Assembly: GCA_021372295.1 (NCBI GenBank) | Contig: JAJFUS010000027.1 | Coordinates: forward strand, 8,378 to 72,377 | Length of the DNA: 64,000 nucleotides | Direction of reading: 5' to 3' | Origin: a bacterium | Lineage (GTDB): Bacteria > Armatimonadota > UBA5829 | Shown here: positions 1-64,000 of the stretch, one piece after another | Numbering within the stretch: the stretch's first letter is position 1 | Layout of the letters: the number at the start of each line of letters is the position of its first letter | Program-made: the position numbers and the translations under genes | The notes under the pieces: model-generated | Seen by the model: only the letters and a program-made list of their open reading frames with translations | What the model was told of the DNA's origin: nothing | Databases searched by the model: none

Positions 1-1
1 C

Positions 2-499
2 TGGAACCCTGGCGTTCACGCGTATATCGCAGACGAATATGCTAAAGTCGCCGAGACCTGGCGCGACAACATAAAGGAAGAGTTGGCGAAGCCCATCGAG
101 CTTGAGAGAGGCCACGAGTATGCCTCCCGCATATTCAACGCCACAATAGGCGACGGAGAGTTGTTTGAGTTTAACGGCAACGTCCGAAATTTCGGTCTCA
201 TCGACAATCTGCCGGAAGGCTGCTGCGTGGAAGTGCCTGTGCTGGCTTCAGAGCGCGGGTTCGACGCGATGCATGTCGGCGCTTTGCCCGCCCAACTGGC
301 CATCCTCAACAACATCAGCGCGCGCTGCGAAGAGTTGGCTGTCGAGGGATGTATCACAGGTGACCCGACAATGATTTACCACGCGATTCTCTTCGATCCT
401 CTGACATCAGCAGTTCTGAGCATGAGCGAGATACAGTCCATGGTCGACGAGATGTTCTATGCCAACAAGGACTGGCTGGCGCAGTTCAAAATAAGGTAA
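2..499 (+). CDS. GH4-family glycosidase (MelA/AglA-like), C-terminal part; 5' end is outside the window
   Basis: The frame of ORF 83..499 stays open back to nt 2. The segment ...FGLIDNLPEGCCVEVPVLA...HVGALPAQLAILN... matches the C-terminal region typical of NAD/Mn-dependent family 4 glycosidases. Confidence 0.7.
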   Translation, partial: WNPGVHAYIADEYAKVAETWRDNIKEELAKPIELERGHEYASRIFNATIGDGELFEFNGNVRNFGLIDNLPEGCCVEVPVLASERGFDAMHVGALPAQLAILNNISARCEELAVEGCITGDPTMIYHAILFDPLTSAVLSMSEIQSMVDEMFYANKDWLAQFKIR

Positions 500-603
500 C
501 GAAGTGCGGATAATATCGGACCTGTGAGCTGTGAGCCATTTTGCACTCGACTCGCAGGATAATATATAATATGAGTATTAGACAATAGGAGTTTTCATTA
601 CTG

Positions 604-1374
604 ATGCAACTAGGTAAGAGCGCTGGCGGCGATAAGCAGAACCCGATTGTAGCCGTCGTAGCAATTGTAATCATATTAGCTGCCGGGTTTATGGTGTATC
701 GCAATATAGCAGCAAACCGGTCTCCGACAGTGATGCCCGCCGACTCCCGAGGCAGTGTTCCTGTTTCATCGGGGCCTATCATGCCCGGAGGTTCGTCGCC
801 GGACGCGCAGAGTCAGCCTGGCGCAGCTCCGGCTGCACCCGCGACGCCTTCACCGAGCGCTTCGCAGGCAGCTCCGGTATCTCAACCTGCGCCGGCTCCT
901 CAGGCAGCTCCGGCTCCTAAAGCCAACCCCGCTCCCGCGCCGCAGCGGACAGCTCAAGTGGCCAAAGAAATACAAATGAAGACTATAAAGGTGTTCGGGT
1001 CGGTTACGGTGAGCTACCCGGACGGCTGGAAAATCAGCGCTTCGCGTGGAAACACATCCGCCCTCTTCACTAACGGGGCGGCTTCGTTCGAGGTGCTCGC
1101 TCCTGACGCAAAGGCAAACTCAGCTAAAGCGATAGCTCTGGCAGCCTTGAAGTCCATCGCGCCTGGGGCATCGGTCAAGAGTCAGGGCGCGGGCAATCTT
1201 AATGGCAGCGACATATACTGGGTTGGATTGACTCGCGGCGGCCAGAAAATGAGAATAGTAGGTGTGGATGCCGCGACTCGGGTCGTCCTGGTAATGCGAG
1301 CGCCAAGCGGCAAGTTCGCCTCACATGCCGATGTCTTCAACAAGATGCAGAACGCCCTGTCTTTCGGCCGATGA
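604..1374 (+). CDS. Membrane-anchored hypothetical protein with a Pro/Ala-rich linker
   Basis: There is an N-terminal TM helix (IVAVVAIVIILAAGFMVY), a long PAPAP-type low-complexity linker and a ~130-aa C-terminal globular part. No family was recognised. Confidence 0.5.
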   Translation: MQLGKSAGGDKQNPIVAVVAIVIILAAGFMVYRNIAANRSPTVMPADSRGSVPVSSGPIMPGGSSPDAQSQPGAAPAAPATPSPSASQAAPVSQPAPAPQAAPAPKANPAPAPQRTAQVAKEIQMKTIKVFGSVTVSYPDGWKISASRGNTSALFTNGAASFEVLAPDAKANSAKAIALAALKSIAPGASVKSQGAGNLNGSDIYWVGLTRGGQKMRIVGVDAATRVVLVMRAPSGKFASHADVFNKMQNALSFGR

Positions 1375-1455
1375 TGATACGCGCCGGTGGGTAAAGAACA
1401 AATAGCATGTCGACCATGGTTCGGCATGCTATATTCTTAAATCCGAGGTGCGCAA

Positions 1456-1944
1456 ATGGAAAGCATCGGTCACGAAATCAGCCCGGGAAAACTAATCCCG
1501 TATTTTTCGCTAGAGTCGACAGACGGCAAAATGATTTCCACCTGGGACTTCAAGGAGAAGATGGGGCTGGTCATCGTCTTTTTCAACCCTCGCAGCAGCG
1601 CCGACCTTGAGGCCATTGCCCAGATTAATAGCCGCTATCAAGAAATTACCGACGAAAACGCCGAGGTTCTGGCCGTGGGGTCGGGCGCGGTGGAAGAGAT
1701 GACAGGCTGCGTCGCCGGTATGAACTTCCGGTTTCCTCTTCTTATGGACTCCAACGGTGAGGCGGCACGCTCGTTTAACGTCGAGCAGGGCGCCATATTC
1801 GCTGCGGACAGATACGGTGAACTGCGTATGAAGGCGGCTCTGGCGGACGATCTGGATTCGACTCTGGACAACGCGATAAACGCCATATCGCTGTCGGAAC
1901 TCGAATGCCCGGAGTGCGGCGTCTCATCGTGGCCGGCGGAATAG
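1456..1944 (+). CDS. Redoxin (AhpC/TSA-fold) protein lacking the peroxidatic Cys, with a C-terminal CPEC motif
   Basis: The layout is peroxiredoxin-like (GLVIVFFNP...AEVLAVG...FPLLMDSNGEAARSFNV). The position of the usual FVCPTE motif reads RSSADLE. The C-terminus carries ECPECG. Confidence 0.55.
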   Translation: MESIGHEISPGKLIPYFSLESTDGKMISTWDFKEKMGLVIVFFNPRSSADLEAIAQINSRYQEITDENAEVLAVGSGAVEEMTGCVAGMNFRFPLLMDSNGEAARSFNVEQGAIFAADRYGELRMKAALADDLDSTLDNAINAISLSELECPECGVSSWPAE

Positions 1945-2196
1945 GCCGACAATCGGATTCCACACCAACCCCCATAGTTTGTTCAGATTGACTCGCATGT
2001 GATTACGGGCAGCGCGTATTGCCGACTTCTTTCAATAGTAATAAATCCAACGGAAGGAATTACGCGGCCGCTTGTCTAATACACACATTGTGGAAAGTTT
2101 CACAAACTCTAGCCATTTTGCTCCAGAAACGTTGTTTCGGAGCAGCACAGCAACTTTTTGGCTTTCCAACTTCGACTTATCAGTGAGGGACAAACT

Positions 2197-3279
2197 ATGG
2201 CACGAGTACATAATTTCAACGCCGGTCCGGCCGCATTGCCGCTGCCGGTTCTGGAAAAAGCGCAGAGCGAACTGCTGGACATAGCCGGCTCCGGCATGTC
2301 GGTGATGGAAATGAGCCACCGCAGCAAGGAGTTCCAGGCCATAATCGACGGCGCGGAGGCCGGAGTCCGCAAGCTGATGGGCGTCTCCGATGACTACAGT
2401 GTGTTGTTCCTGCAGGGTGGGGCGAGCCTGCAGTTTGCGATGATTCCGATGAACCTCCGCAGGCCCGGCAAGAGCGCGGATTATGTCGATACTGGAAGCT
2501 GGGCGTCGAAGGCCATCAAAGAAGCCAAGGTCGGTGACGGCGCGTGCAACGTAATCTGGTCGGGTAAAGAAGAAAAGTATATGCGTGCTCCCAAACCCGC
2601 TGAACTCAGCTTCAGCGCTGATGCCGAGTACGTGCATATCTGCTCGAACGAGACCATCGGCGGAATTCGTTATCCTGTCTTCCCAGAGACCGACGCTCCG
2701 CTGATTGCGGACATGTCCAGCGAGATTATGAGCCGCGTGATTGACGTAAACCGGTTCGGCATGATTTACGCAGGCGCTCAGAAGAACATCGGGCCGTCTG
2801 GGTTGGCGCTGGTAATCATCCGCAGGGATTTGATTGAGCGCACACCCGAGAACGTGCCGATTTTCCTGCGCTACGCCACTCATGCAAACGAGGGAAGCCT
2901 TTACAATACGCCAAACACATGGGGCATTTATATTGTGAAGCTCATCACCGACTGGGTGGAGTCTCTCGGCGGCCTTGCGGCGCTGCAGAAGATTAACGAG
3001 CAAAAATCGGGTAAGCTCTATGACCTGCTCGATTCCAGCGATTTCTGGACAGCGCCCGCCGACAAGTCCAGCCGCTCGATTATGAACGTGGTCTGGAGAC
3101 TGCCCAGCGAAGAGCTTGAAGCCACTTTCGTGAGCGAAGCCAAAAAAGCAGGTATGATTGGCCTGAAGGGTCACAGGTCGGTAGGCGGAATCCGCGCAAG
3201 CATCTATAATGCCGTCCCGATGGAAGCCATTGATGCGCTGGTCTCGTTTATGAAGGACTTCGAGGCGAAAATGGGTTAA
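2197..3279 (+). CDS. serC: Phosphoserine aminotransferase
   Basis: MARVHNFNAGPAALP...MEMSHRSKEF...FLQGGASLQF...GAQKNIGPSGL...GHRSVGGIRASIYNA are canonical SerC motifs. The ATG at 2197 was chosen because it gives the canonical N-terminus. Confidence 0.95.
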   Translation: MARVHNFNAGPAALPLPVLEKAQSELLDIAGSGMSVMEMSHRSKEFQAIIDGAEAGVRKLMGVSDDYSVLFLQGGASLQFAMIPMNLRRPGKSADYVDTGSWASKAIKEAKVGDGACNVIWSGKEEKYMRAPKPAELSFSADAEYVHICSNETIGGIRYPVFPETDAPLIADMSSEIMSRVIDVNRFGMIYAGAQKNIGPSGLALVIIRRDLIERTPENVPIFLRYATHANEGSLYNTPNTWGIYIVKLITDWVESLGGLAALQKINEQKSGKLYDLLDSSDFWTAPADKSSRSIMNVVWRLPSEELEATFVSEAKKAGMIGLKGHRSVGGIRASIYNAVPMEAIDALVSFMKDFEAKMG

Positions 3280-3323
3280 CTATTGACAGGCTTCGGCGGC
3301 CGGTAGTAAAATATATCGGTCGC

Positions 3324-3410
3324 GGGGACGTGGCGGAATGGCAGACGCGCTTGGTTGAGGGCCAAGTGAGCATAACGCTCATGTGAGTTCGACTCTCACC
3401 GTCCCCACCA
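3324..3410 (+). tRNA. tRNA-Leu (anticodon GAG), type II with a long variable arm, encoded CCA; copy 1 (attL side)
   Basis: Manual fold: acceptor GGGGACG/CGTCCCC; anticodon stem CTTGG/CCAAG with loop TTGAGGG; variable arm GAGC/GCTC; T arm GTGAG-TTCGACT-CTCAC; discriminator A plus CCA. Confidence 0.9.
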
Positions 3411-3483
3411 GTGAGTTCAATTGAACTCAAATCTTCCACCTGACAGACTTCCAAACGACTCAAGGACGCTTCCAAAAACTACG

Positions 3484-3527
3484 TAACCGACCTTGGTTTA
3501 TGACTTTCATGTTAACCGTCCTTGGTT
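3484..3527 (+). repeat. Two direct copies of the 15-mer TAACCGTCCTTGGTT (first copy has 1 mismatch) between tRNA copy 1 and int
   Basis: 3484-3498 is TAACCGACCTTGGTT and 3513-3527 is TAACCGTCCTTGGTT. The same 15-mer recurs at the other island end. Confidence 0.75.
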
Positions 3528-3567
3528 CAAATTACCGTGATTTCAGCCCGTTTTCGGGAGGTATATC

Positions 3568-4533
3568 ATGGCGTCAAATCTCGTTAGAGTACCCAACTTT
3601 ACAAGCCTTGCCGATGACCTACAGAGAGCCATTAACGGCTTCCTGAGCTATTGCAAGAGCAAGCACCTCAGCGACAGAACCACCGAATACTACAGCTATC
3701 GGCTTAAGGCACTGAGCAAGTATCTTGCCGACAAAGAAAAGCCTTCCGCCCCAATCTCCCTTACCGCGCAAACCGTCCGAGAGTTCATCACTGCAGAGTC
3801 CGACTCAAAGAGCGCAAGCACGGCAAACCACGACTATATAACCCTGTCGGCATTCTTCAATTACCTCGTGGGGGACGGCTTCATTGAGTCGAGCCCAATG
3901 GAACACGTTGACAGGCCAAAACGCCGGAAGACTGTCATCGACACGTTCTCAATGAAACAGGTCGATGATATTCTTACAACGTGTGGCCGTGACTTCGCTG
4001 GTGTCCGTGACAAGGCCATTGTCATGATGCTGGTGGACTGTGGGCTTCGCGCCTCTGAGATGTGTGGTATCACCTTAAATGACATTGACTGGACTGACTG
4101 CACTGTGCTTGTGTTGGGCAAGGGCGATAAAGAGCGCGTGGTTCCATTCGGGCAGGCGACAAGGCAGGCTCTTACAGCCTACAACGCTAGGCGCGCGGGA
4201 GTCGAAACGGATACCTACTTCGTAAGCACGCTTGGCGCACAGATTGACCGTCACCGGCTCAGAGAGATAATCGGACAACGGTGCGAGCTTGCCAAGATAA
4301 CGGGCGTAAGGTGTTCACCGCACACGTTCCGGCACACAATGGCGGTTCAATACCTCAGGAACGGCGGGGATGTCTTCAGTCTGCAGAAGTTATTAGGCCA
4401 TTCCTCGCTCGATATGACGCGCAAATACGCCGAGTTGAGCCAAACGGACGTTCAGGACAAACACCGGCTGTATAGCCCCGCTGACAGGCTTGAGGCGGCA
4501 AAGCAGACCAAGGGCAGAAAGAGACTGAAGTGA
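3568..4533 (+). CDS. Tyrosine recombinase / integrase (XerC/D-like, 321 aa)
   Basis: It has an N-terminal SAM-like core-binding domain and the catalytic signature ...GLRASE...HTFRHTMAVQYL...LLGHSSLDMTRKY (R..HxxR..Y). Confidence 0.93.
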   Translation: MASNLVRVPNFTSLADDLQRAINGFLSYCKSKHLSDRTTEYYSYRLKALSKYLADKEKPSAPISLTAQTVREFITAESDSKSASTANHDYITLSAFFNYLVGDGFIESSPMEHVDRPKRRKTVIDTFSMKQVDDILTTCGRDFAGVRDKAIVMMLVDCGLRASEMCGITLNDIDWTDCTVLVLGKGDKERVVPFGQATRQALTAYNARRAGVETDTYFVSTLGAQIDRHRLREIIGQRCELAKITGVRCSPHTFRHTMAVQYLRNGGDVFSLQKLLGHSSLDMTRKYAELSQTDVQDKHRLYSPADRLEAAKQTKGRKRLK

Positions 4534-4573
4534 GCGGAGTCAACTTTTCGCGTGGAAACCAAGCCTCTCAGAA

Positions 4574-4798
4574 TTACCTGGGAGGCTTGTAGTTACCAGG
4601 CCGCTTCCAGAGTTCCTCCATCGTTCGGCGGTCTTCCTCTGTCTCTTCCAACCCCACGACATCGCCGTCGATCTGGCCGGAAGCAATGCTAAACTGGAAG
4701 CGCGCCTTTGACCGGCTTATGCCCTGCACGCGCATAGCTTCTTCAATGTATTCGTTCTCGGACATTCCGCGAACGGTCAGTTTTTGTTTCATATTCAT
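4574..4798 (-). CDS. Small hypothetical protein, possible ribbon-helix-helix (CopG-like) fold
   Basis: KLTVRGMSENEYIEEAMRVQGISRSKARFQF resembles the strand-helix-helix pattern of RHH proteins. A 4-nt ATGA overlap with the upstream gene suggests translational coupling. Confidence 0.45.
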   Translation of the reverse strand: MNMKQKLTVRGMSENEYIEEAMRVQGISRSKARFQFSIASGQIDGDVVGLEETEEDRRTMEELWKRPGNYKPPR

Positions 4799-5109
4799 TG
4801 CTGTGTTCCAAAGAAAGCTCTTTTCAGAAACTCATGCACAATTCTTACCTGTGATTCAGACTCAGGAAAGACATATGCGCCAATGTATTCGTCGAAGACG
4901 ACTGTGAAGACAAGGCCGTTGCACTCCATTTTGATGTAAACCGCGTCGTCCGGCGCGAATTTCTTATCGGCAACTTCTGCCCCGTTCTGGTCGCACAAGT
5001 AAACGATAAGCTCGTCCAACTCTTCCTGGGAATCAATTCCACCAAGATAGAAGTGGTCGACCTTGCCTGACTCTTGCCGCAATCTTATCGATGTTACTAA
5101 GAAACTCAT
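4795..5109 (-). CDS. Hypothetical protein, paralog of the adjacent 5106..5444 product
   Basis: It aligns by eye with its neighbour (…AVYIKMECNGLVFTVVFDE…VRIVHEFLKRAF vs …TIFVKMNAGGMSFILTSDD…LDKLREFVEKTV). It has 4-nt overlaps on both sides. Confidence 0.5.
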   Translation of the reverse strand: MSFLVTSIRLRQESGKVDHFYLGGIDSQEELDELIVYLCDQNGAEVADKKFAPDDAVYIKMECNGLVFTVVFDEYIGAYVFPESESQVRIVHEFLKRAFFGTQQ

Positions 5110-5444
5110 GGCTTAACCAGTGCGACAGTTTTCTCCACAAACTCGCGCAATTTATCAAGACTATCATTTGATTCTGAATGCACTTCAGTAACGCCCATGT
5201 CGTCAGAAGTAAGTATAAACGACATACCACCCGCATTCATCTTCACAAAAATAGTTCCTTCAGGGCCAATAGTCTCATCGGTTATTATCACATGGCAGTT
5301 TTCGCGCCAATACCTAACGAGCGCATCCACCGCTTCAGGCGTTTCTATATCGAGAAGCATCAGGCGGGAATTGTCGAATATATAGTATTTTGTCGTTATG
5401 CTGCTCATTGCACACCAAGTTGTATATTGTGAACAGCTTCCCAC
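5106..5444 (-). CDS. Hypothetical protein, paralog of the 4795..5109 product (start may be Met13 at 5408)
   Basis: Same evidence as the previous entry. No known domain was recognised. Confidence 0.5.
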   Translation of the reverse strand: MGSCSQYTTWCAMSSITTKYYIFDNSRLMLLDIETPEAVDALVRYWRENCHVIITDETIGPEGTIFVKMNAGGMSFILTSDDMGVTEVHSESNDSLDKLREFVEKTVALVKP

Positions 5445-5514
5445 GTAAAAGGCGGAAGCTGTTCATGTCTGCAGTCGTCTATTCCAAGCAACTGGTATCC
5501 TAGAAAAATCCTAC

Positions 5515-6084
5515 CTATGCTGCAATGCGATCGTGCTCGTGTTTTTCCTTCAGTTTACATACGCCATTCAAGCGGCACATTGCACACGGATTTAAGGATT
5601 CCTGCACTTGGCAGATACTCTCGCAGTATCCCTGAGTTGGCGGTTCCCAAGTCCATACCGCGTGAACACTGTCATTAACACCATTTGTCATGGTCGAAAG
5701 GTGTAGAGCAACGGCACGAGCGACCAGAGTAATTTCTGTTTCAACTCCATGCCCTGATACTCCGCTGGGCAGGTGAGTTCCAGTAAAAAGCATTGCCTGC
5801 TCGCCTTCGTTGCGGATATACGCCCCCAACGTGTCACCGTCAAACGGCTTGTCAGATTGCCATTTGACGCCAAGTATTTTCAGTATGGCGTTCAAATGGT
5901 CGTAAAGGCCGTCCACATCGTCAGACATCAAATCCTGATTGAAGAATGTAGTATTTACGGAGTTGTGATATACTGGTGTTGTCTCCGTGTCTTCGGAGAC
6001 TGGGGCGGTTGCTTCTTCGCTGGGGCTGACCGCCTCTTTGATATTTACTACTTCCTGCACGTCCTTTTTGCGTAATGCTTGCAT
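5515..6084 (-). CDS. Hypothetical protein with a C-terminal Cys cluster
   Basis: 189-aa ORF ending CESICQVQESLNPCAMCRLNGVCKLKEKHEHD. No family was recognised. Confidence 0.45.
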   Translation of the reverse strand: MQALRKKDVQEVVNIKEAVSPSEEATAPVSEDTETTPVYHNSVNTTFFNQDLMSDDVDGLYDHLNAILKILGVKWQSDKPFDGDTLGAYIRNEGEQAMLFTGTHLPSGVSGHGVETEITLVARAVALHLSTMTNGVNDSVHAVWTWEPPTQGYCESICQVQESLNPCAMCRLNGVCKLKEKHEHDRIAA

Positions 6085-6149
6085 TTTTGGTTCCTCCTGA
6101 ATTGTGTTGCTATTTAGCCGGCTGCTTATGCGCCGGTAAATGCCGTACC

Positions 6150-6941
6150 TTACAAGCCATTGTCCTCGGATGCCTGCCGAAGTTTTTTGTGTGCGTCTCG
6201 TATCGCACTGTTCATAGAATCGCTGTCATCAGCACGGACAGTGATGCCTCTGCTCTTAAGCGTAGCTCCTTGAGGCATATTTTTTATGCCATCTGCTTCG
6301 ATTACCGTGCAACCATTTTTTAGTTCCTCAGCTTCATATTCAATGAAGTGACGTCCCTTTTTGGGCTTAATGCTTAAAACGCATGCGGCATCCTCGTAGC
6401 TGTTAATTACCACGATGTAATCCTTTGGATTTTCTTCAGCGGCACGGAAGTCCTTGTCCATACTGTTTGGGTCGTCCGACCACCCGTCAGCAGGCTTGAA
6501 CCTCTGCAAGGCAGCGCGAATACATTCATCACGATGCCTGTGATATTCTCTTTTGATAGTTTCGGGCTTATGCTTGTGGTTTGGATGAGTGCGATTCCAC
6601 TCGTCTGCCAATTTAGTCCACGAAATGCGTAATGTTGTCATTCGCTCCTGAAACTGGCCTACAAAGGAAACCAATTCCATTCGTGCAAGCACGCGCTTTA
6701 CCGATGGGCGGCGTTTGCCTGCACGTTTCTGCACACTATTAAGCCCCATAGCTTCCAAAGTCACTTCATAGGTGTCAAGAAAATCGTCTTCGTCAAGTGA
6801 GCCATACGTGTTCTCGTAATCTTTGACAAGTCGATTCAATGCTCCAAGAGCTATGGGAAAACCAAAGCGCTTCTCCACGCGCCCGCGAAATGCCTCGAAC
6901 TGCTCGAATGTGAATCCTGAAGGTAGTTCCTTTTTTGTCAA
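6150..6941 (-). CDS. Hypothetical protein (TTG start), divergent from the xis-like gene
   Basis: 263-aa ORF. It is basic in the middle (KRAGKRRPSVKR; WTKLADEWNRTHP...). Its position fits an island regulator, but no HTH could be assigned with confidence. Confidence 0.45.
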   Translation of the reverse strand: MTKKELPSGFTFEQFEAFRGRVEKRFGFPIALGALNRLVKDYENTYGSLDEDDFLDTYEVTLEAMGLNSVQKRAGKRRPSVKRVLARMELVSFVGQFQERMTTLRISWTKLADEWNRTHPNHKHKPETIKREYHRHRDECIRAALQRFKPADGWSDDPNSMDKDFRAAEENPKDYIVVINSYEDAACVLSIKPKKGRHFIEYEAEELKNGCTVIEADGIKNMPQGATLKSRGITVRADDSDSMNSAIRDAHKKLRQASEDNGL

Positions 6942-7055
6942 TGTAAGTCTCCCAACGGGGACTTTTTAGCTTAACTGTCCCCTGCTTTAATGTGTGTATG
7001 ATATACCATAAAACAATGGTTGTCAACTACTATTTTTTACTAGGAGGCACATAAC

Positions 7056-7256
7056 GTGAATGCTCAGACCCTTAAGGTGGAGGAAGCGGCGGAGATATTG
7101 AGGTTGAGCAGGACAGCGGCATATGCAGCAGTTCGGCGCGGTGATATACCGTCAATCAGGATCGGAAAATTGCTGTTTGTTCCCAAGCCCGCACTTGATG
7201 TCATGCTATTGAATGCCGGAAATCCTGCTAAGGTTGTGGGTGAAACAAATGCATAG
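7056..7256 (+). CDS. Excisionase-family / MerR-type HTH DNA-binding protein (Xis-like)
   Basis: LKVEEAAEILRLSRTAAYAAVRRGDIPSIRIGKLLFVPKPALDVML matches the HTH_17 excisionase pattern. AGGAGG lies 8 nt upstream of the GTG start. Confidence 0.8.
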   Translation: MNAQTLKVEEAAEILRLSRTAAYAAVRRGDIPSIRIGKLLFVPKPALDVMLLNAGNPAKVVGETNA

Positions 7257-7266
7257 AGGAAATGAG

Positions 7267-7734
7267 ATGACCAGAGGTTCCAAGCTTGGCGGCACGGCCT
7301 CTGGTCAAGAGTATAACGCTTTTCACAGCGCGTTACTATCCAAATGTTATCCCAAATCAAGCATGGAGTCAATCGGCACGCCGGTCATTGTGAAAACGGC
7401 GCAGGGCTTCCGTGACGCCGGGCACATCCGGTCTATCGGTGACAACCCGGTGTTCATCAAGACTGTGACCACATCCAGGCATTTGCAGCGCAATATGGAT
7501 GCGTGGGGCATCGATGTGCGAGTGGTTAATACGCTCAAGAAGCGCAATATCTGCCGGATACGCATAATCGACACGGAGTCGGGTGCAATCTATGACACGA
7601 TCCTCAATGTAATCGACAATCATGGGGTGTGCCGCGATTTCGGGTATGGCGCGCAGATATTCCTGTCGCGTAAATACTGGTTCCGGGGCGAATCGTATCG
7701 GTTCGGCGGGTCGGGGGCGCGCTATGGCGAATAG
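7267..7734 (+). CDS. Hypothetical protein (island replication module)
   Basis: The ATG at 7267 has GAGGA upstream. Its end overlaps the primase start (7724). Confidence 0.45.
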   Translation: MTRGSKLGGTASGQEYNAFHSALLSKCYPKSSMESIGTPVIVKTAQGFRDAGHIRSIGDNPVFIKTVTTSRHLQRNMDAWGIDVRVVNTLKKRNICRIRIIDTESGAIYDTILNVIDNHGVCRDFGYGAQIFLSRKYWFRGESYRFGGSGARYGE

Positions 7735-10417
7735 CAACCCCACCGAACTGATATTATCCAGGCTGAATGATGTCAGAAAATCCGGCACGGGTTACATAGC
7801 CAGATGCCCGGCTCACGATGACAATGCCCCATCGCTTTCCATATCCGAGGGTGACGCCGGTCAATGCCTGGTTCACTGCCATGCGGGATGTGAACCCGAG
7901 GCTATACTATCGACCATAGGTCTCACGCTCAAGGACCTCTATCCGCCAAAACATGGCGGGCAAATCACTGGTAGGGCGGCAATAGAGCAGGTTTATCCAT
8001 ACGTCAACAAGGCCGGAGAAGTGCTTTACGAGGTCGTGAGATACAAGAACCCCAAGGGTTTCAAGCAGCGCGTTCCAAACAGCACCGGCGGTTATTGCTG
8101 GTCTATGAAGGGTGTGACGCGGGTTCTCTACCAACTTCCGGCAGTGATGGCCGCAATCGAGCGCAATGTGGTCATATTCCTGGTCGAAGGCGAGAAGGAC
8201 GTCCACAGCCTTCACGATAAGCTCTTTCTTTCCGCAACGTGCAATGCAGGCGGGGCAGGCAAGTGGCAGCCGACCTATTCCAAGTCTCTCACCGGCGCGG
8301 ATGTGGTCATACTCCCCGATAATGACATCCCAGGCCGCGAACACGCCGGACGTGTAGCGCAGGCTCTTCAAGGCTATGCAAAGTCTGTGCGAGTACTGGA
8401 ACTGCCTGGTCTGCCTGATAAGGGCGACGTAAGCGACTGGATAGCGGCAGGCGGAAGTCGCGATGAGCTTGTCAGCCTGGTGGAATCCTGTCCGCAGTGG
8501 CAACCCAATACGCTGGAAGTTGCGAAGTCAGCGAACCTGGCGGGCAATGACGAGGGTTTTCCGCTCACCGACCTGGGAAACGCCGAACGCCTGATAGCTG
8601 CGCACGGTAAAAATCTCAGGTATAACGTAGACAGTGGAAAATGGCTCCACTGGAATGACAAGCGGTGGGAACCGGACTGCACAGGCGAAGTAGACCGGCT
8701 CGCACGGCAAACCATACGTGCAATCGCTGATGAAATCGCATCCATATATACTCAGCTAAGTGATGTCACCGACTCCGATGAACGCGATAATATGCGCAAG
8801 CGAGCTGAATCACTCAGCAGCCATATGAAAAACTCCGAATCCATAGCGCGTTTGGATGCTATGATTGCCCTTGCTCGATACTGTACGGGCGTTCCCGTGA
8901 CGGCAGGTCAATTGGACTCCGACGGGTGGCTGCTCAATTGTTCAAATGGGACTGTGGACTTGCGAACCGGCGAATTGCGGGAGCATTCCCAAGCCGATCT
9001 TATGACCAAGCTATGCCCCGTAGACTATGACCCGGCGGCAGCCTGTCCGACGTGGGAAAAGACCGTATCAGAGGTGTTTGACAATAACGCCGAACTCGTC
9101 AGTTACTACCAGCGAGCGCAGGGCTATTGCCTGACTGCAGATACGTCTGAACAGTGCTTCTTCCTGCTTCACGGCGACGGTTCAAACGGCAAATCCACGC
9201 TGCTCAATGTTGCAAAGGACATACTGGCGGACTATTCCCGGTCCACCGGCGTCGATACGTTGATGGTCAAAAGCGGCGCATCGGTTCGAGATATGGAAGG
9301 CGTCGGGCGGCTTATGGGCTCACGGTTCGTGAGCGCCATAGAAACCGACGTCTCCCAGCACCTGGCGGAAGGCCTGGTCAAAAGCCTTACGGGGCAAGAT
9401 GTCGTGACCGGCGCATTCCTTTACGGCTCGACATTCGAGTTCAGACCGACGTTCAAACTCTGGCTGGCCTGCAATCACAAGCCCGTCATTTCGGGCGATG
9501 ACTGGGGCGTATGGCGAAGAGTCCGGCTGGTACCGTTCAATGTCCAGTTCGACGGCGACCGGCGTGACGCAATGCTGCCGGATAAGCTCAAGCTCGAATA
9601 TATAGGGATACTCAACTGGATGGTCCAGGGCTGTCTTGCCTGGCAATCTGCCGGGCTTGGAACCTGCGACGCAGTGAATGACGCTACTGCCGATTATCGC
9701 AAATCACAGGACAAAATGAATGACTTTCTGTCTGACTGCTGCACGCTGGAACCCGATGCGACCTGCACATCAAAAGTCTTATACGACAGATACAAGCTGT
9801 GGTGTGTTGAAAATGGCCTGCGGCATCCGTGGACCAATAAAGTGTTTTCCCAGAAGCTTGGCCAGAGAGGCCTTGAGAGCAAACATATGGTTAACGGACG
9901 CACCTGGACCGGCATCGAACTGAATGAAAACAGCACTTTGCCGCCGGACGCCATTTTTATAGACGAGGAAGATGCTGACTCTACCGATTTGACGGATTAT
10001 GACGCATTGACGGAAAATCCTGAAACTTTTCCACATGAGGATTCACTTGAAAAACTTTCAAAAAAATCCGTCAATGCGTCAACTTTCGTCAAGTCGTGCT
10101 CAGATGGAGAAAAAAACCACGGTTTTGACCTGTCATCTGCCGTCATAAACCGTCATCCTGAGTGTAAGTCCAGGGCTATCACTCAAGAATTGCTTGCTTG
10201 GGGACAATCTCACAACTACCCGCGGCTGCCATTTCAGCCCGGTCACGCCATATGCGAGGGACAAGCCGCGTGGGCTGCATTCACTGCGCGATCCAGCATT
10301 GAACACCGGCAAGTTGCGCTATTGGCAGCAACTACAATCGATAGCGCTGCAGAAAATACGAAGACTAGGGGATTTACAGATGTTTGTGGATATACACAAG
10401 TCCGAGATATTGAGTGA
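7724..10417 (+). CDS. Bifunctional primase-helicase (Zn-finger + Toprim + D5_N/P4-family NTPase)
   Basis: ARCPAHDDNAPSLS...CHAGC zinc motif; Toprim motifs FLVEGEKDV...ILPDNDIPGREHA; Walker A LLHGDGSNGKST; the C-terminal half is like phage/plasmid P4-type primases. Confidence 0.88.
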   Translation: MANSNPTELILSRLNDVRKSGTGYIARCPAHDDNAPSLSISEGDAGQCLVHCHAGCEPEAILSTIGLTLKDLYPPKHGGQITGRAAIEQVYPYVNKAGEVLYEVVRYKNPKGFKQRVPNSTGGYCWSMKGVTRVLYQLPAVMAAIERNVVIFLVEGEKDVHSLHDKLFLSATCNAGGAGKWQPTYSKSLTGADVVILPDNDIPGREHAGRVAQALQGYAKSVRVLELPGLPDKGDVSDWIAAGGSRDELVSLVESCPQWQPNTLEVAKSANLAGNDEGFPLTDLGNAERLIAAHGKNLRYNVDSGKWLHWNDKRWEPDCTGEVDRLARQTIRAIADEIASIYTQLSDVTDSDERDNMRKRAESLSSHMKNSESIARLDAMIALARYCTGVPVTAGQLDSDGWLLNCSNGTVDLRTGELREHSQADLMTKLCPVDYDPAAACPTWEKTVSEVFDNNAELVSYYQRAQGYCLTADTSEQCFFLLHGDGSNGKSTLLNVAKDILADYSRSTGVDTLMVKSGASVRDMEGVGRLMGSRFVSAIETDVSQHLAEGLVKSLTGQDVVTGAFLYGSTFEFRPTFKLWLACNHKPVISGDDWGVWRRVRLVPFNVQFDGDRRDAMLPDKLKLEYIGILNWMVQGCLAWQSAGLGTCDAVNDATADYRKSQDKMNDFLSDCCTLEPDATCTSKVLYDRYKLWCVENGLRHPWTNKVFSQKLGQRGLESKHMVNGRTWTGIELNENSTLPPDAIFIDEEDADSTDLTDYDALTENPETFPHEDSLEKLSKKSVNASTFVKSCSDGEKNHGFDLSSAVINRHPECKSRAITQELLAWGQSHNYPRLPFQPGHAICEGQAAWAAFTARSSIEHRQVALLAATTIDSAAENTKTRGFTDVCGYTQVRDIE

Positions 10418-10631
10418 ATTGCTTGACATCGGCGCAACTGCTGTGGGCAAATATCTCGCGAAATGCCATACGTGCGGTTTTCCCGTGCGATGGTGGCTCA
10501 ACTCAGATAGCCGGACCGGCGACGACATACTCTGGTGGATCTGTGAAGAGTGCGGGTGTATTCGCCGGGAACGCCTGCAAGGTGATGACCAAACGTCAAT
10601 CAGCGGCGGATTGGCGGAAGGTGACCGGTAA
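10380..10631 (+). CDS. Small zinc-ribbon protein
   Basis: CHTCG...x20...CEECGC. It overlaps the primase stop, and its own stop overlaps the next ATG (TAATG). Confidence 0.45.
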   Translation: MFVDIHKSEILSELLDIGATAVGKYLAKCHTCGFPVRWWLNSDSRTGDDILWWICEECGCIRRERLQGDDQTSISGGLAEGDR

Positions 10632-11020
10632 TGTCAGTCAATCAGCAAAAAAGCAGCCGGAAAGATAAGGCTATATGCGCTCTGCTCAATGCTCCGACAG
10701 TAAGCGAAGCGGCAAAGGCAGCAGGTGTCGTGGAGCGCACGTTGTATCGATGGTTGCGCGAAGATTCTAACTTCATAGAAACCTACAAAGAGGCTCGACG
10801 GGAAACAATCCGTCAGGCGACTGCACGGCTTCAGCAGGCGTGTTCCACTGCTGTCGATACATTGCTTGACGTTATGCAAGATGACGGCGCAAAAGACATG
10901 GCGCGGGTGAATGCGGCAAAGTCAGTACTTGAACTGGCGCTCAAAGCCGTGGAACTGGAAGACCTTGCCGAGAGAGTAAATGCTCTTGAAATGAGACTGG
11001 AGGACAGTGTCGATGCTTGA
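10631..11020 (+). CDS. HTH protein resembling the N-terminal domain of phage small terminase (TerS-like)
   Basis: ...ALLNAPTVSEAAKAAGVVERTLYRWLREDSNFIETYKEARRE... followed by a coiled-coil tail. This pattern is common in TerS and phage HTH proteins. Confidence 0.5.
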   Translation: MSVNQQKSSRKDKAICALLNAPTVSEAAKAAGVVERTLYRWLREDSNFIETYKEARRETIRQATARLQQACSTAVDTLLDVMQDDGAKDMARVNAAKSVLELALKAVELEDLAERVNALEMRLEDSVDA

Positions 11021-11360
11021 TATTTCAAAGCGAATCAAGCGCCTGGAAGAAAAGGCGAATGACGGTGACCATGTGCTGGTGGTGATGATTTCCTCGGATG
11101 TTGCGTTTGACTGTGACAAGCAACAATATGTTGATGAATGCAAGGTTTCATTCGATGAAATGGACTGCTTGCTGGATACTTCAAAGGTGTTCTGCAAAGT
11201 CGGGAATCTCGCTGAACTGCGCAGGATATGCAGTGCAAAGCACGTGCATTTGACCACGCTTCCCGGCGGAACGAAAGAAGAGTTATGGTCTGATTATCAA
11301 GATGGGAAGGAGGGGCTTGAGACTGATGAAATAGACTTGCCGGATATAGATATTGAATAA
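11013..11360 (+). CDS. Hypothetical acidic protein
   Basis: ORF overlapping the previous stop. No domain was recognised. Confidence 0.4.
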   Translation: MLDISKRIKRLEEKANDGDHVLVVMISSDVAFDCDKQQYVDECKVSFDEMDCLLDTSKVFCKVGNLAELRRICSAKHVHLTTLPGGTKEELWSDYQDGKEGLETDEIDLPDIDIE

Positions 11361-11426
11361 GGAATTATCGAACACCGGCTTCATAGGCGAGCCAATACAA
11401 AATTAAAAGTGCGGAGGGCACAAACA

Positions 11427-12086
11427 ATGTTCAATTTCGATTGGTATAAGAATCATCTTCAGGATGCGGTAGGTATCATTTCTGACTACGTAAAAGTCCG
11501 AAGTCAGATAGCGTGCAACACAAACTATTCACAGGAGTTCAGGGACAAGAAGCTTTCCGACCTTAGCGACCGGACTTCAAATTCGCTGAATACGGCGTTT
11601 GTCGACATTTGCGACCAGGTTTCATACGAAGTAACAAGGGCTGTGAAGAAAGCCGCCCCACCCAGCGTTGACCCTGCCGAACGCTCGTATCAGGCACTGG
11701 CGGCATCACAGGATACCGCTGCTCGAAACGATGACCCAGTAATGTTACTCAGGCTCTATGAGCAGGCAGCAGAAAATGGCGAGAAGACTCGACAGACTGA
11801 ACTTGAGCGGCTTCTTGACCCTGTGTTTGCAGATAGCCAGCATTTTGCCGCGTGGGAAGATATGAAAGCAAAATATCGCACACCGGAGGAATCGGAAGCG
11901 CTCACGATGAAAACTCTTGCGCCAAGACTTCTTGAAATGCTCCAGGCTCAGAAAAGCTACATTATGACAACATTTTATGATGCCCAGACGGGCACAAGCG
12001 AAGAGCAAGTGCAAGGCGCTCTTGACGTCATACCGACGTCATTCAGCACCGTAGTGCGGAATCTTGGCGGCTCACTACTGAACTAG
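11427..12086 (+). CDS. Hypothetical protein upstream of the tape measure gene
   Basis: ATG with GGAGGG upstream. The sequence looks helical. No domain was recognised. Confidence 0.4.
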   Translation: MFNFDWYKNHLQDAVGIISDYVKVRSQIACNTNYSQEFRDKKLSDLSDRTSNSLNTAFVDICDQVSYEVTRAVKKAAPPSVDPAERSYQALAASQDTAARNDDPVMLLRLYEQAAENGEKTRQTELERLLDPVFADSQHFAAWEDMKAKYRTPEESEALTMKTLAPRLLEMLQAQKSYIMTTFYDAQTGTSEEQVQGALDVIPTSFSTVVRNLGGSLLN

Positions 12087-12169
12087 AAACAAGATTATAC
12101 TGAATGCATTCTCGCAACGGTCGTTAGTCAATGCGAGAATGCATAACTCAAAAACAAGGAGGTGCAATT

Positions 12170-13924
12170 ATGGCATTAAAAGTCGGAGAACTCTATGGAG
12201 AGTTGAGGCTGAATGATTCGGGCTGGAAAGCAACGATGAATTCAGCTCAGAATACATTGCAGAGTTTATCCAGCAATTTAACGGCGCTGGGCGCAACACT
12301 CACGGCCAGTGTAACCCTGCCCATCATTGGACTGGGCGCGGCTGCGATTAAGTCCGCTGGCGATATGGAGCAGACGAAAATCGCACTTACAACTATGCTT
12401 GGCAGCGCCCAACAGGCGACTTCTTTCATTAAGGATGTGCAGAACTTTGCCGCAAAGACCCCGTTCGAGTTTTCGGGGCTTATTCAAAACAGCAAACAGC
12501 TCATCGCATTCGGGTTTGAGGCCAATTCCATCATCCCGGTTATGACGAATCTGGGAAACGCTGTGGCGAGCGTCGGTGGCAACGGCGACACCATCAACCG
12601 TATCATTATGCAGCTTGGGCAGATGAAGAGTATCGGCAAGGCGAGCATGGAAGACATCCGGCCTATCGCCGAAGCTGGTGTGCCGGTATTCCGATATTTG
12701 GCGCAGGGATTGGGCAAGAGCCAGGGCGAAATCAGCAAGATGGTCGGTGCCGGACAACTGAGCGCAGAAGCGTTCATGGATGGCCTGATGAAAGGCATGT
12801 CCAATGATTCCAAGCTCAAGGGCATGATGGACAACCAGAGCAAGACATTCCTCGGGCAGTGGTCAAACCTGAAAGACCAGATATTCCAAACTCTTGTGCC
12901 GCTTGGTGAACCACTGATTAAGATTGCAAAAGACATCCTTAAGGCGACCCAGCCTCTTCTTGACATTGTTAAGAGGGTGGCTGAAGGATTTGCAAAGTCC
13001 CCAAAGTTCGTGCAGATTCTGGGAGTGACATTCGCTGGGGCTGCCGCGTTGGCTGGGCCTCTGCTGGTTGTGGCTGGCAGCATCGCGGGAGCCATCATCT
13101 CAATTATCGCCATTGCGTCGGTTGTGGGGCCTGCGCTCGGGGCCGCCTTTGCGGTTGCGACTGGCCCGGTGGGCTGGGTTGCTGGCGCTATTCTGGCTGT
13201 CGGCGCGGCGTTAGTTATTGCCTACAAAAAAATTGCGCCATTCCGGGATGCTGTGAATGAAGCATGCGGGCGGATTAAAGAGGCGTTTGGTGGGTTGTGG
13301 GACTCGATAAAGAAGTTGTGGAGCGTGCTTGCGCCGGTGAGAGAGGTGATGGGCGCAGTGGCTGGACGTGCGGCGAAAGCTGCGTTGAGTGGCATTGCTG
13401 CTGTGCTCAAAACCATTTCCCAAATCGTTTTAGCTGTGGCTATAAGTATTCAATGGGTGGTGTACCTGCTGAGTAATTTTTTTAATTTATTATTCGGGGG
13501 GAAGAACTCGGCGTTTTCTATCTCAGCGGTTAAAAGCACTGAAGCCCTTGCAAACATTATATACACGGCAAATGAAAAAATAAAAAAAGACAAAAAAAGC
13601 AACATCGCCGAAGCCGCCCAGGCTGAAATCGACAGCATAATGGACGTCATCAAAAAGCAGCGCGAGCAGGCTGAAGAACGCAGGCAGCAACTTCGCGACG
13701 CGATGGGATTCAAGGGCGTGACTGAACTCTGGCGCATGGCCATGGAGGCAGGCATCAAGGGAAGTTTAGGCAGGGCCAAAGAATCAACCGAAATCACGAC
13801 GGCAAATCTTCCGCAGGCCAAGGAACTGCAGGAAATACGGGCAGAAACAAGACGACTAAACCGGCAAGTTTCAGACCTGAATTCGCTTATCAGGGACAGA
13901 CTGGGGGTTGTCAGTGGCACTTAG
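12170..13924 (+). CDS. Phage tail tape measure protein (TP901-type core domain)
   Basis: GDMEQTKIALTTMLGS...AKTPFEF...LIAFG...NRIIMQLGQMKSIGKASMEDIRPIAEAGVPV is the classic TMP core. It is followed by a long Gly/Ala hydrophobic segment and a coiled-coil tail. AGGAGG lies 7 nt upstream of the ATG at 12170. Confidence 0.85.
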   Translation: MALKVGELYGELRLNDSGWKATMNSAQNTLQSLSSNLTALGATLTASVTLPIIGLGAAAIKSAGDMEQTKIALTTMLGSAQQATSFIKDVQNFAAKTPFEFSGLIQNSKQLIAFGFEANSIIPVMTNLGNAVASVGGNGDTINRIIMQLGQMKSIGKASMEDIRPIAEAGVPVFRYLAQGLGKSQGEISKMVGAGQLSAEAFMDGLMKGMSNDSKLKGMMDNQSKTFLGQWSNLKDQIFQTLVPLGEPLIKIAKDILKATQPLLDIVKRVAEGFAKSPKFVQILGVTFAGAAALAGPLLVVAGSIAGAIISIIAIASVVGPALGAAFAVATGPVGWVAGAILAVGAALVIAYKKIAPFRDAVNEACGRIKEAFGGLWDSIKKLWSVLAPVREVMGAVAGRAAKAALSGIAAVLKTISQIVLAVAISIQWVVYLLSNFFNLLFGGKNSAFSISAVKSTEALANIIYTANEKIKKDKKSNIAEAAQAEIDSIMDVIKKQREQAEERRQQLRDAMGFKGVTELWRMAMEAGIKGSLGRAKESTEITTANLPQAKELQEIRAETRRLNRQVSDLNSLIRDRLGVVSGT

Positions 13925-13982
13925 CGAGATGTATTGACACAGCCCGGCACGGGGTAGTATCATACCACCACATGGTAACACG

Positions 13983-14058
13983 AACCAAGGACGGTTACAG
14001 GTGCTTTATAACCGTCCTTGGTTTTGCGAATTACGTTGTTTTGTAATCGTCCTTGGTT
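13983..14058. repeat. Three copies of the 15-mer TAACCGTCCTTGGTT (one inverted, two direct) just inside the attR-side tRNA copy
   Basis: 13983-13997 is the exact reverse complement. 14009-14023 is exact. 14044-14058 is TAATCGTCCTTGGTT. Confidence 0.75.
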
Positions 14059-14102
14059 TTTTGCCCAAGGTGGAGAATTGAACGGGGTTGTGTTTGCCAA
14101 TC

Positions 14103-14189
14103 GGGGACGTGGCGGAATGGCAGACGCGCTTGGTTGAGGGCCAAGTGAGCATAACGCTCATGTGAGTTCGACTCTCACCGTCCCCACCA
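14103..14189 (+). tRNA. tRNA-Leu (GAG), copy 2 (attR side), 87/87 identical to copy 1
   Basis: Direct comparison of the two sequences. It is followed by a terminator hairpin. Confidence 0.9.
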
Positions 14190-14196
14190 CATGAAA

Positions 14197-14226
14197 GTCA
14201 CCGATATGTATCGGTGACTATTTTTA
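14197..14226 (+). terminator. Rho-independent terminator after tRNA-Leu copy 2
   Basis: GTCACCGATA-TG-TATCGGTGAC followed by TATTTTTA. Confidence 0.75.
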
Positions 14227-14494
14227 TGTACGCTCTCTCCCCATCGACGTCCGCCAAACTCGAAATGAGTCTAGGACATACTTGCAAACGCACGATATCC
14301 AGCATCGATCTGATGCTCAAAGGGGCGAATGTTGTAGCATCAAGCAAGCCGGAGACCGTTGTTTTTGTATATAATAAGGCAAAATAGCTGCAAGGTGGCT
14401 ATGTGTTCGATTATAATGTATTCATGCTGATGCTGGAGTATTGGCTAATGTGCCTGGTTAGTGTTGGGCTAAAGCTCAAGGAGAATTTGTTTCA

Positions 14495-17278
14495 ATGTTA
14501 AAGAAACTTCTGAAAACCGCTCCGTTAAGTGTGTTTCTCTTTCTCTATTCGTGGAGCTATGCAGTTTGTGGTAATGATGCATACGTGAAAAGCGAAGGCA
14601 CCAGATGGACTTTCGGAACGTCCCAAGTGGAACGGACCGTTACTTTGGAAAATGGAAAGTTCCTGCTGAAGAACTTCGTGAACAAAGCGTCTGGCCGTCA
14701 TTTGCTTCCAATTGGTAATGTGTCTCCTGAGTTCTGTTTGTCATATAACAATGAGGCGTTGAGCGGCGCTTCCGGCAATTGGGAGTTTGTGGATTTCAAG
14801 AAAACCAGACTTAATCAGGGCGAACTGCAACTGGACATAACCATTCGCCGCGGGTCGCTTCAGGCAACAAAGAGTTACGTCATATACCCGGTCACCAGCA
14901 TAATCAGGGAATGGGTTTCATTCAAAAATGTCGGCAGTGAGCCGTTTGAAGTAATGGATCCCTCGTTCCTTGTTTTTCGGATACGGCCCGGCGACAATTC
15001 GACACCCACGTTTCACTGGATGACAGGCGGCGAGAACAGGCCCGGCTCCTGGATGTTGAAAACCGAGCAACTCACGAGTTCGGTTGTCCGTGGGTTTGAT
15101 TCTTATGACCCGTTTCCCTCGGGAGAGAGTGTCGTGGCGACCAAAAAATACCGTCCCGGCTCAATGAGCTATGCCCCCTGGTATGCGCTCTGCGATGAGC
15201 AAAGCGGGCAAGGTCTGTTCATTGGCTGGGATTATTTCGGCCACTGGAAGTCATCGTTTGAGATGGACAAAACCGGCGTGATATCGGTGAATCTGGGCCT
15301 ATCGGGTCACAAACAGACCTTGAATAGCGGCGAGTCGATAACTACGCCCAAAGCATTCATCGGACTCTATCGGGGCGACCTGGATAATGCGGGCAATCAA
15401 TGCCTCGACTGGCAGTACCGGTACATGTGGGATTACACCAGAGACCGCTGGTTTCCCGGAATACGCATGCTGGGCTACTGGTATGCCGGCACGCAGTGGG
15501 GCAGTAACTGGTCGGGCGGCAACGGCGATTTTCGGAGTTGCTTCCTGAAGGTGTTTCGCCTGGCAGATTTGATAAGGTATGTCGGAGCTGATGTTTACCA
15601 TCGAGACTGGGGCTGGTGGGACAAGGCCGGCGATTGGAACGGCCCGGATTGGCGTGCTACAGGCGATTACCTGGGTAAATCCGACATCGGCCAGCTGATT
15701 TATGCTTTTGTCTATCACGCGGAACCGGGCTCCAAGATAGCCAATGAACACCCGGACTGGTTGATTCGAGACACATTCGCCACGAATTTAGTCATGTTGT
15801 GCGACCTGTCGCGGCCGGATGTGGTAGAAGGCCTGGGCAAGGTGCTCGACCGTTTTGCCACCGATTGGGGCGCGTATGAGTGGAGAAACGACAGCGTGTT
15901 CGCAGGTCCCATAGATGGCGACGACACCGTTCTGCTGGCCCAGGATCAAGGCATGCGCAAGTTAACTGAGGGTTTTCTGGACAGGAATCCCGACTGCGCA
16001 TTCCAGGCGGTTAATTTCGGAGGTACGTATGCCGGCTACGATTACGTTCGTTACGCTTCCTGCATTTCTTTCAGTGACGGCGGCGTGGGGGCTTTGAGAA
16101 ACTATTACGGTTCTCTGCTCTTCCCGCCGGACAAGACGAGCGACATCCCGGACGTATGGCAGCCGGACAGCTACGACAAGGCAACATGGCGCGGATTGCT
16201 CTGCATGAATTTCGATATGACCGGCGATACCATCGATCCGGCCAAGCTGGAAGGTGTCCGCGAGCTTATAGATATATACCATTATCTTCAAAAGAACGGC
16301 GTCGTCGGCAGATGGGTCAAGGTTTATCGTCCGATAATAACCGGCGACGACCCCACAATGTATTTCCAGAGGCTCAGCGGTGACTGCAAGCGTGGAATTA
16401 TCATCCCGAAGCGCCTTGCGCCGTCGGCAGTTACGATTCAGCCCAAAGGATTGCTTCCGAATCAGACATACATCGTCTCCTTCCAGGAATCCGAGGCAAC
16501 GCAGAAGAGAACCGGCGCTGATTTGATGGCAAATGGCGTAAAGATCGAAAAGATGCTTCCCGGCGAGCTGATTTACCTCAATCTTCCAATGCATCCGGGC
16601 AGCAAGCTGGACAAAGAGCCGCCTGTCGCTCCGTCGAATGTGGTGAAGTCTGCAGGCGAAAATATGGGATTTCCGGGAGTCGATCTTCGCTGGAAACCCA
16701 GTAAGGACAATAATTGGGTTTCGTACTATCAGATCATAAGAGACGGCGTGGTCATAGACAAGGTCTCCAAAGGAAGTTACTACTTTGACCACTCCGCTGG
16801 AGCTGATGCGGCTTCGCTCTATGAAGTCGTTGCGGTAGACGGCGCTGGCAATATCTCGGTTAAAGCTAAAGCGTCAGGTGTTGCCGTGAGCAGGTCTGAT
16901 ATTTATGACGATGCGGACAGCAACTTTATGTTCACCGGCTCATGGCAGCACGAGAAAGATCAGCTGCCTGCTCACGCGAAAACAGTCAGTTCATCCAATG
17001 AGAAGGGCGCCATCGTCGAGATCAAGTTCTCCGGCAAGCAAGTATTGCTATTCGTTAACCTGGGACCCGATTGCGGTAAGGCGGCTATCAGTATAGATGG
17101 AGGCCCAGCCGAGGTTGTAGATACATATTCAGCGGACACGCTATGGGGCACGTGTCTATTCAGAAAGAATCTCGATAGTGACGGCCCACATATAATGCGG
17201 CTTGAAGTATTGGATGAACGCAGCGAGAAGTCGAAAGATACATACATCAGGCTGGATGGCATCCGAATAGAGCACTAG
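14495..17278 (+). CDS. Secreted multidomain glycoside hydrolase candidate (GH36/clan GH-D-like core, FN3-like, C-terminal CBM-like domain)
   Basis: It has a signal peptide. The N-terminal region resembles the GH36 N-domain. An FN3-like segment (PPVAPSNV...LRWKPS...YYQIIRDG...VVAVDGAGN) and a C-terminal beta-sandwich-like segment follow. The family assignment is tentative. Confidence 0.45.
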   Translation: MLKKLLKTAPLSVFLFLYSWSYAVCGNDAYVKSEGTRWTFGTSQVERTVTLENGKFLLKNFVNKASGRHLLPIGNVSPEFCLSYNNEALSGASGNWEFVDFKKTRLNQGELQLDITIRRGSLQATKSYVIYPVTSIIREWVSFKNVGSEPFEVMDPSFLVFRIRPGDNSTPTFHWMTGGENRPGSWMLKTEQLTSSVVRGFDSYDPFPSGESVVATKKYRPGSMSYAPWYALCDEQSGQGLFIGWDYFGHWKSSFEMDKTGVISVNLGLSGHKQTLNSGESITTPKAFIGLYRGDLDNAGNQCLDWQYRYMWDYTRDRWFPGIRMLGYWYAGTQWGSNWSGGNGDFRSCFLKVFRLADLIRYVGADVYHRDWGWWDKAGDWNGPDWRATGDYLGKSDIGQLIYAFVYHAEPGSKIANEHPDWLIRDTFATNLVMLCDLSRPDVVEGLGKVLDRFATDWGAYEWRNDSVFAGPIDGDDTVLLAQDQGMRKLTEGFLDRNPDCAFQAVNFGGTYAGYDYVRYASCISFSDGGVGALRNYYGSLLFPPDKTSDIPDVWQPDSYDKATWRGLLCMNFDMTGDTIDPAKLEGVRELIDIYHYLQKNGVVGRWVKVYRPIITGDDPTMYFQRLSGDCKRGIIIPKRLAPSAVTIQPKGLLPNQTYIVSFQESEATQKRTGADLMANGVKIEKMLPGELIYLNLPMHPGSKLDKEPPVAPSNVVKSAGENMGFPGVDLRWKPSKDNNWVSYYQIIRDGVVIDKVSKGSYYFDHSAGADAASLYEVVAVDGAGNISVKAKASGVAVSRSDIYDDADSNFMFTGSWQHEKDQLPAHAKTVSSSNEKGAIVEIKFSGKQVLLFVNLGPDCGKAAISIDGGPAEVVDTYSADTLWGTCLFRKNLDSDGPHIMRLEVLDERSEKSKDTYIRLDGIRIEH

Positions 17279-17302
17279 AGTCAACAGCGGGGGATATTAT
17301 TG

Positions 17303-19456
17303 ATGAAGATCAGGATCATACAATTGATGGTGTGCATGTTTTTGCTGCTGTCTGCGGCGGCCGTTAATGCGACGGTGCTAGTAGAGATGCCGCGTGAAGA
17401 CGGCATGCTGCCTTACACGTCCGAGCTGCTCAAAGAACGGCTTATGCTGCTTACCGGTGAGGAAGTCAAAATCGTATCCGCCGGCGCGCACAAAGCGGAT
17501 GTGCGCCTCAAGTTCGACAAGTCAATTGAGAAGCAGCTCGGCTCAGAAGGTTACCGGATATCCACCGGCAAAGACGGTGCCACCATTTCCGCCGCCAGCC
17601 CTAGTGGTCTTCTGTATGGAGCCTGCGGCCTGATCGAATGGATTATGGCCGAGACAACTCCCAATCTTGCCAACAAGCAGGATGTGGACATAGACTTTCC
17701 GGTCAAGGCTGGCCAGGCGGCGAAGTTCTTCCGCGCCATGCCTAAGACAACCATAGAGGACAAGCCGTACTACTCCACCAGAGGTGTGGAACTTTCTAAC
17801 CTTGGTCTCGGTGTGGCCGATCTCATAGACACTCCCAAGGGTGCGGAGAAATACAACAGCTACAGTCAAGTGTCAGGTGGGTTCCGGGACACTGTCGAGG
17901 TATGGAAGAACTGGTGCGATTGGTGTGCACGGCACCGGATGAATTTCATAACCAGCTGGCCTTACAGCGCGGGCACCAACTGGTGGGATCTTGCGAGCGA
18001 CCCGATGACCAAGGGCACCAGCGTATACGATGCCGATGAGATCGAACGCTCCGCCGAAGTCAGGGAGAGCCTGTTCAAATACGCTCGCACTCGAGGCCTC
18101 GTTCCTTACCTGATGAATTACGTGCCCGGAGCAGCGTCCCCGGCGATCAATCGCGCTTATCCCGATATAATAGGCGTGAGCACCCAACCCGATTATCCAA
18201 CGCCTTACAAGCTGGTCGGCACAAAGGCAGTGGATATGTTCCGCGTTCAGATACGAGCAATAATGCGCACTTATCCATCCCTTGGGGGTCTGCATCTCCG
18301 ATGGTGGGGCGAGTCTTTCTTGAGCCGCGGCGAAGGCCATGCGCAGTTGGAAGGCCTCGCGCTTGCCATCATGGAATCTGCTAAGGAAGCGCGTCCTGAC
18401 GCCCGATTCATAATGAGCGGCTACTTCCGTAGCGGTGGCACTAAGGAGTTCGCCGCGAAGCTGCCGCAGGGGTCTACAATCCAGTCCAAGTGGGGTCTCC
18501 AAGTCCATAAGACACAACGCTTTAATGGGATTGGAGGCGACTGGGAGCCGAGCGTGGACCCCGACGTTCCATTCGACAGAATTCGGGAAGTGGAAAGGCC
18601 GTTCCTTATCAGCCAGAATCTGCCCGGAGAGGAGTACCATCCAATTGGTGGTGTCCAGTACAGGTCTCTTGCCAAAGGAGTGGATAAGTATTTCCGCGCA
18701 GCCGACCAGGTTCCCAACCTCGATGGGTTCGCCACTGTCTCCGGCGAAAAAGACCACGAATGGATCACCGAGACCAACTATATCACCTTTGCGCGTCTGA
18801 ATTGGAATCCCGGAAAGACTGATGTCAGTTCATTGATCCGCAATTACCTGACCACCCACTATGGTTCTAAGGTATCTGAACCCGCGTTCAAGGCGCTCGA
18901 ACTCACCCAGGACGCACTGGAGGAGTGGGTGCTGGACTTCGCGGGCATCGCGCCATACATGGATTATTCGCGTATTTCCGGCATGTTCGGTTTGCAGCGG
19001 GCCCAGAGTCTTAATCCCACACAGCTCAAAGAACGACTGGCGGTAGTGACGGCAGAAGCCGGGAAACTGGCTGAAGCATATCGGCTTGTGAGTCAAGCGG
19101 AGCAGGACGTTATAAGTGAGGGGAAGGCTTCCTATTCGGACTTTCTCATCCAGACCAAGTTCTACGCCGATTTCATAGAGTCACGCAGGCTGATGGCTGA
19201 TGCGTCCAACGACAAAGCCGCCAACAACTTCGACTCAATGGCTAAAAAGCTCATGCAGCTAAAGGAGATGGACAAGCAAATGCTGCAACTGGCGATGTCC
19301 AAGCCCAACATCTCCGACGATTTCGAGATGGAGGGCATGAAAACGGCAGTCAATATGCCTCCTTCTATCGAGGATGAGATTCGACAGATAGATGGCATTC
19401 TTAAACCCGAGGTGCTCTCCAGCTTCGATATCGACGCCGGTCTGACAGCCAAGTAG
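17303..19456 (+). CDS. Secreted glycoside hydrolase candidate with a GH20b/GH67N-type N-terminal domain
   Basis: It has a signal peptide. ...LGSEGYRISTGKDGATISAASPSGLLYGACGLIEWI... is the typical N-domain pattern of GH20/GH67/GH115-type enzymes. The catalytic family is not resolved. Confidence 0.4.
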   Translation: MKIRIIQLMVCMFLLLSAAAVNATVLVEMPREDGMLPYTSELLKERLMLLTGEEVKIVSAGAHKADVRLKFDKSIEKQLGSEGYRISTGKDGATISAASPSGLLYGACGLIEWIMAETTPNLANKQDVDIDFPVKAGQAAKFFRAMPKTTIEDKPYYSTRGVELSNLGLGVADLIDTPKGAEKYNSYSQVSGGFRDTVEVWKNWCDWCARHRMNFITSWPYSAGTNWWDLASDPMTKGTSVYDADEIERSAEVRESLFKYARTRGLVPYLMNYVPGAASPAINRAYPDIIGVSTQPDYPTPYKLVGTKAVDMFRVQIRAIMRTYPSLGGLHLRWWGESFLSRGEGHAQLEGLALAIMESAKEARPDARFIMSGYFRSGGTKEFAAKLPQGSTIQSKWGLQVHKTQRFNGIGGDWEPSVDPDVPFDRIREVERPFLISQNLPGEEYHPIGGVQYRSLAKGVDKYFRAADQVPNLDGFATVSGEKDHEWITETNYITFARLNWNPGKTDVSSLIRNYLTTHYGSKVSEPAFKALELTQDALEEWVLDFAGIAPYMDYSRISGMFGLQRAQSLNPTQLKERLAVVTAEAGKLAEAYRLVSQAEQDVISEGKASYSDFLIQTKFYADFIESRRLMADASNDKAANNFDSMAKKLMQLKEMDKQMLQLAMSKPNISDDFEMEGMKTAVNMPPSIEDEIRQIDGILKPEVLSSFDIDAGLTAK

Positions 19457-19553
19457 GGCGCCAACTTGTATTGAAGGAAGAGGCCCACTGAATATGCCGG
19501 CCTCTTCCCATCTCTGAATATGGCGCCGATCTCATTGTCCACACCGTATGAAT

Positions 19554-19583
19554 GTCACCGATTTGTGTCGGTGACTGTTTTTG
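19554..19583 (+). terminator. Rho-independent terminator, a sequence relative of the one at 14197
   Basis: GTCACCGA-TTTGTG-TCGGTGAC followed by TGTTTTTG. It is preceded by a second hairpin, GGAAGAGGCC...GGCCTCTTCC (19476-19508). Confidence 0.7.
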
Positions 19584-19815
19584 TGTACATCCTCCTGCCA
19601 ATCGACGCGTTCACACTACTCTTCATGATGTCAATATAACATGCTCATCGGGCCGCCACTGTGTTACCGGTTGTCAAATTCAGCGACAGTATTTGCACTT
19701 TGTATGACATGACTCACTGAAAAAGCATACTCAAAATATCACAGCCAATTATATGTGTGCTCTGCTATAATACAGCCACAATATCCCAGTTAACATCGAA
19801 AAGGAGTCGACGCGA

Positions 19816-20172
19816 ATGGTCAAGTTGTTCAAAAGGTTACTGATAGTTCTTTATGCGTATGTGTTGTGCCTGGGAATGACGGCTTTTGCTAATGTCAAGT
19901 CAGACTTCCTGTCCTCAAATTCTAATGCAAGTGATTGGGAAGTCGGTTTTTGGGACGATGACGGCCAGGGCATAGCGGGCTGGTGTCTAGACAACTGTCC
20001 CGGTTCTGAGGTTGGCATCACAATGAATTATACCGATCAGCCCATCGCTGGATACGGTGTTTATTGGGAGCCCGGCGGAGCCAGGCTTATGGATGACATG
20101 TTTACGAGAAATTCTGCTGATGAAACGGGCGGGATATCCGCATCTGTCGATACTGCGAAGGAGGCGATGTAG
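19816..20172 (+). CDS. Small secreted hypothetical protein, immediately upstream of the giant gene
   Basis: It has a signal peptide (LCLGMTAFA), AAGGAG upstream, and its stop lies 2 nt before the next ATG. Confidence 0.5.
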   Translation: MVKLFKRLLIVLYAYVLCLGMTAFANVKSDFLSSNSNASDWEVGFWDDDGQGIAGWCLDNCPGSEVGITMNYTDQPIAGYGVYWEPGGARLMDDMFTRNSADETGGISASVDTAKEAM

Positions 20173-20174
20173 AA

Positions 20175-23100
20175 ATGAGACGAATCTTCATATTTGCAAT
20201 CATCTGTTTTTGTGCGCTTGCTGCTTCTTGCCAGACAGGCGCGGATATACTTCGGGTCAAAGTTGGTGGTACCGGTAACGGCACCAGTTGGGCGAATGCG
20301 TACGGCAAAATACAAGATGCTATCACCGCTTCGTCTGAGGACGATAGGATCTGGGTTCAGGGCTATTCTGACACCACGGTTTATAACGAATGCATCACAC
20401 TGAAAAATGGTGTTTCGATTAAGGGCGGATACGTAGGCGATAACAACAATAATACTGATGACGACTTGCGCGATATCGGCGACAATCCGACTTACGTCAC
20501 GACCATTTCTGCCTCAGGCTTGGATAGTTGTGTGGTCTATGCAGATGGCATAACCAACACCGAGGGCACTATTATCGAGTACTGCACCATCCGGGACGGC
20601 GTCGGTAAGCTGGTTTCCAACTACCGATACGGCTGCGGTGTATGTTGCATAAGCGCCTCACCGACTATCAGCCACTGCCGAATTTGCACCAATTACTATG
20701 ATGAGAGCGGCACATATACTTATCATGGCGGTGGAATATATGGAGATGCCGACTCAACTCCGGTGATACAGAACTGTGTAATTGTGTCGAATACGAGTGA
20801 TTGTGGTGGCGGGATATATTTGTATCAAGGTATTTGCACTGACAACAATATTTCCTCGAACCGTGCATGGGGACAAGGTGGTGGAGCCAGTCTTGGAGGT
20901 TCCGGTGCCACGGAATCAACCTTTACCGGCAATACAGTCAGTTCAAACCATGCTGTTTACGGCGGTGGTGGCGTATTTCTTGGCAATGGATCCGCTTATA
21001 CTGTATTTTCAGATAATCTAATTGATAGTAATGGCGTAATTGATGATGGCGGTGGCATTTCTGCCTTAGGTTCATGCAGTATCTTGAATAACAGGATAAC
21101 CAACAATTCTGCATGGGGGTGCGGCGGAGGTATTTTCTGGTATGAAGGTTCCTCATCGGGCAGCCTATATAACAACGTCATAAGTGGCAATAAGGCATAT
21201 ACATGGGGTAAAGGAGCCTATATAAGTTCAAGCGCCCACACGGAAATAGTCAATAACACAATTGTGAATAACACAAGTCAAGATGGCGGTATTAATCCAT
21301 GTGCTATCTACCTGACTGGCGGCACTGTTGGACTATACAACAATATTATCGCCAATAATTCCACGTACGGTGTTTATACTGTCGGGCAGATTACTTATTC
21401 CTATTACAACTGTTTATATAATAACGGCACAGACTATAACGTAACCCCGGTTAACAGCCTGGGCAATATCAATACATCTCCCAGCTTTGAGACAGACGGT
21501 TATCATCTGGCGGCGAATTCTACTAATTGCATCGACGCCGGTTACTACGATATCGTTGCTTGGGATACAGATATTGACACTCAGCCTCGTGTCCAAGGCA
21601 ACAATGTCGATATCGGCGCTGATGAGATTGACAATGACCCGCCAAGGGGAAGTATTGTGATTAGCGGGAGCGATGTGTTGTATACGCTGTCGACTACTGT
21701 CACTCTAATTCTCCACGCAACCGATTATTCCAGCGGAGTCTATCAGATGCGCTTCAGCAATGATGATTCAACTTGGAGTGAATGGGAGAGCTATGGATCC
21801 ATTAAGAGCTGGACTCTGGCCTCCGGCGACGGTGAGAAGACTGTTTACGTGCAGTATAAAGATAATGCCGGCAATGTGTCTGCCAGTTTCAGTGACCGCA
21901 TATACCTGCGTGTTGGTAATAAGGTTATATATGTAAATAACCAGACAGGCAATGACAATAACTATGGATTCACCTGGGCCACTGCGAAGGCGACTATCTG
22001 GAGAGGCGTTCAAGCTGCGCAGAGTGGCGATGAGGTGTGGGTAGCCGAGGGAACATATACTATTACCGTTATTTGCCCCACCAAGTCCAATATTGGCATA
22101 TATGGTGGCTTTGCCGGCGATGAGCTCAATCGTAATGACAGAGATTGGGTTACACACGAAACCATAATCGATGGTAGTGCGAATTATCTCGTAGTGGACG
22201 TTCCCATTGAGGGCAGCGGATCAGTCATAGATGGCTTTACCTTCCGCAACGGTGTCCCTTATGATGTTGGTGGGTACATATGGTGCTCTGGCTCAGTCAC
22301 CATTGCCCATAACAAGGTACTCATTGATGAGGCAGATTCTGCAATTTACATTGATGCAGCAGCAACGTTTCATGACAACCTTGTTATTGCAAGCTTTTTG
22401 AGTGGTGAGCCTATCAAGAATGGTGTTGTAGTTGGGTCGGGTGCGCAAATATTCAACAACACGATCGTTAACGCCTGTATAGCGTATAGTGACAGCGGCA
22501 CCTACGCAGTGGATAATAATATCATAGCGAATTGGGGAGATACCGCGACAATCACTTTGGATGCTGATTCCTGTTATAACAACTGTTTCTATGGTTTCGA
22601 CGCAGCAGACATCATAGGTGTCAACAACAACTTCTCAGGCGATCCACTGTTTGTGGACTCAGCGAACGGGGATTATCATTTATCAAACATCTCGCCATGT
22701 ATCGACGCCGGTTTGGGCAGTGTTGTGGGTACTGGCTGGCTGGATATTGATAATCAGCCTCGCATCCAGGGCAACAGCGTGGACATTGGTGTTGATGAGG
22801 TCGACAATGTTGTTCCGGTCGGCAGTGTGCTGATAAACCAAGGTGACACTTACGCACAATTAGCGGACGTGGTCTTAACTCTCACGGCGACGGATGCCGT
22901 CAGTGGCGTTTCCAAGATGCGTTTCAGCAATGACGGTTCAACTTGGAGCAGTTGGGAAAACTATGATACCAGTTGGGACTGGACTCTGGCTTCCGGCGAC
23001 GGAAACAAGACCGTCTATGCGCAGTTTAAGGATAATGCCGGCAATGTTTCTGCAACCTATAGTGACAGCATATACTTGCGTGTTGGTGAGAAAACCATAT

Positions 23101-26100
23101 ACGTCAACGGTCAAACCGGCAGCGACAATAACTACGGGTTTACCTGGGCGAGTGCAAAGGCGACTGTTTCCGGAGCTATCAGCACTGCATTAAGTGGCGA
23201 CCAGGTGTGGGTGGCGCAAGGAACATATTATGGGTGTATTACCCTGCCTGTGGGCGTGAAGCTGTATGGTGGATTCCCGACAACAAGCGAAAGCATACCC
23301 AATCCTGGTTTGAGCGACAGAGATTGGACAACAAATGTCTCAATATTGGATGCCAATGGTGCCGCAAGCACCGTGATATGCAATGTGGGTGTTACGAATA
23401 CAAGTGTCATAGACGGTTTCACGATAACCAATGCCACCAGCACAAGTGGGATTAAGTGCACAGACGCGCATCCGGTTATTTCTCACAATATTATTGATAT
23501 CAATGCGGTAAGCGGCATTTCATGCTGGGGCAATTCGCATCCCACCATTTGGGGGAATATCATATGTGATACAGCAACTTCAGCATCGCCATTATATGGT
23601 GAAATATATGATGGTATAGATATCAATGATACCTCATCTCCGCTGATAGTCAACAACACCATTGTTGATTTGCCGTGCAACGGCATTCATCTGACCAATA
23701 GACTTACTGTTTTTCCAACGATCGCCAACAACATTATTGCATACAACTCACGTGGGATATGTAGCGATGGCATCAATACGACCTCTGTCCTTGTGAATAA
23801 TCTTGTAGCCGTTAATAGCACCAATTATGTCTACGTTACAATGGGGGCCACCGACCTTATTCCATATGCCCCTGGCTTTGTTGACCGATCTGGCGCAGAT
23901 TACCACTTGATAGCAACTTCGCACGCCATTAATGGTGGTGATAGCAGCTACGTTGGTGAAGATTGGACTGACATTGATGGCGAGTCTCGTATAATGGGTT
24001 CGCATGTAGATATCGGCGCTGATGAATTTGTTGATTTTGCTGCTCCAACTAATGGAAGCATTGTGATCAATAGTGGCGCTGAGAATACTGAATCTCTTAG
24101 CGTTACCCTGACTCTTTCTGCAACTGATGACTATAGCGGCGTGTATCAGATGCGTTTCAGCAATGATGGCTCGACCTGGAGCGATTGGTATAGCTATGCA
24201 ACCACTAAGGGTTGGACTTTAGCCGCCAACGCTGCTGCGGAAAAGACAGTATACGTTCAGTTTCAAGATAAAGCATATCAAATATCTGACAGCTACAGCG
24301 ATACAATTGTATTGGTGGATATAACACCTCCTACTGGAAGCGTTGGTATTTCAGGAAGTAACGGTACCTGTACGCTTACTACATCAGTAACCCTTGTCTT
24401 GAGTGCGTCAGATTCGGGAAGCGGCGTGTATCAGATGCGTTTCAGCAATGACGGTTCGACCTGGAGCGATTGGGAGAGCTATGCAACCAGTAAGAGTTGG
24501 ACTCTGACTTCCGGCGAAGGGGAAAAGATAGTCTATGCGCAGTTCAAGGACTATTTCGGAAATGTAGCTGACGCCTCTGACGCGATATATTATCGTGTTG
24601 GTGAGAAGATTATATATGTTAATGCCGCAACAGGCGATGACGATAACTATGGATTTACCTGGGCGACTGCGAAGAAGAGTATCTACGGTGCCACATATCA
24701 GTTTGTGCAAAGTGGCGATGAAATATGGGTTGCCGCGGGGCAATATTCCAACATTGTCTCCGGCTTTATCAGTGTGCCCAACGTTGCGATATATGGCGGC
24801 TTTTTGGGCAGTGAAACCTCACTCGATCAAAGAAACTGGGTTGCCAACGAGACCGAAGTCATCAACTGGGGAGAAGCTTCCTGGGGATATATTGGTCTTT
24901 CTGGGCTGGTCATAGATGGTTTTACCCTTACTGATGTGTCTTCCCGAGGGTGGACCAGCGCAGTTACTATGGCTCATAATAAGATATGGATAACTGAGGC
25001 GGATGAAACAATCAACTTAAGTGCGGCAGTGGCGTTTCATGATAACTTGGTTATAACAGACACGTCGCAAATGTATGGCGAGACCATTACGGGTGGCGTT
25101 GCATTCGGATCAGGTGCGCAAATAATTAACAACACACTTATCGACACCAAGATATCGTACAGCGGCACTGGCACATATGCACTTAAAAACAACATCGTTG
25201 CAAATTTGGGAGACACTTCTACACTTTCCTTGGATCTTGCCTCATGCTACAACAACTGTTTCTACGGGTTCGATGTGCCGGGCGTTATCGGGAGCAACGG
25301 CAATTTTTCCAGTGATCCTCTGTTTGTGTATAAGGCGCATTATTGCGGTGACTACCACTTGACTTACGCTTCTCCGTGCATCGATACCGGACTTGACAGC
25401 GCTGTCGTGTCTGATCTGGATCTGGATAAGAATGATCGACAAATTGATCTTGCAGTAGGAACCTCGGGTGTCGCGGTAGATATTGGCGCTTACGAATATC
25501 CAGACTTGGCTTCTCCAAGTGGAAGTATCGTGATCAAAAATGGCGATGCGTATACGCAATCTACTACTGTCGACTTGACCCTTTCCGCAACTGATGATTA
25601 TAGCGGCGTGTATCAGATGCGCTTCAGCAATGATGGCTCGACTTGGAGCAGTTGGGTAAACTACCAAACCAGCTCAAGCTGCTCTTTGACTTCCGGCGAC
25701 GGCACAAAGACCGTTTATGTTCAGTTTATGGACAATGTAGGACGTGTGTCCGGTTCCTTCAGCGATACCATCATTTTGGATACAACATCTCCCACAGGAA
25801 GTATTAGTATTTCAAACGGAGCCCTTTACGCGACTGCGACATCAGTGACTCTTAACTTGAGCGCATCAGATGCTCGGAGTGGCGTATATCAGATGCGCTT
25901 TAGCAATGATGGCTCGACGTGGGGCAATTGGATTAATTATGCGACCAGCGCGAGTTGGTCTCTGACCTCCGGTGACGGAGAGAAGACCGTATATGCTCAG
26001 TTCAAGGACAATGTCGGCAATGTGTCGGCCAGCTATAGCGACAAAATATACCTGCGCGTCGGTGCGAAAACCATATATGTCAATGGCGAGACGGGCGGCA

Positions 26101-28622
26101 ACAATAACTATGGATTCGCATGGGCGAGTGCGAAGGCGACCGTTTCAGGAGCTATCAGCGCTGCATTAAGTGGCGACCAAATATGGGTAGCGCAAGGAAC
26201 GTACGAAGAATGCATTACATTGCCCAGCGGCGTGAAGCTGTACGGTGGATTTGAAGGCACGGAGTCAGTGAGCACCGGGCGGCGTTATGCTTCATATGAG
26301 ACGATACTGGATGGAGACGGCTTTGATACCAGCGTCGTGACAATTCCCGCAAGCGCCACAAGCGCTACTGAGATAAACGGATTTACAATTCGGAATGGCG
26401 CAGGCACTTTAGTCGGAGTTAAAAAATACGGCGGCGGCATTATATGCAATAGCAGCAGTTCTCCAGTCATATCTAACAACAAGATAATTTCAAATATAAC
26501 TAACGACGGCGGCCAAGTGAGTGATCCCACCGTTGTTTTTCAGGGTGCTGGTATATACTGCGGAAGCGGATGCACGGCAACTATCATCAATAATCTGATT
26601 GCCGGTAACGGCATGTACGGTGGCACCGCAAATTCATCGGTTGGAGGTGGCATCAACTGTGACGGATGTAGTGGTGTTCTGCTTGTAAACAACACGATAG
26701 TGCGAAACGCTGCGGATCACGCAGTTGGTGTGCTTGTCAATAACAACGGCGTGATGACTGCATCTAATAACATCCTAGCATATAACTTTGGTAGGCCGAA
26801 CACTGGTGGTTTTGGCTTATATCTGTCGACTGGCACATTGACCACACATAACAACTGCAGCTATCCAGAAAGTAATAACACTCACAATGCTGATTCAAGT
26901 ACAGACATCAAGTCATCTCCGGGTTTTGTCAGTTTTACCGATAACACATCGCTGCCTGTTACCGGCATGGACTTTCATCTGGTGCTGACTTCCCTTTGTA
27001 TTGACGCCGGGTATCCCAGTGCAGTCGGAACAGGTTGGACGGATATAGATGGAGACACACGAAGCCTCAACCTGTGTGTAGACATTGGGGCAGATGAGCA
27101 CGGATATACCGATACAACTTTGCCCTCGGCTCCTGTCGTATCTGACGAGGGCGTATATACCTCATCGACCACCCAGCTTAGCGCTACCTGGACTGCGTCA
27201 ACTGACACAGGTCGCGGTTTGAAAGGCTATGAGATTGCACTATCAGAAGGCGGGACCGAAAATCTCGCATGGACGTATGTGGGTAACGTTACCAGCTATA
27301 CACTGACCGGGCTCAGCCTTAACTATGGAACCATATACTTTATCGCAGTGCGCGCAGTTGATAGAGCAGGGAATTACAATACTGGCATGTCAGATGGGAT
27401 CATGCCGCAGAAGACCGTGTATGTCAAAACCAGCGCCAACGGCGGCAGCGATGCTAATAATGGGCTAAGCTGGACGTCAGCCAAAGCCACATTCACAGGA
27501 GTTACAGGCGCATTGTCAATTGCTCCGGCCGGAACTATTATAAAAGTTGCCGCAGGGACATATAACGAGGCTATAGAATGTAGCGAAGTCTTTCTTTATG
27601 GAGCCTATCCATCCGCCGGCGGGGAGACTCGAAATTACACTAACAATATAACCACCATCAATGCCTCAGGTATTGCAGCCAGTGCGGTCTACATAAACAG
27701 TGATGATACGCCTTGGGGCTGTGCTGTCATAGATGGCTTTACGATAACCGGAGGATCGGGGACGGATGGTAAAGGCGGAGGTGTTTATGCAGATGGTTGT
27801 GTATCAGGTGACGGCTATTTGGTCATCAGCAATTGTCACATTACCTGCAATACCGCCGAGAATGGAGGCGGCATCTACGGCTACGGAGCAACCATCATTG
27901 ATAATGTGATCGATTACAATACTGTCAGTGATCAATATACAGCCACAGGCGCAGGTATCGCGTTTAGGTGTAATGGTGTTATCTCAGGAAACACGATCAC
28001 TCATAACACAGGCGATAGCGATCAACTGGGTTATGGTGGCGGCATTTATGTCAGTTCTAGTGCTATTGCCGGCCTTACAATCAGTGGCAACTTAATTGAA
28101 TTGAATACCATGCTTGGCGACACAATCTCAAGAGGTGGCGGTATCAGTATGAAGTGCAGTGGAGCGGTTGTTGCCGACAATATAATTGCAAAGTGCAAGG
28201 CGGAGGTAGGAGCAGGTATATATAGTGAAGAGACTGATTGTGATGCCGCAAACAACACCATAGTCAATATGTATGATGAAAACGGCAGTGCAAACAATGG
28301 CGAGGCCGTGAATGGCTGGTTCAGTGTATTCTTCAACAATATCATTGCCTATAATGGAACTGGGCTAAATGGTGGTGGGTCATGGCTCCAGACCAAGAAT
28401 TACTTCTACTCAAACGACGACAACGGAGATATCAGCAGCAACGACATTGCTGCCAGTGTGAGCCCTGGTCTGACCAGCACGTATCATCTTAGCTCAACTT
28501 CCCCATGTATTGACGCAGGGTATCTGTATTGGAACGCGTATATAGATGTAGACTATGACTACGACGGGCAATATAGAGAGAACAATATAGTTGACATAGG
28601 GGCAGACGAGTACTACCAGTAA
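20175..28622 (+). CDS. Giant (2815 aa) surface/secreted modular protein: six right-handed beta-helix (PbH1/pectate-lyase-like) modules, six Ig-like 'MRFSNDGSTWS' modules and one FN3-like module
   Basis: The N-terminus is lipoprotein-like (FCALAASC). Each beta-helix module starts (K/E)xIYVN..TG.DNNYGFTWA.AKAT and ends D.D.QPR..G..VDIGADE. The FN3-like module is at nt ~27120-27404. No C-terminal sorting signal was recognised. Confidence 0.85.
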   Translation: MRRIFIFAIICFCALAASCQTGADILRVKVGGTGNGTSWANAYGKIQDAITASSEDDRIWVQGYSDTTVYNECITLKNGVSIKGGYVGDNNNNTDDDLRDIGDNPTYVTTISASGLDSCVVYADGITNTEGTIIEYCTIRDGVGKLVSNYRYGCGVCCISASPTISHCRICTNYYDESGTYTYHGGGIYGDADSTPVIQNCVIVSNTSDCGGGIYLYQGICTDNNISSNRAWGQGGGASLGGSGATESTFTGNTVSSNHAVYGGGGVFLGNGSAYTVFSDNLIDSNGVIDDGGGISALGSCSILNNRITNNSAWGCGGGIFWYEGSSSGSLYNNVISGNKAYTWGKGAYISSSAHTEIVNNTIVNNTSQDGGINPCAIYLTGGTVGLYNNIIANNSTYGVYTVGQITYSYYNCLYNNGTDYNVTPVNSLGNINTSPSFETDGYHLAANSTNCIDAGYYDIVAWDTDIDTQPRVQGNNVDIGADEIDNDPPRGSIVISGSDVLYTLSTTVTLILHATDYSSGVYQMRFSNDDSTWSEWESYGSIKSWTLASGDGEKTVYVQYKDNAGNVSASFSDRIYLRVGNKVIYVNNQTGNDNNYGFTWATAKATIWRGVQAAQSGDEVWVAEGTYTITVICPTKSNIGIYGGFAGDELNRNDRDWVTHETIIDGSANYLVVDVPIEGSGSVIDGFTFRNGVPYDVGGYIWCSGSVTIAHNKVLIDEADSAIYIDAAATFHDNLVIASFLSGEPIKNGVVVGSGAQIFNNTIVNACIAYSDSGTYAVDNNIIANWGDTATITLDADSCYNNCFYGFDAADIIGVNNNFSGDPLFVDSANGDYHLSNISPCIDAGLGSVVGTGWLDIDNQPRIQGNSVDIGVDEVDNVVPVGSVLINQGDTYAQLADVVLTLTATDAVSGVSKMRFSNDGSTWSSWENYDTSWDWTLASGDGNKTVYAQFKDNAGNVSATYSDSIYLRVGEKTIYVNGQTGSDNNYGFTWASAKATVSGAISTALSGDQVWVAQGTYYGCITLPVGVKLYGGFPTTSESIPNPGLSDRDWTTNVSILDANGAASTVICNVGVTNTSVIDGFTITNATSTSGIKCTDAHPVISHNIIDINAVSGISCWGNSHPTIWGNIICDTATSASPLYGEIYDGIDINDTSSPLIVNNTIVDLPCNGIHLTNRLTVFPTIANNIIAYNSRGICSDGINTTSVLVNNLVAVNSTNYVYVTMGATDLIPYAPGFVDRSGADYHLIATSHAINGGDSSYVGEDWTDIDGESRIMGSHVDIGADEFVDFAAPTNGSIVINSGAENTESLSVTLTLSATDDYSGVYQMRFSNDGSTWSDWYSYATTKGWTLAANAAAEKTVYVQFQDKAYQISDSYSDTIVLVDITPPTGSVGISGSNGTCTLTTSVTLVLSASDSGSGVYQMRFSNDGSTWSDWESYATSKSWTLTSGEGEKIVYAQFKDYFGNVADASDAIYYRVGEKIIYVNAATGDDDNYGFTWATAKKSIYGATYQFVQSGDEIWVAAGQYSNIVSGFISVPNVAIYGGFLGSETSLDQRNWVANETEVINWGEASWGYIGLSGLVIDGFTLTDVSSRGWTSAVTMAHNKIWITEADETINLSAAVAFHDNLVITDTSQMYGETITGGVAFGSGAQIINNTLIDTKISYSGTGTYALKNNIVANLGDTSTLSLDLASCYNNCFYGFDVPGVIGSNGNFSSDPLFVYKAHYCGDYHLTYASPCIDTGLDSAVVSDLDLDKNDRQIDLAVGTSGVAVDIGAYEYPDLASPSGSIVIKNGDAYTQSTTVDLTLSATDDYSGVYQMRFSNDGSTWSSWVNYQTSSSCSLTSGDGTKTVYVQFMDNVGRVSGSFSDTIILDTTSPTGSISISNGALYATATSVTLNLSASDARSGVYQMRFSNDGSTWGNWINYATSASWSLTSGDGEKTVYAQFKDNVGNVSASYSDKIYLRVGAKTIYVNGETGGNNNYGFAWASAKATVSGAISAALSGDQIWVAQGTYEECITLPSGVKLYGGFEGTESVSTGRRYASYETILDGDGFDTSVVTIPASATSATEINGFTIRNGAGTLVGVKKYGGGIICNSSSSPVISNNKIISNITNDGGQVSDPTVVFQGAGIYCGSGCTATIINNLIAGNGMYGGTANSSVGGGINCDGCSGVLLVNNTIVRNAADHAVGVLVNNNGVMTASNNILAYNFGRPNTGGFGLYLSTGTLTTHNNCSYPESNNTHNADSSTDIKSSPGFVSFTDNTSLPVTGMDFHLVLTSLCIDAGYPSAVGTGWTDIDGDTRSLNLCVDIGADEHGYTDTTLPSAPVVSDEGVYTSSTTQLSATWTASTDTGRGLKGYEIALSEGGTENLAWTYVGNVTSYTLTGLSLNYGTIYFIAVRAVDRAGNYNTGMSDGIMPQKTVYVKTSANGGSDANNGLSWTSAKATFTGVTGALSIAPAGTIIKVAAGTYNEAIECSEVFLYGAYPSAGGETRNYTNNITTINASGIAASAVYINSDDTPWGCAVIDGFTITGGSGTDGKGGGVYADGCVSGDGYLVISNCHITCNTAENGGGIYGYGATIIDNVIDYNTVSDQYTATGAGIAFRCNGVISGNTITHNTGDSDQLGYGGGIYVSSSAIAGLTISGNLIELNTMLGDTISRGGGISMKCSGAVVADNIIAKCKAEVGAGIYSEETDCDAANNTIVNMYDENGSANNGEAVNGWFSVFFNNIIAYNGTGLNGGGSWLQTKNYFYSNDDNGDISSNDIAASVSPGLTSTYHLSSTSPCIDAGYLYWNAYIDVDYDYDGQYRENNIVDIGADEYYQ
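21639..21908 (+). repeat. Ig-like 'MRFSN' module 1 (aa 489-578 of the giant ORF)
   Basis: PPRGSIVISG...TDYSSGVYQMRFSNDDSTWSEWESY...GDGEKTVYVQYKDNAGNVS. Confidence 0.8.
22809..23078 (+). repeat. Ig-like 'MRFSN' module 2 (aa 879-968)
   Basis: VVPVGSVLINQG...TDAVSGVSKMRFSNDGSTWSSWENY...GDGNKTVYAQFKDNAGNVS. Confidence 0.8.
24039..24314 (+). repeat. Ig-like 'MRFSN' module 3 (aa 1289-1380)
   Basis: AAPTNGSIVINSG...TDDYSGVYQMRFSNDGSTWSDWYSY...EKTVYVQFQDKAYQIS. Confidence 0.8.
24324..24593 (+). repeat. Ig-like 'MRFSN' module 4 (aa 1384-1473), tandem to module 3
   Basis: TPPTGSVGISGS...SDSGSGVYQMRFSNDGSTWSDWESY...GEGEKIVYAQFKDYFGNVA. Confidence 0.8.
25509..25778 (+). repeat. Ig-like 'MRFSN' module 5 (aa 1779-1868)
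   Basis: ASPSGSIVIKNG...TDDYSGVYQMRFSNDGSTWSSWVNY...GDGTKTVYVQFMDNVGRVS. Confidence 0.8.
25785..26054 (+). repeat. Ig-like 'MRFSN' module 6 (aa 1871-1960), tandem to module 5
   Basis: TSPTGSISISNG...SDARSGVYQMRFSNDGSTWGNWINY...GDGEKTVYAQFKDNVGNVS. Confidence 0.8.
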
Positions 28623-28634
28623 GACCTTCACGAC

Positions 28635-28676
28635 GTTCAGGATCGCGGATTGTTTATCATGTTCGCGATCCTGAAC
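28635..28676. terminator. Bidirectional terminator hairpin between the convergent giant gene and the ABC ATPase gene
   Basis: 13-bp perfect stem GTTCAGGATCGCG ... CGCGATCCTGAAC with a 16-nt loop. Confidence 0.6.
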
Positions 28677-28680
28677 ATCA

Positions 28681-29412
28681 TTACACCGACTTGAATTCCT
28701 CTTCCACCTTCACCACATCGTAATCGGCCACGATATGGCCGTCCTCCACCATCACAATCCGCTCGGCTTCCTGCGCCAGGCGATCGTCGTGAGTGACAAG
28801 CACAAACGCAATTCCAAACTGCGAGTTGAGCTCGCGGAGCATATCGAAGACGAGCGCGCCATTCTGGCTGTCGAGGTTGCCGGTGGGTTCGTCGGCTAGA
28901 ATCAGCTTAGGTTGATTCGCAAGCGCCCTCACGATTGCCGCGCGCTGCTGCTGGCCGCCCGAAAGCTGGGTGGGACGAGCCTTCATTTTGTCGGCAAGAC
29001 CCACCTTCGCCAGGAGATGTTTCACCCACTCAAGTTCGTCCCTGCTCGCGCCGCCCTTGCGGATTGAAAGAGGCATCATGGCATTTTCCAGCACGCTGAA
29101 CTCGTTCAAGAGGTAGTGAAACTGGAATATGAACCCGATGGTATCGCCGCGCAGTGCCGCCAAGCCCTCGTCGTTCAGGGTCGAAGTGTGTTTGCCGTTG
29201 ATTATCACATCGCCCGAGGTCGGTCTGTCGAGCGCGCCAATCATGTTGAGCATCGTGCTCTTGCCCGAACCAGACGCCCCCACCACAGCCGTGAACTCAC
29301 CGGGTTCCACGCTGAAATTGACTCCTCGCAGCGCCCATGTCCCTACGCCTTCGCCATATCTTTTCGCAAGGTTTACGGTTTGGACGACCGGTATCGCGCC
29401 ATTGTTATCCAC
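28681..29412 (-). CDS. ABC transporter ATP-binding protein (LolD/MacB-ATPase type)
   Basis: Walker A GASGSGKST, signature LSGGQQQRAAIVRAL, Walker B ILADEPTGNLD, H-loop VTHD. Confidence 0.9.
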   Translation of the reverse strand: MDNNGAIPVVQTVNLAKRYGEGVGTWALRGVNFSVEPGEFTAVVGASGSGKSTMLNMIGALDRPTSGDVIINGKHTSTLNDEGLAALRGDTIGFIFQFHYLLNEFSVLENAMMPLSIRKGGASRDELEWVKHLLAKVGLADKMKARPTQLSGGQQQRAAIVRALANQPKLILADEPTGNLDSQNGALVFDMLRELNSQFGIAFVLVTHDDRLAQEAERIVMVEDGHIVADYDVVKVEEEFKSV

Positions 29413-30658
29413 GTCTTATCGCCTCCACCGGATCGAGCCTTGATGCGCGCCACGCGGGAACCAGACTGCTCATCAGGCCGACCACAATCGCCACAACCGA
29501 TGCCGCCATCACATACTTTATGTCCCAGTTCATCGGCACGATTGTAGCGGGTCTGCCGCCGAACGTCTCGCCCGGAGCCGGGATATTCATCACCAGGAAA
29601 CACAGCCCCGTCCCGATTCCCGAGCCCAAAACCGCGCCGCCGATGCCCACGCCCAATCCTTCGAGCACGAATATCTTTTGAATCTGCTTTGCCGTCGCGC
29701 CCATACTCTTTAAGATGCCGATATCGCGCGCTTTCTGGACGACAAACACAATCATCACGCTCGCGACCCCGAATGCCGAGGCCATCAGCGTCATCGCCTG
29801 AATAATCGCGGCGGCAGTGTTCTGAGCGCGCAGCGTGTCCAGAAACGCCTTGTTCGACTCCATCCAGCTCGTCACCTTAAGCGTCGAGAAACTCCTGATT
29901 TCTTCCGCGATGCTCTTCGCGCTGAACAGCCCCCTGCCGCGCACGTTCAGAGTGGTCACGTCTTTGCCGATATTAAACATCGCCTGCGCCGCGGATAGAC
30001 CCGTGTAAACCCACGATTCATTTGCCTGGTCCATCCCCATATCGAAAAGGCATGCGACCCTGAAAGTCTGAATAATTCCCTGATCTGAGACGAGCCTTAT
30101 CCGGCTGCCGAGTTTTGCGCCGATATCGTCGGCCAGTTTCACGCCTATCGCAGCGTTCTGACTATCCACACTGTTGAAATCGCCTTCGACGACCCTGTTC
30201 TGCAGTGACATGACCTTCATCTGCTGGGACGGAACCACGCCGATTATCATCGCGCCGACAGTCTTAGCCCCGCGGCTGACAAACCCGCTTCCCTCGGCCG
30301 ATGGCGCCACTCCTGCCACGTCCGGCAGCCCGCGGACAGTCTCGCAGACGCGCTCCCACTGCCGTATCTTGCGCTTTTGGGTGGACATTTTTTCGAGGTC
30401 GGTCACCACCGTCCCCCTGACTCCGCCCTGATCCGAGACCTGCCATAGAGGCTTGGCTCCGGGCGTCTCGGCCTCGACGGTAACATGAGGGATCGAACCG
30501 ACCATGTCCTCGATCAGCCCAATCTGCAATCCGTTTATGAGCGACGACAAAAACACCACCAGCAGCACACCCACCGCCACCGCGCCGACCGTGAGTTCGG
30601 TCTGGCCGTGACTTGTAAGCAGATGCCGCCACGCCACTTTTAGCTCGAATTTCTTCAA
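29405..30658 (-). CDS. ABC transporter permease, FtsX/LolC-E/MacB family
   Basis: It has an N-terminal TM helix, a large periplasmic domain and a C-terminal FtsX-like 3-TM bundle (...VQKARDIGILKSMGA...). It overlaps the ATPase gene by 8 nt. Confidence 0.85.
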   Translation of the reverse strand: MKKFELKVAWRHLLTSHGQTELTVGAVAVGVLLVVFLSSLINGLQIGLIEDMVGSIPHVTVEAETPGAKPLWQVSDQGGVRGTVVTDLEKMSTQKRKIRQWERVCETVRGLPDVAGVAPSAEGSGFVSRGAKTVGAMIIGVVPSQQMKVMSLQNRVVEGDFNSVDSQNAAIGVKLADDIGAKLGSRIRLVSDQGIIQTFRVACLFDMGMDQANESWVYTGLSAAQAMFNIGKDVTTLNVRGRGLFSAKSIAEEIRSFSTLKVTSWMESNKAFLDTLRAQNTAAAIIQAMTLMASAFGVASVMIVFVVQKARDIGILKSMGATAKQIQKIFVLEGLGVGIGGAVLGSGIGTGLCFLVMNIPAPGETFGGRPATIVPMNWDIKYVMAASVVAIVVGLMSSLVPAWRASRLDPVEAIRRG

Positions 30659-30662
30659 ATCG

Positions 30663-32231
30663 CTATCTTCCTAACGCTTTGACATCTGAGTTCGCAGTGA
30701 CGTTGGTCGCGTCCCTGATTACCCGTTCGCCATCTTTCAGGTCGCCCGAGACCACTATCCCGTCCCTGCCGACCGCTCCGGGAGTCACCGGTACGGGCAG
30801 AGCCTTGCCGCCGCGCAATACAAACACAGCCGACCCTCCGCCATATCGAGTGACGGTATCGGCGGGAAGTATGATTCGTCTTGCTGAGCGCTTCGTGACT
30901 ATATTGACGTCCACGGTGAGGTCAGGGCGCAGCCACGCGGCGGACTGAGTGAGGCTCAAGAGCACTTGAACCGTGCCGCGCTCCGAGTTCACTTTCGACC
31001 CGAGATCCGTCACCACGGCATGCAGTTCGCGGCCGGGGAATGCGTCAGCCGTTATCACGGCCTGCTGCCCGATTGTCAGAGCGCTGAGGTTTTCCTCATC
31101 GGTCTCGACCTCGACCAACGGTTTGGTCATCTCATGTAGGACGACCAGCTTTTGACCCGGCGAGATAGACTGTCCTTGCTCCACAGGCACGTCGGCGACA
31201 ATTCCCGTAAACGGCGCTGTGAGCTCAGACTTGGAAGTCATATCCAGGGAGCGGCGATATTCGGCTCTGGCTTGGTCCACTTTCGCCCGAGCGGCGCTAA
31301 CGTCTTCATATCGAGGCTGTGCGAGGATCGTGTTGAGCCGTTCTCTGGCCGACGCCACATTGGTCTCTCGACTGGCTCTGGCTTCGGCAAGACCCGCGTT
31401 GGCCTCGGCTATCTCGTCGGAGCTCGCTCCCTCTTTAATGAGGCTCAATCGCGACTTCTGCGCATCGGCGCTCGACCTGGATGTGACCACCGCGACTTTC
31501 GCATCATCCAACTGAGACTCGGATATCGCGCCCTGTTTATAAAGTTTTTGCAATCGACCGTAATCGAGTTCGGCTTTAGCGAGGATGTCCTGACGACGCT
31601 GCAGTTCGGATTGAGCTTCTGCCACTTCCTGCGGCCTGGAACCGCGCTTGACGGTTCTCAGTTTAGCTTCAGCCTGATTGATTCTCGCTTGACCGACAGA
31701 CTGTGCCTGGGCAAGCTGCGCTCTGGCCTCGCGGATTTCTGAAGGAAGCGGGCCGCGGCTGGCGCGCGCAAGTTCGGCATTGGCACTCTCTAGAGCAGCT
31801 CGGGCCGCCTCGGCGCTCGAACGAAGCTCGGGTTGCGCCAGAGCGAGAAGCGGCTGTCCGGCCGTCACCGAATCGCCCTCTTTGACGTATATACTTTTGA
31901 TGACACCCGAGGAATCCAGCCCCAAATCGGCTACGCGGCTGCCTCGGATTTTGCCCGTCGCGCCGATGGTCTCCGCAGTGGTGACGGTTTTGACGACGGC
32001 CACATTGACACTATCCGGCGCGCTCACATATTGGTATAATGCCAGCGCAATAATTCCCGGCACAGCCAGCTTAGCAAGGCGCTTCCACTGGTTGGTCACA
32101 AATGCTGTCGCCCACGATAGTCGACGAGTGGGAATCGGGACAGACGGCGCGCTGTCCTGGGCGACGGACTCGGAATAGTAGTCCGAGCCGGTTCGAGCTT
32201 CTTTTAATTCTTCCGGCAATACTCCACGCAT
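30663..32231 (-). CDS. HlyD/MacA-type periplasmic adaptor (membrane fusion protein); start uncertain (32231 or 32306)
   Basis: It has a TM anchor, a barrel-sandwich lipoyl-like motif (VKEGDSVTAGQPLLAL), a long coiled-coil hairpin and a beta-barrel C-terminus. Confidence 0.8.
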   Translation of the reverse strand: MRGVLPEELKEARTGSDYYSESVAQDSAPSVPIPTRRLSWATAFVTNQWKRLAKLAVPGIIALALYQYVSAPDSVNVAVVKTVTTAETIGATGKIRGSRVADLGLDSSGVIKSIYVKEGDSVTAGQPLLALAQPELRSSAEAARAALESANAELARASRGPLPSEIREARAQLAQAQSVGQARINQAEAKLRTVKRGSRPQEVAEAQSELQRRQDILAKAELDYGRLQKLYKQGAISESQLDDAKVAVVTSRSSADAQKSRLSLIKEGASSDEIAEANAGLAEARASRETNVASARERLNTILAQPRYEDVSAARAKVDQARAEYRRSLDMTSKSELTAPFTGIVADVPVEQGQSISPGQKLVVLHEMTKPLVEVETDEENLSALTIGQQAVITADAFPGRELHAVVTDLGSKVNSERGTVQVLLSLTQSAAWLRPDLTVDVNIVTKRSARRIILPADTVTRYGGGSAVFVLRGGKALPVPVTPGAVGRDGIVVSGDLKDGERVIRDATNVTANSDVKALGR

Positions 32232-32546
32232 CCTGCGCAACGTACCTCCCACAATCCGCGTATTAATCCGTGTTAGAATACGGAAGCTGCACATGAAATA
32301 GTTCATTCATGGCGCTGCAAACAAAACTATTGTAACACTTGTCGAAAAATCGCCCAAGCTGGCAGACGCGTGGATACAGCTAAAGACTGGAGTCAGAATG
32401 TCCAGGAAACAGGGTTTCCTGGCAGAGTCTCTTGCAAAGCCCCAAATTTAGCGCAAATCCGAGCGCATGGTTTAACTCAGGCGGGCTTTGTGTATCATGG
32501 TGATGAGTTAGGTTTTTTGACTTTTCAACGGACTCATCTTATACTC

Positions 32547-33404
32547 ATGAATGTGATTGACGAACTGAGAGAACTATACAAATACCGTGACATGCTCAAG
32601 CAGCTTGTGGTGCGCGACCTCAAAGTGCGCTACAAGAACTCTGTGCTGGGGTTTTTCTGGTCGCTGGCGAACCCATTGGTGCAGGTCGCCACGATTACCA
32701 TAGTAATCAAATATGTAATGCGGCTGGATATACCAAACTACTCGGCATACCTGCTGGTGGGCTATCTGCCGTGGGTATTTTTTCAGATGACTCTGCTGGA
32801 CTCCAGCCAGGTAATCCTTATGCACCGTGACTTGCTGCGAAAGGTCTACTTTCCGAGAGAACTGCTGCCGCTGTCGGTAGTGATAGCAAACGTGATTCAC
32901 TTTGTTCTGGCTCTGGTGGTGTTCTTTTCATATTTGCTGTTTTACCGAGTTTTTCTGCACGGCGCTCCGATTGCGCTCACCGCAGCGTGGCTGCCCGTGC
33001 TGATATTGCTCCAGACACTGCTTTTGGTTGGGCTGACGTTCATCGTCTCGTGCATGAACGTGTTTTTCGACGACACCAAGTACCTCCTGACCGTGCTCTT
33101 GAACGTCCTCTTTTACCTGACGCCGGTGATGTATGTTTCGGAGTTGGTTTACACCAGGCTGCCTGAGGCGCATCGTGGGCTGCTGTTCAAACTCTATCTG
33201 CTTTGCCCGCTCAATATGCTCACTGAAGCCTATCGCAAGACTCTTCTGCCGGCGTTTCATGGTGGCATAAAAGGGTCGGAAATAAGCAGTGTCCCGCTGG
33301 ATTATGGCATGCTCGGCGTGTGTGCGATTGTCTGCATATTGGCGGCAATCGGCGGTTATGCGTATTTCAACGCCCGAAAATGGCTGTTCGCGGAGCGAGT
33401 GTAG
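32547..33404 (+). CDS. ABC-2 type polysaccharide/teichoic-acid-type export permease (Wzm/TagG-like)
   Basis: YKYRDMLKQLVVRDLKVRYKNSVLGFFWSLANPL is the hallmark ABC-2 N-terminus, and there are six predicted TM segments. The ATG at 32547 gives this canonical N-terminus. Confidence 0.85.
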   Translation: MNVIDELRELYKYRDMLKQLVVRDLKVRYKNSVLGFFWSLANPLVQVATITIVIKYVMRLDIPNYSAYLLVGYLPWVFFQMTLLDSSQVILMHRDLLRKVYFPRELLPLSVVIANVIHFVLALVVFFSYLLFYRVFLHGAPIALTAAWLPVLILLQTLLLVGLTFIVSCMNVFFDDTKYLLTVLLNVLFYLTPVMYVSELVYTRLPEAHRGLLFKLYLLCPLNMLTEAYRKTLLPAFHGGIKGSEISSVPLDYGMLGVCAIVCILAAIGGYAYFNARKWLFAERV

Positions 33405-34145
33405 ATGAAACCAGCGATACAACTCACCGACATCACAAAGACGTTCCTAATGGTTCACGAGAAACAGACCTCGCTGAAGTCGGCGATTCTGTCGTTCAGA
33501 CGGACTCCTTCGCAGAAGTTGCTCGCTATCAAGAGCCTCAATCTGACCATCGACTGCGGCGAAACAGTCGCCATTATCGGCAGGAACGGCTCCGGCAAGA
33601 GCACGCTGCTGAGAATAATCGGCAGAGTCTACAAGCCCAATGGCGGGAATGTCGAGGTGAATGGACGGATGTCGACCATGCTCGACCTGGGTGCGGGTTT
33701 CCACCCTGAGCTTACGGGTCGCGAAAACATATTTTTTAATGGCGCGATCATGGGGCTTTCCACCGCGCAGATTAAGAGCAGAATCGACCTTATAATCAAC
33801 TTTTCTGAGCTCAACGAGTTCATAGACACCCCAATCAAAACATATTCCGCCGGCATGCTGATGCGTCTTGGGTTTGCAATCGCAGTCGAGACCGGCCCCG
33901 ATATACTGCTCATAGATGAAGTTCTGGCGGTCGGCGACGCGGCGTTTCAGGAAAAGTGTTACGACCGCATAGACTCGTTCAAGGCCGACGGCCGCACGAT
34001 AGTCTTCGTCACTCACGACCTGGAGGCGGCGCGCGCCGTAGCCACGAGAACTATCTGGTTCGACAAAGGCGAAATCCGAGCGGACGGCAAGACCAATGAT
34101 GTGATTGGAGAGTATCTGGCGACTGTTCCGGCGCATCATCACTGA
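33405..34145 (+). CDS. ABC transporter ATP-binding protein (Wzt/TagH-like)
   Basis: GRNGSGKSTLL, YSAGMLMRLGFA signature variant, LLIDEVLAVGD. It is adjacent to the ABC-2 permease. Confidence 0.88.
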   Translation: MKPAIQLTDITKTFLMVHEKQTSLKSAILSFRRTPSQKLLAIKSLNLTIDCGETVAIIGRNGSGKSTLLRIIGRVYKPNGGNVEVNGRMSTMLDLGAGFHPELTGRENIFFNGAIMGLSTAQIKSRIDLIINFSELNEFIDTPIKTYSAGMLMRLGFAIAVETGPDILLIDEVLAVGDAAFQEKCYDRIDSFKADGRTIVFVTHDLEAARAVATRTIWFDKGEIRADGKTNDVIGEYLATVPAHHH

Positions 34146-34167
34146 GCCGTAATGAGTTTGTTAAAAG

Positions 34168-34199
34168 ACAGGGCAGATGAGTAATCCGCCCCTGTTTTT
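34168..34199 (+). terminator. Possible rho-independent terminator after the wzt-like gene
   Basis: ACAGGGC...GCCCCTGT (one bulge) followed by TTTTT. Confidence 0.35.
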
Positions 34200-34247
34200 G
34201 TTGCCTGGTTATCAGAAGTAGTCCGAACCGCGCTCTTTCAGAGCCTG

Positions 34248-35333
34248 TCAGATGACCTCAAGATAATCCTTGTCCGGCAGATCAGCAAACGGAGCCGTCG
34301 GCAGCGTCTGATACCAATAGGCGACTGACGCTATATCGTCCTGCAATGGAAGATATCTTCCGCCGCTTCGCCATCCAAGCGCTTGAATCGTGACTTTCAA
34401 GTCCTGCTCAAAGCGTATTGGGTCCATTATATGCCACCGGTACATCCCGAACCGCGTCTGAGAGGAATAAGTACCGTCAGGACGTATCACCTGTGGTAGA
34501 CCGGTATGCGGCGTAGTGAACTCGCGATACCCGCCGTTTTCCTTGCCCACGTCAAAGTTGTAAGACCCGCAGAAATAGTCTTCCGTCCCGGTTCCGCAGA
34601 TAGTTGGGAACTCGTCATCGCCATCCATATAGAACTTGATCTCGCCCTCGCCCCACCAACCGGTGTTATTGACGCCCCACGCCATGTAAGTTCCCACGTA
34701 CTGCCCTTGACCTTTGACGCCATCAAGAATGGTATATACTTCCTTGTAAGGCAGCGGATTTGTTCTACGAAACTGCGCGTGAAAATAGGCCGCGTCGTCC
34801 GGTACCAGCGTGAGAGTATAATCAATCTGATAGTAGAGCGTCATCGGCTCGACCGCTATATTGGTCAGAGTGATTTTGCACGATTTGTGGAACGGCATTT
34901 CCCAGTAACAGTTAAACGCGCTTCCTGGGTTCACGCACACCGGCAGTGATGAAACCTGCGCGTATCTGCCCCATCCGCAGGCAAAGAAATCGCCTATCGG
35001 GCATTCCACCGATGGCGTTTCCGAGCCGTCCCAGTATATGCGAAGTATGCTGAATCGCCAGTTGCCGGTGGGTGTCATCCATATATGCTGGATCGCTCCC
35101 GAGTCATTGATGTCGGCCAGAACGCGGCACTCTCCCGGTTCTATCACGATAGACGGAGATACTTTCCATCCTCGTCCAAGGTCTCTGGCAGCGCCCGCCC
35201 CGGTGCCTTCGACGGCCATTCCCCCTTTTCCCTTTTCGCCGGTAAAGTTTTCCGGGCTTATGGAGCGCGTTTTTGCGGATGAAAGTAAAGATATATTGCC
35301 CAAATTGAGTCCTAATCCGTTAAAATCGGCCAT
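34248..35333 (-). CDS. DUF2961 / glycoside hydrolase family 172-like protein
   Basis: MADFNGLGLNLGNISLLSSAKTRSISPENFTGEKG...IQHIWMT...LRIYWDG...PIGDFF are typical DUF2961 motifs. The ATG at 35333 has GGAGA upstream. The longer track ORF reads through an intergenic repeat-like sequence. Confidence 0.8.
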   Translation of the reverse strand: MADFNGLGLNLGNISLLSSAKTRSISPENFTGEKGKGGMAVEGTGAGAARDLGRGWKVSPSIVIEPGECRVLADINDSGAIQHIWMTPTGNWRFSILRIYWDGSETPSVECPIGDFFACGWGRYAQVSSLPVCVNPGSAFNCYWEMPFHKSCKITLTNIAVEPMTLYYQIDYTLTLVPDDAAYFHAQFRRTNPLPYKEVYTILDGVKGQGQYVGTYMAWGVNNTGWWGEGEIKFYMDGDDEFPTICGTGTEDYFCGSYNFDVGKENGGYREFTTPHTGLPQVIRPDGTYSSQTRFGMYRWHIMDPIRFEQDLKVTIQALGWRSGGRYLPLQDDIASVAYWYQTLPTAPFADLPDKDYLEVI

Positions 35334-35503
35334 TATTGTCTCCAAAAAAGCTGAAAGCTGAGGGCTAAGAGCCCAGACTTGTGTCAGCCCCTGCTCCTTC
35401 TCCTGGGGGAGAGGGCCGGGGTGAGGACGCAACGTATCAACAATGAGTTCGCCAAACCCTGATCGTTATCATCCAATTATTTGATGCGGAATATCCTTGA
35501 TGT

Positions 35504-35541
35504 TTGACGCAGCAGGGATATTTGGTTATAATACCAAATAT
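35504..35541 (+). promoter_or_regulatory. Sigma70-type promoter (TTGACG-17-TATAAT) with a 9-bp inverted repeat straddling the -10; candidate ArsR operator
   Basis: TTGACG is at 35504-35509 and TATAAT at 35527-35532. ATATTTGGT (35518-26) and ACCAAATAT (35533-41) flank the -10 hexamer. Confidence 0.55.
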
Positions 35542-35557
35542 GGGGGTGCAACCAGAT

Positions 35558-35869
35558 ATGAACAGGCGAGCATACGAAGAGAGAGCGAAAATAATAAAGG
35601 CCCTGGCGCATCCCAGCCGGCTCATGATGGTCGATGCCATGGTGGACGGCGAAAAGTGCGTCTGCGAACTGCGTGACCTTGTTGGCTCGGATATGTCGAC
35701 TGTCTCCAAACATTTGTCACTCTTGAGAGAGGCCGGAATAGTCGATGACCGTAAAGTTGGTCAGCAGGTTTTTTACGGTCTGCGTTGTCCTTGCATTGTG
35801 AGCTTTTTCGGCTGTATCGAGGCGGTAATGAAATCCAATGCAAAAGATAAAATGGAACTAGTTGGATAG
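35558..35869 (+). CDS. ArsR/SmtB-family metalloregulator
   Basis: ...IIKALAHPSRLMMVDAM..GEKCVCELRDLVGSDMSTVSKHLSLLREAGIV... is a winged HTH with the CVC motif of arsenite-type ArsR. There are extra C-terminal Cys residues (CPC...GC). The start was chosen downstream of the mapped promoter. Confidence 0.85.
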   Translation: MNRRAYEERAKIIKALAHPSRLMMVDAMVDGEKCVCELRDLVGSDMSTVSKHLSLLREAGIVDDRKVGQQVFYGLRCPCIVSFFGCIEAVMKSNAKDKMELVG

Positions 35870-35978
35870 GCCCTGCGTATATTTAAGTGTTGAGCTCGAG
35901 GGAGCTTCTCTTTTTTGTTACACATTTGGTAATTTAGCCAATACACCAACAAGCGCGACTTTATATTGGAGGACAGTA

Positions 35979-36215
35979 ATGAAGAAAATCCAGATTCTGG
36001 GCACCGGCTGTGCGAAGTGCAAGACTCTTTACGAAAATGCGAAAAAGGCGGTCGAAGAGACCGGAGTGGAAGCCGAGATCGAGAAAGTCGAGGATATCAA
36101 GGACATCATGAAATTCAACATACTGATGACTCCCGGCCTGGTGGTCGATGGTGAGGTCAAGGCCGCCGGCAGAGTGTTGTCGCCCGAAGATATCAGGAAG
36201 CTTTTGGTAAGCTGA
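35979..36215 (+). CDS. Small thioredoxin-fold protein (redox-active disulfide protein 2 / Thioredoxin_3 type)
   Basis: MKKIQILGTGCAKCKTLYENAKKA...ILMTPGLVVDGEV... It is 78 aa with a CxxC motif. GGAGGA lies upstream. Confidence 0.8.
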   Translation: MKKIQILGTGCAKCKTLYENAKKAVEETGVEAEIEKVEDIKDIMKFNILMTPGLVVDGEVKAAGRVLSPEDIRKLLVS

Positions 36216-36227
36216 GGAGGCCTTGAA

Positions 36228-36605
36228 ATGTCCAAAGAACTGCCCGGCCTGATAATGTGCGTCTGCACCGGCAAATGCCCCGGATTTTCCAAGATGGATA
36301 TATGGGACTTCATCAACCGTGTGCGCGTCGAGCTTCCTGTGGAATACGCGTTCATTCATCCACAGCTCTGTGAAGAGGACGGCGACAGGTTCCTTGCCGA
36401 CCTGCTGAAATCGGGTCGCAAACTGGTGATTGCCGGATGCGCGCCCAATATGCAGTACAAGATGTTCCGCGATGCATTTGAGACTGTCGGTATGGATGTC
36501 AAAGTGGATATGGTTCCGCTGGATATTCGTGACATGTCGACTGACGAGGCCGTCAAGAAAGTCTCGAAGGCACTTGTCGAGATGGGAGTAGAGCACGATG
36601 GCTGA
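36228..36605 (+). CDS. Cys-rich small protein, divergent DGC-like / MvhD(FlpD)-like fold (uncertain)
   Basis: LIMCVCTGKCPG...PQLCEED...LVIAGCAPN... is co-linear with the DGC paralogs downstream but has AGC instead of DGC and lacks the fourth Cys. Confidence 0.4.
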   Translation: MSKELPGLIMCVCTGKCPGFSKMDIWDFINRVRVELPVEYAFIHPQLCEEDGDRFLADLLKSGRKLVIAGCAPNMQYKMFRDAFETVGMDVKVDMVPLDIRDMSTDEAVKKVSKALVEMGVEHDG

Positions 36606-36885
36606 CGACACTTTCATGGGCGTGAAGCGCGATAAGATAGACTGGTCTCCAACCATCGATTACTCCAAATGCGATTTTTGCATGGAGTGCGACAAGTTCT
36701 GCCCGCACCATGTTTTCGAGCGGCGCGACGATGATCCGAAGCTGGTGGTTGCAAACCCGCACAACTGCGTCGTTTTTTGCAGAGCGTGCGCGAAGACATG
36801 CGGGCCGGACGCGATATCGTTTCCAAGCAAGCCCGAGACCATCGCGGCGATCAAGAAAATCCGCGAGCAGGAGGATGGGCAATGA
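36598..36885 (+). CDS. 4Fe-4S dicluster-type ferredoxin
   Basis: CDFCMECDKFCP (CxxCxxCxxxCP) and CVVFCRACAKTC. It overlaps both neighbouring genes (8 nt and 4 nt). Confidence 0.8.
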   Translation: MADDTFMGVKRDKIDWSPTIDYSKCDFCMECDKFCPHHVFERRDDDPKLVVANPHNCVVFCRACAKTCGPDAISFPSKPETIAAIKKIREQEDGQ

Positions 36886-37724
36886 AACGCGCGGTGCTGC
36901 CATGTAACGGGTTGGACAAAGCATTCGGTGTGCTTGCTCGTGAGCTGGCTTTGAAGCTCTCTGAAACTCAAGGCGCGCAGATAATCTGTCCGGTGCTGCT
37001 GAACAATTCTCCAGCTAGATATGAGAATACTCTGGCTGAGGCTGATCTTCTGGTTATAGACGGCTGCCCGACACGCTGCGCGACAAAACTCGCCAACAAA
37101 CTGGGATTAAAGATTGACGATAAGCTGCTGGTGTCCGAGCAGGCGAAGAGTTCAGGGCTGGAAGTCGGGAAGTCGCTGAGACCTGGACCGCTGGGAATTC
37201 AGTTGGTTGAAATTATGGCCAATGGGCTTTCCGCGTCAAAAGAGAAGTCGGCAGAATCGGTCGCATCCGATGTTTTTGAATCTCCGGGCGACTTCCTGAC
37301 CGTCACCTACGACAAATTCGTCTTCAAGATACCCGTAGAGGGCTACCTGTTCAATGAGAATGACTGCTGGGTTCGAGTAATCGGCGACAGAGCGCGAGTT
37401 GGGGTGTCGGACTTTGTTCAGCAGAATATGACCGATATTACCTATTTTGAACCGGCGCAGCTCGGCGCTGAAATCGAGCAGTTCGATGAAGTCGGATCGC
37501 TTGAGTCGGGCAAGTCGATGATGGATGTATTATCACCAGTTTCGGGCGTGATTGTTGCGGTCAACACCCAACTTTCCGACAATCCCGAACTAGTAAATGA
37601 AGATCCATACGGCAAGGGTTGGATCGCAGAAATAAAACTTCGAGACTTTGATTCGGACAAAGCGCTGCTTATTGACGCCTATGCTTACTCTAGGGCCGTC
37701 GAAAAGAAAGCCGCCGAAGCATGA
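36882..37724 (+). CDS. Fusion protein: N-terminal DGC (putative Zn-binding, four-Cys) domain + C-terminal GcvH-like lipoyl-carrier domain
   Basis: DGC part: LPCNG...IICPVL...VIDGCPTRCA. GcvH part: ...VRVGVSDFVQQ...GSLESGKSMMDVLSPVSGVIVAVN...PYGKGWIAEI, with the lipoyl-Lys motif ES(V/G)K...SPVSG conserved. Confidence 0.75.
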   Translation: MKRAVLPCNGLDKAFGVLARELALKLSETQGAQIICPVLLNNSPARYENTLAEADLLVIDGCPTRCATKLANKLGLKIDDKLLVSEQAKSSGLEVGKSLRPGPLGIQLVEIMANGLSASKEKSAESVASDVFESPGDFLTVTYDKFVFKIPVEGYLFNENDCWVRVIGDRARVGVSDFVQQNMTDITYFEPAQLGAEIEQFDEVGSLESGKSMMDVLSPVSGVIVAVNTQLSDNPELVNEDPYGKGWIAEIKLRDFDSDKALLIDAYAYSRAVEKKAAEA

Positions 37725-37785
37725 TCTTATGCTGCTCCATATCCTGGGGGAGATGAAGCAGCATAGTATTTGAAAGGACTATGAA

Positions 37786-38196
37786 TTGACAACTGACACA
37801 GGCAAACGAAAAATCATAGTAATGCCATGCAGCGGCATCGGCAAAGTTCACGGCCTTATCGCTCGTGAGGCGACCTACGCCGTCGCCGATGAGATGGAGA
37901 ACGTCGAGACTATGTGCCTGGCGCTATTGGTTTCAGGCGACGAAGAAGCTCTGGCAAAACTCAGAAAAACCGACTGCATAGCGATAGACGGCTGCCCGAA
38001 GCTTTGCGCGGCCAAGAATGTGGAAATGGCAGGAGGCAAAGTAGTCAGGTCGATCCGTGTGGTCGATTCGTTCAAAAATCATCGCGGAGCCGAGCCCGGC
38101 ACGGCAACCACGCTTGCCAATGACGGCTGGACGATAGTTCAGGAAATAACTGGAGATATAACGGGCTGCGGATGCTCGGAAAGCGAGGTGAGCTAA
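37786..38196 (+). CDS. DGC-domain protein (paralog 2; TTG start)
   Basis: IIVMPCSGIGKVHG...TMCLALL...IAIDGCPKLCAAK. The C-terminal tail carries GCGC. Confidence 0.7.
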   Translation: MTTDTGKRKIIVMPCSGIGKVHGLIAREATYAVADEMENVETMCLALLVSGDEEALAKLRKTDCIAIDGCPKLCAAKNVEMAGGKVVRSIRVVDSFKNHRGAEPGTATTLANDGWTIVQEITGDITGCGCSESEVS

Positions 38197-38197
38197 T

Positions 38198-38881
38198 ATG
38201 TCCGACGGCGATATCAAGGTTGGGATCATTTCATGCAGCGGTGAGGAGATACCTGAAGGCACAATCTCCCGCCTGGCGACGCGAAGGGTTCTGGAACTTA
38301 TGCGGCCAGACAATACCGTGACAATCTGTCTGCCGTTATTCCTGGCTGGAAATCAAGCTGAACAGGAATTTGCCAAGAAACATCCGACCATAACCGTGGA
38401 CGGCTGCGACAAACTCTGCGCCAAGAAAGGCACCGAAAAGCATAGTGGGCCGGTAAGCGCTGCGCTGATTGTGTCGGATATACTCAACGGCGACTGCGCC
38501 TGTTGTGCTCGTTCGGCGAAGGATCGCACTGAGAGTGATAAGGCAGCTATCTGGACTGTCTCCGAGGAGATCGCCAAAGCAGTAGATTCGATTATCGCCA
38601 AAGATGCCTGTTGCGGTTCGGCAGATGCGGACGACGGTGCGGCCTGCGCGTGTTCAAAGCCGGTTCCCGGAATAGAGATCCAGGTCGACGGCAAGCCGGT
38701 CACCGTCGCCGGACTCGCGCTTATATTCGATCATCTGGCGGAAAATGGCCTTGCCGCCGACGATTCGTGTGGCGATAAGCTGCTCGAGACCGTTCGCATA
38801 TATCATCCGATCGAACCTGAAGAAGAGGATGCATATAAGGCAGCACTGATATCGGCATACAAAACACACAGGAGAATATAA
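38198..38881 (+). CDS. DGC-domain protein (paralog 3) with a Cys-rich C-terminal extension
   Basis: GIISCSGEEIPEG...TICLPLF...ITVDGCDKLCAKK, then ...CACCARS...DACCGS...ACAC... Confidence 0.7.
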   Translation: MSDGDIKVGIISCSGEEIPEGTISRLATRRVLELMRPDNTVTICLPLFLAGNQAEQEFAKKHPTITVDGCDKLCAKKGTEKHSGPVSAALIVSDILNGDCACCARSAKDRTESDKAAIWTVSEEIAKAVDSIIAKDACCGSADADDGAACACSKPVPGIEIQVDGKPVTVAGLALIFDHLAENGLAADDSCGDKLLETVRIYHPIEPEEEDAYKAALISAYKTHRRI

Positions 38882-39441
38882 TGAAAATCAAGTGGCTCAG
38901 ATTATTTGCAGTTATTTCGTTGATCGCCGCAATAGGGGTGAGCGCTCCGGTTTATAGTGCGCAGAAGAAAGCTGCAGCAAAAGTGAAGACCGGCGCGGTA
39001 TGCTCAAAGCCGGCTCCGGCAAAGAGCGTAAAAAAGTCCACGACAAAAAAGAACGCTTCAAAAGCTAAAGCCAAAGCAACCAAGAAACACGCTGCAAAGA
39101 AGTCGGCAACAAAGAAGAAAACCATTAAGGCAAAGCCTGCAGCATCTGTTTCGAAGGCTCTTCCGAGGTTGCTTGATCTGGGAGCGACCAAGTGTGTCCC
39201 ATGCAAGATGATGGTTCCTGTTCTGGACGACTTGAGCAAGGAGTATAAGGGTAAACTCAAGGTCGATTTCATCGATGTGTGGAAAGATCAGTCCGCTGGT
39301 GAGAAATACAACGTCCAGAGCATCCCTACTCAGATATTTTTCGATGCTAAGGGCAAAGAAGTCTATCGTCATGTCGGTTATTTCCCGAAAGCAGACATTT
39401 TGAAAGCATTCAAAGATCACGGAATCAAACTCACCAAGTAA
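38881..39441 (+). CDS. Exported thioredoxin (CVPC) with a Lys/Ala-rich linker
   Basis: It has a signal peptide (LIAAIGVSAPVYSA), a basic KKxAxK linker and a thioredoxin domain: LDLGATKCVPCKMMVPVLDDL...VQSIPTQIFFDAKGKEVYRHVG. Confidence 0.85.
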   Translation: MKIKWLRLFAVISLIAAIGVSAPVYSAQKKAAAKVKTGAVCSKPAPAKSVKKSTTKKNASKAKAKATKKHAAKKSATKKKTIKAKPAASVSKALPRLLDLGATKCVPCKMMVPVLDDLSKEYKGKLKVDFIDVWKDQSAGEKYNVQSIPTQIFFDAKGKEVYRHVGYFPKADILKAFKDHGIKLTK

Positions 39442-39455
39442 CAGGAGAGATTGCT

Positions 39456-39611
39456 TTGAAGCCTTATGTGAAGTTATTATTGGTGGTGGCTGTTTTTGCG
39501 CTTTGGGTGATGCTGAACCATCTGTCCAGCAAGAATGCGCCGGAGGCGTCGAGTGGCTGCTGTTGCGACGGAGGAAGTTGCCCCATCACTTCTCCGGCGA
39601 CACCCAAGTAA
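39456..39611 (+). CDS. Unannotated 51-aa membrane peptide with a C-terminal GCCCDGGSCP motif (TTG start; GTG at 39468 is an alternative)
   Basis: Hand translation: (M)KPYVKLLLVVAVFALWVMLNHLSSKNAPEASSGCCCDGGSCPITSPATPK. AGGAGAGA lies 5 nt upstream. It is below the 60-aa cutoff of the ORF track and fills the gap between two thioredoxin genes. Confidence 0.55.
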   Translation: MKPYVKLLLVVAVFALWVMLNHLSSKNAPEASSGCCCDGGSCPITSPATPK

Positions 39612-39649
39612 CCCAATATCAAATACTCTGATTAAGGAGTCCAGGTCGT

Positions 39650-40561
39650 ATGAAAACATTACTTTCTATACTTGCACTGACTTTGTCATGCGTTACGTGC
39701 GCAGTTGCGGATACAGCGGTTGTTACCGTCAAAGACACGTATCCGACCCTTACAAGCGGTGCGCTTGCGTCAGCGAGGCTTGTGGAACTTCCATCCGGCA
39801 CGATATTGCGCTCAGGGCAGATCAATCTCACACAGAAAGACCTGGATGCCGAGATAGCCAAGTCGCCCGAGGCAATACGCTCGCAACTCAAGCGCAACCT
39901 GTTCTTCGTGCTGGAGAACAAGGCTACGCAGGATTTCCTGGAGTATGAGGCTGACGCTTGGACCAGGCAAAACAAAACACATTCAAACCTCAATCAGGAC
40001 GATCTCGTAAAATCATATCTGTCGAGTCTAGCCGACAAATTAACGGTCAGCGACGAAGAAACCAAGGCTTTCTTCGACAAGAACGCCGACATGATGGGCG
40101 GCGCGACATTCGATCAGGTAAAAGATCAGCTCAAGGACTATGTTCTGGATCAGAAGCGTCAAGATGCAATAGACGCTCACATTGCATCAATGGGCACAAG
40201 ATACGAGATCGATGTAGACAATAGTTGGGCTGCAAAGCAATACTCTGCAGCAATTGACAATCCGATAGACAAGGCAAGGGTGTCAGGTAAGCCCACAATG
40301 GTAGATCTCGGCGCTGACGGCTGTCGCCCGTGCGATATGATGACTCCGATCCTGGAATCGCTGAAAAGTGAATATGCCGGAAGAGTAAATGTGCTTTTTG
40401 TGCACGTGCGCAAGGAGCAGGTTCTTGCGGCGCGTTATGGCGTGCAGTCGATTCCGGTGCAAGTCTTTTTTGACAAGGATGGTAAGGAAGTTTATCGACA
40501 CCTTGGATTTTTCCCAAAAGACCAGATAGTCGCGAAACTCGCCGAGATGGGGGTTAAGTAA
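39650..40561 (+). CDS. Exported two-domain protein: SurA-N/chaperone-like N-domain + thioredoxin (CRPC)
   Basis: It has a signal peptide. The C-terminal 110 aa (MVDLGADGCRPCDMMTPILESL...VQSIPVQVFFDKDGKEVYRHLG) are paralogous to the 38881 thioredoxin. Confidence 0.8.
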   Translation: MKTLLSILALTLSCVTCAVADTAVVTVKDTYPTLTSGALASARLVELPSGTILRSGQINLTQKDLDAEIAKSPEAIRSQLKRNLFFVLENKATQDFLEYEADAWTRQNKTHSNLNQDDLVKSYLSSLADKLTVSDEETKAFFDKNADMMGGATFDQVKDQLKDYVLDQKRQDAIDAHIASMGTRYEIDVDNSWAAKQYSAAIDNPIDKARVSGKPTMVDLGADGCRPCDMMTPILESLKSEYAGRVNVLFVHVRKEQVLAARYGVQSIPVQVFFDKDGKEVYRHLGFFPKDQIVAKLAEMGVK

Positions 40562-40562
40562 T

Positions 40563-41261
40563 TTGGAGCAACTGTTCATTACGTTGTCAAAAGCAATCGA
40601 GGCGTCCGCGCCGATTGCATTGGGCGCTTCACTAATATGGGGTATACTGAGCGTTATCCTGAGTCCGTGCCACCTGTCGAGCATCCCGCTCATCATCGGA
40701 TTTATCAGCGAACAGGGTAAGCTGACGACGCGCAAAGCGTTTGGGCTGTCATTTCTGTTCGGCCTTGGAATACTCGTCACTATTGCGGTCATAGGCATTA
40801 TGACTGCGGCTATGGGCCGGATGATGGGCGATGTAGGCAGATACGGTAACTACGCCGTTGCTGCTGTCTTTTTTGTGGTCGGTTTGCATCTGATCGGAGT
40901 GATACCTATGCCGTTCTCGGGGCCGGGTAATGTCGGTATGCAGCGCAAGGGACTGTTCGCGTCGTTCATACTGGGGCTGGTGTTCGGTGTCGCGCTTGGC
41001 CCATGCACGTTCGCGTATATGGCTCCGGTTCTCACGCTGACATTCAAGGTCTCGGCAACAAACGCCGTATATGCGGTATTGCTGCTTGCCGCTTATGGTA
41101 TCGGGCACTGCTCGGTGATCGTAGCCGCAGGCACGTCAGCGGAGGCGGTTCAGAACTATCTCAACTGGAACGAGAGGTCAAAAGGGACAACTATCCTTAA
41201 GCGTATTTGCGGCGTTCTGGTTGTGTTGGGTGGGATCTACCTGATTTATGTGGCAAACTGA
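40563..41261 (+). CDS. ccdA: CcdA/DsbD-family transmembrane thiol:disulfide electron transporter
   Basis: Six TM segments carry the two conserved membrane Cys motifs (LSPCHLSSIPL and LGPCTFAYMAP). Confidence 0.85.
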   Translation: MEQLFITLSKAIEASAPIALGASLIWGILSVILSPCHLSSIPLIIGFISEQGKLTTRKAFGLSFLFGLGILVTIAVIGIMTAAMGRMMGDVGRYGNYAVAAVFFVVGLHLIGVIPMPFSGPGNVGMQRKGLFASFILGLVFGVALGPCTFAYMAPVLTLTFKVSATNAVYAVLLLAAYGIGHCSVIVAAGTSAEAVQNYLNWNERSKGTTILKRICGVLVVLGGIYLIYVAN

Positions 41262-41910
41262 GCTGGAAATCATAAAATGGTCGGAACCGACAGTCGAGCA
41301 GAATTTGCTAATGGATGAGCGCCTCGCGCGAGAGGCAAAGCAGACGGGCAGACGGGTTCTGCGTTTATGGTGGGGCAGCAACGCCACGGCAGTTCTTGGA
41401 TGTGGTGACAAACCCGAAGTTGCCCTGGATCTCGACGAGTGCGTTCGTCGTGGAATCGGTTGGGTGAAGAGAGTCACGGGTGGTGGAACGGTGCTGCAGA
41501 CGCCCGGAGTGTTCAACTATTCGTATACCGCGCCGGATGGCGGGCGCATGGATATGCAGCGAACGTTCCAACAAGGCGCAGAGCTTATTGTAAACGCCCT
41601 GGCGCGTTTCGGATTAAGCGCGCAGCAGCGTGGAATATCAGATGTTACAGTAGGTAATCTGAAAATTTCGGGAAACGCGCAGGCTCGAAAGTGGCATTCT
41701 GTGCTGCTTCATGGAACACTGTTGGCCGACATAGATCGTAAACTTATGGAGGCAGTACTAAAACATCCGAGTAAGGAACCGGATTATCGAAACGGCCGCG
41801 CTCACAAAGACTTTATTGTCACACTCAATGATCTTGGCGTAACAGCCAATCAGGTGGAAATTGAAAACGTCTTTGCATCGACGGCAATCGAAGTTTTTGG
41901 GCAAATATGA
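41248..41910 (+). CDS. Lipoate-protein ligase family protein (BPL_LplA_LipB catalytic domain)
   Basis: ...LRLWW...RRGIGWVKRVTGGGTVLQ...NLKISGNAQARKW...LHGTLL... matches the LplA/LipB-type catalytic core with the K-x-SG-x-AQ lysine. It overlaps ccdA by 14 nt. Confidence 0.75.
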   Translation: MWQTELEIIKWSEPTVEQNLLMDERLAREAKQTGRRVLRLWWGSNATAVLGCGDKPEVALDLDECVRRGIGWVKRVTGGGTVLQTPGVFNYSYTAPDGGRMDMQRTFQQGAELIVNALARFGLSAQQRGISDVTVGNLKISGNAQARKWHSVLLHGTLLADIDRKLMEAVLKHPSKEPDYRNGRAHKDFIVTLNDLGVTANQVEIENVFASTAIEVFGQI

Positions 41911-41933
41911 TTGTATAATCGAGGTTATGTAAA

Positions 41934-42365
41934 ATGGCTGATTTGACAATTGCAGTAGAAGCAAAATCTTGCAGCAAGACGCGCACGGATGTTAGCGTCC
42001 GTGACCTGGTTTTTAGTATTGATGAACCTGAAAAACTCGGTGGCACCAATACTGGGCCAAATCCAATTGAATATGTGCTGGGTGCCCTCGCGGGTTGCAT
42101 CAACGTTGTTGGACATATTGTCGCAAAAGAGATGGGCTTTGATATCAGTTCGATGAAGCTGCATTTGGAGGGAAACCTTGATCCACTGGGCTATATGGGC
42201 AGAAAAACCGGTGTTCGCCCCGGCTTCAAGGAGATACGAGTGTCGATTGATATAGAGTCCACTGCAAGCGCCGACGTATTGCAAGAGTGGGCCAGGGCAA
42301 TAGAGGCTCGATGCCCGGTAAGCGACAATCTTGGTCAAATGACTCCGATAAATATTAGTTTGTGA
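41934..42365 (+). CDS. OsmC/Ohr-family peroxiredoxin-like protein
   Basis: ...GTNTGPNPIEYVLGALAGCINV...ARCPVSDNL... has the two conserved OsmC Cys positions. Confidence 0.8.
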   Translation: MADLTIAVEAKSCSKTRTDVSVRDLVFSIDEPEKLGGTNTGPNPIEYVLGALAGCINVVGHIVAKEMGFDISSMKLHLEGNLDPLGYMGRKTGVRPGFKEIRVSIDIESTASADVLQEWARAIEARCPVSDNLGQMTPINISL

Positions 42366-42680
42366 ACCTGATACAACGAATTGACGAGGCTGTTTGCCGC
42401 ATAGCTGAAGCTCTCGAAATGAGCTGGCTGGTTCCCGAAGAGGCTGTGTCCCGGCTCGGCATGGAAAAGGTTTTCTGATCGGATGGAGACTTTTGCCAGC
42501 GCATTTGTCAGGGCCACAAAGCCGAGATACTGCTGCCGCGGATAAGATGCAGGTCAGACATGAAAGCAGCTAGATTCACCACCCCTTAAAATCTGACTAT
42601 TGACAGTGGCCGAACGCATGTGTAAACTATCACCTTGGTATAATGGATAAACGCCGCAAAGCGCGGTGGAGGAAGTGGAA

Positions 42681-43151
42681 ATGAAAGTGGTAATACTCGG
42701 CTGTGGAAGGGTCGGCGCGACAATCGCGACCACCATGGCCCGCGAAGGGCACGATATTACAATAGTAGACCTGAACAAAGACTCATTCCGCAGGCTCGCG
42801 AACGATTTCACCGGCAAGACCATCGTCGGCAACGGTCTGTCCGAAGAGACTCTGCGCAAGGCCGATGTGGAACACGCGGACGCATTCGTGGCGGTCACTA
42901 ACGGCGACAACAGAAACATTATGTCTGTGCAACTGGCTAAAGTCCGGTTCAAAGTGCCGAAGGTCATCGCCAGAATATACGATCCCATAAGATCGTACGC
43001 CTATGCTGATATGGGCATAGACACCATCTGCACGACATGCGTCGGCGCCGGGGTCATTCACGACAGAATCCTCGGAAAGCCGTATGCGGCCGTTGAGGAC
43101 TACTGCCAGTTCGGGCTGGAAGACAAAGCGCTGGAGGCCACCAATGACTAG
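42681..43151 (+). CDS. trkA: TrkA-N domain K+ transport regulatory protein
   Basis: MKVVILGCGRVGATIA...GHDITIVD is a Rossmann GxGxxG motif. GGAGGAAG lies upstream. Confidence 0.85.
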   Translation: MKVVILGCGRVGATIATTMAREGHDITIVDLNKDSFRRLANDFTGKTIVGNGLSEETLRKADVEHADAFVAVTNGDNRNIMSVQLAKVRFKVPKVIARIYDPIRSYAYADMGIDTICTTCVGAGVIHDRILGKPYAAVEDYCQFGLEDKALEATND

Positions 43152-43827
43152 GAAAAACCCGATGTACGTGATAATTGTCGGCGGCGGCAAGGTCGGATAC
43201 CATCTCTCCAGAACGCTCACCGAAGAGGGCCATGAAGTCCTCATAATCGAAAAAGACAGAAAGACGGCTGAGTCTTTGGCCGAAAAACTCGGCGAAATGG
43301 TGATGCACGGCGACGGCTGCGAGATCCGCACCATGACCGAAGCGGGCATGAGCAGGGCGAACGTGGTGGTGGCCGTAACCGGCGACGACGAAGACAACCT
43401 GGTCATCTGCCAGATGGCGAAGAGAAAATTTGGCGTCCCGCGCACGCTCGCTCGCGTCAACGACCCCAAAAACGAAGAACTCTTTCAACAGCTCGGAATC
43501 GACCAGACCGTCAGCAGCACCCGGATCATATTCAATCTGCTCGAACAGCAAATCGAGACCGGCCAGGTCATCCCTCTGGCGGCTCTGAAGAAGGGCGAGA
43601 TCGAGGTCGTGGAAGCCGACATCACCCCCAACTCACCAGCCCTGGGGATGAAAATAGGCCAGCTCGATCTTCCCGCGAACGCGCTCATCATATCCGTCAT
43701 CCGTGACGGTCACGCAATCATCCCCCACGCGGACACAAAACTCCGCGCGGGCGACAGCGTAATCACCATGATAAAAGCCGAAAGAGAAAAAGAACTGCGC
43801 TCAATATTCACCGGCGAACAGCAATAA
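43144..43827 (+). CDS. trkA: TrkA K+ uptake protein (TrkA-N + TrkA-C)
   Basis: YVIIVGGGKVGYHL...GHEVLIIE plus a C-terminal RCK_C segment (...LRAGDSVITMI...). Confidence 0.85.
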   Translation: MTRKNPMYVIIVGGGKVGYHLSRTLTEEGHEVLIIEKDRKTAESLAEKLGEMVMHGDGCEIRTMTEAGMSRANVVVAVTGDDEDNLVICQMAKRKFGVPRTLARVNDPKNEELFQQLGIDQTVSSTRIIFNLLEQQIETGQVIPLAALKKGEIEVVEADITPNSPALGMKIGQLDLPANALIISVIRDGHAIIPHADTKLRAGDSVITMIKAEREKELRSIFTGEQQ

Positions 43828-43840
43828 AAGACAGAAAACA

Positions 43841-43880
43841 GTAGAAAGCAGAAAGCATAATGCAACTTTCTGCTTTCTAC
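43841..43880. terminator. Bidirectional terminator hairpin (15-bp stem)
   Basis: GTAGAAAGCAGAAAG-10 nt-CTTTCTGCTTTCTAC between convergent genes. Confidence 0.6.
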
Positions 43881-43902
43881 TTTCTGCTTTCAGCTATGCC
43901 TT

Positions 43903-44109
43903 CTAACCTCTCGCGTTCGCAAGCAGAGATGGCCCCAGCCTGGTCGACTCTATGCCCAACACCGTCGCGTGCACGGCCTGTCCGACCATTCCCCCAGCTC
44001 CGGCAACCACCACCATTGTGTCGTCAGGCAAATGTCCGACTCCTTCGTCACAGCCCAACCCATCCCGATCAATTACGATTTCAATCTCATCTCCATAGCG
44101 GTAACCCAT
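43903..44109 (-). CDS. Stand-alone TRAM-domain protein (resembles the C-terminus of YacL-type PIN/TRAM proteins)
   Basis: GDEIEIVIDRDG...EGVGHLPDDTMVVVAGAGGMVGQAVHATVLGI... aligns by eye with the YacL C-terminal TRAM domain. GGAGGTG lies 6 nt upstream, and an in-frame TAA sits directly before the ATG. Confidence 0.5.
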   Translation of the reverse strand: MGYRYGDEIEIVIDRDGLGCDEGVGHLPDDTMVVVAGAGGMVGQAVHATVLGIESTRLGPSLLANARG

Positions 44110-44493
44110 TTACACACCTCCGGTCATCCATGCCAGTATAGTAATGCCCAAACATGCAAAAGAGACAGGAACCATATAAAAGTTCCTGCCTCAAATACAG
44201 ACTACCGATATTGACAACACGCCCGCCGGAACGCCGGGCGCACCAACGCCAGACTCTTCCCGGCCAACCGCGCTTGTAATGCGCGCCAGCCCGAGACCAT
44301 ACATCCTGTAGGTCAGAATCAACCCATTCAAAGCAATGATCCTTCGCCGAAAGCGGCTTGCTGAAAGATTTGCCTGGATTATAGCACCCTTGCCGTAAGA
44401 TTACAACCCCCTAATTTAGGCAAATTTACAGGGGTGGCAACTTCCCTCAATAAACGCTACAATATACGTAATGACAAACTCTGGAGTGGATTA

Positions 44494-46500
44494 ATGTCGC
44501 AAGCGATTGTCGATGCGAGACTTGACGATCTCGCCGTAAACACCATCAAATTTCTAGCCGTCGACGGTATAGAAAAAGCCAAATCCGGCCACCCCGGCCT
44601 GCCGATGGGCGCGGCGGATTACGCTTATGTCCTCTGGGCGAAATACCTTCGCTACAACCCCAAAGACCCCAAATGGCCCAACAGAGACAGGTTTGTGCTG
44701 TCGGGCGGCCACGGCTCGATGCTGCTGTATTCCCTTCTGCATCTTGCCGGGTTCGACATGCCCTATGAGGAACTGCAGAAATTCAGACAGTGGGGCTCTC
44801 TCACGCCGGGCCACCCCGAGCATGAGATCGAGCGAGGAATCGAGACCACCACCGGCCCACTCGGCCAGGGCATAGCCAACGCCGTTGGAATGGGCATGGC
44901 TGCGCATCGACTGTCGGCTATCTTCAACAGGCCGGGTTATGACATCATCAACCACTGGATCTACGTAATCCTCGGCGACGGCGACATGATGGAAGGTATC
45001 AGCCACGAGGCGTGCAGCCTTGCCGGTCATCTCGGGCTGGGCAACATCGTAGCGATCTATGACGACAACTGCATCTGCATCGAAGGTGACACCTGCCTGA
45101 CTTATTCCGACGATATAAAAATGCGCTTCGAGTCGTACGGTTGGCACGTTCAGATGATCGACGGCCACGACAGAGCCGCCGCATCCGAAGCTCTCGCCAA
45201 GGCCAAGGCCGAAACCGGCAAACCGAGCCTCATAGTGGCGCGCACGATCATCGCGCACGGCGCGCCCAACAAGTGCGGCACCGCTTCCGCGCACGGCGAA
45301 CCCCTCGGGCCGGATGAAACCAAAGCAGCCAAGGAATGCGCCAACTGGCCTGTGGACAAACCGTTTTACATCCCCGACGAGGTCAAACAGTTCTTTTCCT
45401 CGCATGCCGGCGATCTGCGCAAAGAGTATGACGCATGGCAGGCAATGTTCGCCAAATACAAAGAGGAATTCCCCGAGCTTGCCAAACTATGGACAAAAAT
45501 GATGGACAAAGAAGTTCCGGCCGACTTGGACGACCAGCTCCTGGCGAAGCTCGATTGCGTGAAGCCGACCGCGACCCGCGCATCCTCGGGCAGCGCGATT
45601 CAAGAGATCGCGAAGAGTGTTCCGGCATTCTGGGGCGGTTCGGCAGACCTTTGCCCGAGCAACAAGACAGACGTCAAAGGCGGCGGTGACTTCTCCCATG
45701 CATACCCGCTCGGTCGAAATATCCACTTCGGCGTGCGCGAGCATGCAATGGGCTCCGCGATGAATGGAATGGCTGTCTACGGCGGAGTAATCCCCTACGG
45801 CGGAACGTTCCTGGTGTTTTGCGACTACATGCGCCCGACAATCCGCCTGGCCGCTCTGATGAAGCAACAAGTGGTCTACGTCTTCACGCACGACAGCATA
45901 TTCGTCGGTGAGGACGGCCCGACCCATGAGCCCATCGAGCAAATCGCGTCGATGAGGATGATCCCGAATGTGACCGTAATCCGGCCCGCCGACACCGCCG
46001 AGACGGCTGTCGCATGGGCCTGGGCGCTCGATCACAAGGACGGCCCGACCGTGCTGGCTCTCACCAGACAGAATCTCTCGCCGGTAAACGACGACCCCGC
46101 CAAAGCCAAGCAGCTTCGCAAGGGCGCATACATCGTGCGGGACGCCGGTAAGATCGACGTCGTGCTGATCGCGACAGGTTCGGAAGTGGGAATCTCGCTG
46201 GGAGCCGCCGATATACTCGCCGCCAAGGGCATCAACGCCCGCGTGGTCTCAATGCCGAGCCGCGAGATCTTCGAGGCTCAAGATAAAGCCTACCAAGACA
46301 GCGTAATTCCGCCGTCTGTGAAGAAGCGCGTAGTCGTGGAAGCGGGAATTCCGTTCGGCTGGGAAAAATACTCAGGCGACGAAGGCCTCATCATCGGCAT
46401 GGATCGCTTCGGCGCGTCGGCTCCTTACCAGGTGCTCGCCGAGAAATTCGGGTTCACTGCGCAGTCAGTGGCGGAACATACCGAGGCATACTTGAAGTAG
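44494..46500 (+). CDS. tkt: Transketolase
   Basis: ...KAKSGHPGLPMGAA...LSGGHGSMLLYSLLHL...GPLGQGI...GDGDMMEG...FGVREHAM...THDSIFVGEDGPTHEPIE... Confidence 0.95.
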   Translation: MSQAIVDARLDDLAVNTIKFLAVDGIEKAKSGHPGLPMGAADYAYVLWAKYLRYNPKDPKWPNRDRFVLSGGHGSMLLYSLLHLAGFDMPYEELQKFRQWGSLTPGHPEHEIERGIETTTGPLGQGIANAVGMGMAAHRLSAIFNRPGYDIINHWIYVILGDGDMMEGISHEACSLAGHLGLGNIVAIYDDNCICIEGDTCLTYSDDIKMRFESYGWHVQMIDGHDRAAASEALAKAKAETGKPSLIVARTIIAHGAPNKCGTASAHGEPLGPDETKAAKECANWPVDKPFYIPDEVKQFFSSHAGDLRKEYDAWQAMFAKYKEEFPELAKLWTKMMDKEVPADLDDQLLAKLDCVKPTATRASSGSAIQEIAKSVPAFWGGSADLCPSNKTDVKGGGDFSHAYPLGRNIHFGVREHAMGSAMNGMAVYGGVIPYGGTFLVFCDYMRPTIRLAALMKQQVVYVFTHDSIFVGEDGPTHEPIEQIASMRMIPNVTVIRPADTAETAVAWAWALDHKDGPTVLALTRQNLSPVNDDPAKAKQLRKGAYIVRDAGKIDVVLIATGSEVGISLGAADILAAKGINARVVSMPSREIFEAQDKAYQDSVIPPSVKKRVVVEAGIPFGWEKYSGDEGLIIGMDRFGASAPYQVLAEKFGFTAQSVAEHTEAYLK

Positions 46501-46654
46501 TTATTTGAGACTCCGTGCCAAATCCTTTTGCGGGGATTGGGGCGGAGTCCCAAAAGTGCCTGCACGGTGAAGTTCAGCCGCAAGTCTACCGATAATGTAC
46601 CTGACCCGGCAATTATGCTGGCGTGTCGCCATTAAGAGGGAGGCCGACTCCATT

Positions 46655-47776
46655 ATGCAGGCTATTATTCTGGCGGGTGGAAAACCGACTCAACTTTATT
46701 GCCCCACCACGGACTGCCCAAAGTCCATGGTTCCATTATTTGATCGACCCGTGATGGAACACACCATCCAGTGGCTTGCGCGGCATGGCGTAAAAGACAT
46801 AGTCGTGGCGGTCTCGCATCTCGCGCAGGATCTTATGGAGCACTTCAACGACGGCTCGCGCTGGGGCGTGAATATCCGCTACTCAATCGAAAGCGAGCCT
46901 CTGGGCACTGCGGGCGCGGTCAAGCAGGCGCGAAACATGCTCGACGGCAGGTTCCTGGTGATATCGGGCGACGTCATTACGGATTTTGACCTAAAGGCGG
47001 CGATAGAGTATCACTCAAAGACCCGTGCCGTCGCGACAATCCTCCTGGGCGAAGCGGACGAACCCACGCAGTACGGTGTGGTAGGCCGCGACGATTCCGG
47101 CAGAGTGACTCGAATTATCGAGAAACCAAAGTCCGGCGAAGTGTTTTCAAACACTGTCAGCGCCGGCATATATATTTGCGAGCCTGAGGTCATCAGCTGT
47201 ATCCCCTACGATCAATCGTGTGATTTCGCGATGCGTGTCTTTCCGGCGATGCTTGCCAATCAGGAACGCATTTTCGGTCTTAAAGCGTCGGGCTACTGGT
47301 GCGACGTCGGCGACTTGAACAATTATCGCAACCTGCACTTCGACGCGCTCGTAGGCAAGCTCAAGCTCGATCTGCATGCCACTCACATCGGCGAAGGTAT
47401 TTGGATCGGGGAGCGCGTTGTGATCGACCCGTCAGCCGAACTGGCCGCGCCTGTCTATATAGGCGATGGGGCGAGTATCGGACGAGGGACGAAGCTCGGT
47501 GAACGGACGATAATCGGCGAGGGAGCGGTTATTGACGATCACGCGAATATCTCGCGCAGTGTGATCGGCAGAAAATCGTTCGTGGGACGCAGTTCGCGTA
47601 TTGTGAACTGTGTCATCGGAGGCGGCTGCAGCGTTTCCGAGAGCGAGAATATCTCATGCCAGACTATCTTGTCTCGCGGCGTATATGAACAGCCCGCAAC
47701 ACATGTCACGCCAGCGCCCAAACCCGAAAGGCGGACGGCGGAGACTCCGAGAGAAGCGGACAGGGTTACGATTTAG
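46655..47776 (+). CDS. Sugar-1-phosphate nucleotidylyltransferase with a C-terminal left-handed beta-helix
   Basis: MQAIILAGGKPTQL...PKSMVP...LGTAGAV... plus hexapeptide repeats in the C-terminal half. The G-loop deviates from the canonical GGxGTRL. Confidence 0.75.
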   Translation: MQAIILAGGKPTQLYCPTTDCPKSMVPLFDRPVMEHTIQWLARHGVKDIVVAVSHLAQDLMEHFNDGSRWGVNIRYSIESEPLGTAGAVKQARNMLDGRFLVISGDVITDFDLKAAIEYHSKTRAVATILLGEADEPTQYGVVGRDDSGRVTRIIEKPKSGEVFSNTVSAGIYICEPEVISCIPYDQSCDFAMRVFPAMLANQERIFGLKASGYWCDVGDLNNYRNLHFDALVGKLKLDLHATHIGEGIWIGERVVIDPSAELAAPVYIGDGASIGRGTKLGERTIIGEGAVIDDHANISRSVIGRKSFVGRSSRIVNCVIGGGCSVSESENISCQTILSRGVYEQPATHVTPAPKPERRTAETPREADRVTI

Positions 47777-47828
47777 CTGATGGAGTTTATGTATCAGGGC
47801 AAGTATGTCCCGATACAACAAATATTCG

Positions 47829-48476
47829 TTACTTTCTGAATTCGTGCCCGTCAAGCATAATCCGCCCAATGTCGTAGTACATCTTCATCCTGGCGGAGAA
47901 GCCCTTCAAAAACCCGAGTTTTTCTTCTTTCATGTGGTGAGTGCAGCCCGTCAGACCGACACGGCTGACCTTGAGATTGTGGGATCGAAAATACTTGGTG
48001 ATGGCCGTCTCGACGCCTGAGCGCACGCCGTCAATCCGTGGTATCTTCAGAAAAATCTCGCGCTTCATCGCCCGCTGGCCTGATATATAAGGCGCCACAA
48101 ACTGCGCCAGATCGGTAGCTCCTCTGCCGCCTCTGAAGATGCCTATTGCCATATCGGCCTCGCCTTCAGCAACAGGGCGCACAATGGCATCGACTTTCTC
48201 GCCGTCCATTCCCACCAGGTCGGCGTCCAGGAACAGGACTACATCCGCGTCGGTATCCATAGCGCCAGCGCGCATCGCCCCGCCTTTGCCCAGGTTCGCG
48301 TCGAGTTTCACGACCCGGATATCGGGGTCAGCCGAGACCAGTTCATACGTGCCGTCGGTGCTGCCGTCCGAGACGACAAGTATCTCATCGACCGTTTCCG
48401 CCCGCTTGATTGCGTCCAGAACGACCGAAATCCGTTCTCTTTCGTTATATGCGGGCACTATCGCCGCAACTTTCAT
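47829..48476 (-). CDS. Family 2 glycosyltransferase
   Basis: VAAIVPAYNERERI...ILVVSDGSTDGT...LFLDADL (DxD). Confidence 0.8.
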   Translation of the reverse strand: MKVAAIVPAYNERERISVVLDAIKRAETVDEILVVSDGSTDGTYELVSADPDIRVVKLDANLGKGGAMRAGAMDTDADVVLFLDADLVGMDGEKVDAIVRPVAEGEADMAIGIFRGGRGATDLAQFVAPYISGQRAMKREIFLKIPRIDGVRSGVETAITKYFRSHNLKVSRVGLTGCTHHMKEEKLGFLKGFSARMKMYYDIGRIMLDGHEFRK

Positions 48477-48484
48477 TCTGTTTC

Positions 48485-48889
48485 CTACTTTTTTTGAGTC
48501 TTGGCTTCTTCCGAGATGTCGTTCCAGGCTTTTTGGAACGTGCGAACCGTGCGATCTCGCGCGTTGCCCAGAAACTCCGCCGCGTCTCCAACTATATCTT
48601 TTGAGACCGAATTCGCCGACTGAAGCCGCTTCAGCGCCTTGTCCAGCTCGGCCTGCGCCTGGCCCGGTTTTTTCTTCGCGATCAGGTCTTTTGCGTTTTT
48701 GGCGTGTCGTTCGGCTTCGGCGAGAGCGGTCACCAGATCGGAACCGGATTTGCCGCCGCTGTCCTTGCTTTCGACATGCACCTTAGCTGAAATCGCGCGC
48801 ACTTCTTGTCTGAGTTGCTCGATGCGCCACTGGTCGTAACCGATTACCAGCAGCACAATCACAAACAGCAAGCATCCCATTCTTTTCAT
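48485..48889 (-). CDS. Membrane-anchored hypothetical protein
   Basis: N-terminal TM helix (CLLFVIVLLVIGY) followed by a helical soluble part. Confidence 0.45.
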   Translation of the reverse strand: MKRMGCLLFVIVLLVIGYDQWRIEQLRQEVRAISAKVHVESKDSGGKSGSDLVTALAEAERHAKNAKDLIAKKKPGQAQAELDKALKRLQSANSVSKDIVGDAAEFLGNARDRTVRTFQKAWNDISEEAKTQKK

Positions 48890-48898
48890 CGGATCACA

Positions 48899-49513
48899 TC
48901 AACTCATCTTTCTGACAAGCCCCACGACCTTGCCGATAATATCTACGTTGTCGAAATACATAGGTTCCATTGACGAATTCGCGGGCTGCAGCCTGACCCT
49001 GCCTGTCTCCACAAAAAAACGCTTAACCGTAGCCTCGTCCTCGACCATCGCAACCACGGTGTCGCCATTGTCGGCTACGGTCTGACGGCGCACTATAACA
49101 TAATCGCCGTCCATAATTCCGTCTTCGATCATGCTTTCGCCCTTGACTCGAAGCATAAACCCCTCGCCGCCAGCAAGAAACTCGCCCGGGACTGGGAAGG
49201 TCTCCTCGATGTTCTCATAAGCAAGCGTCGGCTGCCCAGCGGCCACCTGACCCACCACAGGAAGGTTTGCCACGTTCTTTGGTTTGCGCGACTCCGCCGC
49301 GTCCACCACGCGAATGGCCCTGGTGAGAGCGGCATCGCGGCAGATCAAACCGGCGTGCTCCAGACCCCTGAGGTGGGCGTGGACTGTCGAGCTGGAACTC
49401 AAACGCACTGCCTCACCTATCTCTCGCACAGTAGGCGGGTAGCCATGCGCATCTGTATGCTCAACTATATATTGCAGGATTTGCCTCTGTCTTGCAGTCA
49501 GCTTTTTTTCCAT
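48899..49513 (-). CDS. lexA: LexA repressor
   Basis: LTARQRQILQYI...GYPPTVREIGEAV.LSSSSTVHAHL..LE..G...VAAGQP...GESM...I.DGD...V are the winged HTH plus the Ala-Gly cleavage site and the S24 Ser/Lys peptidase. Confidence 0.93.
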   Translation of the reverse strand: MEKKLTARQRQILQYIVEHTDAHGYPPTVREIGEAVRLSSSSTVHAHLRGLEHAGLICRDAALTRAIRVVDAAESRKPKNVANLPVVGQVAAGQPTLAYENIEETFPVPGEFLAGGEGFMLRVKGESMIEDGIMDGDYVIVRRQTVADNGDTVVAMVEDEATVKRFFVETGRVRLQPANSSMEPMYFDNVDIIGKVVGLVRKMS

Positions 49514-49629
49514 ACCTCACCTCCACCGGATCGGCCCGCATCTATTGTAAAGCAAGTTGCGAAGAACAAGCAAATGATAATCACTATCACACGGAAAATC
49601 AATACACAAACTGGGAGAGATTTGGGACT

Positions 49630-49648
49630 CTGAGGGTGAAACCCTCAA
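49630..49648. repeat. Solo copy of the hairpin CTGAGGGT-GAA-ACCCTCA(g) in the lexA/aroF intergenic region
   Basis: It has the same sequence as the terminal hairpin of the array at 54945-54963, with one mismatch in the last stem base. Confidence 0.6.
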
Positions 49649-49741
49649 CCGTCTGGCTGGATTTTTGAACACGACTTAAGCTATACTAATAGTGGAGCTT
49701 CCAACCTCTAATTTCCTACTTATAACTTCTGGAGCATCCGC

Positions 49742-50764
49742 ATGATTATCATTATGGATCCGCGCGCAAGCGAGGAAAAAGTAGAATCGGTTCAAGAAGA
49801 GATCAAAGCGATAGGGTTCAGGCCGTTTATGAACCCCGGCGTCGAGCGCAAAGTCATTGCCGTGCTCGGCGAATTGGACGTGCGCAAGGCAGACCTGGTG
49901 GAACATTTCCAGGCGATGCCGGGAGTCGTGCGGGTCGAACTTATATCCGATTTGTGGAAACTCGCCTCGCGCTCGTATCACCCTGAAAACACGATTGTAA
50001 CGATAGGCGATATAAAAGTCGGCGCGGATGAGATAATTGTGGCGGCAGGCCCCTGCAGCGTGGAGTCCGAGCGCCAGACAATCGAACTCGCTCATCAGGT
50101 AAAGGCCGCGGGAGCGAAAGTTTTTCGCGGGGGCGCGTTCAAACCCAGAACATCACCTTACGCATTCCAGGGGCTGGGCGAAAAAGGTCTGAAGATACTT
50201 GCAAAGGCCCGCAAGGAGACCGGGCTGCCCATCGTCACGGAAGTGATGGACACGCATGAGGTCGACCTGGTCTGCAAATACGCCGATGTCCTCCAGATCG
50301 GCGCGCGCAATATGCAAAATTTTGCCCTCCTGAAGAAAGTCGGCTCCGTCAGACGCCCCGTGCTTCTCAAGCGCGGGCTTGGGTCAAAAGTAAAGGATTT
50401 GCTGATGTCGGCCGAGTATATAATTTCCGAGGGCAACCAGAATGTGATTCTCTGCGAGCGCGGAATCACGACGTTCGAGGATTCAACCAGAAACACTACG
50501 GACATCAGCGCCATCCCCGTGCTGAAGAACTGGACGCATCTGCCCGTCGTGCTCGACCCGAGCCATGCCACCGGCCACTGGCAGTATGTGGCGTCGGTCG
50601 CAAAGGCCGCCGTCGCGGGAGGAGCGGACGGCCTCCTGCTGGAAGTCCACAACGACCCCGCCCATGCAATGAGCGACGGCCCGCAGTCCCTCAAGCCGGA
50701 AAAGTTTGCGGACTTGATGCGGCAGCTCTCAAGAGTGGCGCAGGCCGTAGACAGGCTGGTATAA
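49742..50764 (+). CDS. 3-deoxy-7-phosphoheptulonate (DAHP) synthase, type I-beta with an N-terminal ferredoxin-like regulatory domain
   Basis: ...AGPCSVES...[22 protein letters not shown]...ARNMQNF.LL...KRG...DPSHATG... Confidence 0.9.
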
Positions 50765-50855
50765 TTACCGGTTTTGTCACGCGCGACCCCGCAAATCCCA
50801 CAGGACATGGAACACAAAGAGTGTGGAACTGAATTCATCGCCTGTGGAGGTTTGT

Positions 50856-51317
50856 ATGCGAAGAATTATGCTGGTAATGTGTATATCTGCCATCGCACTG
50901 ATCGCCGGATGCGGAGGAGGCGGAGGGGGTTCTACTTCAACTTCACTCTCGACACTGTCATCAGATATAACCGGCGCATGGCAGGTCGAAAACCTGTCGC
51001 TGCCCGATAATGAGATCATCGTGGAAGAAGACGGTGACGTGGTGGTCGACTCCGACAGTCCGCAGACCATCGGAACATGCAGCAGCCTCGGAGTGTTGAA
51101 CCTGTCAGGCAGTTGGGTTTCCTCAGATGTGCAGCATACCATCGAAGCCACGGGAGCCATAAACACCAGCACAAGCCAACTCTCTATATGCGCGACCGTA
51201 ACACAAGCCGATGAAACAATGTGCGAAAATGCCACAGTAATCGGAACCAGAACCCAGGATGCCGATGATGATGAAGATGATGAAGAAATGGATGTGCCGC
51301 CGGCTCCGCCGTATTAA
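50856..51317 (+). CDS. Small lipoprotein with a poly-Gly linker and an acidic tail
   Basis: MRRIMLVMCISAIALIAGCGGGGGG (lipobox LIAGC). The C-terminus is DADDDEDDEEMDVPPAPPY. Confidence 0.6.
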   Translation: MRRIMLVMCISAIALIAGCGGGGGGSTSTSLSTLSSDITGAWQVENLSLPDNEIIVEEDGDVVVDSDSPQTIGTCSSLGVLNLSGSWVSSDVQHTIEATGAINTSTSQLSICATVTQADETMCENATVIGTRTQDADDDEDDEEMDVPPAPPY

Positions 51318-51445
51318 TTCCAAATTATTGAACAAAACTGATTAAAAAGCACCCCTGCTTCTGGTATAATAATGATAGATAAGTGTTATTATGACCCTGA
51401 TTGCAAACAAACAACGCTATTAATACTTGGAGACCACGCAATACT

Positions 51446-52960
51446 ATGGACTCTACAGCGGCAGTTGCGTACATTGACCTGCAGTTCAACTACATTTGGG
51501 CTAACGGTCAATATGAGCGACTGTGCGGACATGCTGTCGGCGAACTGGCCGGACGTAATTTCTTCAAAATTCACTCTTCTACCGAATATCGTGCAGCATT
51601 TATGCGCGTAATGGACAAAGGCATCCCGGAAAAACTGCCCGCGCCTATCGACTTGCCGAGCGCACAGCAAGAAACCGGGCTTTTCTGCATTGTGGCGCCG
51701 CTGAAAAATCGGTTGGGGAATCTATATGGGTTGGCGGTCTCAATCGCACATGAGACCCAACGCCTTCCCGCGGCAGACGTACGTCACAGCGCCACCGAAA
51801 TTGAAGCGTTTGTGTCAGTGATGACAGACGGCATCGCGCTGTTTGACGCCGATGGCAACGCCCACCTCGTAAACGAGGCTGCTCAACAAATGCTGGAAGT
51901 CGGCCAGCGCGTATTGCGCAAGGATTGGCCGTCGGCTACGGTCTATCCCACGGAAGAAGGGACTGCGCTGCCTCTGGAACAACTGCCATCGTCACGAGCG
52001 CTGCGCGGAGAGACAATCGTTGATGCGCGCTGCCGGCTCATTACGCGATCAGGCAGGGAGTTTGTCGCCAACATAAGCGCCGCTCCGGTAATAAACAATC
52101 ACGGAGGCGTCGTTGGAGCGACGGTCGTCTTCCGGGACATCAGTGATATGGTCGCGTTTGAGGAGAAACGGCGCGAAGTGTACGAACGCGAACACCGAAT
52201 AGCGGAAATACTTCAGCAAGCTCTGATTCCACCGCAGGTATACTACAACATTGGCCGGTGCGGGATTGTCGTCAAATATCAACCCGCGCTCGACGAGGCC
52301 GCCGTGGGAGGTGATTTCTACGACATCTTCGAGATGGACGACGGGCGTATCGGAGTCCTAATAGGCGACGTAGCGGGCAAGGGGCTGCCGGCCGCCATAC
52401 GCGTTGCAGCCGCGCGATACTCCATTCGCAGCTATGCGTTCCTTGATCCAAGCCCTTCAGTGGTCATGACACTTGCCAACCAGGTGCTCTGCAGGGAAGA
52501 AGCCGAAGAGATCGGTCTGCTTACAGCGTTTTTTGCCATGGTTGACGTTCAGACCGGAGTCATAACCTATTCCAATGGCGGGCATGAGCCTCCGCTCTTG
52601 CTCACCGCAGACGGGCGCGTTGAAGAACTCGAACTGCAGGGTGGGGGTCTTGGGTTTTACGATGGGTTTATTTACGCCGAAGCATGTCTTCATCTGCATT
52701 CCGGCGACGCGATTGTAATGGTCACCGATGGGATTACTGAAGCCAGGTCTCCCAACGGCGATTTTTTTGACAAGAGCGGCCTAATGCGCTGCCTGGCCGA
52801 GAATCATCACAAAGACCTCGATTCACTGGCTCAGGGAATCGTTGACGCAGCTCGCGCTCACGCCCACGGAAACCTGCAGGACGATGCCGCGGTTGTCGTC
52901 ATGAAAATGACTGAAGACAACGCCGAACTGAGGGTTTCACCCTCAGAGCCCCAAGACTAA
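51446..52960 (+). CDS. PAS-domain sensor fused to a PP2C/SpoIIE-family serine phosphatase
   Basis: Two PAS-like segments are followed by ...GGDFYDIFEMDDGRIGVLIGDVAGKGLPAA...NGGHEPP...VMVTDGITEA... The last ~11 codons overlap a repeat hairpin. Confidence 0.85.
   Translation: MDSTAAVAYIDLQFNYIWANGQYERLCGHAVGELAGRNFFKIHSSTEYRAAFMRVMDKGIPEKLPAPIDLPSAQQETGLFCIVAPLKNRLGNLYGLAVSIAHETQRLPAADVRHSATEIEAFVSVMTDGIALFDADGNAHLVNEAAQQMLEVGQRVLRKDWPSATVYPTEEGTALPLEQLPSSRALRGETIVDARCRLITRSGREFVANISAAPVINNHGGVVGATVVFRDISDMVAFEEKRREVYEREHRIAEILQQALIPPQVYYNIGRCGIVVKYQPALDEAAVGGDFYDIFEMDDGRIGVLIGDVAGKGLPAAIRVAAARYSIRSYAFLDPSPSVVMTLANQVLCREEAEEIGLLTAFFAMVDVQTGVITYSNGGHEPPLLLTADGRVEELELQGGGLGFYDGFIYAEACLHLHSGDAIVMVTDGITEARSPNGDFFDKSGLMRCLAENHHKDLDSLAQGIVDAARAHAHGNLQDDAAVVVMKMTEDNAELRVSPSEPQD
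52928..52946. repeat. Solo hairpin CTGAGGGT-TTC-ACCCTCAG (inverted orientation) inside the 3' end of the phosphatase CDS
   Basis: It is the reverse complement of the 54945-54963 hairpin. The adjacent AGAGCCCCAAGAC is the reverse complement of the TTGGGGCTCT part of the array. Confidence 0.6.
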
Positions 52961-53283
52961 AGCTCTGAGACACGCTTCTCAAGATGGCTCAGGCGCTTCT
53001 CCAGCATGTCGATTTCCTCTTCTAGCTCCACAACCTTCACGGCTTCAGCGGCTCCGGCCTGCTGCAGCATCTTGGATGCCTGGTCTCGCAGCCAGTCCTG
53101 CAGAGACTGTTTTTCTTCTTCAGCCTTTTTTGAGACATCGTCCACAAACTGTCTCGCCTCTTCGGAGCTCATCTCGCCTTTAGAGACGGCTTCGTCCGCG
53201 AACTGTTTGAGTTTCTCGGCACTCAAGGCCGCAGCTCCCACACTAAATGTCAGAGACTTCTTAAGCAAATCCATCATACTCAA
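52957..53283 (-). CDS. Phasin-like coiled-coil protein (COG3937-type)
   Basis: MMDLLKKSLTFSVGAAALSAEKLKQFADEAVSKGEMSSEEARQFVDDV... is typical of polyhydroxyalkanoate-regulator/phasin-family small proteins. Confidence 0.55.
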   Translation of the reverse strand: MSMMDLLKKSLTFSVGAAALSAEKLKQFADEAVSKGEMSSEEARQFVDDVSKKAEEEKQSLQDWLRDQASKMLQQAGAAEAVKVVELEEEIDMLEKRLSHLEKRVSEL

Positions 53284-53298
53284 CGCTCAGTCCTCCGA

Positions 53299-53832
53299 TT
53301 ATTCTCTGTGCCAGTTTATTCTGGCGAGTTTATCGTCTCCCGACCACTTATACTCAATGCTGCCTCTATAAGCTCTATGAATTGCCTTACCTATCCGCTG
53401 GGCCAGCTTCTCATTAGTAGTGCTTATTTCTATTCCGCCCTTCACTGTTTCCAAGCTCATAATCCGCTCCAAAGGGTTATCAGCGAGGGCGTCGCCACTC
53501 TCGTTGCGGATCAGGTTCATTATCTCATCTCTATGACGGTCTATAAATGCGCCGCTCAGCTTCAAAACTCCTCCAGGAACGTGATCCCTCATTTTTCGAC
53601 ATGCAGGACAGATTGTCTCATATTGTATGCCCTCGGCGGCTTTTTCCTTGGTCAACTCGCCTTTAAGGTACCATCGTCCGGATGTATATACCGAACCACA
53701 CTTCGTGCAGATGCTGTTTTCGCACAGAGATTCTTCGTCGATATAAGGATCGGTAAATGATTCAACGTTGCGTCGGATGTTGACAAGTAGTTTGTTGCTC
53801 AATGTTTTGTACCCCCTTCGTGCAGAGGCCAC
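53299..53832 (-). CDS. Zinc-ribbon hypothetical protein (NMD3-like / BCAM0308-type)
   Basis: CxxC...CxxC (CTKCGSVY...ICPACRK) followed by a conserved-looking C-terminal domain. The family name is from memory only. Confidence 0.4.
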   Translation of the reverse strand: MASARRGYKTLSNKLLVNIRRNVESFTDPYIDEESLCENSICTKCGSVYTSGRWYLKGELTKEKAAEGIQYETICPACRKMRDHVPGGVLKLSGAFIDRHRDEIMNLIRNESGDALADNPLERIMSLETVKGGIEISTTNEKLAQRIGKAIHRAYRGSIEYKWSGDDKLARINWHRE

Positions 53833-53890
53833 TTCACATTATAGAGTTACCCGCGCATTGAGAGCGTTCAAACGAAAGCCGCGCCTGTTT

Positions 53891-54613
53891 TCAGGAACGA
53901 GCTGAACCCACCAACGCCCATCCCGTCGCAGCGACGGCCAGCAGCCCGGCCGGTATCAGAGCGTATCGCCATGGCAGCAGCATCACCGAACCCGCAATCA
54001 GCGCCACACCGAACAAAACAAGCGTATAGTAACGAATCCCAGGCAGGCGTCCTCCCGACAGCCACTTGCCCAGCGAACTCTGGTAAGACAGACGTCCTCC
54101 GCATTTCTTGCAGACATGAGTCCCCTGCGGATAATCCACCAAACACATCTTGCAATAGGGGTTCTGCGTATCTCTGATGTATCGCTCCCGCCGCCATGCC
54201 GTCAGATTGTATTCGCACTCGATATTCGAGCCGGTATCCACAACCACCTGGAGTTCGTCTATAGCTCGATCAAGTTCGCCGAGTTTGTAGAGAGTCTCGG
54301 CCAGATACTGCCTTGCCGCCATATTGCGAGGATCGGCATTTACCGACTCAACATACTCCTCGCACTGCTTCCTGTAAAACGACCGCAGCCCTCCGATTTT
54401 GAACGAGTAGGACACATATCCCCCTACTCCAACCATCGGCAGGAGAATCAGCGCCCACTGCCAAAATGTGTGCGCCCTGCACATACCAAACGACGCGAAA
54501 CACAAGATTGCCGCCAGTATGATTGCGTCGGACAAGTCAATCATCCCCTCCGACCACCAGTGCAACATCACCATTAAAAACATGAAAGCCAGTATTACGC
54601 CTATAATGATCAT
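53891..54613 (-). CDS. Membrane protein with a TPR-like segment and a zinc ribbon
   Basis: It has N- and C-terminal TM helices. The central part is ...ARQYLAETLYKLGELDRAIDEL... and CKMC...CKKCG. Confidence 0.45.
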   Translation of the reverse strand: MIIIGVILAFMFLMVMLHWWSEGMIDLSDAIILAAILCFASFGMCRAHTFWQWALILLPMVGVGGYVSYSFKIGGLRSFYRKQCEEYVESVNADPRNMAARQYLAETLYKLGELDRAIDELQVVVDTGSNIECEYNLTAWRRERYIRDTQNPYCKMCLVDYPQGTHVCKKCGGRLSYQSSLGKWLSGGRLPGIRYYTLVLFGVALIAGSVMLLPWRYALIPAGLLAVAATGWALVGSARS

Positions 54614-54760
54614 CTATCGGCTGAGAGTCCTTTGCGGGAAAGATGAGTTTATTATACCACGCGCGGCAAGTCTGGGTCTGACCGGCAAATTTATTCAACA
54701 TAACCTGAGTGACAGGCCCGTATTTGCCCTGTGTAAGGGTGTATGTCAAATGTGGGAAGA

Positions 54761-54963
54761 TTTGGGGCTCTGCCCCAAACCCTGCCAGAGACCCTGTCTC
54801 TGGACTCTGCAAGGAAACCATGTTTCCTTGACCTTCTGACCCGAACTTAATTATCCCCTTAAGGGGATAATTAAGTTCGATACGGGGGTACAGGGGCCAC
54901 TCGGCTCCTGGCGGGATCCAAGGGCAGAGCCCTTGGTCAGGAGTCTGAGGGTGAAACCCTCAG
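54761..54963 (+). repeat. Compound array 'X' of six perfect short hairpins (8-9 bp stems, 3-nt loops, plus one 36-nt palindrome) with one conserved non-palindromic spacer block
   Basis: Hairpins: TTTGGGGC-TCT-GCCCCAAA; CCAGAGAC-CCT-GTCTCTGG; CAAGGAAAC-CAT-GTTTCCTTG; the 36-nt palindrome GAACTTAATTATCCCCTTAAGGGGATAATTAAGTTC; CCAAGGGC-AGA-GCCCTTGG; CTGAGGGT-GAA-ACCCTCAG. A conserved non-palindromic block lies between the 36-nt palindrome and the fifth hairpin. Confidence 0.85.
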
Positions 54964-55008
54964 ATCACTTCCCCCATTTTTGACACGCACCCCCTGTGTA
55001 ACGACACC

Positions 55009-55037
55009 TTGACTCGCCTCGCCTTGCCTGGTACAAT
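55009..55037 (+). promoter_or_regulatory. Sigma70-type promoter (TTGACT-17-TACAAT) ending 6 nt before the methyltransferase GTG
   Basis: The hexamers are at 55009-55014 and 55032-55037. The CDS start is at 55044. Confidence 0.4.
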
Positions 55038-55043
55038 TTCTTT

Positions 55044-55862
55044 GTGGAAGACAAAAGACTCGCTGGCAAACTGGATTACTCCGACATCGACCTCAAGCAG
55101 TGGAAGGAATATGACGATATCCTCACCGACTCGCTCTGGCTGCTCAAATCGCGGCAGCACACCGACGGTCATGTTTTCGATTATCACGGCAACTTTATCC
55201 CTCAGATCGCAAACCAGGTTTTCAGGCGCTACACTCGCGAGGGCGAAATCGTCATAGACTGGTTCCTTGGCTCTGGCACCAGCGCTATCGAGGCGGCCAA
55301 TCTCAACAGGCGGCTTATCGGACTTGAGCTGAAAGCCGAACTTGTTGAGCATGTAAAGAGCAAGCTGCCGGTCGAGTCCGTCGGCGACGCCATCCGGCTG
55401 GTTCAGGCCGACAGCGCCTCGGACGATGCCTTGAGGCGCGTTCAGACCCAGCTTGCCGGAATGGGTTCGGACTTCGCTCAACTTGCCGTGCTGCACCCGC
55501 CGTACGCCGACATTATCAAATTCAGCGAACTGGAATCCGATCTTTCCAACTGCTCTTCTACGGACGATTTCCTCGCCGGGTTCAAACGAGTCGCAAAAAA
55601 CGCTTACGATACGCTGGAAAACGGGCGTTTCGCCGTTCTTGTGATCGGCGATAAATATTGCGCGGGCGTCCTCGATCCGCTCGGGTTCAAATGCATGAAC
55701 GTGATGAATGAAGTGGGCTTCAAAACCAAGTCGATCATCGTCAAGAATATCGAGGGCAACGAAAAGGCAAAAGGCAAAAACAACAACCTTTGGCGTTATC
55801 GCGCCCTCAAGGGCGGGTTCTACATATTCAAGCACGAATATGTGATTATCTTCTTTAAGTGA
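55044..55862 (+). CDS. Orphan N6-adenine/N4-cytosine DNA methyltransferase
   Basis: SAM-binding motif I (VIDWFLGSGTSAIEA) and catalytic motif IV variant (LHPPYADII). No restriction endonuclease gene is adjacent. Confidence 0.75.
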   Translation: MEDKRLAGKLDYSDIDLKQWKEYDDILTDSLWLLKSRQHTDGHVFDYHGNFIPQIANQVFRRYTREGEIVIDWFLGSGTSAIEAANLNRRLIGLELKAELVEHVKSKLPVESVGDAIRLVQADSASDDALRRVQTQLAGMGSDFAQLAVLHPPYADIIKFSELESDLSNCSSTDDFLAGFKRVAKNAYDTLENGRFAVLVIGDKYCAGVLDPLGFKCMNVMNEVGFKTKSIIVKNIEGNEKAKGKNNNLWRYRALKGGFYIFKHEYVIIFFK

Positions 55863-56041
55863 GCTGTCAGACCAGATGACGTCCGGCTGATTGTGCCGAC
55901 AAATAGCGAGCCGACTACCAGCCGGCTCGCTATCCGTCAAAGCATATTTCGCTTTACTTGCGCGTTCGCAAGAGAGTCTTGAGGCTCCCCTAATCTGCAA
56001 ACGCCGCACATGCGGCATCAGCATTCAAAGAGAATGACGGG

Positions 56042-56233
56042 TCAGGACTGGCCTTTTTTCTTTCGTCCTCCGCCGTGACTTGCTTCGCCGCCTTTTCGGC
56101 CTGCGGTGCGAGCCTCATCGCTAGTCCACTCATGGGCCGTACCCTTCTGATGAGCGGCGCGGCCACCTTTGCGAGCGATCTCTCTTTGCTTGTCGGGGTC
56201 CATGGAGGCGAACCCCCTAAGCCGAGTGGACAT
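56042..56233 (-). CDS. KGG-repeat general stress protein
   Basis: ...IARKGGRAAHQKG...AGRKGGEASHGGG... has KGG motifs. GGAGGGAGG lies upstream of the ATG at 56233. Confidence 0.7.
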   Translation of the reverse strand: MSTRLRGFASMDPDKQREIARKGGRAAHQKGTAHEWTSDEARTAGRKGGEASHGGGRKKKGQS

Positions 56234-56404
56234 TCGGACACCTCCCTCCATCCCTGGGCTACAATATATTGTAGAGCTAATCACCTTTTAGCTTTTACCC
56301 CAGCTTGAGGAAGGTTAAACTGAGCAAGATTTGTTTTTATGTTGATGAGCAGACCAACAACTGTCGCAAAATTGCTGTGTTCGGTCTTCAGGGCTGAGCA
56401 CTTA

Positions 56405-57019
56405 CTATGAGTTGGAGCGCCTGACCAAAAAAATCCCATAGTCCGCAAAGAAGTTGGGCAATGCGCAAACAGGTTTGCAATCCTGCTCGCCAATCACCAG
56501 ATCGGTTTCGTGGATGATCTCAAGATTGTGCTCTCTGCAAAATCGCCTGAAGTCGAATATCGTTGTGAGGTGGATATTCGGCGAGTCGTACCAGTCGTAA
56601 GGCAGGCGGCTGGTGCGGGGCATCGTTCCTTTGAACATCAGTTGGATGCGAACCCGCCAGTAGCCGAAGTTGGGTATGGATATGATGCACTGCCTGCCGA
56701 CTCTCGCCGCTTCCCGTATTAGAAAATCAGGACGATGCAGCACCTGAATTGTGTTCGTGAGGATGACATAGTCGACGCTGTTGTCGTTGAAATCGGCGAG
56801 GCCTTCGTTGAGGTCGCCGTGATAGACAAACAATCCTTTCGCGATACACTCCTGGATTGCCATGTCTTCAAGTTCGATCCCCTGCACGCGGGCGCGTCTT
56901 TCGGTCTGCAGCGCCTTGAGCAGATCGCCTTCGCCGCAGCCGAGGTCGAGCACGCGGCTGCCGGGTTTTACCAGTTCCACGATGGGACGAAATTCAGGCC
57001 GCAGATCGTTAATAGTCAT
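56405..57019 (-). CDS. metW: Methionine biosynthesis protein MetW
   Basis: ...[15 protein letters not shown]...VQGIELE...[11 protein letters not shown]...YVILTNTIQ... It overlaps metX by 11 nt. Confidence 0.88.
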
Positions 57020-58172
57020 CGTTGTGTCCGTTCATTGGGTCGGCATATTCCAGGAAGCTCTCGATCAGGCGGCTCAGCGCCTCCACTTCCAGCAGAAATG
57101 CGTCGTGGCCGTAGTCTGACTGAATTTCGGCGTAGCTGACGTCAACATTGTTGCGACGCAGCGCCGAGACGATTTCTTTCGACATATACGACGGAAACAG
57201 CCAGTCCGACGAGAACGATACCACCAGAAACGCCGATTTTACACGCGAAAGCTCTTTTCTGAGCTCGCCGCTGGGTTGGGAGAGGTCGAAATAGTCCATC
57301 GCTTTGGTGATGTACAGGTAAGAGTTGGCGTCGAAGCGCTTAACGAAAGTGTCGCCCTGATGATTGAGATAGCTTTCCACCTGAAACTCGGTGACGAAGT
57401 CGTAGTCGGGGGTGACCTTGTCCTGCAGGTTTCGCCCGAATTTGGAGTGCATCGACTTGTCCGAAAGATACGTAATGTGGCCGACCATCCGCGCTATGCT
57501 CAGGCCGCTGCTGGGAACCGGGCCGCCGTAATAGTTGCCCTCGTTCCAGTTCGGATCGACCATAATAGCCTGCCTGCCGACTGCGTCGAACGCGATGGCC
57601 TGTGGAGATAGCCTGGCCGACGTGGCGATAGGGATGGCCATCCGCATCATCTCAGGGTATGTCATAGCCCACTGCAGCACCAGCATCCCGCCCATGCTTC
57701 CGCCGACCACGCACATGAGCTGCTTGATCCCCAAATGGTCGATCAGGGCTTTCTGCGCGTTCACCATATCGGGTATGGTGACCATCGGGAAGTTCAGCGC
57801 GTAAGGCTTGCCTGTATCAGGATTGGTCGAACCCGGCCCGGTGCTGCCTTTGCATCCACCGATCATGTTGGAACAGATTATAAAGTATTTGGATGTGTCG
57901 AACGCCTTGCCGGGGCCGATCATGTTGTCCCACCAGCCGGGTTTGGGGTCGTCGGGAGTGTGAAAGCCGGCGGCGTGCGCGTCGCCGGTCAGGGCATGAC
58001 ATATCAGGATGCAGTTGCTTTTGTCGGCGTTCATCTTGCCGTACGTCTCGTAGGCGAGCGTGACCGGCCCGAGCTTGAGCCCGCATTCGAGATCCAGCTC
58101 GTCAGGAGACGCGGCAAAGGTGAAATGCTGCGTCTCGACGATCCCGACCGATCCCGCTTCAGTGGTAATCAT
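57009..58172 (-). CDS. metX: Homoserine O-acetyltransferase
   Basis: ...[12 protein letters not shown]...GWWD..IGPGKA.DT..YF.IC.N..GGC.GSTGP...VVGGSMGGM... is an alpha/beta-hydrolase with the GxSxGG nucleophile elbow. Confidence 0.92.
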
Positions 58173-58175
58173 CGC

Positions 58176-59456
58176 TCACCTCTGCGATTCCTTCAGCGCC
58201 TGGTCGATGTCGGCCAAAATGTCATCAATGTCTTCGATGCCGATGGATAAACGGATGAAGTCGTCCGTGGCTCCCGCCGCCGCGCGTTCTTCGGCTGAAA
58301 GCTGCTGATGGGTCGTGCTGGCAGGGTGGATCACCAGCGACCGCGAGTCGCCGATATTCGCCAGGTGCGAGAGCAGCTTCGCCGAATTGATAAACTTGAC
58401 TCCCGCCTCATAACCGCCCTTGATGCCGAACCCAACCATACTGCTGCAGCCTTTGGGCAGGTATTTCTTCGTCAGTTCATATCCGGGATGGCTGGGCAGA
58501 CCCGGATAGTTGACCCAATTCACGGCGTTATGGCCCTCAAGGAACTTCGCCACGGCCAGCGCGTTGGACGAATGCCTCTCCATGCGAAGCGAAAGGGTCT
58601 CGATTCCCTGCAGTATCAGAAATGCGTTCAAGGGGCTCAGGGTCGGGCCCATATCCCTCATTGCAGTGACTCTGAGCCGCGCTATATACGCCGCATTCCC
58701 GAACTGAGTTGTAAATGACATCCCATGATAGCTCGGATCGGGGTCGACGAGGTCTGGGAAATTGCCGTTTTTCCAATTGAACTTGCCCGAATCGACCACA
58801 ATTCCGCCCAGCGACGAACCATGCCCGCCCATCCACTTCGTGAGCGAGTGGATTACGATGTCCGCGCCCCACTCGATGGGTCTGCAGAGGTACGGCGTCG
58901 CGACGGTGTTGTCGATAATGAGCGGGATACCGGCCTCGTGCGCGATTTTTGCGATGGCCTCGATATCCGCAACGTCCAGCTTGGGATTGCCGAGAGTCTC
59001 GACGTAGAGCAGCCTGGTTTTGGGCGTAAGCGCTCTGCGGAAGTTCTCGGGGTCGGTTGCATCAACGAATATCGTATTGATTCCAAGCCTGCGCAGGGTG
59101 TTGTTGAACAGAGTATACGTTCCACCATAGAGCGCCGTCGACGAGACTATGTCGTCTCCGGCCTTGGCGATATTTAGCACGCACAATGTCTCCGCGGCCT
59201 GGCCGGAAGCTGTCGATACGGCGGCTAATCCGCCTTCCAGCGCGGCGACTCGCTTTTCGAGGACGTCCAGCGTCGGGTTTTGCAGCCTGGTATACATAAA
59301 GCCCGGCGTTTCCAGAGCGAAAAGCTGGGCGGCGTGGTTTGTGTCTCTGAAAACGTAGGAGGTGGTTTGGTATATGGGGACGGCTCGCGAGCCGGTAGCA
59401 TCGATTTCGTGACCCGCGTGCAGCGCTAAAGTGTCGAATTTCGTGTTGTCAGCCAT
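58176..59456 (-). CDS. metY: O-acetylhomoserine aminocarboxypropyltransferase (sulfhydrylase)
   Basis: ...FDTLALHAG...YTRL.NPT...[13 protein letters not shown]... has the PLP Lys motif. The ATG at 59456 has AAAGGAGG upstream. Confidence 0.9.
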
Positions 59457-59643
59457 TTTGATCCTCCTTTGAGAGCATACCATTTTTTTACTTGAGTTGC
59501 AATGTCGGACCGCTCTCCATACCTATATAGCCCGAGACTTGTTTACTGGCAAAATCACGGTTGGGAGTTTCGGGCAATTTGAGGAAGAATAGAATGGGCG
59601 CCATAGAGGCAAGCATTGCCCAACGTAATCTACGGAGGCATCC

Positions 59644-60522
59644 ATGTTCGGCCGTTCATCAAGAAAGATCGACCTGCCAAGTATGCCGGCGACGTTGGCA
59701 CGCATCATTCAAATTACCAACAAGTCGGACTCTACAGCAGAACAGCTGTCTAAAACCGTGATGCTGGATCAGTCATTATCTACTAAAGTTCTTCGCCTTG
59801 CGAATTCCGCATATTTCGGCAGACGGAACAAAGCCGAAAACATTACTGAGGCTGTTGTCACACTGGGATTTGGCTCGGTGCGAAATCTTGCCGCATCTGC
59901 GTCGGTAGTGGAGGCGCTGTTTCCGAAGAGAATGTTTCCGGGGTTCAACTGGCAGGATATGTGGTCTCACTCGGTAACGTGCGCGGTCGCCGCCGAAAGT
60001 ATATACTCGTGTATGGCGGGTCATGTGGCGGGCAATAACGAATCCGCTTTTCTTGCCGGGCTTTTGCACGATGTCGGCAAACTGATAATCGCGCGCGCGC
60101 TTCCTCAGCGCTTTCTGCAAATTGTTGAGGCGTGTCGGGACTATAACTTCGAGATGGTTCGCGCTGAAAATAATATCTTGAGCACGACCCATTGCAAGAT
60201 CGGTTTCGACCTGGCGCAGCAGTGGGACTTCCCAGAGAAGATCAGCGCGGGAATCGCGTATCATCACATCCCGGAGGACGCCTGCGAACATGAAGACCTC
60301 GCCAGAGCCGTACATGCGGGCAACTTGCTCGCGAAGAGATTGGGGAAGAATTATGTGGTCGGCGTTCCTGTTGATGTCAGTATAAACGATGTAGCGGAAG
60401 CCGCCGGGCTGCCCCCCGGAGACATAAATTTCATTGTGGATCAGGTGCGCGGCAAACTTCAGCAATGCGGCGAGCTTCTGGCCTGGGGCGACAGGATGCC
60501 CTGTCAGAGGAATGCAGCTTAG
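59644..60522 (+). CDS. HDOD-domain signalling protein
   Basis: LPSMPATLARIIQIT...LSKTVMLDQSLSTKVLRLANSAYFG...GLLHDVGKLI... are typical HDOD motifs. Confidence 0.8.
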   Translation: MFGRSSRKIDLPSMPATLARIIQITNKSDSTAEQLSKTVMLDQSLSTKVLRLANSAYFGRRNKAENITEAVVTLGFGSVRNLAASASVVEALFPKRMFPGFNWQDMWSHSVTCAVAAESIYSCMAGHVAGNNESAFLAGLLHDVGKLIIARALPQRFLQIVEACRDYNFEMVRAENNILSTTHCKIGFDLAQQWDFPEKISAGIAYHHIPEDACEHEDLARAVHAGNLLAKRLGKNYVVGVPVDVSINDVAEAAGLPPGDINFIVDQVRGKLQQCGELLAWGDRMPCQRNAA

Positions 60523-60590
60523 TGACTTAATGCTCAGCTTGGACTCGTATTTTAGACAGCTATGCGTGAAACCATCAACACGGTTTGCTG

Positions 60591-62486
60591 TCAGTCAAGT
60601 ATGGCTGTCCCGAATCTGTCGGGATTGTGAAAACCGCCATACAGAACCGCCCACGTAAGATATTCCATGCTGCCGGAAGTCGTTCTGTTGCGTGTGAGGT
60701 TCAGCGCCATTTTCGTGCCGTGAGCAGGAGTAGATATGCCGAATATGGAGAACGGAATCGCCATCTCGACGGTATATCCGGCGGAGTTAGTCTGAGCGGC
60801 TGAGAGCCATTCACCGTTCCAATTTGTGTCGAAGACTTTCTGGTCGAACCTTGTGCCAAGCGTGTTTGTCGACAGATGATAGTAGGCGCGGCGCATATCG
60901 GCCGGGTCGATGAAAACTTCCACCGAGTCGTCGTAAAACGTCGGGCCGTCGCGCTTGGTGACAGTCGCCTTCAGCTTGTCCATGTTCGGTTCGACTGCCT
61001 GGAACGCCACATAAAGATTGTCATCGTCATAGGTGAGCAGGGCGGTGGTCTCGACGGAGGCGGGCGCGCCGTCGTTTGTATAGGCGAGCGCGACTTTTGC
61101 AGCGGACTGCCAAGCCGAATCATTGAGATCGCCGTCGACGTTTACAGGAGAGGCTGTCTTCGGTATGTCGACTGTCGGCAGCGGGATGATATTTTCAGGA
61201 ATATCCAGAGGCGGATCGGTCGGCGCGACATACCCGATGCTGCCGGACTGATAAGCGGCATAGTCCGCAAGCGCAGTCGACCGGGCGGCAAAATAAGCTT
61301 GAGACGCGGCGTCCGTTGATTTCTCGGCGCAATTGCAAAGCAGAGCACTCTTGCACGCGGGGTCTCTGAACGGCAGCAGGGCGGGCGAGGAGTATGGTTC
61401 GCACTTGAGCATCAAGGCCAGAGGATCGCTATAATATGCCGACGCAAACAACGCCTGCCCGCCGGCGTCAAGCTCGCGAGCGATGCCGATTTGGGCGATA
61501 GTCTGGTCGGGCTTATTCTTTTGCATGTGCAGCCCAATGCCGGGGACGATTATAGTCTTGTGCCCGACCGCCTGCAACTGATTCGTCACCAGTTGGGTGA
61601 ATGTGGCGTCGTTGGAAGTGTAGGCCATAGGGGTCAGGAAATCGACCCACTTGTTATCGACCCAGTTCGGCCAGTTTTGCAACAGATTGAGCCGTGCGGT
61701 AGTCGGGTCTGAGCCGACCGCTGCCGAAATCTTTAAGTTGGGCTTGATGGCGCGAGTCTGCGCGGAGATTCTCTGTACAAACGAGTTCACCAGACGTTCT
61801 CTGAACTTGTTCCAGAGAATTTGATTGATCGAGAGGCGCTGAATGTCTATCGGGTCGATGCCGTATTGTTGTTTGAACGCGCATCGCGAGGTCTGGTCGT
61901 AACCATAGGGTATCGGCGATTGAACTTCATAGCGTATATAATCCAGATGCAGGCCGTCTACATCATATTTTGAGACCAGTTCGGCGAAAAGGCACGCGAG
62001 GAAGTCTCGCGCCTCGGGTATTGCGGGGCTGATCCACAGTCCTCCGTTTGCCGAAAGGTCTTCGCCATATTTGCCCAGCATTACCCAGTCGGGGTGGGCG
62101 GTGAGTATTGCGCCGCGGTCTTTTGTGTATCCCGCTCGAAAGACCCACACCCACGGATGGACTTCCATCCCCAGCTTGTGAGCTTCATCAATCATCGGAG
62201 GCAGCGGGTCGACGGCTCCTGTAAAGCGCGGGTCGCGTGCGAGGAGCCTGGTAGGATACGCCGCGTACCCTCGAGCTATCACTTCCGGGAAAAGCACGTT
62301 GATATTTGCGTTATGATACGACCGTACCAGTTCGCGGATGGCTTTATCGGTCTTGGGAATGGCGTCGGCGTTGACCCATATCGCTCGAACTTCGACTATA
62401 GGATCGATGCGAGTATAGTCAATCGACTCCGCCGCCTGCGCGCTGCATGCCACCAGAGCTATTAGTGCGATCAGACACTTCAACAT
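60591..62486 (-). CDS. Lipoprotein with a glycosyl-hydrolase-like 10 (GHL10/YngK-type) domain and a C-terminal CBM9-like domain
   Basis: MLKCLIALIALVACS lipobox. GHL10 motifs: RAIWV...NVLFPEV...MEVHPWVWVF...GLHLDYIRY. C-terminal motifs: VDGDLNDSAW...DDSVEVFIDP...YYHL. GGAGG lies 7 nt upstream of the ATG at 62486. Confidence 0.75.
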   Translation of the reverse strand: MLKCLIALIALVACSAQAAESIDYTRIDPIVEVRAIWVNADAIPKTDKAIRELVRSYHNANINVLFPEVIARGYAAYPTRLLARDPRFTGAVDPLPPMIDEAHKLGMEVHPWVWVFRAGYTKDRGAILTAHPDWVMLGKYGEDLSANGGLWISPAIPEARDFLACLFAELVSKYDVDGLHLDYIRYEVQSPIPYGYDQTSRCAFKQQYGIDPIDIQRLSINQILWNKFRERLVNSFVQRISAQTRAIKPNLKISAAVGSDPTTARLNLLQNWPNWVDNKWVDFLTPMAYTSNDATFTQLVTNQLQAVGHKTIIVPGIGLHMQKNKPDQTIAQIGIARELDAGGQALFASAYYSDPLALMLKCEPYSSPALLPFRDPACKSALLCNCAEKSTDAASQAYFAARSTALADYAAYQSGSIGYVAPTDPPLDIPENIIPLPTVDIPKTASPVNVDGDLNDSAWQSAAKVALAYTNDGAPASVETTALLTYDDDNLYVAFQAVEPNMDKLKATVTKRDGPTFYDDSVEVFIDPADMRRAYYHLSTNTLGTRFDQKVFDTNWNGEWLSAAQTNSAGYTVEMAIPFSIFGISTPAHGTKMALNLTRNRTTSGSMEYLTWAVLYGGFHNPDRFGTAILD

Positions 62487-62555
62487 ATTCATACCTCCGC
62501 GCTTTGTGAAGAATATATCAGTAACGAGCAATGCGCGTCAAATGCGGAGGGTTTT

Positions 62556-62720
62556 GCTCTTGGATCCCGTCAGAAGCCGAGTGGCCCCTGGACCCCCGTT
62601 CCAGAGTTGAACGATCCCTTAAGGGATCGTTCAACTCTGAGTCAGAAGGTCAAGGAAACCTGGTTTCCTTGCAGAGTCCAGAGACAGGGTCTCTGGCAGG
62701 GTTTGGGGCAGAGCCCCAAA
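62556..62720 (-). repeat. Compound hairpin array 'Y', an inverted copy of array X that lacks its last two hairpins
   Basis: The reverse complement matches X at 82/83 nt over the first three hairpins and 38/41 nt in the block after the long palindrome. The central 36-nt palindrome is replaced by a different one (AGAGTTGAACGATCCCTTAAGGGATCGTTCAACTCT, 62603-62638). Confidence 0.85.
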
Positions 62721-62721
62721 T

Positions 62722-64000
62722 CTATTCACACGCGCCGCAAGCTTTGCAAGCACCCACATTGCATGGCGTGGTAATCTCTTCCTTAAGCGCCTTTTGATAC
62801 TCGTTCCAAAGGTATTCCTTCGTCAGATGATTATCTATATGATCCCATGGCAGCACCTCGTCGCGCTCGCGAGTTCTGTATAAATACTGCGCCGGATCGA
62901 TCCCAGATTCGCGCACGGCAGACGAGTAATCCCCGCCATTTTCGAGTGCGAGGCACAGTATTTCGCCCATCCGCCTGTCCCCGCGAGCAAGATAACTTTG
63001 GATTGTGGCCAGTCTGGGGCTTTCCCCACTGAAACTTGCGCCTTTGATCGACGATATCCCCGATCTCAACGCTGCATATCGCTTCTTTAATATATTCTCA
63101 CGCTCCATTGTATGCCACTGGAACGGCGTGCTTGGTTTGGGCACAAAACTGCTGGCCGAGACCTGGAAATTCGTCGTCGAAAACTCGGATGAAAGGCGTT
63201 TGACCAGGTCGATTATGGCGCTGATGTCAGTATCGATTTCGGTCGGCAGGCCGATCATGAAATAGAGCTTGATGCGATTGATCCCGGAAGCGCATGCGGC
63301 CGAAACCGCGCCGAAAATGTCCGTTTCCGATGCGTTTTTGTTTATTACGCGCCTCAAACGGTCGCTTCCGGCCTCTGGAGCGATCGTAAGTGTCCGTTGA
63401 CCGGCTTCGGCCATTAACGCGGTCAAATTGGACGAAACTGTCTCTAATCGGACGGAACTGGTCGAAAACTGTCCGCCGCGGTCCGTAATGAGACGGCAAA
63501 TTTCGGGCGCGTCGGGGTGGTCGAACACTGCTGCGCCGACCATGCCGACCCTGGGCGCATCGCATTCGTTAATTATGTCACGAATGCGTGGCGGGCGAGT
63601 AATATGACCCGCCACGCAGAATCTGCATTTCCTGCCACATCCTCGCGCAATCTCGACCAGCCTGATGTTCCCGAACTCGGCTTCGTCCGTCTGTATCAGT
63701 GATGATGCAGGATAAGCATCGAGATCAGATGTGACCTGCCGGACGATTTTACAGCCGTCTTCAAGATTATGGATGGCCGGAACGTAGATTCCGGGGATCT
63801 CGGCCATAGCTTGCAGAGAATCTTGGCGCGAGGCGCGCTGGGTACTCTCCAGAGCGTTTGCGAGGCTGGGCAGCACGCCTTCCGCGTCGCCGATTACGAA
63901 CGCATCTATGAAGTCGGATAAAGGCTCGGGGTTGAACGTGGCGCACGGGCCTCCGGCGATTATTATGGGGTCGAAATCGTCTCGATCTGATCGCCTTATG
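62722..64000 (-). CDS. B12-binding-domain radical SAM protein (TIGR03960-like), N-terminus outside the window
   Basis: ...IIIAGGPCATFNPEPL...EIARGCGRKCRFCVAGHITRP (CxxxCxxC). The C-terminus is ...CNVGACKACGACE. The frame is open to the window edge. Confidence 0.8.
   Translation of the reverse strand, partial: IRRSDRDDFDPIIIAGGPCATFNPEPLSDFIDAFVIGDAEGVLPSLANALESTQRASRQDSLQAMAEIPGIYVPAIHNLEDGCKIVRQVTSDLDAYPASSLIQTDEAEFGNIRLVEIARGCGRKCRFCVAGHITRPPRIRDIINECDAPRVGMVGAAVFDHPDAPEICRLITDRGGQFSTSSVRLETVSSNLTALMAEAGQRTLTIAPEAGSDRLRRVINKNASETDIFGAVSAACASGINRIKLYFMIGLPTEIDTDISAIIDLVKRLSSEFSTTNFQVSASSFVPKPSTPFQWHTMERENILKKRYAALRSGISSIKGASFSGESPRLATIQSYLARGDRRMGEILCLALENGGDYSSAVRESGIDPAQYLYRTRERDEVLPWDHIDNHLTKEYLWNEYQKALKEEITTPCNVGACKACGACE

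What the first reader, a model, noticed from the sequence alone, without database searches (positions are those of the whole stretch)
4574..6941. Five-gene cargo block of unknown function in the int-proximal position, including translationally coupled tandem paralogs and an RHH-like tail gene
Five ORFs (263, 189, 112, 104 and 74 aa) lie between int and the divergent xis/replication module, on the opposite strand. I recognised no family for them. The last three are chained by ATGA overlaps (5106-5109 and 4795-4798). The 112- and 104-aa products are clear paralogs by eye. The 74-aa product has a ribbon-helix-helix-like N-terminus (KLTVRGMSENEYIEEAMRVQGISRSKA). In P4-like satellites and PICIs, variable int-proximal slots frequently hold anti-phage or host-takeover cargo. 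By analogy only, this block is a candidate for a novel defence, interference or toxin-immunity module.
Basis: inference. Interest (0 to 1): 0.65.

Follow-up and report, generated by a model that had tools for sequence, protein, structure and literature searches.

The report
Orphan phage-toxin immunity genes on satellite island
A small mobile island in an uncultured Armatimonadota bacterium carries, next to its integrase, two diverged copies of a phage gene that in phages sits directly behind a toxin-tipped head protein, so the island probably stocks antidotes against toxins delivered by two phage lineages.

Summary
The five ORFs, their strand and both ATGA overlaps are real. All five score as coding in the annotated frame only. 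None hits Pfam, PHROGs, PADLOC or NCBIfam. But the block is not one five-gene cargo unit.

- **263-aa gene:** a conserved core gene of a rare family of tRNA-integrating primase islands. It is always divergent from the xis-like gene, so it is probably the element's regulator.
- **Variable slot:** the stretch between that gene and int is empty in one sibling and differently filled in two others. The cargo is therefore four genes.
- **The two paralogs (really 100 and 104 aa):** they are only about 23% identical to each other. Each is 62-65% identical to a small acidic gene of a different phage, placed directly behind a MuF2 (Phage_min_cap2) minor-head gene. That protein has a 162-aa C-terminal extension homologous to C-terminal domains of an annotated Rhs fragment and a mycobacterial WXG100-type polymorphic toxin.
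- **Best reading:** they are orphan immunity proteins against capsid-borne MuF effectors of two helper-like phage lineages (confidence about 0.5).
- **Still unknown:** the 189-aa gene (one homolog, in an unrelated integrative element) and the 74-aa gene. The RHH call for the 74-aa gene is plausible but unconfirmed.

The parts
3323..3410 (+). attL: complete tRNA-Leu(GAG), left copy of an exact 88-nt direct repeat that bounds the island
14102..14189 (+). attR: second exact copy of the 88-nt tRNA-Leu(GAG) repeat; the island is about 10.8 kb
3568..4533 (+). Tyrosine integrase (321 aa), convergent with the block; 44-45% identical to the integrases of sibling islands
6998..7026 (-). Near-consensus sigma-70-type promoter TTGACA-17-TATCAT (11/12) driving the leftward genes. 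The spacer holds the palindrome ACCAT-N6-ATGGT (7005-7020), a possible operator
   Evidence: scan; sequence. Function inferred
6150..6941 (-). 263-aa core gene (TTG start, GGGAG SD 7 nt upstream), pI 8.3. It is a conserved family member in sibling islands and always divergent from the xis-like gene. Probably the island's regulator
   Evidence: homologs E 3e-11 to 1.5e-6, conserved synteny. The regulator role is inferred from position only
5515..6084 (-). 189-aa cargo gene (strong AGGAGG SD), acidic. About 45 aa at the N-terminus are low-complexity, and five invariant Cys lie near the C-terminus. It has one homolog (63% id), in an unrelated integrative element. Function unknown
   Evidence: dN/dS about 0.13; AF2 failed
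5431..5464 (-). Perfect 11-12 bp hairpin (GAACAGCTTCC-N12-GGAAGCTGTTC) in the 106-nt gap between the 189-aa gene and the three coupled genes. No T-run follows. It marks a module boundary; role unknown
5106..5408 (-). Paralog 1 (100 aa from ATG 5408; pI 4.5). It is 62-63% identical to the small ORF that overlaps (ATGA) the 3' end of a MuF2 gene on phage fragment L007. Predicted orphan immunity protein
4795..5109 (-). Paralog 2 (104 aa; pI 4.5), ATGA-coupled to paralog 1. It is 65% identical to P0008, the 109-aa gene 10 nt downstream of the MuF2 gene of an Armatimonadota phage (L005/L006). The AF2 model is confident (pLDDT 88.8), topology b-b-a-b-b-b-b-a. Predicted orphan immunity protein
4574..4798 (-). 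74-aa tail gene, ATGA-coupled to paralog 2. It has an RHH-like N-terminal pattern and an acidic tail, and no homolog anywhere. Possibly a regulator of the cassette
7056..7256 (+). Divergent xis-like HTH_17 gene (66 aa) that opens the rightward operon (161 aa, then D5_N primase 7724-10417)

Best explanation
The block is composite. (1) The 263-aa gene is a core gene of a rare family of tRNA-integrating primase islands. It is transcribed from a near-consensus promoter, divergent from the xis-like/primase operon, and it most likely encodes the island's regulator. (2) Downstream, in a slot that varies between sibling islands, lie four accessory genes. Two of them (100 and 104 aa, translationally coupled) are diverged versions of a small acidic phage protein. 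In phages that protein is encoded immediately behind, and in one case overlapping, the gene for a MuF2-type minor head protein whose C-terminal extension is a polymorphic-toxin-type domain. By the logic of MuF toxin-immunity cassettes, these small proteins are binding-type immunity proteins. The island has captured one version from each of two phage lineages, without the toxins. I propose they are made in the integrated state and neutralise the effector domain that arrives inside phage capsids. That would protect the island-bearing cell. It would also protect any new cell that receives the island in a helper-built capsid without the phage's own immunity gene. The coupled 74-aa protein may regulate the cassette, and the 189-aa protein is an independent mobile accessory gene of unknown function. 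Shown: gene structure, homologies, synteny, slot variability, domain sharing. Inferred: toxicity of the domain, immunity function, expression in the integrated state, satellite-helper relationship.
For: Core versus cargo. Full phmmer finds four relatives of the 263-aa protein. Three of the four relatives lie divergent from an HTH_17 gene, a 155-165-aa gene and a D5_N primase, with a 320-aa integrase convergent. The fourth relative (P0013) is known only from 1.2-kb contigs, where it lies divergent from a ParE toxin gene. The slot is empty in L014/L015, and holds 59+94 aa in L011 and 132+92 aa in L009. Phage origin of the paralogs. w104 is 65% identical to P0008 and w100 is 62-63% identical to P0009, but the paralogs are only 23% identical to each other. 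P0008 follows TerL, SPP1_portal and Phage_min_cap2 (496 aa) in L005/L006. P0009 follows a min_cap2 fragment with an ATGA overlap. MuF framework. PF06152 is 'MuF2'; a C-extension of at least 100 aa plus a downstream ORF under 150 aa is the published signature, seen at 89% of MuF toxin genes (PMC5576092). Experimentally proven cases are Apk2/IapK (PMC12226406) and Bxa/Bsi (PMC11699363). Here the Pfam domain ends at residue 334 of 496, leaving a 162-aa extension. Toxin-type domain. The last 108 aa or so match the C-terminus of another MuF2 protein (E 1e-14), a C. tetani phage ORF annotated 'Rhs family protein' (1e-11), and the M. abscessus prophage 'polymorphic toxin protein' gp117, which is preceded by a WXG100 gene and followed by two tandem overlapping small acidic paralogs (8e-9). 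Polymorphism. Between the two phages, identity is 92-96% in the MuF domain, 36-60% in the extension and about 25% in the small ORF. In run X3 a second phage variant aligns on both sides but not across the extension plus small ORF. Other support. The small proteins are acidic (pI 4.2-4.7) and the extensions are neutral to basic. The family folds confidently with no informative structural match. Host and phage are both Armatimonadota from one wastewater study, and low-depth phage-like contigs occur in the island's own run. The island TMP is 70% identical and the primase 42% identical to the phage's.
Against: No toxicity or binding has been shown for this domain family or these small proteins, and the domain is absent from Pfam and NCBIfam. 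The small ORFs behind the distant relatives of the domain (L020; DUF7161 in M. abscessus) are not detectably related to this family. The pairing therefore rests on only two phage loci. The family has only four known members. At 62-65% identity the island copies may not neutralise the sampled phages. There are no RNA data. Nothing shows excision, replication or packaging of the island: its depth equals that of the flanks. The 'Rhs' label is a depositor's annotation on a fragment.
Confidence: 0.5

Rival explanations
1. Helper interference or hijack. The two small proteins bind the MuF/gp7-like minor head protein of the helper phage, as their phage counterparts do. The island uses them to disturb or redirect helper head assembly or DNA packaging in its own favour, as SaPI Ppi/Cpm or P4 Sid/Psu act on other helper parts.
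For: The homologs sit in the head-morphogenesis module between the MuF gene and the scaffold gene. The island shares a TMP (70%) and a primase (42%) with that phage and has a weak TerS-like gene, consistent with a satellite lifestyle.
Against: The genes are in the leftward operon with the regulator-like gene, behind a constitutive-looking promoter, not with the TerS-like/TMP genes of the rightward operon. The slot is dispensable in siblings. The C-extension's homology to polymorphic toxins and the hypervariable cassette pattern fit immunity better than morphogenesis.
Confidence: 0.2
2. The three coupled genes form a self-contained conflict module: a toxin-antitoxin or abortive-infection system. 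The RHH-like 74-aa protein would be the antitoxin or regulator, and the paralogs would act as effectors or as sensors of an incoming phage MuF domain.
For: Tight ATGA coupling of the three genes. RHH-like pattern with an acidic tail, typical of RHH antitoxins (sequence; own knowledge). A second element also has an RHH (NikA-like) gene at the end of its int-adjacent accessory genes.
Against: No toxin or defence family was detected. The phage homologs of the paralogs have no RHH partner. The small acidic proteins with a compact a+b fold have no enzymatic signature. The RHH assignment itself is unconfirmed.
Confidence: 0.1
3. Ordinary accessory or regulatory genes with no link to toxins. The small phage gene would be a moron or minor assembly or regulatory factor that happens to sit behind the MuF gene, and the island copies would be hitch-hiking DNA picked up by recombination with phages.
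For: No function has been shown for any member. Three different small-ORF families follow relatives of the same domain. The genes have lower GC (43-46%) than their surroundings in both phage and island, as for mobile morons.
Against: Both copies keep intact frames, coding signal and coupling. pN is well below pS against the phage orthologs (0.20-0.29 against 0.76-0.80). Two different allelic types are retained side by side. The ATGA overlap with the MuF gene in L007 argues for a stoichiometric partnership.
Confidence: 0.15

Closest known systems
MuF polymorphic toxin-immunity cassettes of temperate phages (Jamet 2017, PMC5576092; Apk2/IapK/Aph1, PMC12226406; Bxa/Bsi/BAH, PMC11699363)
   Same: In the phage relatives (L005, L007) the order is portal gene, then a MuF2 (PF06152) gene with a C-extension of at least 100 aa, then a tightly linked ORF under 150 aa. 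The N-domain is conserved, while the C-domain and the small ORF are variable.
   Different: The C-terminal domain and the small-protein family are not among described ones and are untested. The window holds only the small-ORF homologs, two types in tandem, on a non-phage island far from any MuF gene.
Orphan immunity genes and arrays of polymorphic toxin systems on mobile elements (CDI/Rhs orphan modules; acquired interbacterial defence clusters of Bacteroidales, Ross et al. 2019; own knowledge, not checked here)
   Same: Immunity-type genes without a cognate toxin, several specificities side by side, carried by an integrative mobile element.
   Different: Those arrays protect against contact-dependent or T6SS toxins from neighbouring cells. 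Here the inferred threat is a toxin domain carried in phage capsids, and the carrier looks like a phage satellite.
Variable anti-phage hotspots of P4-like satellites and P2 phages (Rousset 2022, PMC9122126) and accessory slots of PICIs
   Same: A slot at a fixed position next to int, flanked by conserved core genes, with unrelated contents in related elements.
   Different: This is not a P4 or PICI family member: no Psu/Sid/Delta or Stl/Ppi/Cpm families were detected. No known defence system lies in the slot. The host is Armatimonadota.
att-proximal PT-Imm cassettes of Mycobacterium abscessus prophages (Dedrick 2021, PMC8092301)
   Same: gp117 of prophiGD43A-1 carries a domain homologous to the MuF C-extension. 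It is followed by two tandem, overlapping small acidic paralogs and lies next to an attachment junction.
   Different: That cassette includes the toxin with a WXG100 export partner. Its small proteins are DUF7161, unrelated to the family here.
Master repressors of satellites and prophages transcribed divergently from xis/cro-type genes (SaPI Stl, phage cI; own knowledge)
   Same: Position and orientation of the 263-aa gene, its conservation across the island family, and a palindrome inside its promoter.
   Different: No HTH or other DNA-binding family was detected by Pfam in any of five family members. The role is inferred from synteny only.

Membership tests
MuF polymorphic toxin-immunity system (immunity component) | The partner gene encodes a MuF-superfamily domain (PF04233/PF06152) and lies immediately downstream of the portal gene | tested here: met
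   In the phage relatives: L005 has SPP1_portal at 6996-8501, then Phage_min_cap2 at 8501-9991 (2.9e-61). The L007 fragment scores 4.7e-10.
MuF polymorphic toxin-immunity system (immunity component) | The MuF protein has a C-terminal extension of at least 100 aa | tested here: met
   The Pfam domain ends at residue 334 of 496, leaving 162 aa. The threshold comes from PMC5576092.
MuF polymorphic toxin-immunity system (immunity component) | The extension is a toxin domain (a known toxin family, or shared with other polymorphic-toxin families) | tested here: inconclusive
   No Pfam, NCBIfam or PDB family. It is homologous to the C-terminal region of an annotated Rhs fragment and of a WXG100-type 'polymorphic toxin protein'. 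Toxicity itself is untested.
MuF polymorphic toxin-immunity system (immunity component) | [quoted passage not shown] | tested here: met
   P0008 (109 aa) starts 10 nt after the MuF stop. The L007 ORF (100 aa) overlaps the stop by ATGA.
MuF polymorphic toxin-immunity system (immunity component) | The small protein neutralises its cognate toxin | not testable with these tools
   This needs co-expression or binding assays, or multimer modelling.
MuF polymorphic toxin-immunity system (complete cassette in the window) | A cognate toxin gene lies adjacent to the immunity gene | tested here: not met
   tblastn of the L005/L007 proteins against the window finds no MuF or toxin-domain match. The island ORFs have no such Pfam hits. 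The window genes are therefore orphans.
Ribbon-helix-helix protein (74-aa gene) | Match to an RHH family profile or structure (N-terminal strand plus two helices, dimeric) | tested here: inconclusive
   No Pfam hit at E<=1, no PDB sequence hit at E<=5, and no homologs. Only the sequence pattern fits, and no structure was predicted.
Type II toxin-antitoxin or known anti-phage defence system | At least one component matches a known toxin, antitoxin or defence profile | tested here: not met
   PADLOC, Pfam and NCBIfam give no hits for any of the five proteins.
P4-like satellite or PICI | Family marker genes (P4: psu, sid, delta, alpA, alpha; PICI: stl/str-type regulators, ppi/cpm/terS packaging genes) and helper-dependent induction | tested here: not met
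   Found: int, HTH_17 xis-like gene, D5_N primase, a weak Sf6_terminase-like 129-aa protein and a TMP_3 protein. No Psu/Sid or capsid-morphogenesis families were seen. Induction is not testable, and depth equals the flanks. The resemblance is architectural only.
Variable accessory hotspot of an integrative element family | The same flanking core genes with different contents in related elements | tested here: met
   int (44-45% id), the 263-aa family, xis, the 161-aa family and the primase (45-48% id) are conserved. The slot is empty in L014/L015 and different in L009, L011 and the window.
Master repressor at a divergent promoter (263-aa gene) | Divergent from the xis/cro-type gene, and carrying a DNA-binding domain | tested here: inconclusive
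   Position is met in three of the four relatives; the fourth (P0013), known only from 1.2-kb contigs, lies divergent from a ParE toxin gene instead. No DNA-binding family was found in five members. A Myb-like W..LA.EW..(K)P..IK..Y pattern seen by eye is a lead only.

The most novel reading that the evidence does not exclude
Phage satellites can carry antidotes to their helpers' capsid-borne toxins. A cell that receives the island inside a helper-built capsid also receives the MuF effector, but not the phage genome that encodes its immunity. The island therefore has to bring the immunity gene itself, one version per helper lineage it exploits. If true, this would be a new class of satellite adaptation. 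It would also be indirect genetic evidence that MuF toxins act in the recipient cell after ejection, which is still an open question for this toxin family.
Probability: 0.3. Interest if true: 0.8.

Novelty: new variant of a known kind. Interest (0 to 1): 0.6.

Why it matters
MuF toxins are widespread in temperate phages, but their biological role is unsettled: when and where they act, and whom they harm. An island that keeps only the immunity-type genes, in two specificities, next to its integrase and under a strong promoter, implies selection for protection of cells that do not carry the phage. That would make sense if the toxin is delivered with the virion.

The locus supplies a simple testable set: two toxin-domain variants, and four small proteins to test as cognate and non-cognate partners.

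It also defines three things absent from current libraries:
- a new small-protein family with a confident fold;
- a new polymorphic-toxin-type C-terminal domain shared by MuF, Rhs-annotated and WXG100 toxins;
- a rare family of minimal primase islands in Armatimonadota with a variable slot next to int.

Tried and rejected
- **Curated profile libraries.** Pfam, PHROGs, PADLOC and NCBIfam gave nothing for the five proteins. They also gave nothing for P0008/P0009 and the MuF extension, or for the slot genes of sibling islands.
- **Word-indexed search of 5.8 billion proteins.** The 263-aa protein found only itself. The 189-aa protein found one relative.
- **PDB sequence searches** of all families found nothing meaningful.
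- **AlphaFold of the 189-aa family** (2 sequences) gave pLDDT 38 and is unusable. It was not sent to Foldseek.
- **Foldseek of the paralog model.** Against PDB and BFVD the best results were E=0.08 and 5e-3, with TM<=0.52. Only weak, recurring TBP-like-fold domains appeared (RnlA N-domain, TnsE C-domain, Iml3, AlkA N-domain), so I draw no functional inference.
- **Scans for the paralog and 189-aa families.** Viral and metagenome contig scans found nothing for either family. The genome-contig scan (paralog family only) found just the already known Armatimonadota contig.
- **tblastn against phages and plasmids.** No match for P0008 (phages only), the 189-aa protein (phages and plasmids) or the 74-aa protein (phages and plasmids).
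- **Small ORFs behind distant relatives of the toxin-like domain.** I tested whether the L020 ORF and the M. abscessus DUF7161 proteins belong to the paralog family. They do not, detectably.
- **IMG/VR loci with related primases** (80 loci). None has the 263-aa, 189-aa, paralog or toxin-domain families, so they are not siblings.
- **Polymorphism-based selection test.** The second copy of the island (L002) is 100% identical across the block, so it gives no information.
- **Expression.** Only DNA wastewater runs hold the sequence.
- **Excision or replication.** Island depth is 26.8 against 24.6-27 in the flanks, with no circle junction.
- **Helper prophage in the window.** None was found.
Full report
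**Observation.** They lie between a tyrosine integrase (3568-4533, +) and a divergent HTH_17 xis-like gene (7056-7256), which is followed by a D5_N primase. The two ATGA overlaps (5106-5109 and 4795-4798) can be read directly. Each ORF has a positive codon-usage score in its own frame and negative scores in the other five. Pfam, PHROGs, PADLOC and NCBIfam recognise none of them.

Two corrections apply.
- The '112-aa' gene almost certainly starts at ATG 5408 and encodes 100 aa. That is the product on record. Its phage homolog begins MSNITTRSY against MSSITTKYY here. The upstream GTG sits inside a perfect 11-12 bp hairpin at 5431-5464.
- The two small proteins are only 22-23% identical. They are nevertheless significantly related (E=9e-9; joint profile).

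The RHH reading of the 74-aa protein could not be confirmed by any search.

**The element.**
- The genes sit in a 10.8-kb island bounded by an exact 88-nt direct repeat. Each repeat copy is a whole tRNA-Leu(GAG) gene (3323-3410 and 14102-14189).
- Repeated AACCAAGGACGGTTA motifs lie inside both ends.
- The rightward operon holds the xis-like gene, a 161-aa gene, the primase, a weak Sf6_terminase-like 129-aa gene and a TMP_3 tape-measure-like gene.
- The source is contig JBDKTN010000011.1 of MAG GCA_039698155.1, from a wastewater metagenome.
- The flanking serC product clusters at 90% identity or more with a protein of an Armatimonadota MAG.
- Island depth equals that of the flanks and no circle junction is seen. 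The island is therefore a stable single-copy insertion in that sample.

**Core versus cargo.** The 263-aa protein has no relative in the word-indexed search. An exhaustive phmmer search finds four (E 3e-11 to 1.5e-6). Three of the four relatives lie divergent from a 60-66-aa HTH_17 gene, a 155-165-aa gene and a D5_N primase, and a 320-aa integrase lies convergent with them. The fourth relative (P0013) is known only from 1.2-kb contigs, where it lies divergent from a ParE toxin gene. BLAST confirms that the integrase (44-45%), xis-like gene (46%), 161-aa gene (26-29%) and primase (45-48%) are shared.

So the 263-aa gene is a core gene of a rare island family, in the place where satellites and prophages keep their master regulator. 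An 11/12 sigma-70-type promoter (7026-6998), with a palindrome in its spacer, drives it (sequence). No DNA-binding family was detected in any member, so the regulator role is inferred from position.

The stretch between this gene and int differs in every relative:
- empty in L014/L015 (a 125-nt gap);
- 59 + 94 aa on the int strand in L011;
- 132 + 92 aa in L009;
- four same-strand genes here.

The cargo is four genes, not five, and its GC content is lower than that of the flanks (47.7% against 53-55%).

**The paralogs come from phage head modules.** A profile of the two proteins retrieves only two outside relatives among 5.8 billion proteins.
- **P0008** (109 aa) is 65% identical to the 104-aa protein. 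It lies on two Armatimonadota MAG contigs in the order TerL, SPP1_portal, Phage_min_cap2 (496 aa), P0008, a 140-aa gene, scaffold, capsid, tail genes and TMP.
- **P0009** is 62-63% identical to the 100-aa protein. It lies on a 1-kb contig, directly behind the 3' end of another Phage_min_cap2 gene, with its ATG overlapping that gene's stop.

Each island paralog is thus far closer to a different phage's gene than to its neighbour. They are two captured allelic types, not a recent tandem duplication. The same phage also shares a tape-measure protein (70% over 414 aa) and a primase (42%) with the island.

**The partner is a toxin-tipped MuF protein.** Jamet et al. define PF06152 as the MuF2 branch of the MuF superfamily. 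In their scheme the muf gene sits directly after the portal gene. Long forms carry C-terminal extensions of at least 100 aa, which are toxin domains where recognisable. 89% of the toxin forms are followed by an ORF under 150 aa taken to be the immunity gene (PMC5576092). Two MuF toxins and their adjacent immunity proteins have since been proven experimentally. Their binding-type immunity proteins are largely cognate-specific (PMC12226406; PMC11699363).

In L005 the Pfam domain ends at residue 334 of 496. The extension has no Pfam, NCBIfam or PDB match. tblastn against phage genomes shows that its last 108 aa or so recur in three other settings:
- at the C-terminus of another MuF2 protein in a gut phage scaffold (E 1e-14);
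- in a C. tetani phage ORF annotated 'Rhs family protein' (1e-11);
- in the 'polymorphic toxin protein' gp117 of M. abscessus prophiGD43A-1 (8e-9). That gene is preceded by a WXG100/ESX gene and followed by two tandem, overlapping, acidic DUF7161 paralogs.

One C-terminal domain on different delivery domains is the defining signature of polymorphic toxins.

Between the two Armatimonadota phages, identity falls in steps: 92-96% in the MuF domain, 36-60% in the extension, and about 25% in the small ORF. In run X3 a second, more abundant phage variant aligns on both sides of this stretch, but not across it. The small proteins are acidic (pI 4.2-4.7), whereas the extensions are neutral to basic.

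**Structure.** With a four-sequence alignment, AlphaFold gives a confident model of the family (pLDDT 88.8, pTM 0.80). It is a compact a+b domain with the order b-b-a-b-b-b-b-a. Foldseek finds nothing significant in PDB or BFVD. That is common for binding-type immunity proteins, but it proves nothing.

**The other two cargo genes.**
- **189-aa protein.** It is acidic, with a low-complexity N-terminus and five invariant cysteines near the C-terminus. It has a single relative (63% identity, dN/dS about 0.13). That relative lies next to the integrase of an otherwise unrelated element (different integrase, Toprim primase, DnaB, VapC-like PIN), where it is followed by a NikA-like RHH gene. It is a mobile accessory gene of unknown function, and its model failed.
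- **74-aa protein.** It has no relative anywhere. Its pattern fits an RHH with an acidic tail, and it is translationally coupled to the paralogs. It may regulate the cassette. I rate RHH at about 0.6, on pattern alone.

**Mechanism proposed.** I propose that the leftward promoter expresses the regulator-like gene and the cargo in the integrated state. The two small proteins would bind and neutralise the C-terminal effector domain of MuF proteins carried in the capsids of two phage lineages. This would protect the resident cell. It would also protect a new recipient that gets the island in a helper-built capsid without the phage's own immunity gene.
- **Shown:** the homologies, the synteny, the domain sharing, the polymorphism pattern, and the co-occurrence of host, island and phage in one wastewater study. 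That co-occurrence includes low-depth phage-like contigs in the island's own run.
- **Inferred:** toxicity, binding, timing of expression, and the satellite-helper relationship.

**Rivals.** The rivals are listed with their tests in the Rival explanations section: interference with helper head assembly, a self-contained TA or abortive-infection module built around the RHH-like gene, and function-neutral morons.

**Limits.**
- The paralog family has four members and the toxin-like domain family is uncharacterised.
- More distant relatives of the domain are followed by unrelated small ORFs.
- No expression or mobility data exist.
- No paper in the searchable library links MuF immunity genes with phage satellites.

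Noticed in passing
window 12170-13924 (+): A 10.8-kb island with no capsid, portal or large-terminase genes nevertheless encodes a 584-aa TMP_3 tape-measure-like protein. It is 70% identical over its first 414 aa to the tape measure of the Armatimonadota phage in L005. A satellite carrying its own tape-measure homolog is unusual; it might alter tail length or interfere with tail assembly.
   Followed up: partly
window 3455-3539 and 13971-14060: Several copies, direct and inverted, of the motif AACCAAGGACGGTTA lie just inside both island ends. They are likely arm-type binding sites for Int/Xis.
   Followed up: no
window 9985-10096: A 54-nt imperfect inverted repeat (74% complementary, 4-nt spacer) lies within the 3' part of the primase gene. 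It is a candidate replication origin of the island.
   Followed up: no
L014 about 291-6569; L013: Sibling islands at tRNA-Val are only about 6.3 kb (int, 263-aa-family gene, xis-like gene, 159-aa gene, primase, 177-aa gene). They have an empty slot and no TerS-like or TMP module, which probably makes them the minimal form of this island family. In L013 the same island is interrupted by an IS66 transposase.
   Followed up: partly
L005 9665-9988; L018 999-1337; L019 2498-2824; L020 2992-3312: An uncharacterised domain of about 108 aa is shared by MuF2 proteins, a clostridial phage ORF annotated Rhs, and a mycobacterial WXG100-type polymorphic toxin. Its invariant positions are R, Y, R-N, R, M, I and G (alignment A7). 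It is absent from Pfam and NCBIfam.
   Followed up: partly
L005 9576-10365, run X3: Two phage variants coexist in one wastewater run. They align at about 82% identity on both sides, but not across the MuF C-extension plus the small ORF. That stretch is a hypervariable cassette.
   Followed up: partly
L003/L004 (JGI 3300037484, SRR12684511): The only relative of the 189-aa gene lies in a different integrative element: 293-aa integrase, HTH_17-PIN pair, Toprim primase, DnaB. It sits between int and the primase and is followed by a NikA-like RHH gene.
   Followed up: partly
window 6945-6964: A stem-loop overlaps the GGGAG Shine-Dalgarno of the TTG-initiated 263-aa gene. It was reported by the terminator scan on the + strand. 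It could limit translation of the regulator-like gene.
   Followed up: no
L069 (IMGVR_UViG_3300045988_135283): An 18.6-kb viral contig combines a related primase, a homolog of the island's 129-aa TerS-like protein (42%) and a TMP-like protein (29%). It may be a more distant element of similar design.
   Followed up: no
window 20175-28622 (+): A single 2815-aa ORF lies in the host flank. It was not examined.
   Followed up: no

What the first reader, a model, noticed from the sequence alone, without database searches (positions are those of the whole stretch)
35504..42365. ArsR-gated 13-gene thiol/lipoyl redox cluster built around tandem DGC-domain paralogs and a CcdA-thioredoxin export relay
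Seen in sequence: 13 same-strand genes with spacings from -14 to +110 nt. In order they are: (1) an ArsR with the arsenite-type CVC motif; (2) a 78-aa CxxC thioredoxin-fold protein; (3) a divergent DGC/MvhD-like Cys protein; (4) a 2x[4Fe-4S]-type ferredoxin; (5) a DGC-GcvH fusion; (6-7) two further DGC proteins, each with the (P/S)C-SG...C...(I/V)DGCxxxC four-Cys signature; (8) an exported thioredoxin (CVPC); (9) a 51-aa Cys-rich membrane peptide; (10) a second exported thioredoxin (CRPC) with a chaperone-like N-domain; (11) CcdA; (12) an LplA-type ligase overlapping ccdA; (13) OsmC. Established knowledge: CcdA/DsbD carry reducing equivalents from the cytoplasm to exported thioredoxins. GcvH-like proteins carry a lipoyl swinging arm. 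Ohr/OsmC peroxidases can be recycled by lipoylated proteins. The sHdr-LbpA sulfur-oxidation systems show that lipoate-binding proteins with dedicated ligases exist outside glycine cleavage and 2-oxoacid dehydrogenases. The DGC domain (Pfam DGC, a putative Zn-binding four-Cys domain) has no assigned function. Inference: this may be a self-contained, metal(loid)- or redox-responsive electron relay running from ferredoxin and DGC modules through lipoyl-GcvH and the small thioredoxin to CcdA and the periplasmic thioredoxins, with an OsmC branch. I know of no characterised system with this composition.
Basis: partly seen in the sequence, partly recalled or inferred. Interest (0 to 1): 0.85.

Follow-up and report, generated by a model that had tools for sequence, protein, structure and literature searches.

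The report
Arsenic-regulated lipoyl-protein and DGC redox operon
This is a real 13-gene operon under an arsenic-type repressor, and its core (a lipoic-acid carrier protein fused to and flanked by cysteine-rich DGC proteins of unknown function) turns out to be a widespread, undescribed add-on of arsenic-resistance gene islands in oxygen-avoiding bacteria and archaea.

Summary
Thirteen same-strand genes at 35.5-42.4 kb have the stated identities. The one exception is gene 3, which is not a DGC protein but a stand-alone homologue of the Fe-S N-terminal domain of HdrA.

New here: the core is conserved from Armatimonadota-like bacteria to Acidobacteria, Chloroflexi, Desulfobacterota, Asgard and Bathyarchaeia. 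That core is ArsR, an ArsE-type thioredoxin, the HdrA-N-like protein, a ferredoxin, a DGC::H-protein fusion and two DGC paralogs.

In 34 of 51 related loci the core lies within 8-10 kb of Acr3, ArsC or ArsM (ArsP, ArsF and ArsG also counted in the metagenome set). The 64-kb window itself has none of these.

Other lineages unfuse the H-protein and add OsmC, dihydrolipoyl dehydrogenase, lipoyl synthase and LplA in one ars operon. DGC paralogs also occur fused to each other. CcdA with exported thioredoxins, LplA and OsmC are recurrent but optional modules.

Best reading (about 0.45): an arsenic-induced lipoyl dithiol hub, fed by ferredoxin here and by Lpd elsewhere. It would supply OsmC, the ArsE-type thioredoxin and a CcdA export relay.

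Main rival (about 0.3): the lipoyl arm and the DGC cysteines bind arsenicals directly.

I found no description of such a module in the searchable literature. Verdict: a new variant of known lipoyl-carrier systems, interest 0.72.

The parts
35504..35532 (+). sigma-70-like promoter, TTGACG-17-TATAAT
   Evidence: Best promoter match in the region, 11 of 12 positions. Sequence read. The mechanical TTG 'start' of the arsR ORF is this -35 hexamer.
35518..35541 (.). candidate ArsR operator: perfect inverted repeat ATATTTGGT-TATAAT-ACCAAATAT around the -10 box
   Evidence: The same repeat lies upstream of orthologous arsR genes in L091, L094, L095, L097, L098, L105, L110 and L112, with compensatory changes (TACTTGG/CCAAGTA). 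A second imperfect repeat (35490-35502 / 35510-35522) straddles the -35 hexamer.
35558..35869 (+). ArsR/SmtB repressor with CVCEL and a C-terminal CPC...C (an alternative start is ATG 35540)
   Evidence: HTH_5 1e-12. NF033788 scores 83 bits against a cutoff of 55. The CVC motif is kept in orthologues, or moved to the C-terminus in one subgroup.
35979..36215 (+). 78-aa cytoplasmic thioredoxin-fold protein (GCAKC), MTH895/ArsE family
   Evidence: Thioredoxin_3 5e-28. TIGR00412 scores 111 bits against a cutoff of 62. Present in 24 of 29 metagenome loci. The CxxC motif is kept.
36228..36605 (+). 125-aa Cys protein homologous to the N-terminal [4Fe-4S] domain of HdrA
   Evidence: No Pfam or NCBIfam hit. 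Its profile hits HdrA residues 5-93 in PDB entries 7bkb, 9sfi and 5odc, with C11, C13, C48 and C71 aligned to HdrA Cys. It is the most conserved gene of the cluster, 61-89% identity across phyla. It is not DGC.
36598..36885 (+). 95-aa ferredoxin with eight Cys (two [4Fe-4S]-type motifs)
   Evidence: Fer4, Fer4_9 and Fer4_10 hits. Always adjacent to the HdrA-N-like gene; present in 23 of 29 metagenome loci.
36882..37724 (+). DGC::GcvH fusion (280 aa), with lipoyl-lysine K211
   Evidence: DGC 1e-17 plus GCV_H 5.5e-32. More than 120 homologues share the architecture. C8, C36, C62, C66 and K211 are invariant in 48 sequences. AlphaFold2 pLDDT 90.8. The H-domain superposes on the E. coli lipoylated H-protein 3ab9, TM 0.93, 37% identity.
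37786..38196 (+). DGC paralog, 136 aa, with a GCGC tail
   Evidence: DGC 2e-16. Present in all 29 metagenome loci (it was the seed) and in 20 of the 22 loci of the first set (absent from L009, a 5.1-kb contig cut inside the cluster, and not detected separately in L027). Three of the four Cys are invariant; the second Cys is lost in Chloroflexi and Acidobacteria orthologues.
38198..38881 (+). DGC paralog, 227 aa, with an invariant CxC and a conserved C-terminal domain of about 70 aa
   Evidence: DGC 2e-15. C13, C44, C70, C74, C150 and C152 are invariant in 38 sequences. The C-terminal domain is modelled with confidence but has no PDB neighbour. It is fused to the DGC136 type in P0203 and P0233.
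38881..39441 (+). exported thioredoxin (CVPC) with a signal-like N-terminus and a Lys/Ala-rich linker
   Evidence: Thioredoxin 4e-14. Signal peptide judged by inspection only. Present in 12 of 29 metagenome loci.
39456..39611 (+). 51-aa membrane peptide with a Cys/Gly-rich tail
   Evidence: No family. Orthologues only in the closest loci L091, L094 and L097. A real gene is probable; its function is unknown.
39650..40561 (+). exported thioredoxin (CRPC) with an N-domain of about 200 aa and unknown fold
   Evidence: Thioredoxin 4.5e-12 over residues 212-298. 50% identical to gene 8 over the thioredoxin domain. Present in 10 of 29 metagenome loci.
40563..41261 (+). CcdA-type thiol-disulfide membrane transporter
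   Evidence: DsbD_TM 1e-10. Both PC motifs are present (sequence). Only 48.5 bits to ArsG against a cutoff of 200, so it is a relative of ArsG and not ArsG. Present in 10 of 29 metagenome loci.
41248..41910 (+). lipoate/octanoate-protein ligase, catalytic domain only (220 aa)
   Evidence: LplA-B_cat 4e-36. Best PDB matches are LplA entries 8cri and 2ars, with the catalytic Lys of KISGNAQ aligned. Present in 12 of 29 metagenome loci and 6 of 22 first-set loci.
41934..42365 (+). OsmC-family thiol peroxidase-like protein with both Cys (C55, C127)
   Evidence: OsmC 7e-18. OsmC_like_Se scores 80 bits against a cutoff of 95. Best PDB match 2opl. Orthologues follow LplA in L094, L103 and L114. A second OsmC subfamily follows the DGC genes in 9 type-B and 4 type-C loci.

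Best explanation
The region is one ArsR-repressed operon. Its conserved core is an uncharacterised accessory module of arsenic-resistance islands in anaerobes.

Most likely it is a dedicated lipoyl (dithiol) redox hub that is switched on by As(III). An H-protein domain is lipoylated by the operon's own LplA. It sits in a complex with three Cys-rich DGC domains: one fused to it and two encoded next to it.

In this lineage the lipoyl group would be kept reduced by low-potential electrons. These would enter through the 2x[4Fe-4S] ferredoxin and the HdrA-N-terminal-like Fe-S protein. In Desulfobacterota relatives an operon-encoded dihydrolipoyl dehydrogenase would do the same job from NADH.

The dihydrolipoyl arm would then reduce thiol-dependent protective proteins:
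- the OsmC peroxidase, as in the L-protein/H-protein/OsmC system;
- the ArsE-type small thioredoxin;
- through that thioredoxin and CcdA, the two exported thioredoxins. This parallels the ArsE/ArsG/ArsF layout seen in sister loci.
- In sister loci, the thioredoxin-coupled ArsC, ArsM and AhpD-like proteins encoded alongside.

Shown: gene identities, operon compactness, promoter and operator, deep co-conservation, protein fusions, linkage to ars genes, and invariance of the lipoyl-lysine and the DGC cysteines.

Inferred: the inducer, lipoylation, the cofactor of DGC (Fe-S, Zn or As), and every electron-transfer step and its direction.
For: - One unit. Spacings run from -14 to +109 nt. The only strong promoter lies upstream of arsR, and no convincing internal terminator was found.
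- A conserved inverted repeat over the -10 box recurs upstream of eight orthologous arsR genes. The CVC motif is conserved.
- Core synteny holds in loci from at least seven phyla, including Asgard archaea and Bathyarchaeia.
- In 29 metagenome loci of at least 6 kb: DGC227 28, GcvH 27, Trx3 24, ArsR 24, ferredoxin 23, HdrA-N-like 22.
- Physical coupling. DGC::GcvH is one polypeptide in more than 120 homologues. DGC136::DGC227 fusions occur in P0203 and P0233.
- The lipoyl-lysine is invariant, and it is kept in the unfused forms (ETIKA/V).
- The H-domain is structurally a true H-protein.
- Dedicated lipoylation and recycling. LplA sits in the operon here and in 18 related loci. LipA and dihydrolipoyl dehydrogenase score above their NCBIfam cutoffs (TIGR01350 484 bits against 409) inside the same ars operons. 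The order Acr3-x-GcvH-DGC-DGC-OsmC-Lpd-LipA-LplA is found in the L170 chromosome. An Lpd-like gene lies directly upstream of the HdrA-N-like gene in L160.
- Consumers. OsmC is adjacent in 20 loci of 51. Ohr/OsmC enzymes use dihydrolipoamide or lipoylated proteins, and Trichomonas OsmC is discussed as supported by the L and H proteins (PMC5384416). AhpD-core proteins occur in L003, L087, L088 and L009.
- Arsenic linkage. Acr3, ArsC or ArsM lies within 8-10 kb in 14 of 22 loci, and an ars gene in 20 of 29 metagenome loci.
Against: - As(III) is the classic poison of dihydrolipoyl groups. A lipoyl-based reductant supply that is induced by arsenic is therefore paradoxical unless it is somehow protected.
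- Nothing shows that DGC binds Fe-S. It has no PDB relative by sequence or by fold. The DGC136 subfamily tolerates loss of one of the four Cys.
- Passing electrons from a plain Fe-S chain to a disulfide needs special chemistry, which is not evident here.
- Type-B loci in Chloroflexi and Acidobacteria have neither the Fe-S pair nor Lpd nearby.
- Peroxide stress is not an obvious problem for strict anaerobes.
- The window itself has no ars structural gene within 64 kb.
- All carriers found are uncultured, so no expression or phenotype data exist.
Confidence: 0.45

Rival explanations
1. Arsenical binding and trafficking. The reduced lipoyl arm (a vicinal dithiol) and the DGC cysteine sites bind As(III) or trivalent organoarsenicals such as MAs(III) directly. 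They would act as a sink that spares essential dithiol enzymes, or as a swinging-arm chaperone. The chaperone would hand arsenicals to Acr3, ArsP or ArsG for efflux, or to ArsM for methylation. The Fe-S proteins or Lpd would serve only to keep the arm reduced and able to bind.
For: - ArsR control and tight linkage to efflux genes. Acr3 lies immediately upstream of GcvH in L011, L021 and L170. The order ArsR-ArsP-Trx3-core occurs in L103, L114, L121, L127, L134 and L158. DGC pairs lie next to ArsF-ArsG without any GcvH in L167 and L169.
- A DGC protein sits in a plain ArsR-ArsP-ArsE operon of P. mercurii (bioRxiv 10.1101/2022.10.17.512643).
- Only three Cys are invariant across DGC136 orthologues, which is the number an As(III) S3 site needs.
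- DGC227 has an invariant CxC, like the CVC of ArsR.
- This lineage adds Cys-rich tails (GCGC, CACC, CC) and a Cys-rich membrane peptide.
- Established knowledge (own): trivalent arsenicals bind dihydrolipoyl groups with high affinity.
Against: - It does not explain OsmC, the AhpD-like proteins, the ArsE-type thioredoxin or the CcdA/exported-thioredoxin branch, all of which are redox enzymes.
- The fusion's DGC domain keeps all four Cys invariantly, which fits a metal or cluster site.
- A stoichiometric protein sink is costly.
- No binding data exist.
Confidence: 0.3
2. A patchwork rather than a system. Several independent small units merely share an ArsR promoter in this lineage and have no common pathway. 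The units would be ArsR plus ArsE-type thioredoxin; the DGC/GcvH set; the CcdA/thioredoxin envelope relay; and a ligase with OsmC.
For: The accessory modules vary between lineages. CcdA is in 10 of 29 metagenome loci, LplA in 12 and OsmC in 7. ArsF/ArsG, ArsP, AhpD-like or Lpd appear instead in others.
Against: - The seven-gene core is syntenic across phyla and domains, and parts of it are fused.
- LplA-OsmC follow the core again in loci whose fusion protein is only about 52% identical (L103 and L114).
- A ligase, a lipoyl synthase, a lipoyl reductase and a lipoyl-dependent peroxidase type next to a lipoyl carrier form a coherent set.
Confidence: 0.1
3. A sulfur or thioarsenical-handling system, analogous to sHdr-LbpA. 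The lipoyl arm would carry sulfane sulfur, for example while desulfurising or reducing thioarsenates in sulfidic habitats. The HdrA-like and ferredoxin proteins would be the redox partners.
For: There is precedent for GcvH-like lipoate-binding proteins with their own ligases working with Hdr-like Fe-S proteins (PMC6067878 and PMC10332631). Gene 3 is HdrA-N-like. A rhodanese lies in L003. The habitats are anoxic.
Against: There is no HdrB/HdrC CCG domain, no FAD domain of HdrA, no DsrE or TusA, and no LipS1/S2 in any locus examined. The ligase is far below the sLpl(AB) cutoff, 66 bits against 550. The rhodanese was seen only once.
Confidence: 0.05
4. Ordinary glycine cleavage or lipoate salvage genes that happen to lie beside an ArsR gene.
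For: The H-domain scores just under the GcvH cutoffs (116.4 against 117, and 108 against 115.85). It superposes on true H-proteins. Sources annotate these proteins as GcvH.
Against: There is no GcvT or GcvP in the window or in any related locus. The domain has a subfamily-specific N-terminal beta-hairpin extension. It is constantly partnered with DGC proteins and ars genes.
Confidence: 0.02

Closest known systems
L-protein / H-protein / OsmC peroxide reductase (Trichomonas vaginalis hydrogenosomes), and the bacterial Lpd-lipoyl protein-Ohr/OsmC peroxidase
   Same: It uses a lipoylated H-protein as electron carrier between a reductase and an OsmC-family Cys peroxidase (PMC5384416; the Nyvltova and Cussiol papers are cited there). 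Sister loci encode exactly GcvH + Lpd + OsmC in one operon. The window has GcvH + OsmC.
   Different: No Lpd in the window. An Fe-S pair and three DGC domains are present instead. The H-protein is fused to DGC. There is ArsR control and ars-island context, and dedicated LplA/LipA.
ArsEFG of Shewanella putrefaciens (Chen, Zhang and Rosen 2019; the paper is not held, so this rests on NCBIfam models and citations)
   Same: Gene 2 is a member of the ArsE family. Sister loci carry bona fide ArsF and ArsG directly after the DGC genes. The window's cytoplasmic thioredoxin + CcdA + exported thioredoxins have the same three-part layout.
   Different: The window has no ArsF (no hit), and its CcdA is not ArsG (48.5 bits against 200). 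ArsEFG is described as a nitroreductase plus efflux system for aromatic arsenicals, and nothing here tests that. DGC is not ArsF.
sHdr-LbpA sulfur oxidation system with sLpl(AB) ligase
   Same: A GcvH-like lipoate-binding protein outside glycine cleavage, with its own ligase, next to Hdr-related Fe-S proteins (PMC6067878 and PMC10332631).
   Different: Only the N-terminal domain of HdrA is represented. There is no HdrB/C, DsrE, TusA or LipS1/S2. The ligase type differs. The context is arsenic, not sulfur oxidation.
GcvH-L / LplA2 / SirTM / macrodomain operon of Staphylococcus and Streptococcus
   Same: A stress-response operon built on a spare H-protein with a dedicated ligase. Lipoyl-GcvH-L protects against oxidants (PMC12440151). 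GcvH-L (5a35) is a structural hit.
   Different: No sirtuin or macrodomain here. The partners are DGC and Fe-S proteins, and the regulator is ArsR.
Mycobacterium tuberculosis Lpd-DlaT-AhpD-AhpC peroxidase (own knowledge)
   Same: The chain Lpd, then a lipoyl protein, then a CxxC adaptor, then a peroxidase. AhpD-core proteins sit in several sister loci.
   Different: The lipoyl carrier is an H-protein, not an E2. There is no AhpC, and the window has no AhpD-like gene.
ars-operon reductant suppliers ArsT/ArsX (thioredoxin reductase and thioredoxin in actinobacterial ars operons; own knowledge, arsRBOCT cited)
   Same: The idea that ars islands carry their own disulfide-reductant supply for ArsC.
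   Different: Entirely different proteins: lipoyl, DGC and Fe-S instead of TrxR/Trx.

Membership tests
ArsR-regulated ars operon / arsenic island | ArsR/SmtB repressor with an As(III)-type Cys site | tested here: met
   HTH_5 and NF033788 score above their cutoffs. CVCEL is present and conserved in orthologues. Metal specificity was not tested.
ArsR-regulated ars operon / arsenic island | operator overlapping the promoter | tested here: inconclusive
   A perfect 9+9 inverted repeat surrounds the -10 box and is conserved in eight orthologous loci. Binding was not tested.
ArsR-regulated ars operon / arsenic island | arsenic efflux or transformation genes (Acr3/ArsB, ArsC, ArsM, ArsP) in the locus | tested here: not met
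   None anywhere in the 64-kb window. The feature is met in 14 of 22 and 20 of 29 related loci, so the module belongs to ars islands but this copy is detached from them.
ArsEFG | ArsE (MTH895/ArsE thioredoxin-like, TIGR00412) | tested here: met
   111 bits against a cutoff of 62.
ArsEFG | ArsF (NF040494) | tested here: not met
   No window protein hits it. It is met by separate proteins in L003, L087, L088 and L011.
ArsEFG | ArsG permease (NF040495) | tested here: not met
   The window CcdA scores 48.5 bits against a cutoff of 200. True ArsG in L087 scores 272 bits.
CcdA/DsbD-thioredoxin export relay | DsbD_TM membrane protein with two transmembrane Cys | tested here: met
   PF02683 1e-10. The motifs SPCHL and GPCTF are present.
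CcdA/DsbD-thioredoxin export relay | exported CxxC thioredoxin partners | tested here: inconclusive
   Thioredoxin domains with CVPC and CRPC. Export was judged only from the hydrophobic N-termini, because no signal-peptide tool was available.
Glycine cleavage system | H-protein fold with lipoyl-lysine | tested here: met
   GCV_H 5.5e-32. K211 is invariant. TM 0.93 to 3ab9.
Glycine cleavage system | GcvT and GcvP partners | tested here: not met
   Absent from the window and from all annotated related loci.
sHdr-LbpA | HdrB/HdrC (CCG domains) and flavoprotein HdrA | tested here: not met
   Only a 125-aa HdrA-N-terminal-like protein is present. No CCG or FAD domains appear or in the neighbour tables.
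sHdr-LbpA | sLpl(AB)-type ligase and LipS1/S2 | tested here: not met
   NF053751 scores 66 bits against a cutoff of 550. There is no radical-SAM gene in the window cluster.
L-H-OsmC / Lpd-lipoyl-Ohr peroxidase | OsmC/Ohr-family protein with the two catalytic Cys | tested here: met
   PF02566 7e-18. C55 and C127 (RCPV) are present.
L-H-OsmC / Lpd-lipoyl-Ohr peroxidase | dihydrolipoyl dehydrogenase | tested here: not met
   None in the window. It is present in the operon in L012, L019, L021 and L170, with an Lpd-like gene in L160.
L-H-OsmC / Lpd-lipoyl-Ohr peroxidase | lipoyl-dependent peroxidase activity | not testable with these tools
   Needs an enzyme assay.
Pfam DGC (PF08859) | four conserved Cys including the DGC motif | tested here: met
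   Three window proteins score 57-64 bits against a cutoff of 27. The Cys are invariant in the fusion and in DGC227. The second Cys is dispensable in DGC136 orthologues.
Pfam DGC (PF08859) | zinc binding (Pfam's proposal) | not testable with these tools
   No solved relative by sequence or by fold.
GcvH-L/LplA2/SirTM operon | SirTM ADP-ribosyltransferase and macrodomain | tested here: not met
   No such domains.

The most novel reading that the evidence does not exclude
The lipoyl swinging arm is used on arsenic itself. The DGC domains would be As(III)/organoarsenical-binding or site-differentiated Fe-S modules. Together with the lipoyl-H protein they would form a cofactor-based metalloid carrier or processing machine: a trap, a chaperone to Acr3/ArsP/ArsG/ArsM, or a reductase of pentavalent or thiolated arsenicals. 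In this lineage it would be driven by ferredoxin through a new kind of Fe-S-dependent lipoyl reductase. That would give the DGC domain its first function and lipoate a role in metalloid handling.
Probability: 0.3. Interest if true: 0.9.

Novelty: new variant of a known kind. Interest (0 to 1): 0.72.

Why it matters
Three points follow if this is right.

First, a domain family with no known function (DGC, annotated only as 'putative zinc-binding protein') gets a firm biological context and testable partners. The context is arsenic islands. The partners are a lipoyl carrier, an HdrA-like Fe-S protein and an ArsE-type thioredoxin.

Second, lipoate is the textbook target of arsenite. Finding a dedicated, arsenic-regulated lipoyl protein with its own ligase, synthase and reductase inside ars operons was unexpected. 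It points either to a protected reductant supply for arsenic detoxification in anaerobes or to direct lipoyl-arsenic chemistry. How strict anaerobes power and organise arsenic (and methylarsenic) detoxification is an open question with environmental relevance, for example in rice paddies and aquifers.

Third, the module is missing from arsenic-gene catalogues. Its proteins are annotated as GcvH or zinc-binding protein, so metagenomic surveys overlook it.

Tried and rejected
Led nowhere:
- tblastn of DGC136 against 72,556 plasmids gave no match.
- The ArsEFG paper is not in the library, so ArsE/F/G identities rest on NCBIfam models.
- DGC against the PDB, by sequence and by fold, gave no relative.
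- The AlphaFold2 model of DGC227 is poor in its DGC half (pLDDT 68 overall).
- The broad DGC alignment was too diverse to seed a metagenome scan. A narrower one was used, which returned only close type-A and type-C relatives.
- Rfam found no RNA element in the cluster.
- Five literature searches for this gene combination found nothing relevant.

Considered and rejected:
- 'ArsF is the DGC protein.' Wrong: NF040494 hits a different, membrane-anchored CxxC protein.
- 'Gene 3 is a divergent DGC.' hhalign probability is 0.15%.
- 'The CcdA is ArsG.' It scores 48.5 bits against a cutoff of 200.
- Canonical glycine cleavage, and sHdr membership: the defining partners are absent.
- The TTG at 35504 as the arsR start: it is the -35 hexamer.

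Full report

Yes. One search lists 13 ORFs on the + strand between 35504 and 42365. Successive spacings are +109, +12, -8, -4, +61, +1, -1, +14, +38, +1, -14 and +23 nt.

Pfam and NCBIfam confirm twelve of the thirteen assignments.
- Gene 1: an ArsR/SmtB repressor with the sequence CVCEL.
- Gene 2: a 78-aa Thioredoxin_3 protein. NCBIfam places it in the MTH895/ArsE family, 111 bits against a cutoff of 62.
- Gene 4: an eight-Cys ferredoxin.
- Gene 5: a DGC + GCV_H fusion.
- Genes 6 and 7: two further DGC proteins.
- Genes 8 and 10: two thioredoxins behind hydrophobic N-termini.
- Gene 11: a DsbD_TM (CcdA-type) protein with both PC motifs.
- Gene 12: a protein that is only an LplA catalytic domain.
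- Gene 13: an OsmC with both Cys.

Gene 3 is the exception. It has no family hit and no profile similarity to DGC (hhalign probability 0.15%). A profile of 11 orthologues matches residues 5-93 of HdrA, its N-terminal Fe-S domain, in three independent PDB families. The E-values are 8.7e-4, 1.5e-3 and 0.056. C11, C13, C48 and C71 align to HdrA cysteines.

Gene 9 (51 aa) has no family. It is conserved, helix and Cys/Gly tail included, in the three closest loci.

**2. One transcription unit under ArsR**

The best sigma-70-like site of the region is TTGACG-17-TATAAT at 35504-35532, just upstream of arsR. The ORF's mechanical TTG start is in fact this -35 hexamer. The true start is ATG 35540 or 35558.

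A perfect inverted repeat, ATATTTGGT-TATAAT-ACCAAATAT (35518-35541), encloses the -10 box. The same repeat, with compensatory changes in both arms, lies upstream of the orthologous arsR in eight other loci whose ArsR is 53-90% identical. This is what an autoregulated ArsR operator looks like, but binding is untested.

No convincing terminator lies inside the cluster. A weak hairpin with a T-run sits between arsR and gene 2 (35892-35907). The next gene downstream, trkA, is 300 nt away and has its own promoter-like site.

**3. What the surroundings in other genomes show**

The fusion protein has more than 120 homologues with the same DGC + GCV_H architecture. C8, C36, C62, C66 and the lipoyl-lysine K211 are invariant in 48 of them.

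Neighbourhoods came from five sources: (gene tables with Pfam); a scan of one genome per species; a metagenome scan seeded on DGC136 orthologues; tblastn synteny maps; and an all-against-all clustering of neighbours. They reveal three arrangements.
- Type A is the window's arrangement. The order is (ArsR)-Trx3-HdrA-N-like-ferredoxin-DGC::GcvH-DGC136-DGC227. It occurs in Armatimonadota-like MAGs, Acidobacteria, a Clostridium MAG, Vulcanimicrobiota, a Promethearchaeota archaeon and a Bathyarchaeia archaeon.
- Type B is a free GcvH of about 149 aa (lipoyl site ETIKA/V), then DGC, DGC and an OsmC-family protein, without the Fe-S pair. It occurs in Syntrophales and other Desulfobacterota, Terriglobia and other Acidobacteria, and Anaerolineae and other Chloroflexi.
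- Type C is GcvH-OsmC-Trx3-DGC-DGC-ArsF-ArsF-ArsG.

Among 29 metagenome loci of at least 6 kb the counts are as follows.

| Gene | Loci (of 29) |
|---|---|
| DGC227 | 28 |
| GcvH | 27 |
| Trx3 | 24 |
| ArsR | 24 |
| ferredoxin | 23 |
| HdrA-N-like | 22 |
| LplA | 12 |
| exported thioredoxin | 12 |
| CcdA | 10 |
| OsmC | 7 |

The exact 13-gene order of the window recurs in L094. LplA-OsmC follow the core again in L103 and L114, whose fusion protein is only about 52% identical.

P0203 and P0233 are single polypeptides joining the DGC136 and DGC227 types. The three DGC domains and the H-protein are therefore almost certainly one physical complex.

**4. The arsenic link**

Loci were seeded only on GcvH or DGC. 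Even so, Acr3, LMWP-type ArsC or ArsM lie within 8-10 kb in 14 of 22 loci of the first set. At least one of Acr3, ArsC, ArsM, ArsP, ArsF or ArsG lies near in 20 of 29 metagenome loci.

NCBIfam confirms the identities. ArsM scores 272-293 bits against a cutoff of 263. ArsG scores 272 against 200. ArsF scores 82-111 against 60. ArsP_1 is confirmed by Pfam.

For genes present a few times per genome, chance would put them this close in roughly 1-2% of loci (my estimate).

In a 2.6-Mb chromosome of an uncultured Desulfobacterium (L170) the genes run on one strand. The order is ArsR-Trx3 ... DsbD_TM-Acr3-x-GcvH-DGC-DGC-OsmC-Lpd-LipA-LplA ... ArsM-like. Lpd and LipA score above their equivalog cutoffs.

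The only paper in the library that mentions PF08859 notes a DGC protein of unknown function in an ArsR-ArsP-ArsE operon of Pseudodesulfovibrio mercurii.

The window itself, and its closest relatives (L001, L091, L094, L095, L097 and L132), have no ars structural gene nearby. They keep the ArsR and its operator.

**5. The parts in more detail**

The H-domain is a genuine H-protein. The AlphaFold2 model has pLDDT 90.8. It superposes on the lipoylated E. coli H-protein (3ab9) with TM 0.93 at 37% identity. An extra N-terminal beta-hairpin (DKFxFKIP) is shared by the fused and free forms.

The DGC domain is predicted as an alpha/beta fold, with the Cys at the ends of the strands. It has no relative in the PDB by sequence or by fold.

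A profile of the three window DGC domains finds only 592 representative clusters among 1.84 billion proteins, so this is a small family.

Across DGC136 orthologues only three of the four Cys are invariant. DGC227 adds an invariant CxC and a confidently modelled C-terminal domain of about 70 aa that has no known relative.

LplA lacks the accessory domain, resembles Thermoplasma LplA, and keeps the catalytic Lys.

The window's CcdA is related to ArsG but is not ArsG (48.5 bits against 200). The DGC proteins are not ArsF, which is a different, membrane-anchored CxxC protein.

**6. How it most likely works**

The coherent set is a lipoyl carrier; enzymes that attach lipoate (LplA) and make it (LipA); a lipoyl reductase (Lpd); and an OsmC-family peroxidase. 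OsmC-family enzymes are known to run on dihydrolipoamide or lipoylated proteins, including an L-protein/H-protein/OsmC system in an anaerobic eukaryote (PMC5384416).

I therefore read the module as an arsenic-induced lipoyl dithiol hub. In type A the Lpd is replaced by a ferredoxin plus an HdrA-N-like Fe-S protein, which suggests input from reduced ferredoxin. One type-A locus has an Lpd-like gene directly upstream (L160).

Outputs would be OsmC, the ArsE-type thioredoxin and, through CcdA, the exported thioredoxins. This three-part layout mirrors ArsE/ArsG/ArsF in sister loci. In other lineages the outputs would include the thioredoxin-coupled ArsC, ArsM and AhpD-like proteins. NCBIfam even knows ArsM-AhpD fusion proteins.

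Shown: composition, conservation, fusion, regulation signals and arsenic linkage. Inferred: everything about electron flow, the DGC cofactor and the inducer.

Confidence in this mechanism is about 0.45. Confidence that this is one conserved, arsenic-linked module is about 0.9.

**7. The main rival (about 0.3)**

The module may handle arsenicals directly. Dihydrolipoyl is the classic high-affinity ligand of trivalent arsenicals (established knowledge). That makes a lipoyl-based relay under arsenic stress paradoxical, and a lipoyl-based trap or chaperone attractive.

Four observations fit this reading:
- DGC136 needs only three Cys.
- DGC227 has an invariant CxC.
- DGC pairs occur beside ArsF-ArsG without GcvH (L167 and L169).
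- Acr3 or ArsP directly abut the core in many loci.

It fails to explain OsmC, the AhpD-like proteins, the thioredoxins and CcdA. The two models can be combined.

Minor rivals are a patchwork of independent units, sHdr-like sulfur or thioarsenate chemistry, and ordinary glycine cleavage. They are weighed in their own entries.

**8. Comparison with known systems, and novelty**

The cluster is not a member of the glycine cleavage system, sHdr-LbpA, ArsEFG, the GcvH-L/SirTM operon or the Lpd-lipoyl-Ohr/OsmC system. For each, at least one defining component was tested and is absent from the window (see the membership table).

It works most like the L/H/OsmC and Lpd-DlaT-AhpD type of lipoyl relays. 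It shares the ArsE component and the membrane-relay layout with ArsEFG.

The new elements are the obligatory DGC partners, the Fe-S input, and the embedding in arsenic islands. Five literature searches found no description. Public annotations call the proteins 'GcvH' and 'putative zinc-binding protein'. All carriers found are uncultured.

I rate it a new variant of a known kind (dedicated lipoyl-carrier systems), with interest 0.72. There is a 0.3 chance that it is something categorically new, namely lipoyl-based arsenic handling or a ferredoxin-dependent lipoyl reductase.

Noticed in passing
window 3324-3410 and 14103-14189: Two identical copies of tRNA-Leu(GAG), with unrelated flanks, bracket a 10.8-kb insert. 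The insert carries a D5-type primase/helicase (7622-10417) and a tape-measure-like protein (12131-13924). It looks like a phage-like or satellite element integrated at tRNA-Leu with the whole tRNA duplicated.
   Followed up: partly
window 20175-28622: A single 2815-aa ORF with right-handed beta-helix, Big_7 and DUF7743 domains, probably a giant surface or adhesin-like protein.
   Followed up: no
L087 11739-13724; L003 11561-12001; L151 5592-6671: Bona fide ArsF and ArsG sit directly after the DGC genes. ArsG carries the two CcdA-type transmembrane Cys, and ArsF is a membrane-anchored CxxC protein. ArsE/ArsG/ArsF therefore looks architecturally like a CcdA-type transmembrane thiol relay rather than a plain nitroreductase plus permease.
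   Followed up: partly
P0203, P0233 (metagenome proteins); P0103: Natural fusions of the DGC136 and DGC227 types into one polypeptide. P0103 is a DGC::GcvH protein running on into a DGC136-like sequence, which may be a frameshift artefact.
   Followed up: yes
L015, L027, L028, L061, L069, L075 (DGC136 orthologues): The second of the four 'zinc-binding' Cys of the DGC domain is replaced by Pro or Ala in Chloroflexi and Acidobacteria orthologues, leaving three invariant Cys.
   Followed up: partly
window 35892-35907: A terminator-like hairpin followed by a T-run lies in the 109-nt gap between arsR and the thioredoxin gene. It could be an attenuator that sets the regulator:structural gene ratio.
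   Followed up: no
L091, L094, L097 upstream of arsR; L103 8239-8595; L114 12254-12616; L021 7056-7430; L098 downstream of DGC227; L141 between the second Trx3 and ArsF: A fourth, canonical stand-alone DGC protein (122 bits to PF08859 in L021) accompanies many clusters. It is missing from the window, where a divergent DUF2961 gene lies upstream instead.
   Followed up: partly
L094 8846-10676 and other window-like loci: The long exported thioredoxin (gene 10) is present as two tandem paralogs in the closest relatives, but only once in the window.
   Followed up: no
L170 (uncultured Desulfobacterium sp., LT984854.1 2528731-2547147): The most complete version found: Acr3, a DUF1462-like protein, GcvH, two DGC genes, OsmC, Lpd, LipA and LplA on one strand inside an ArsR/ArsM-flanked island.
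   Followed up: yes
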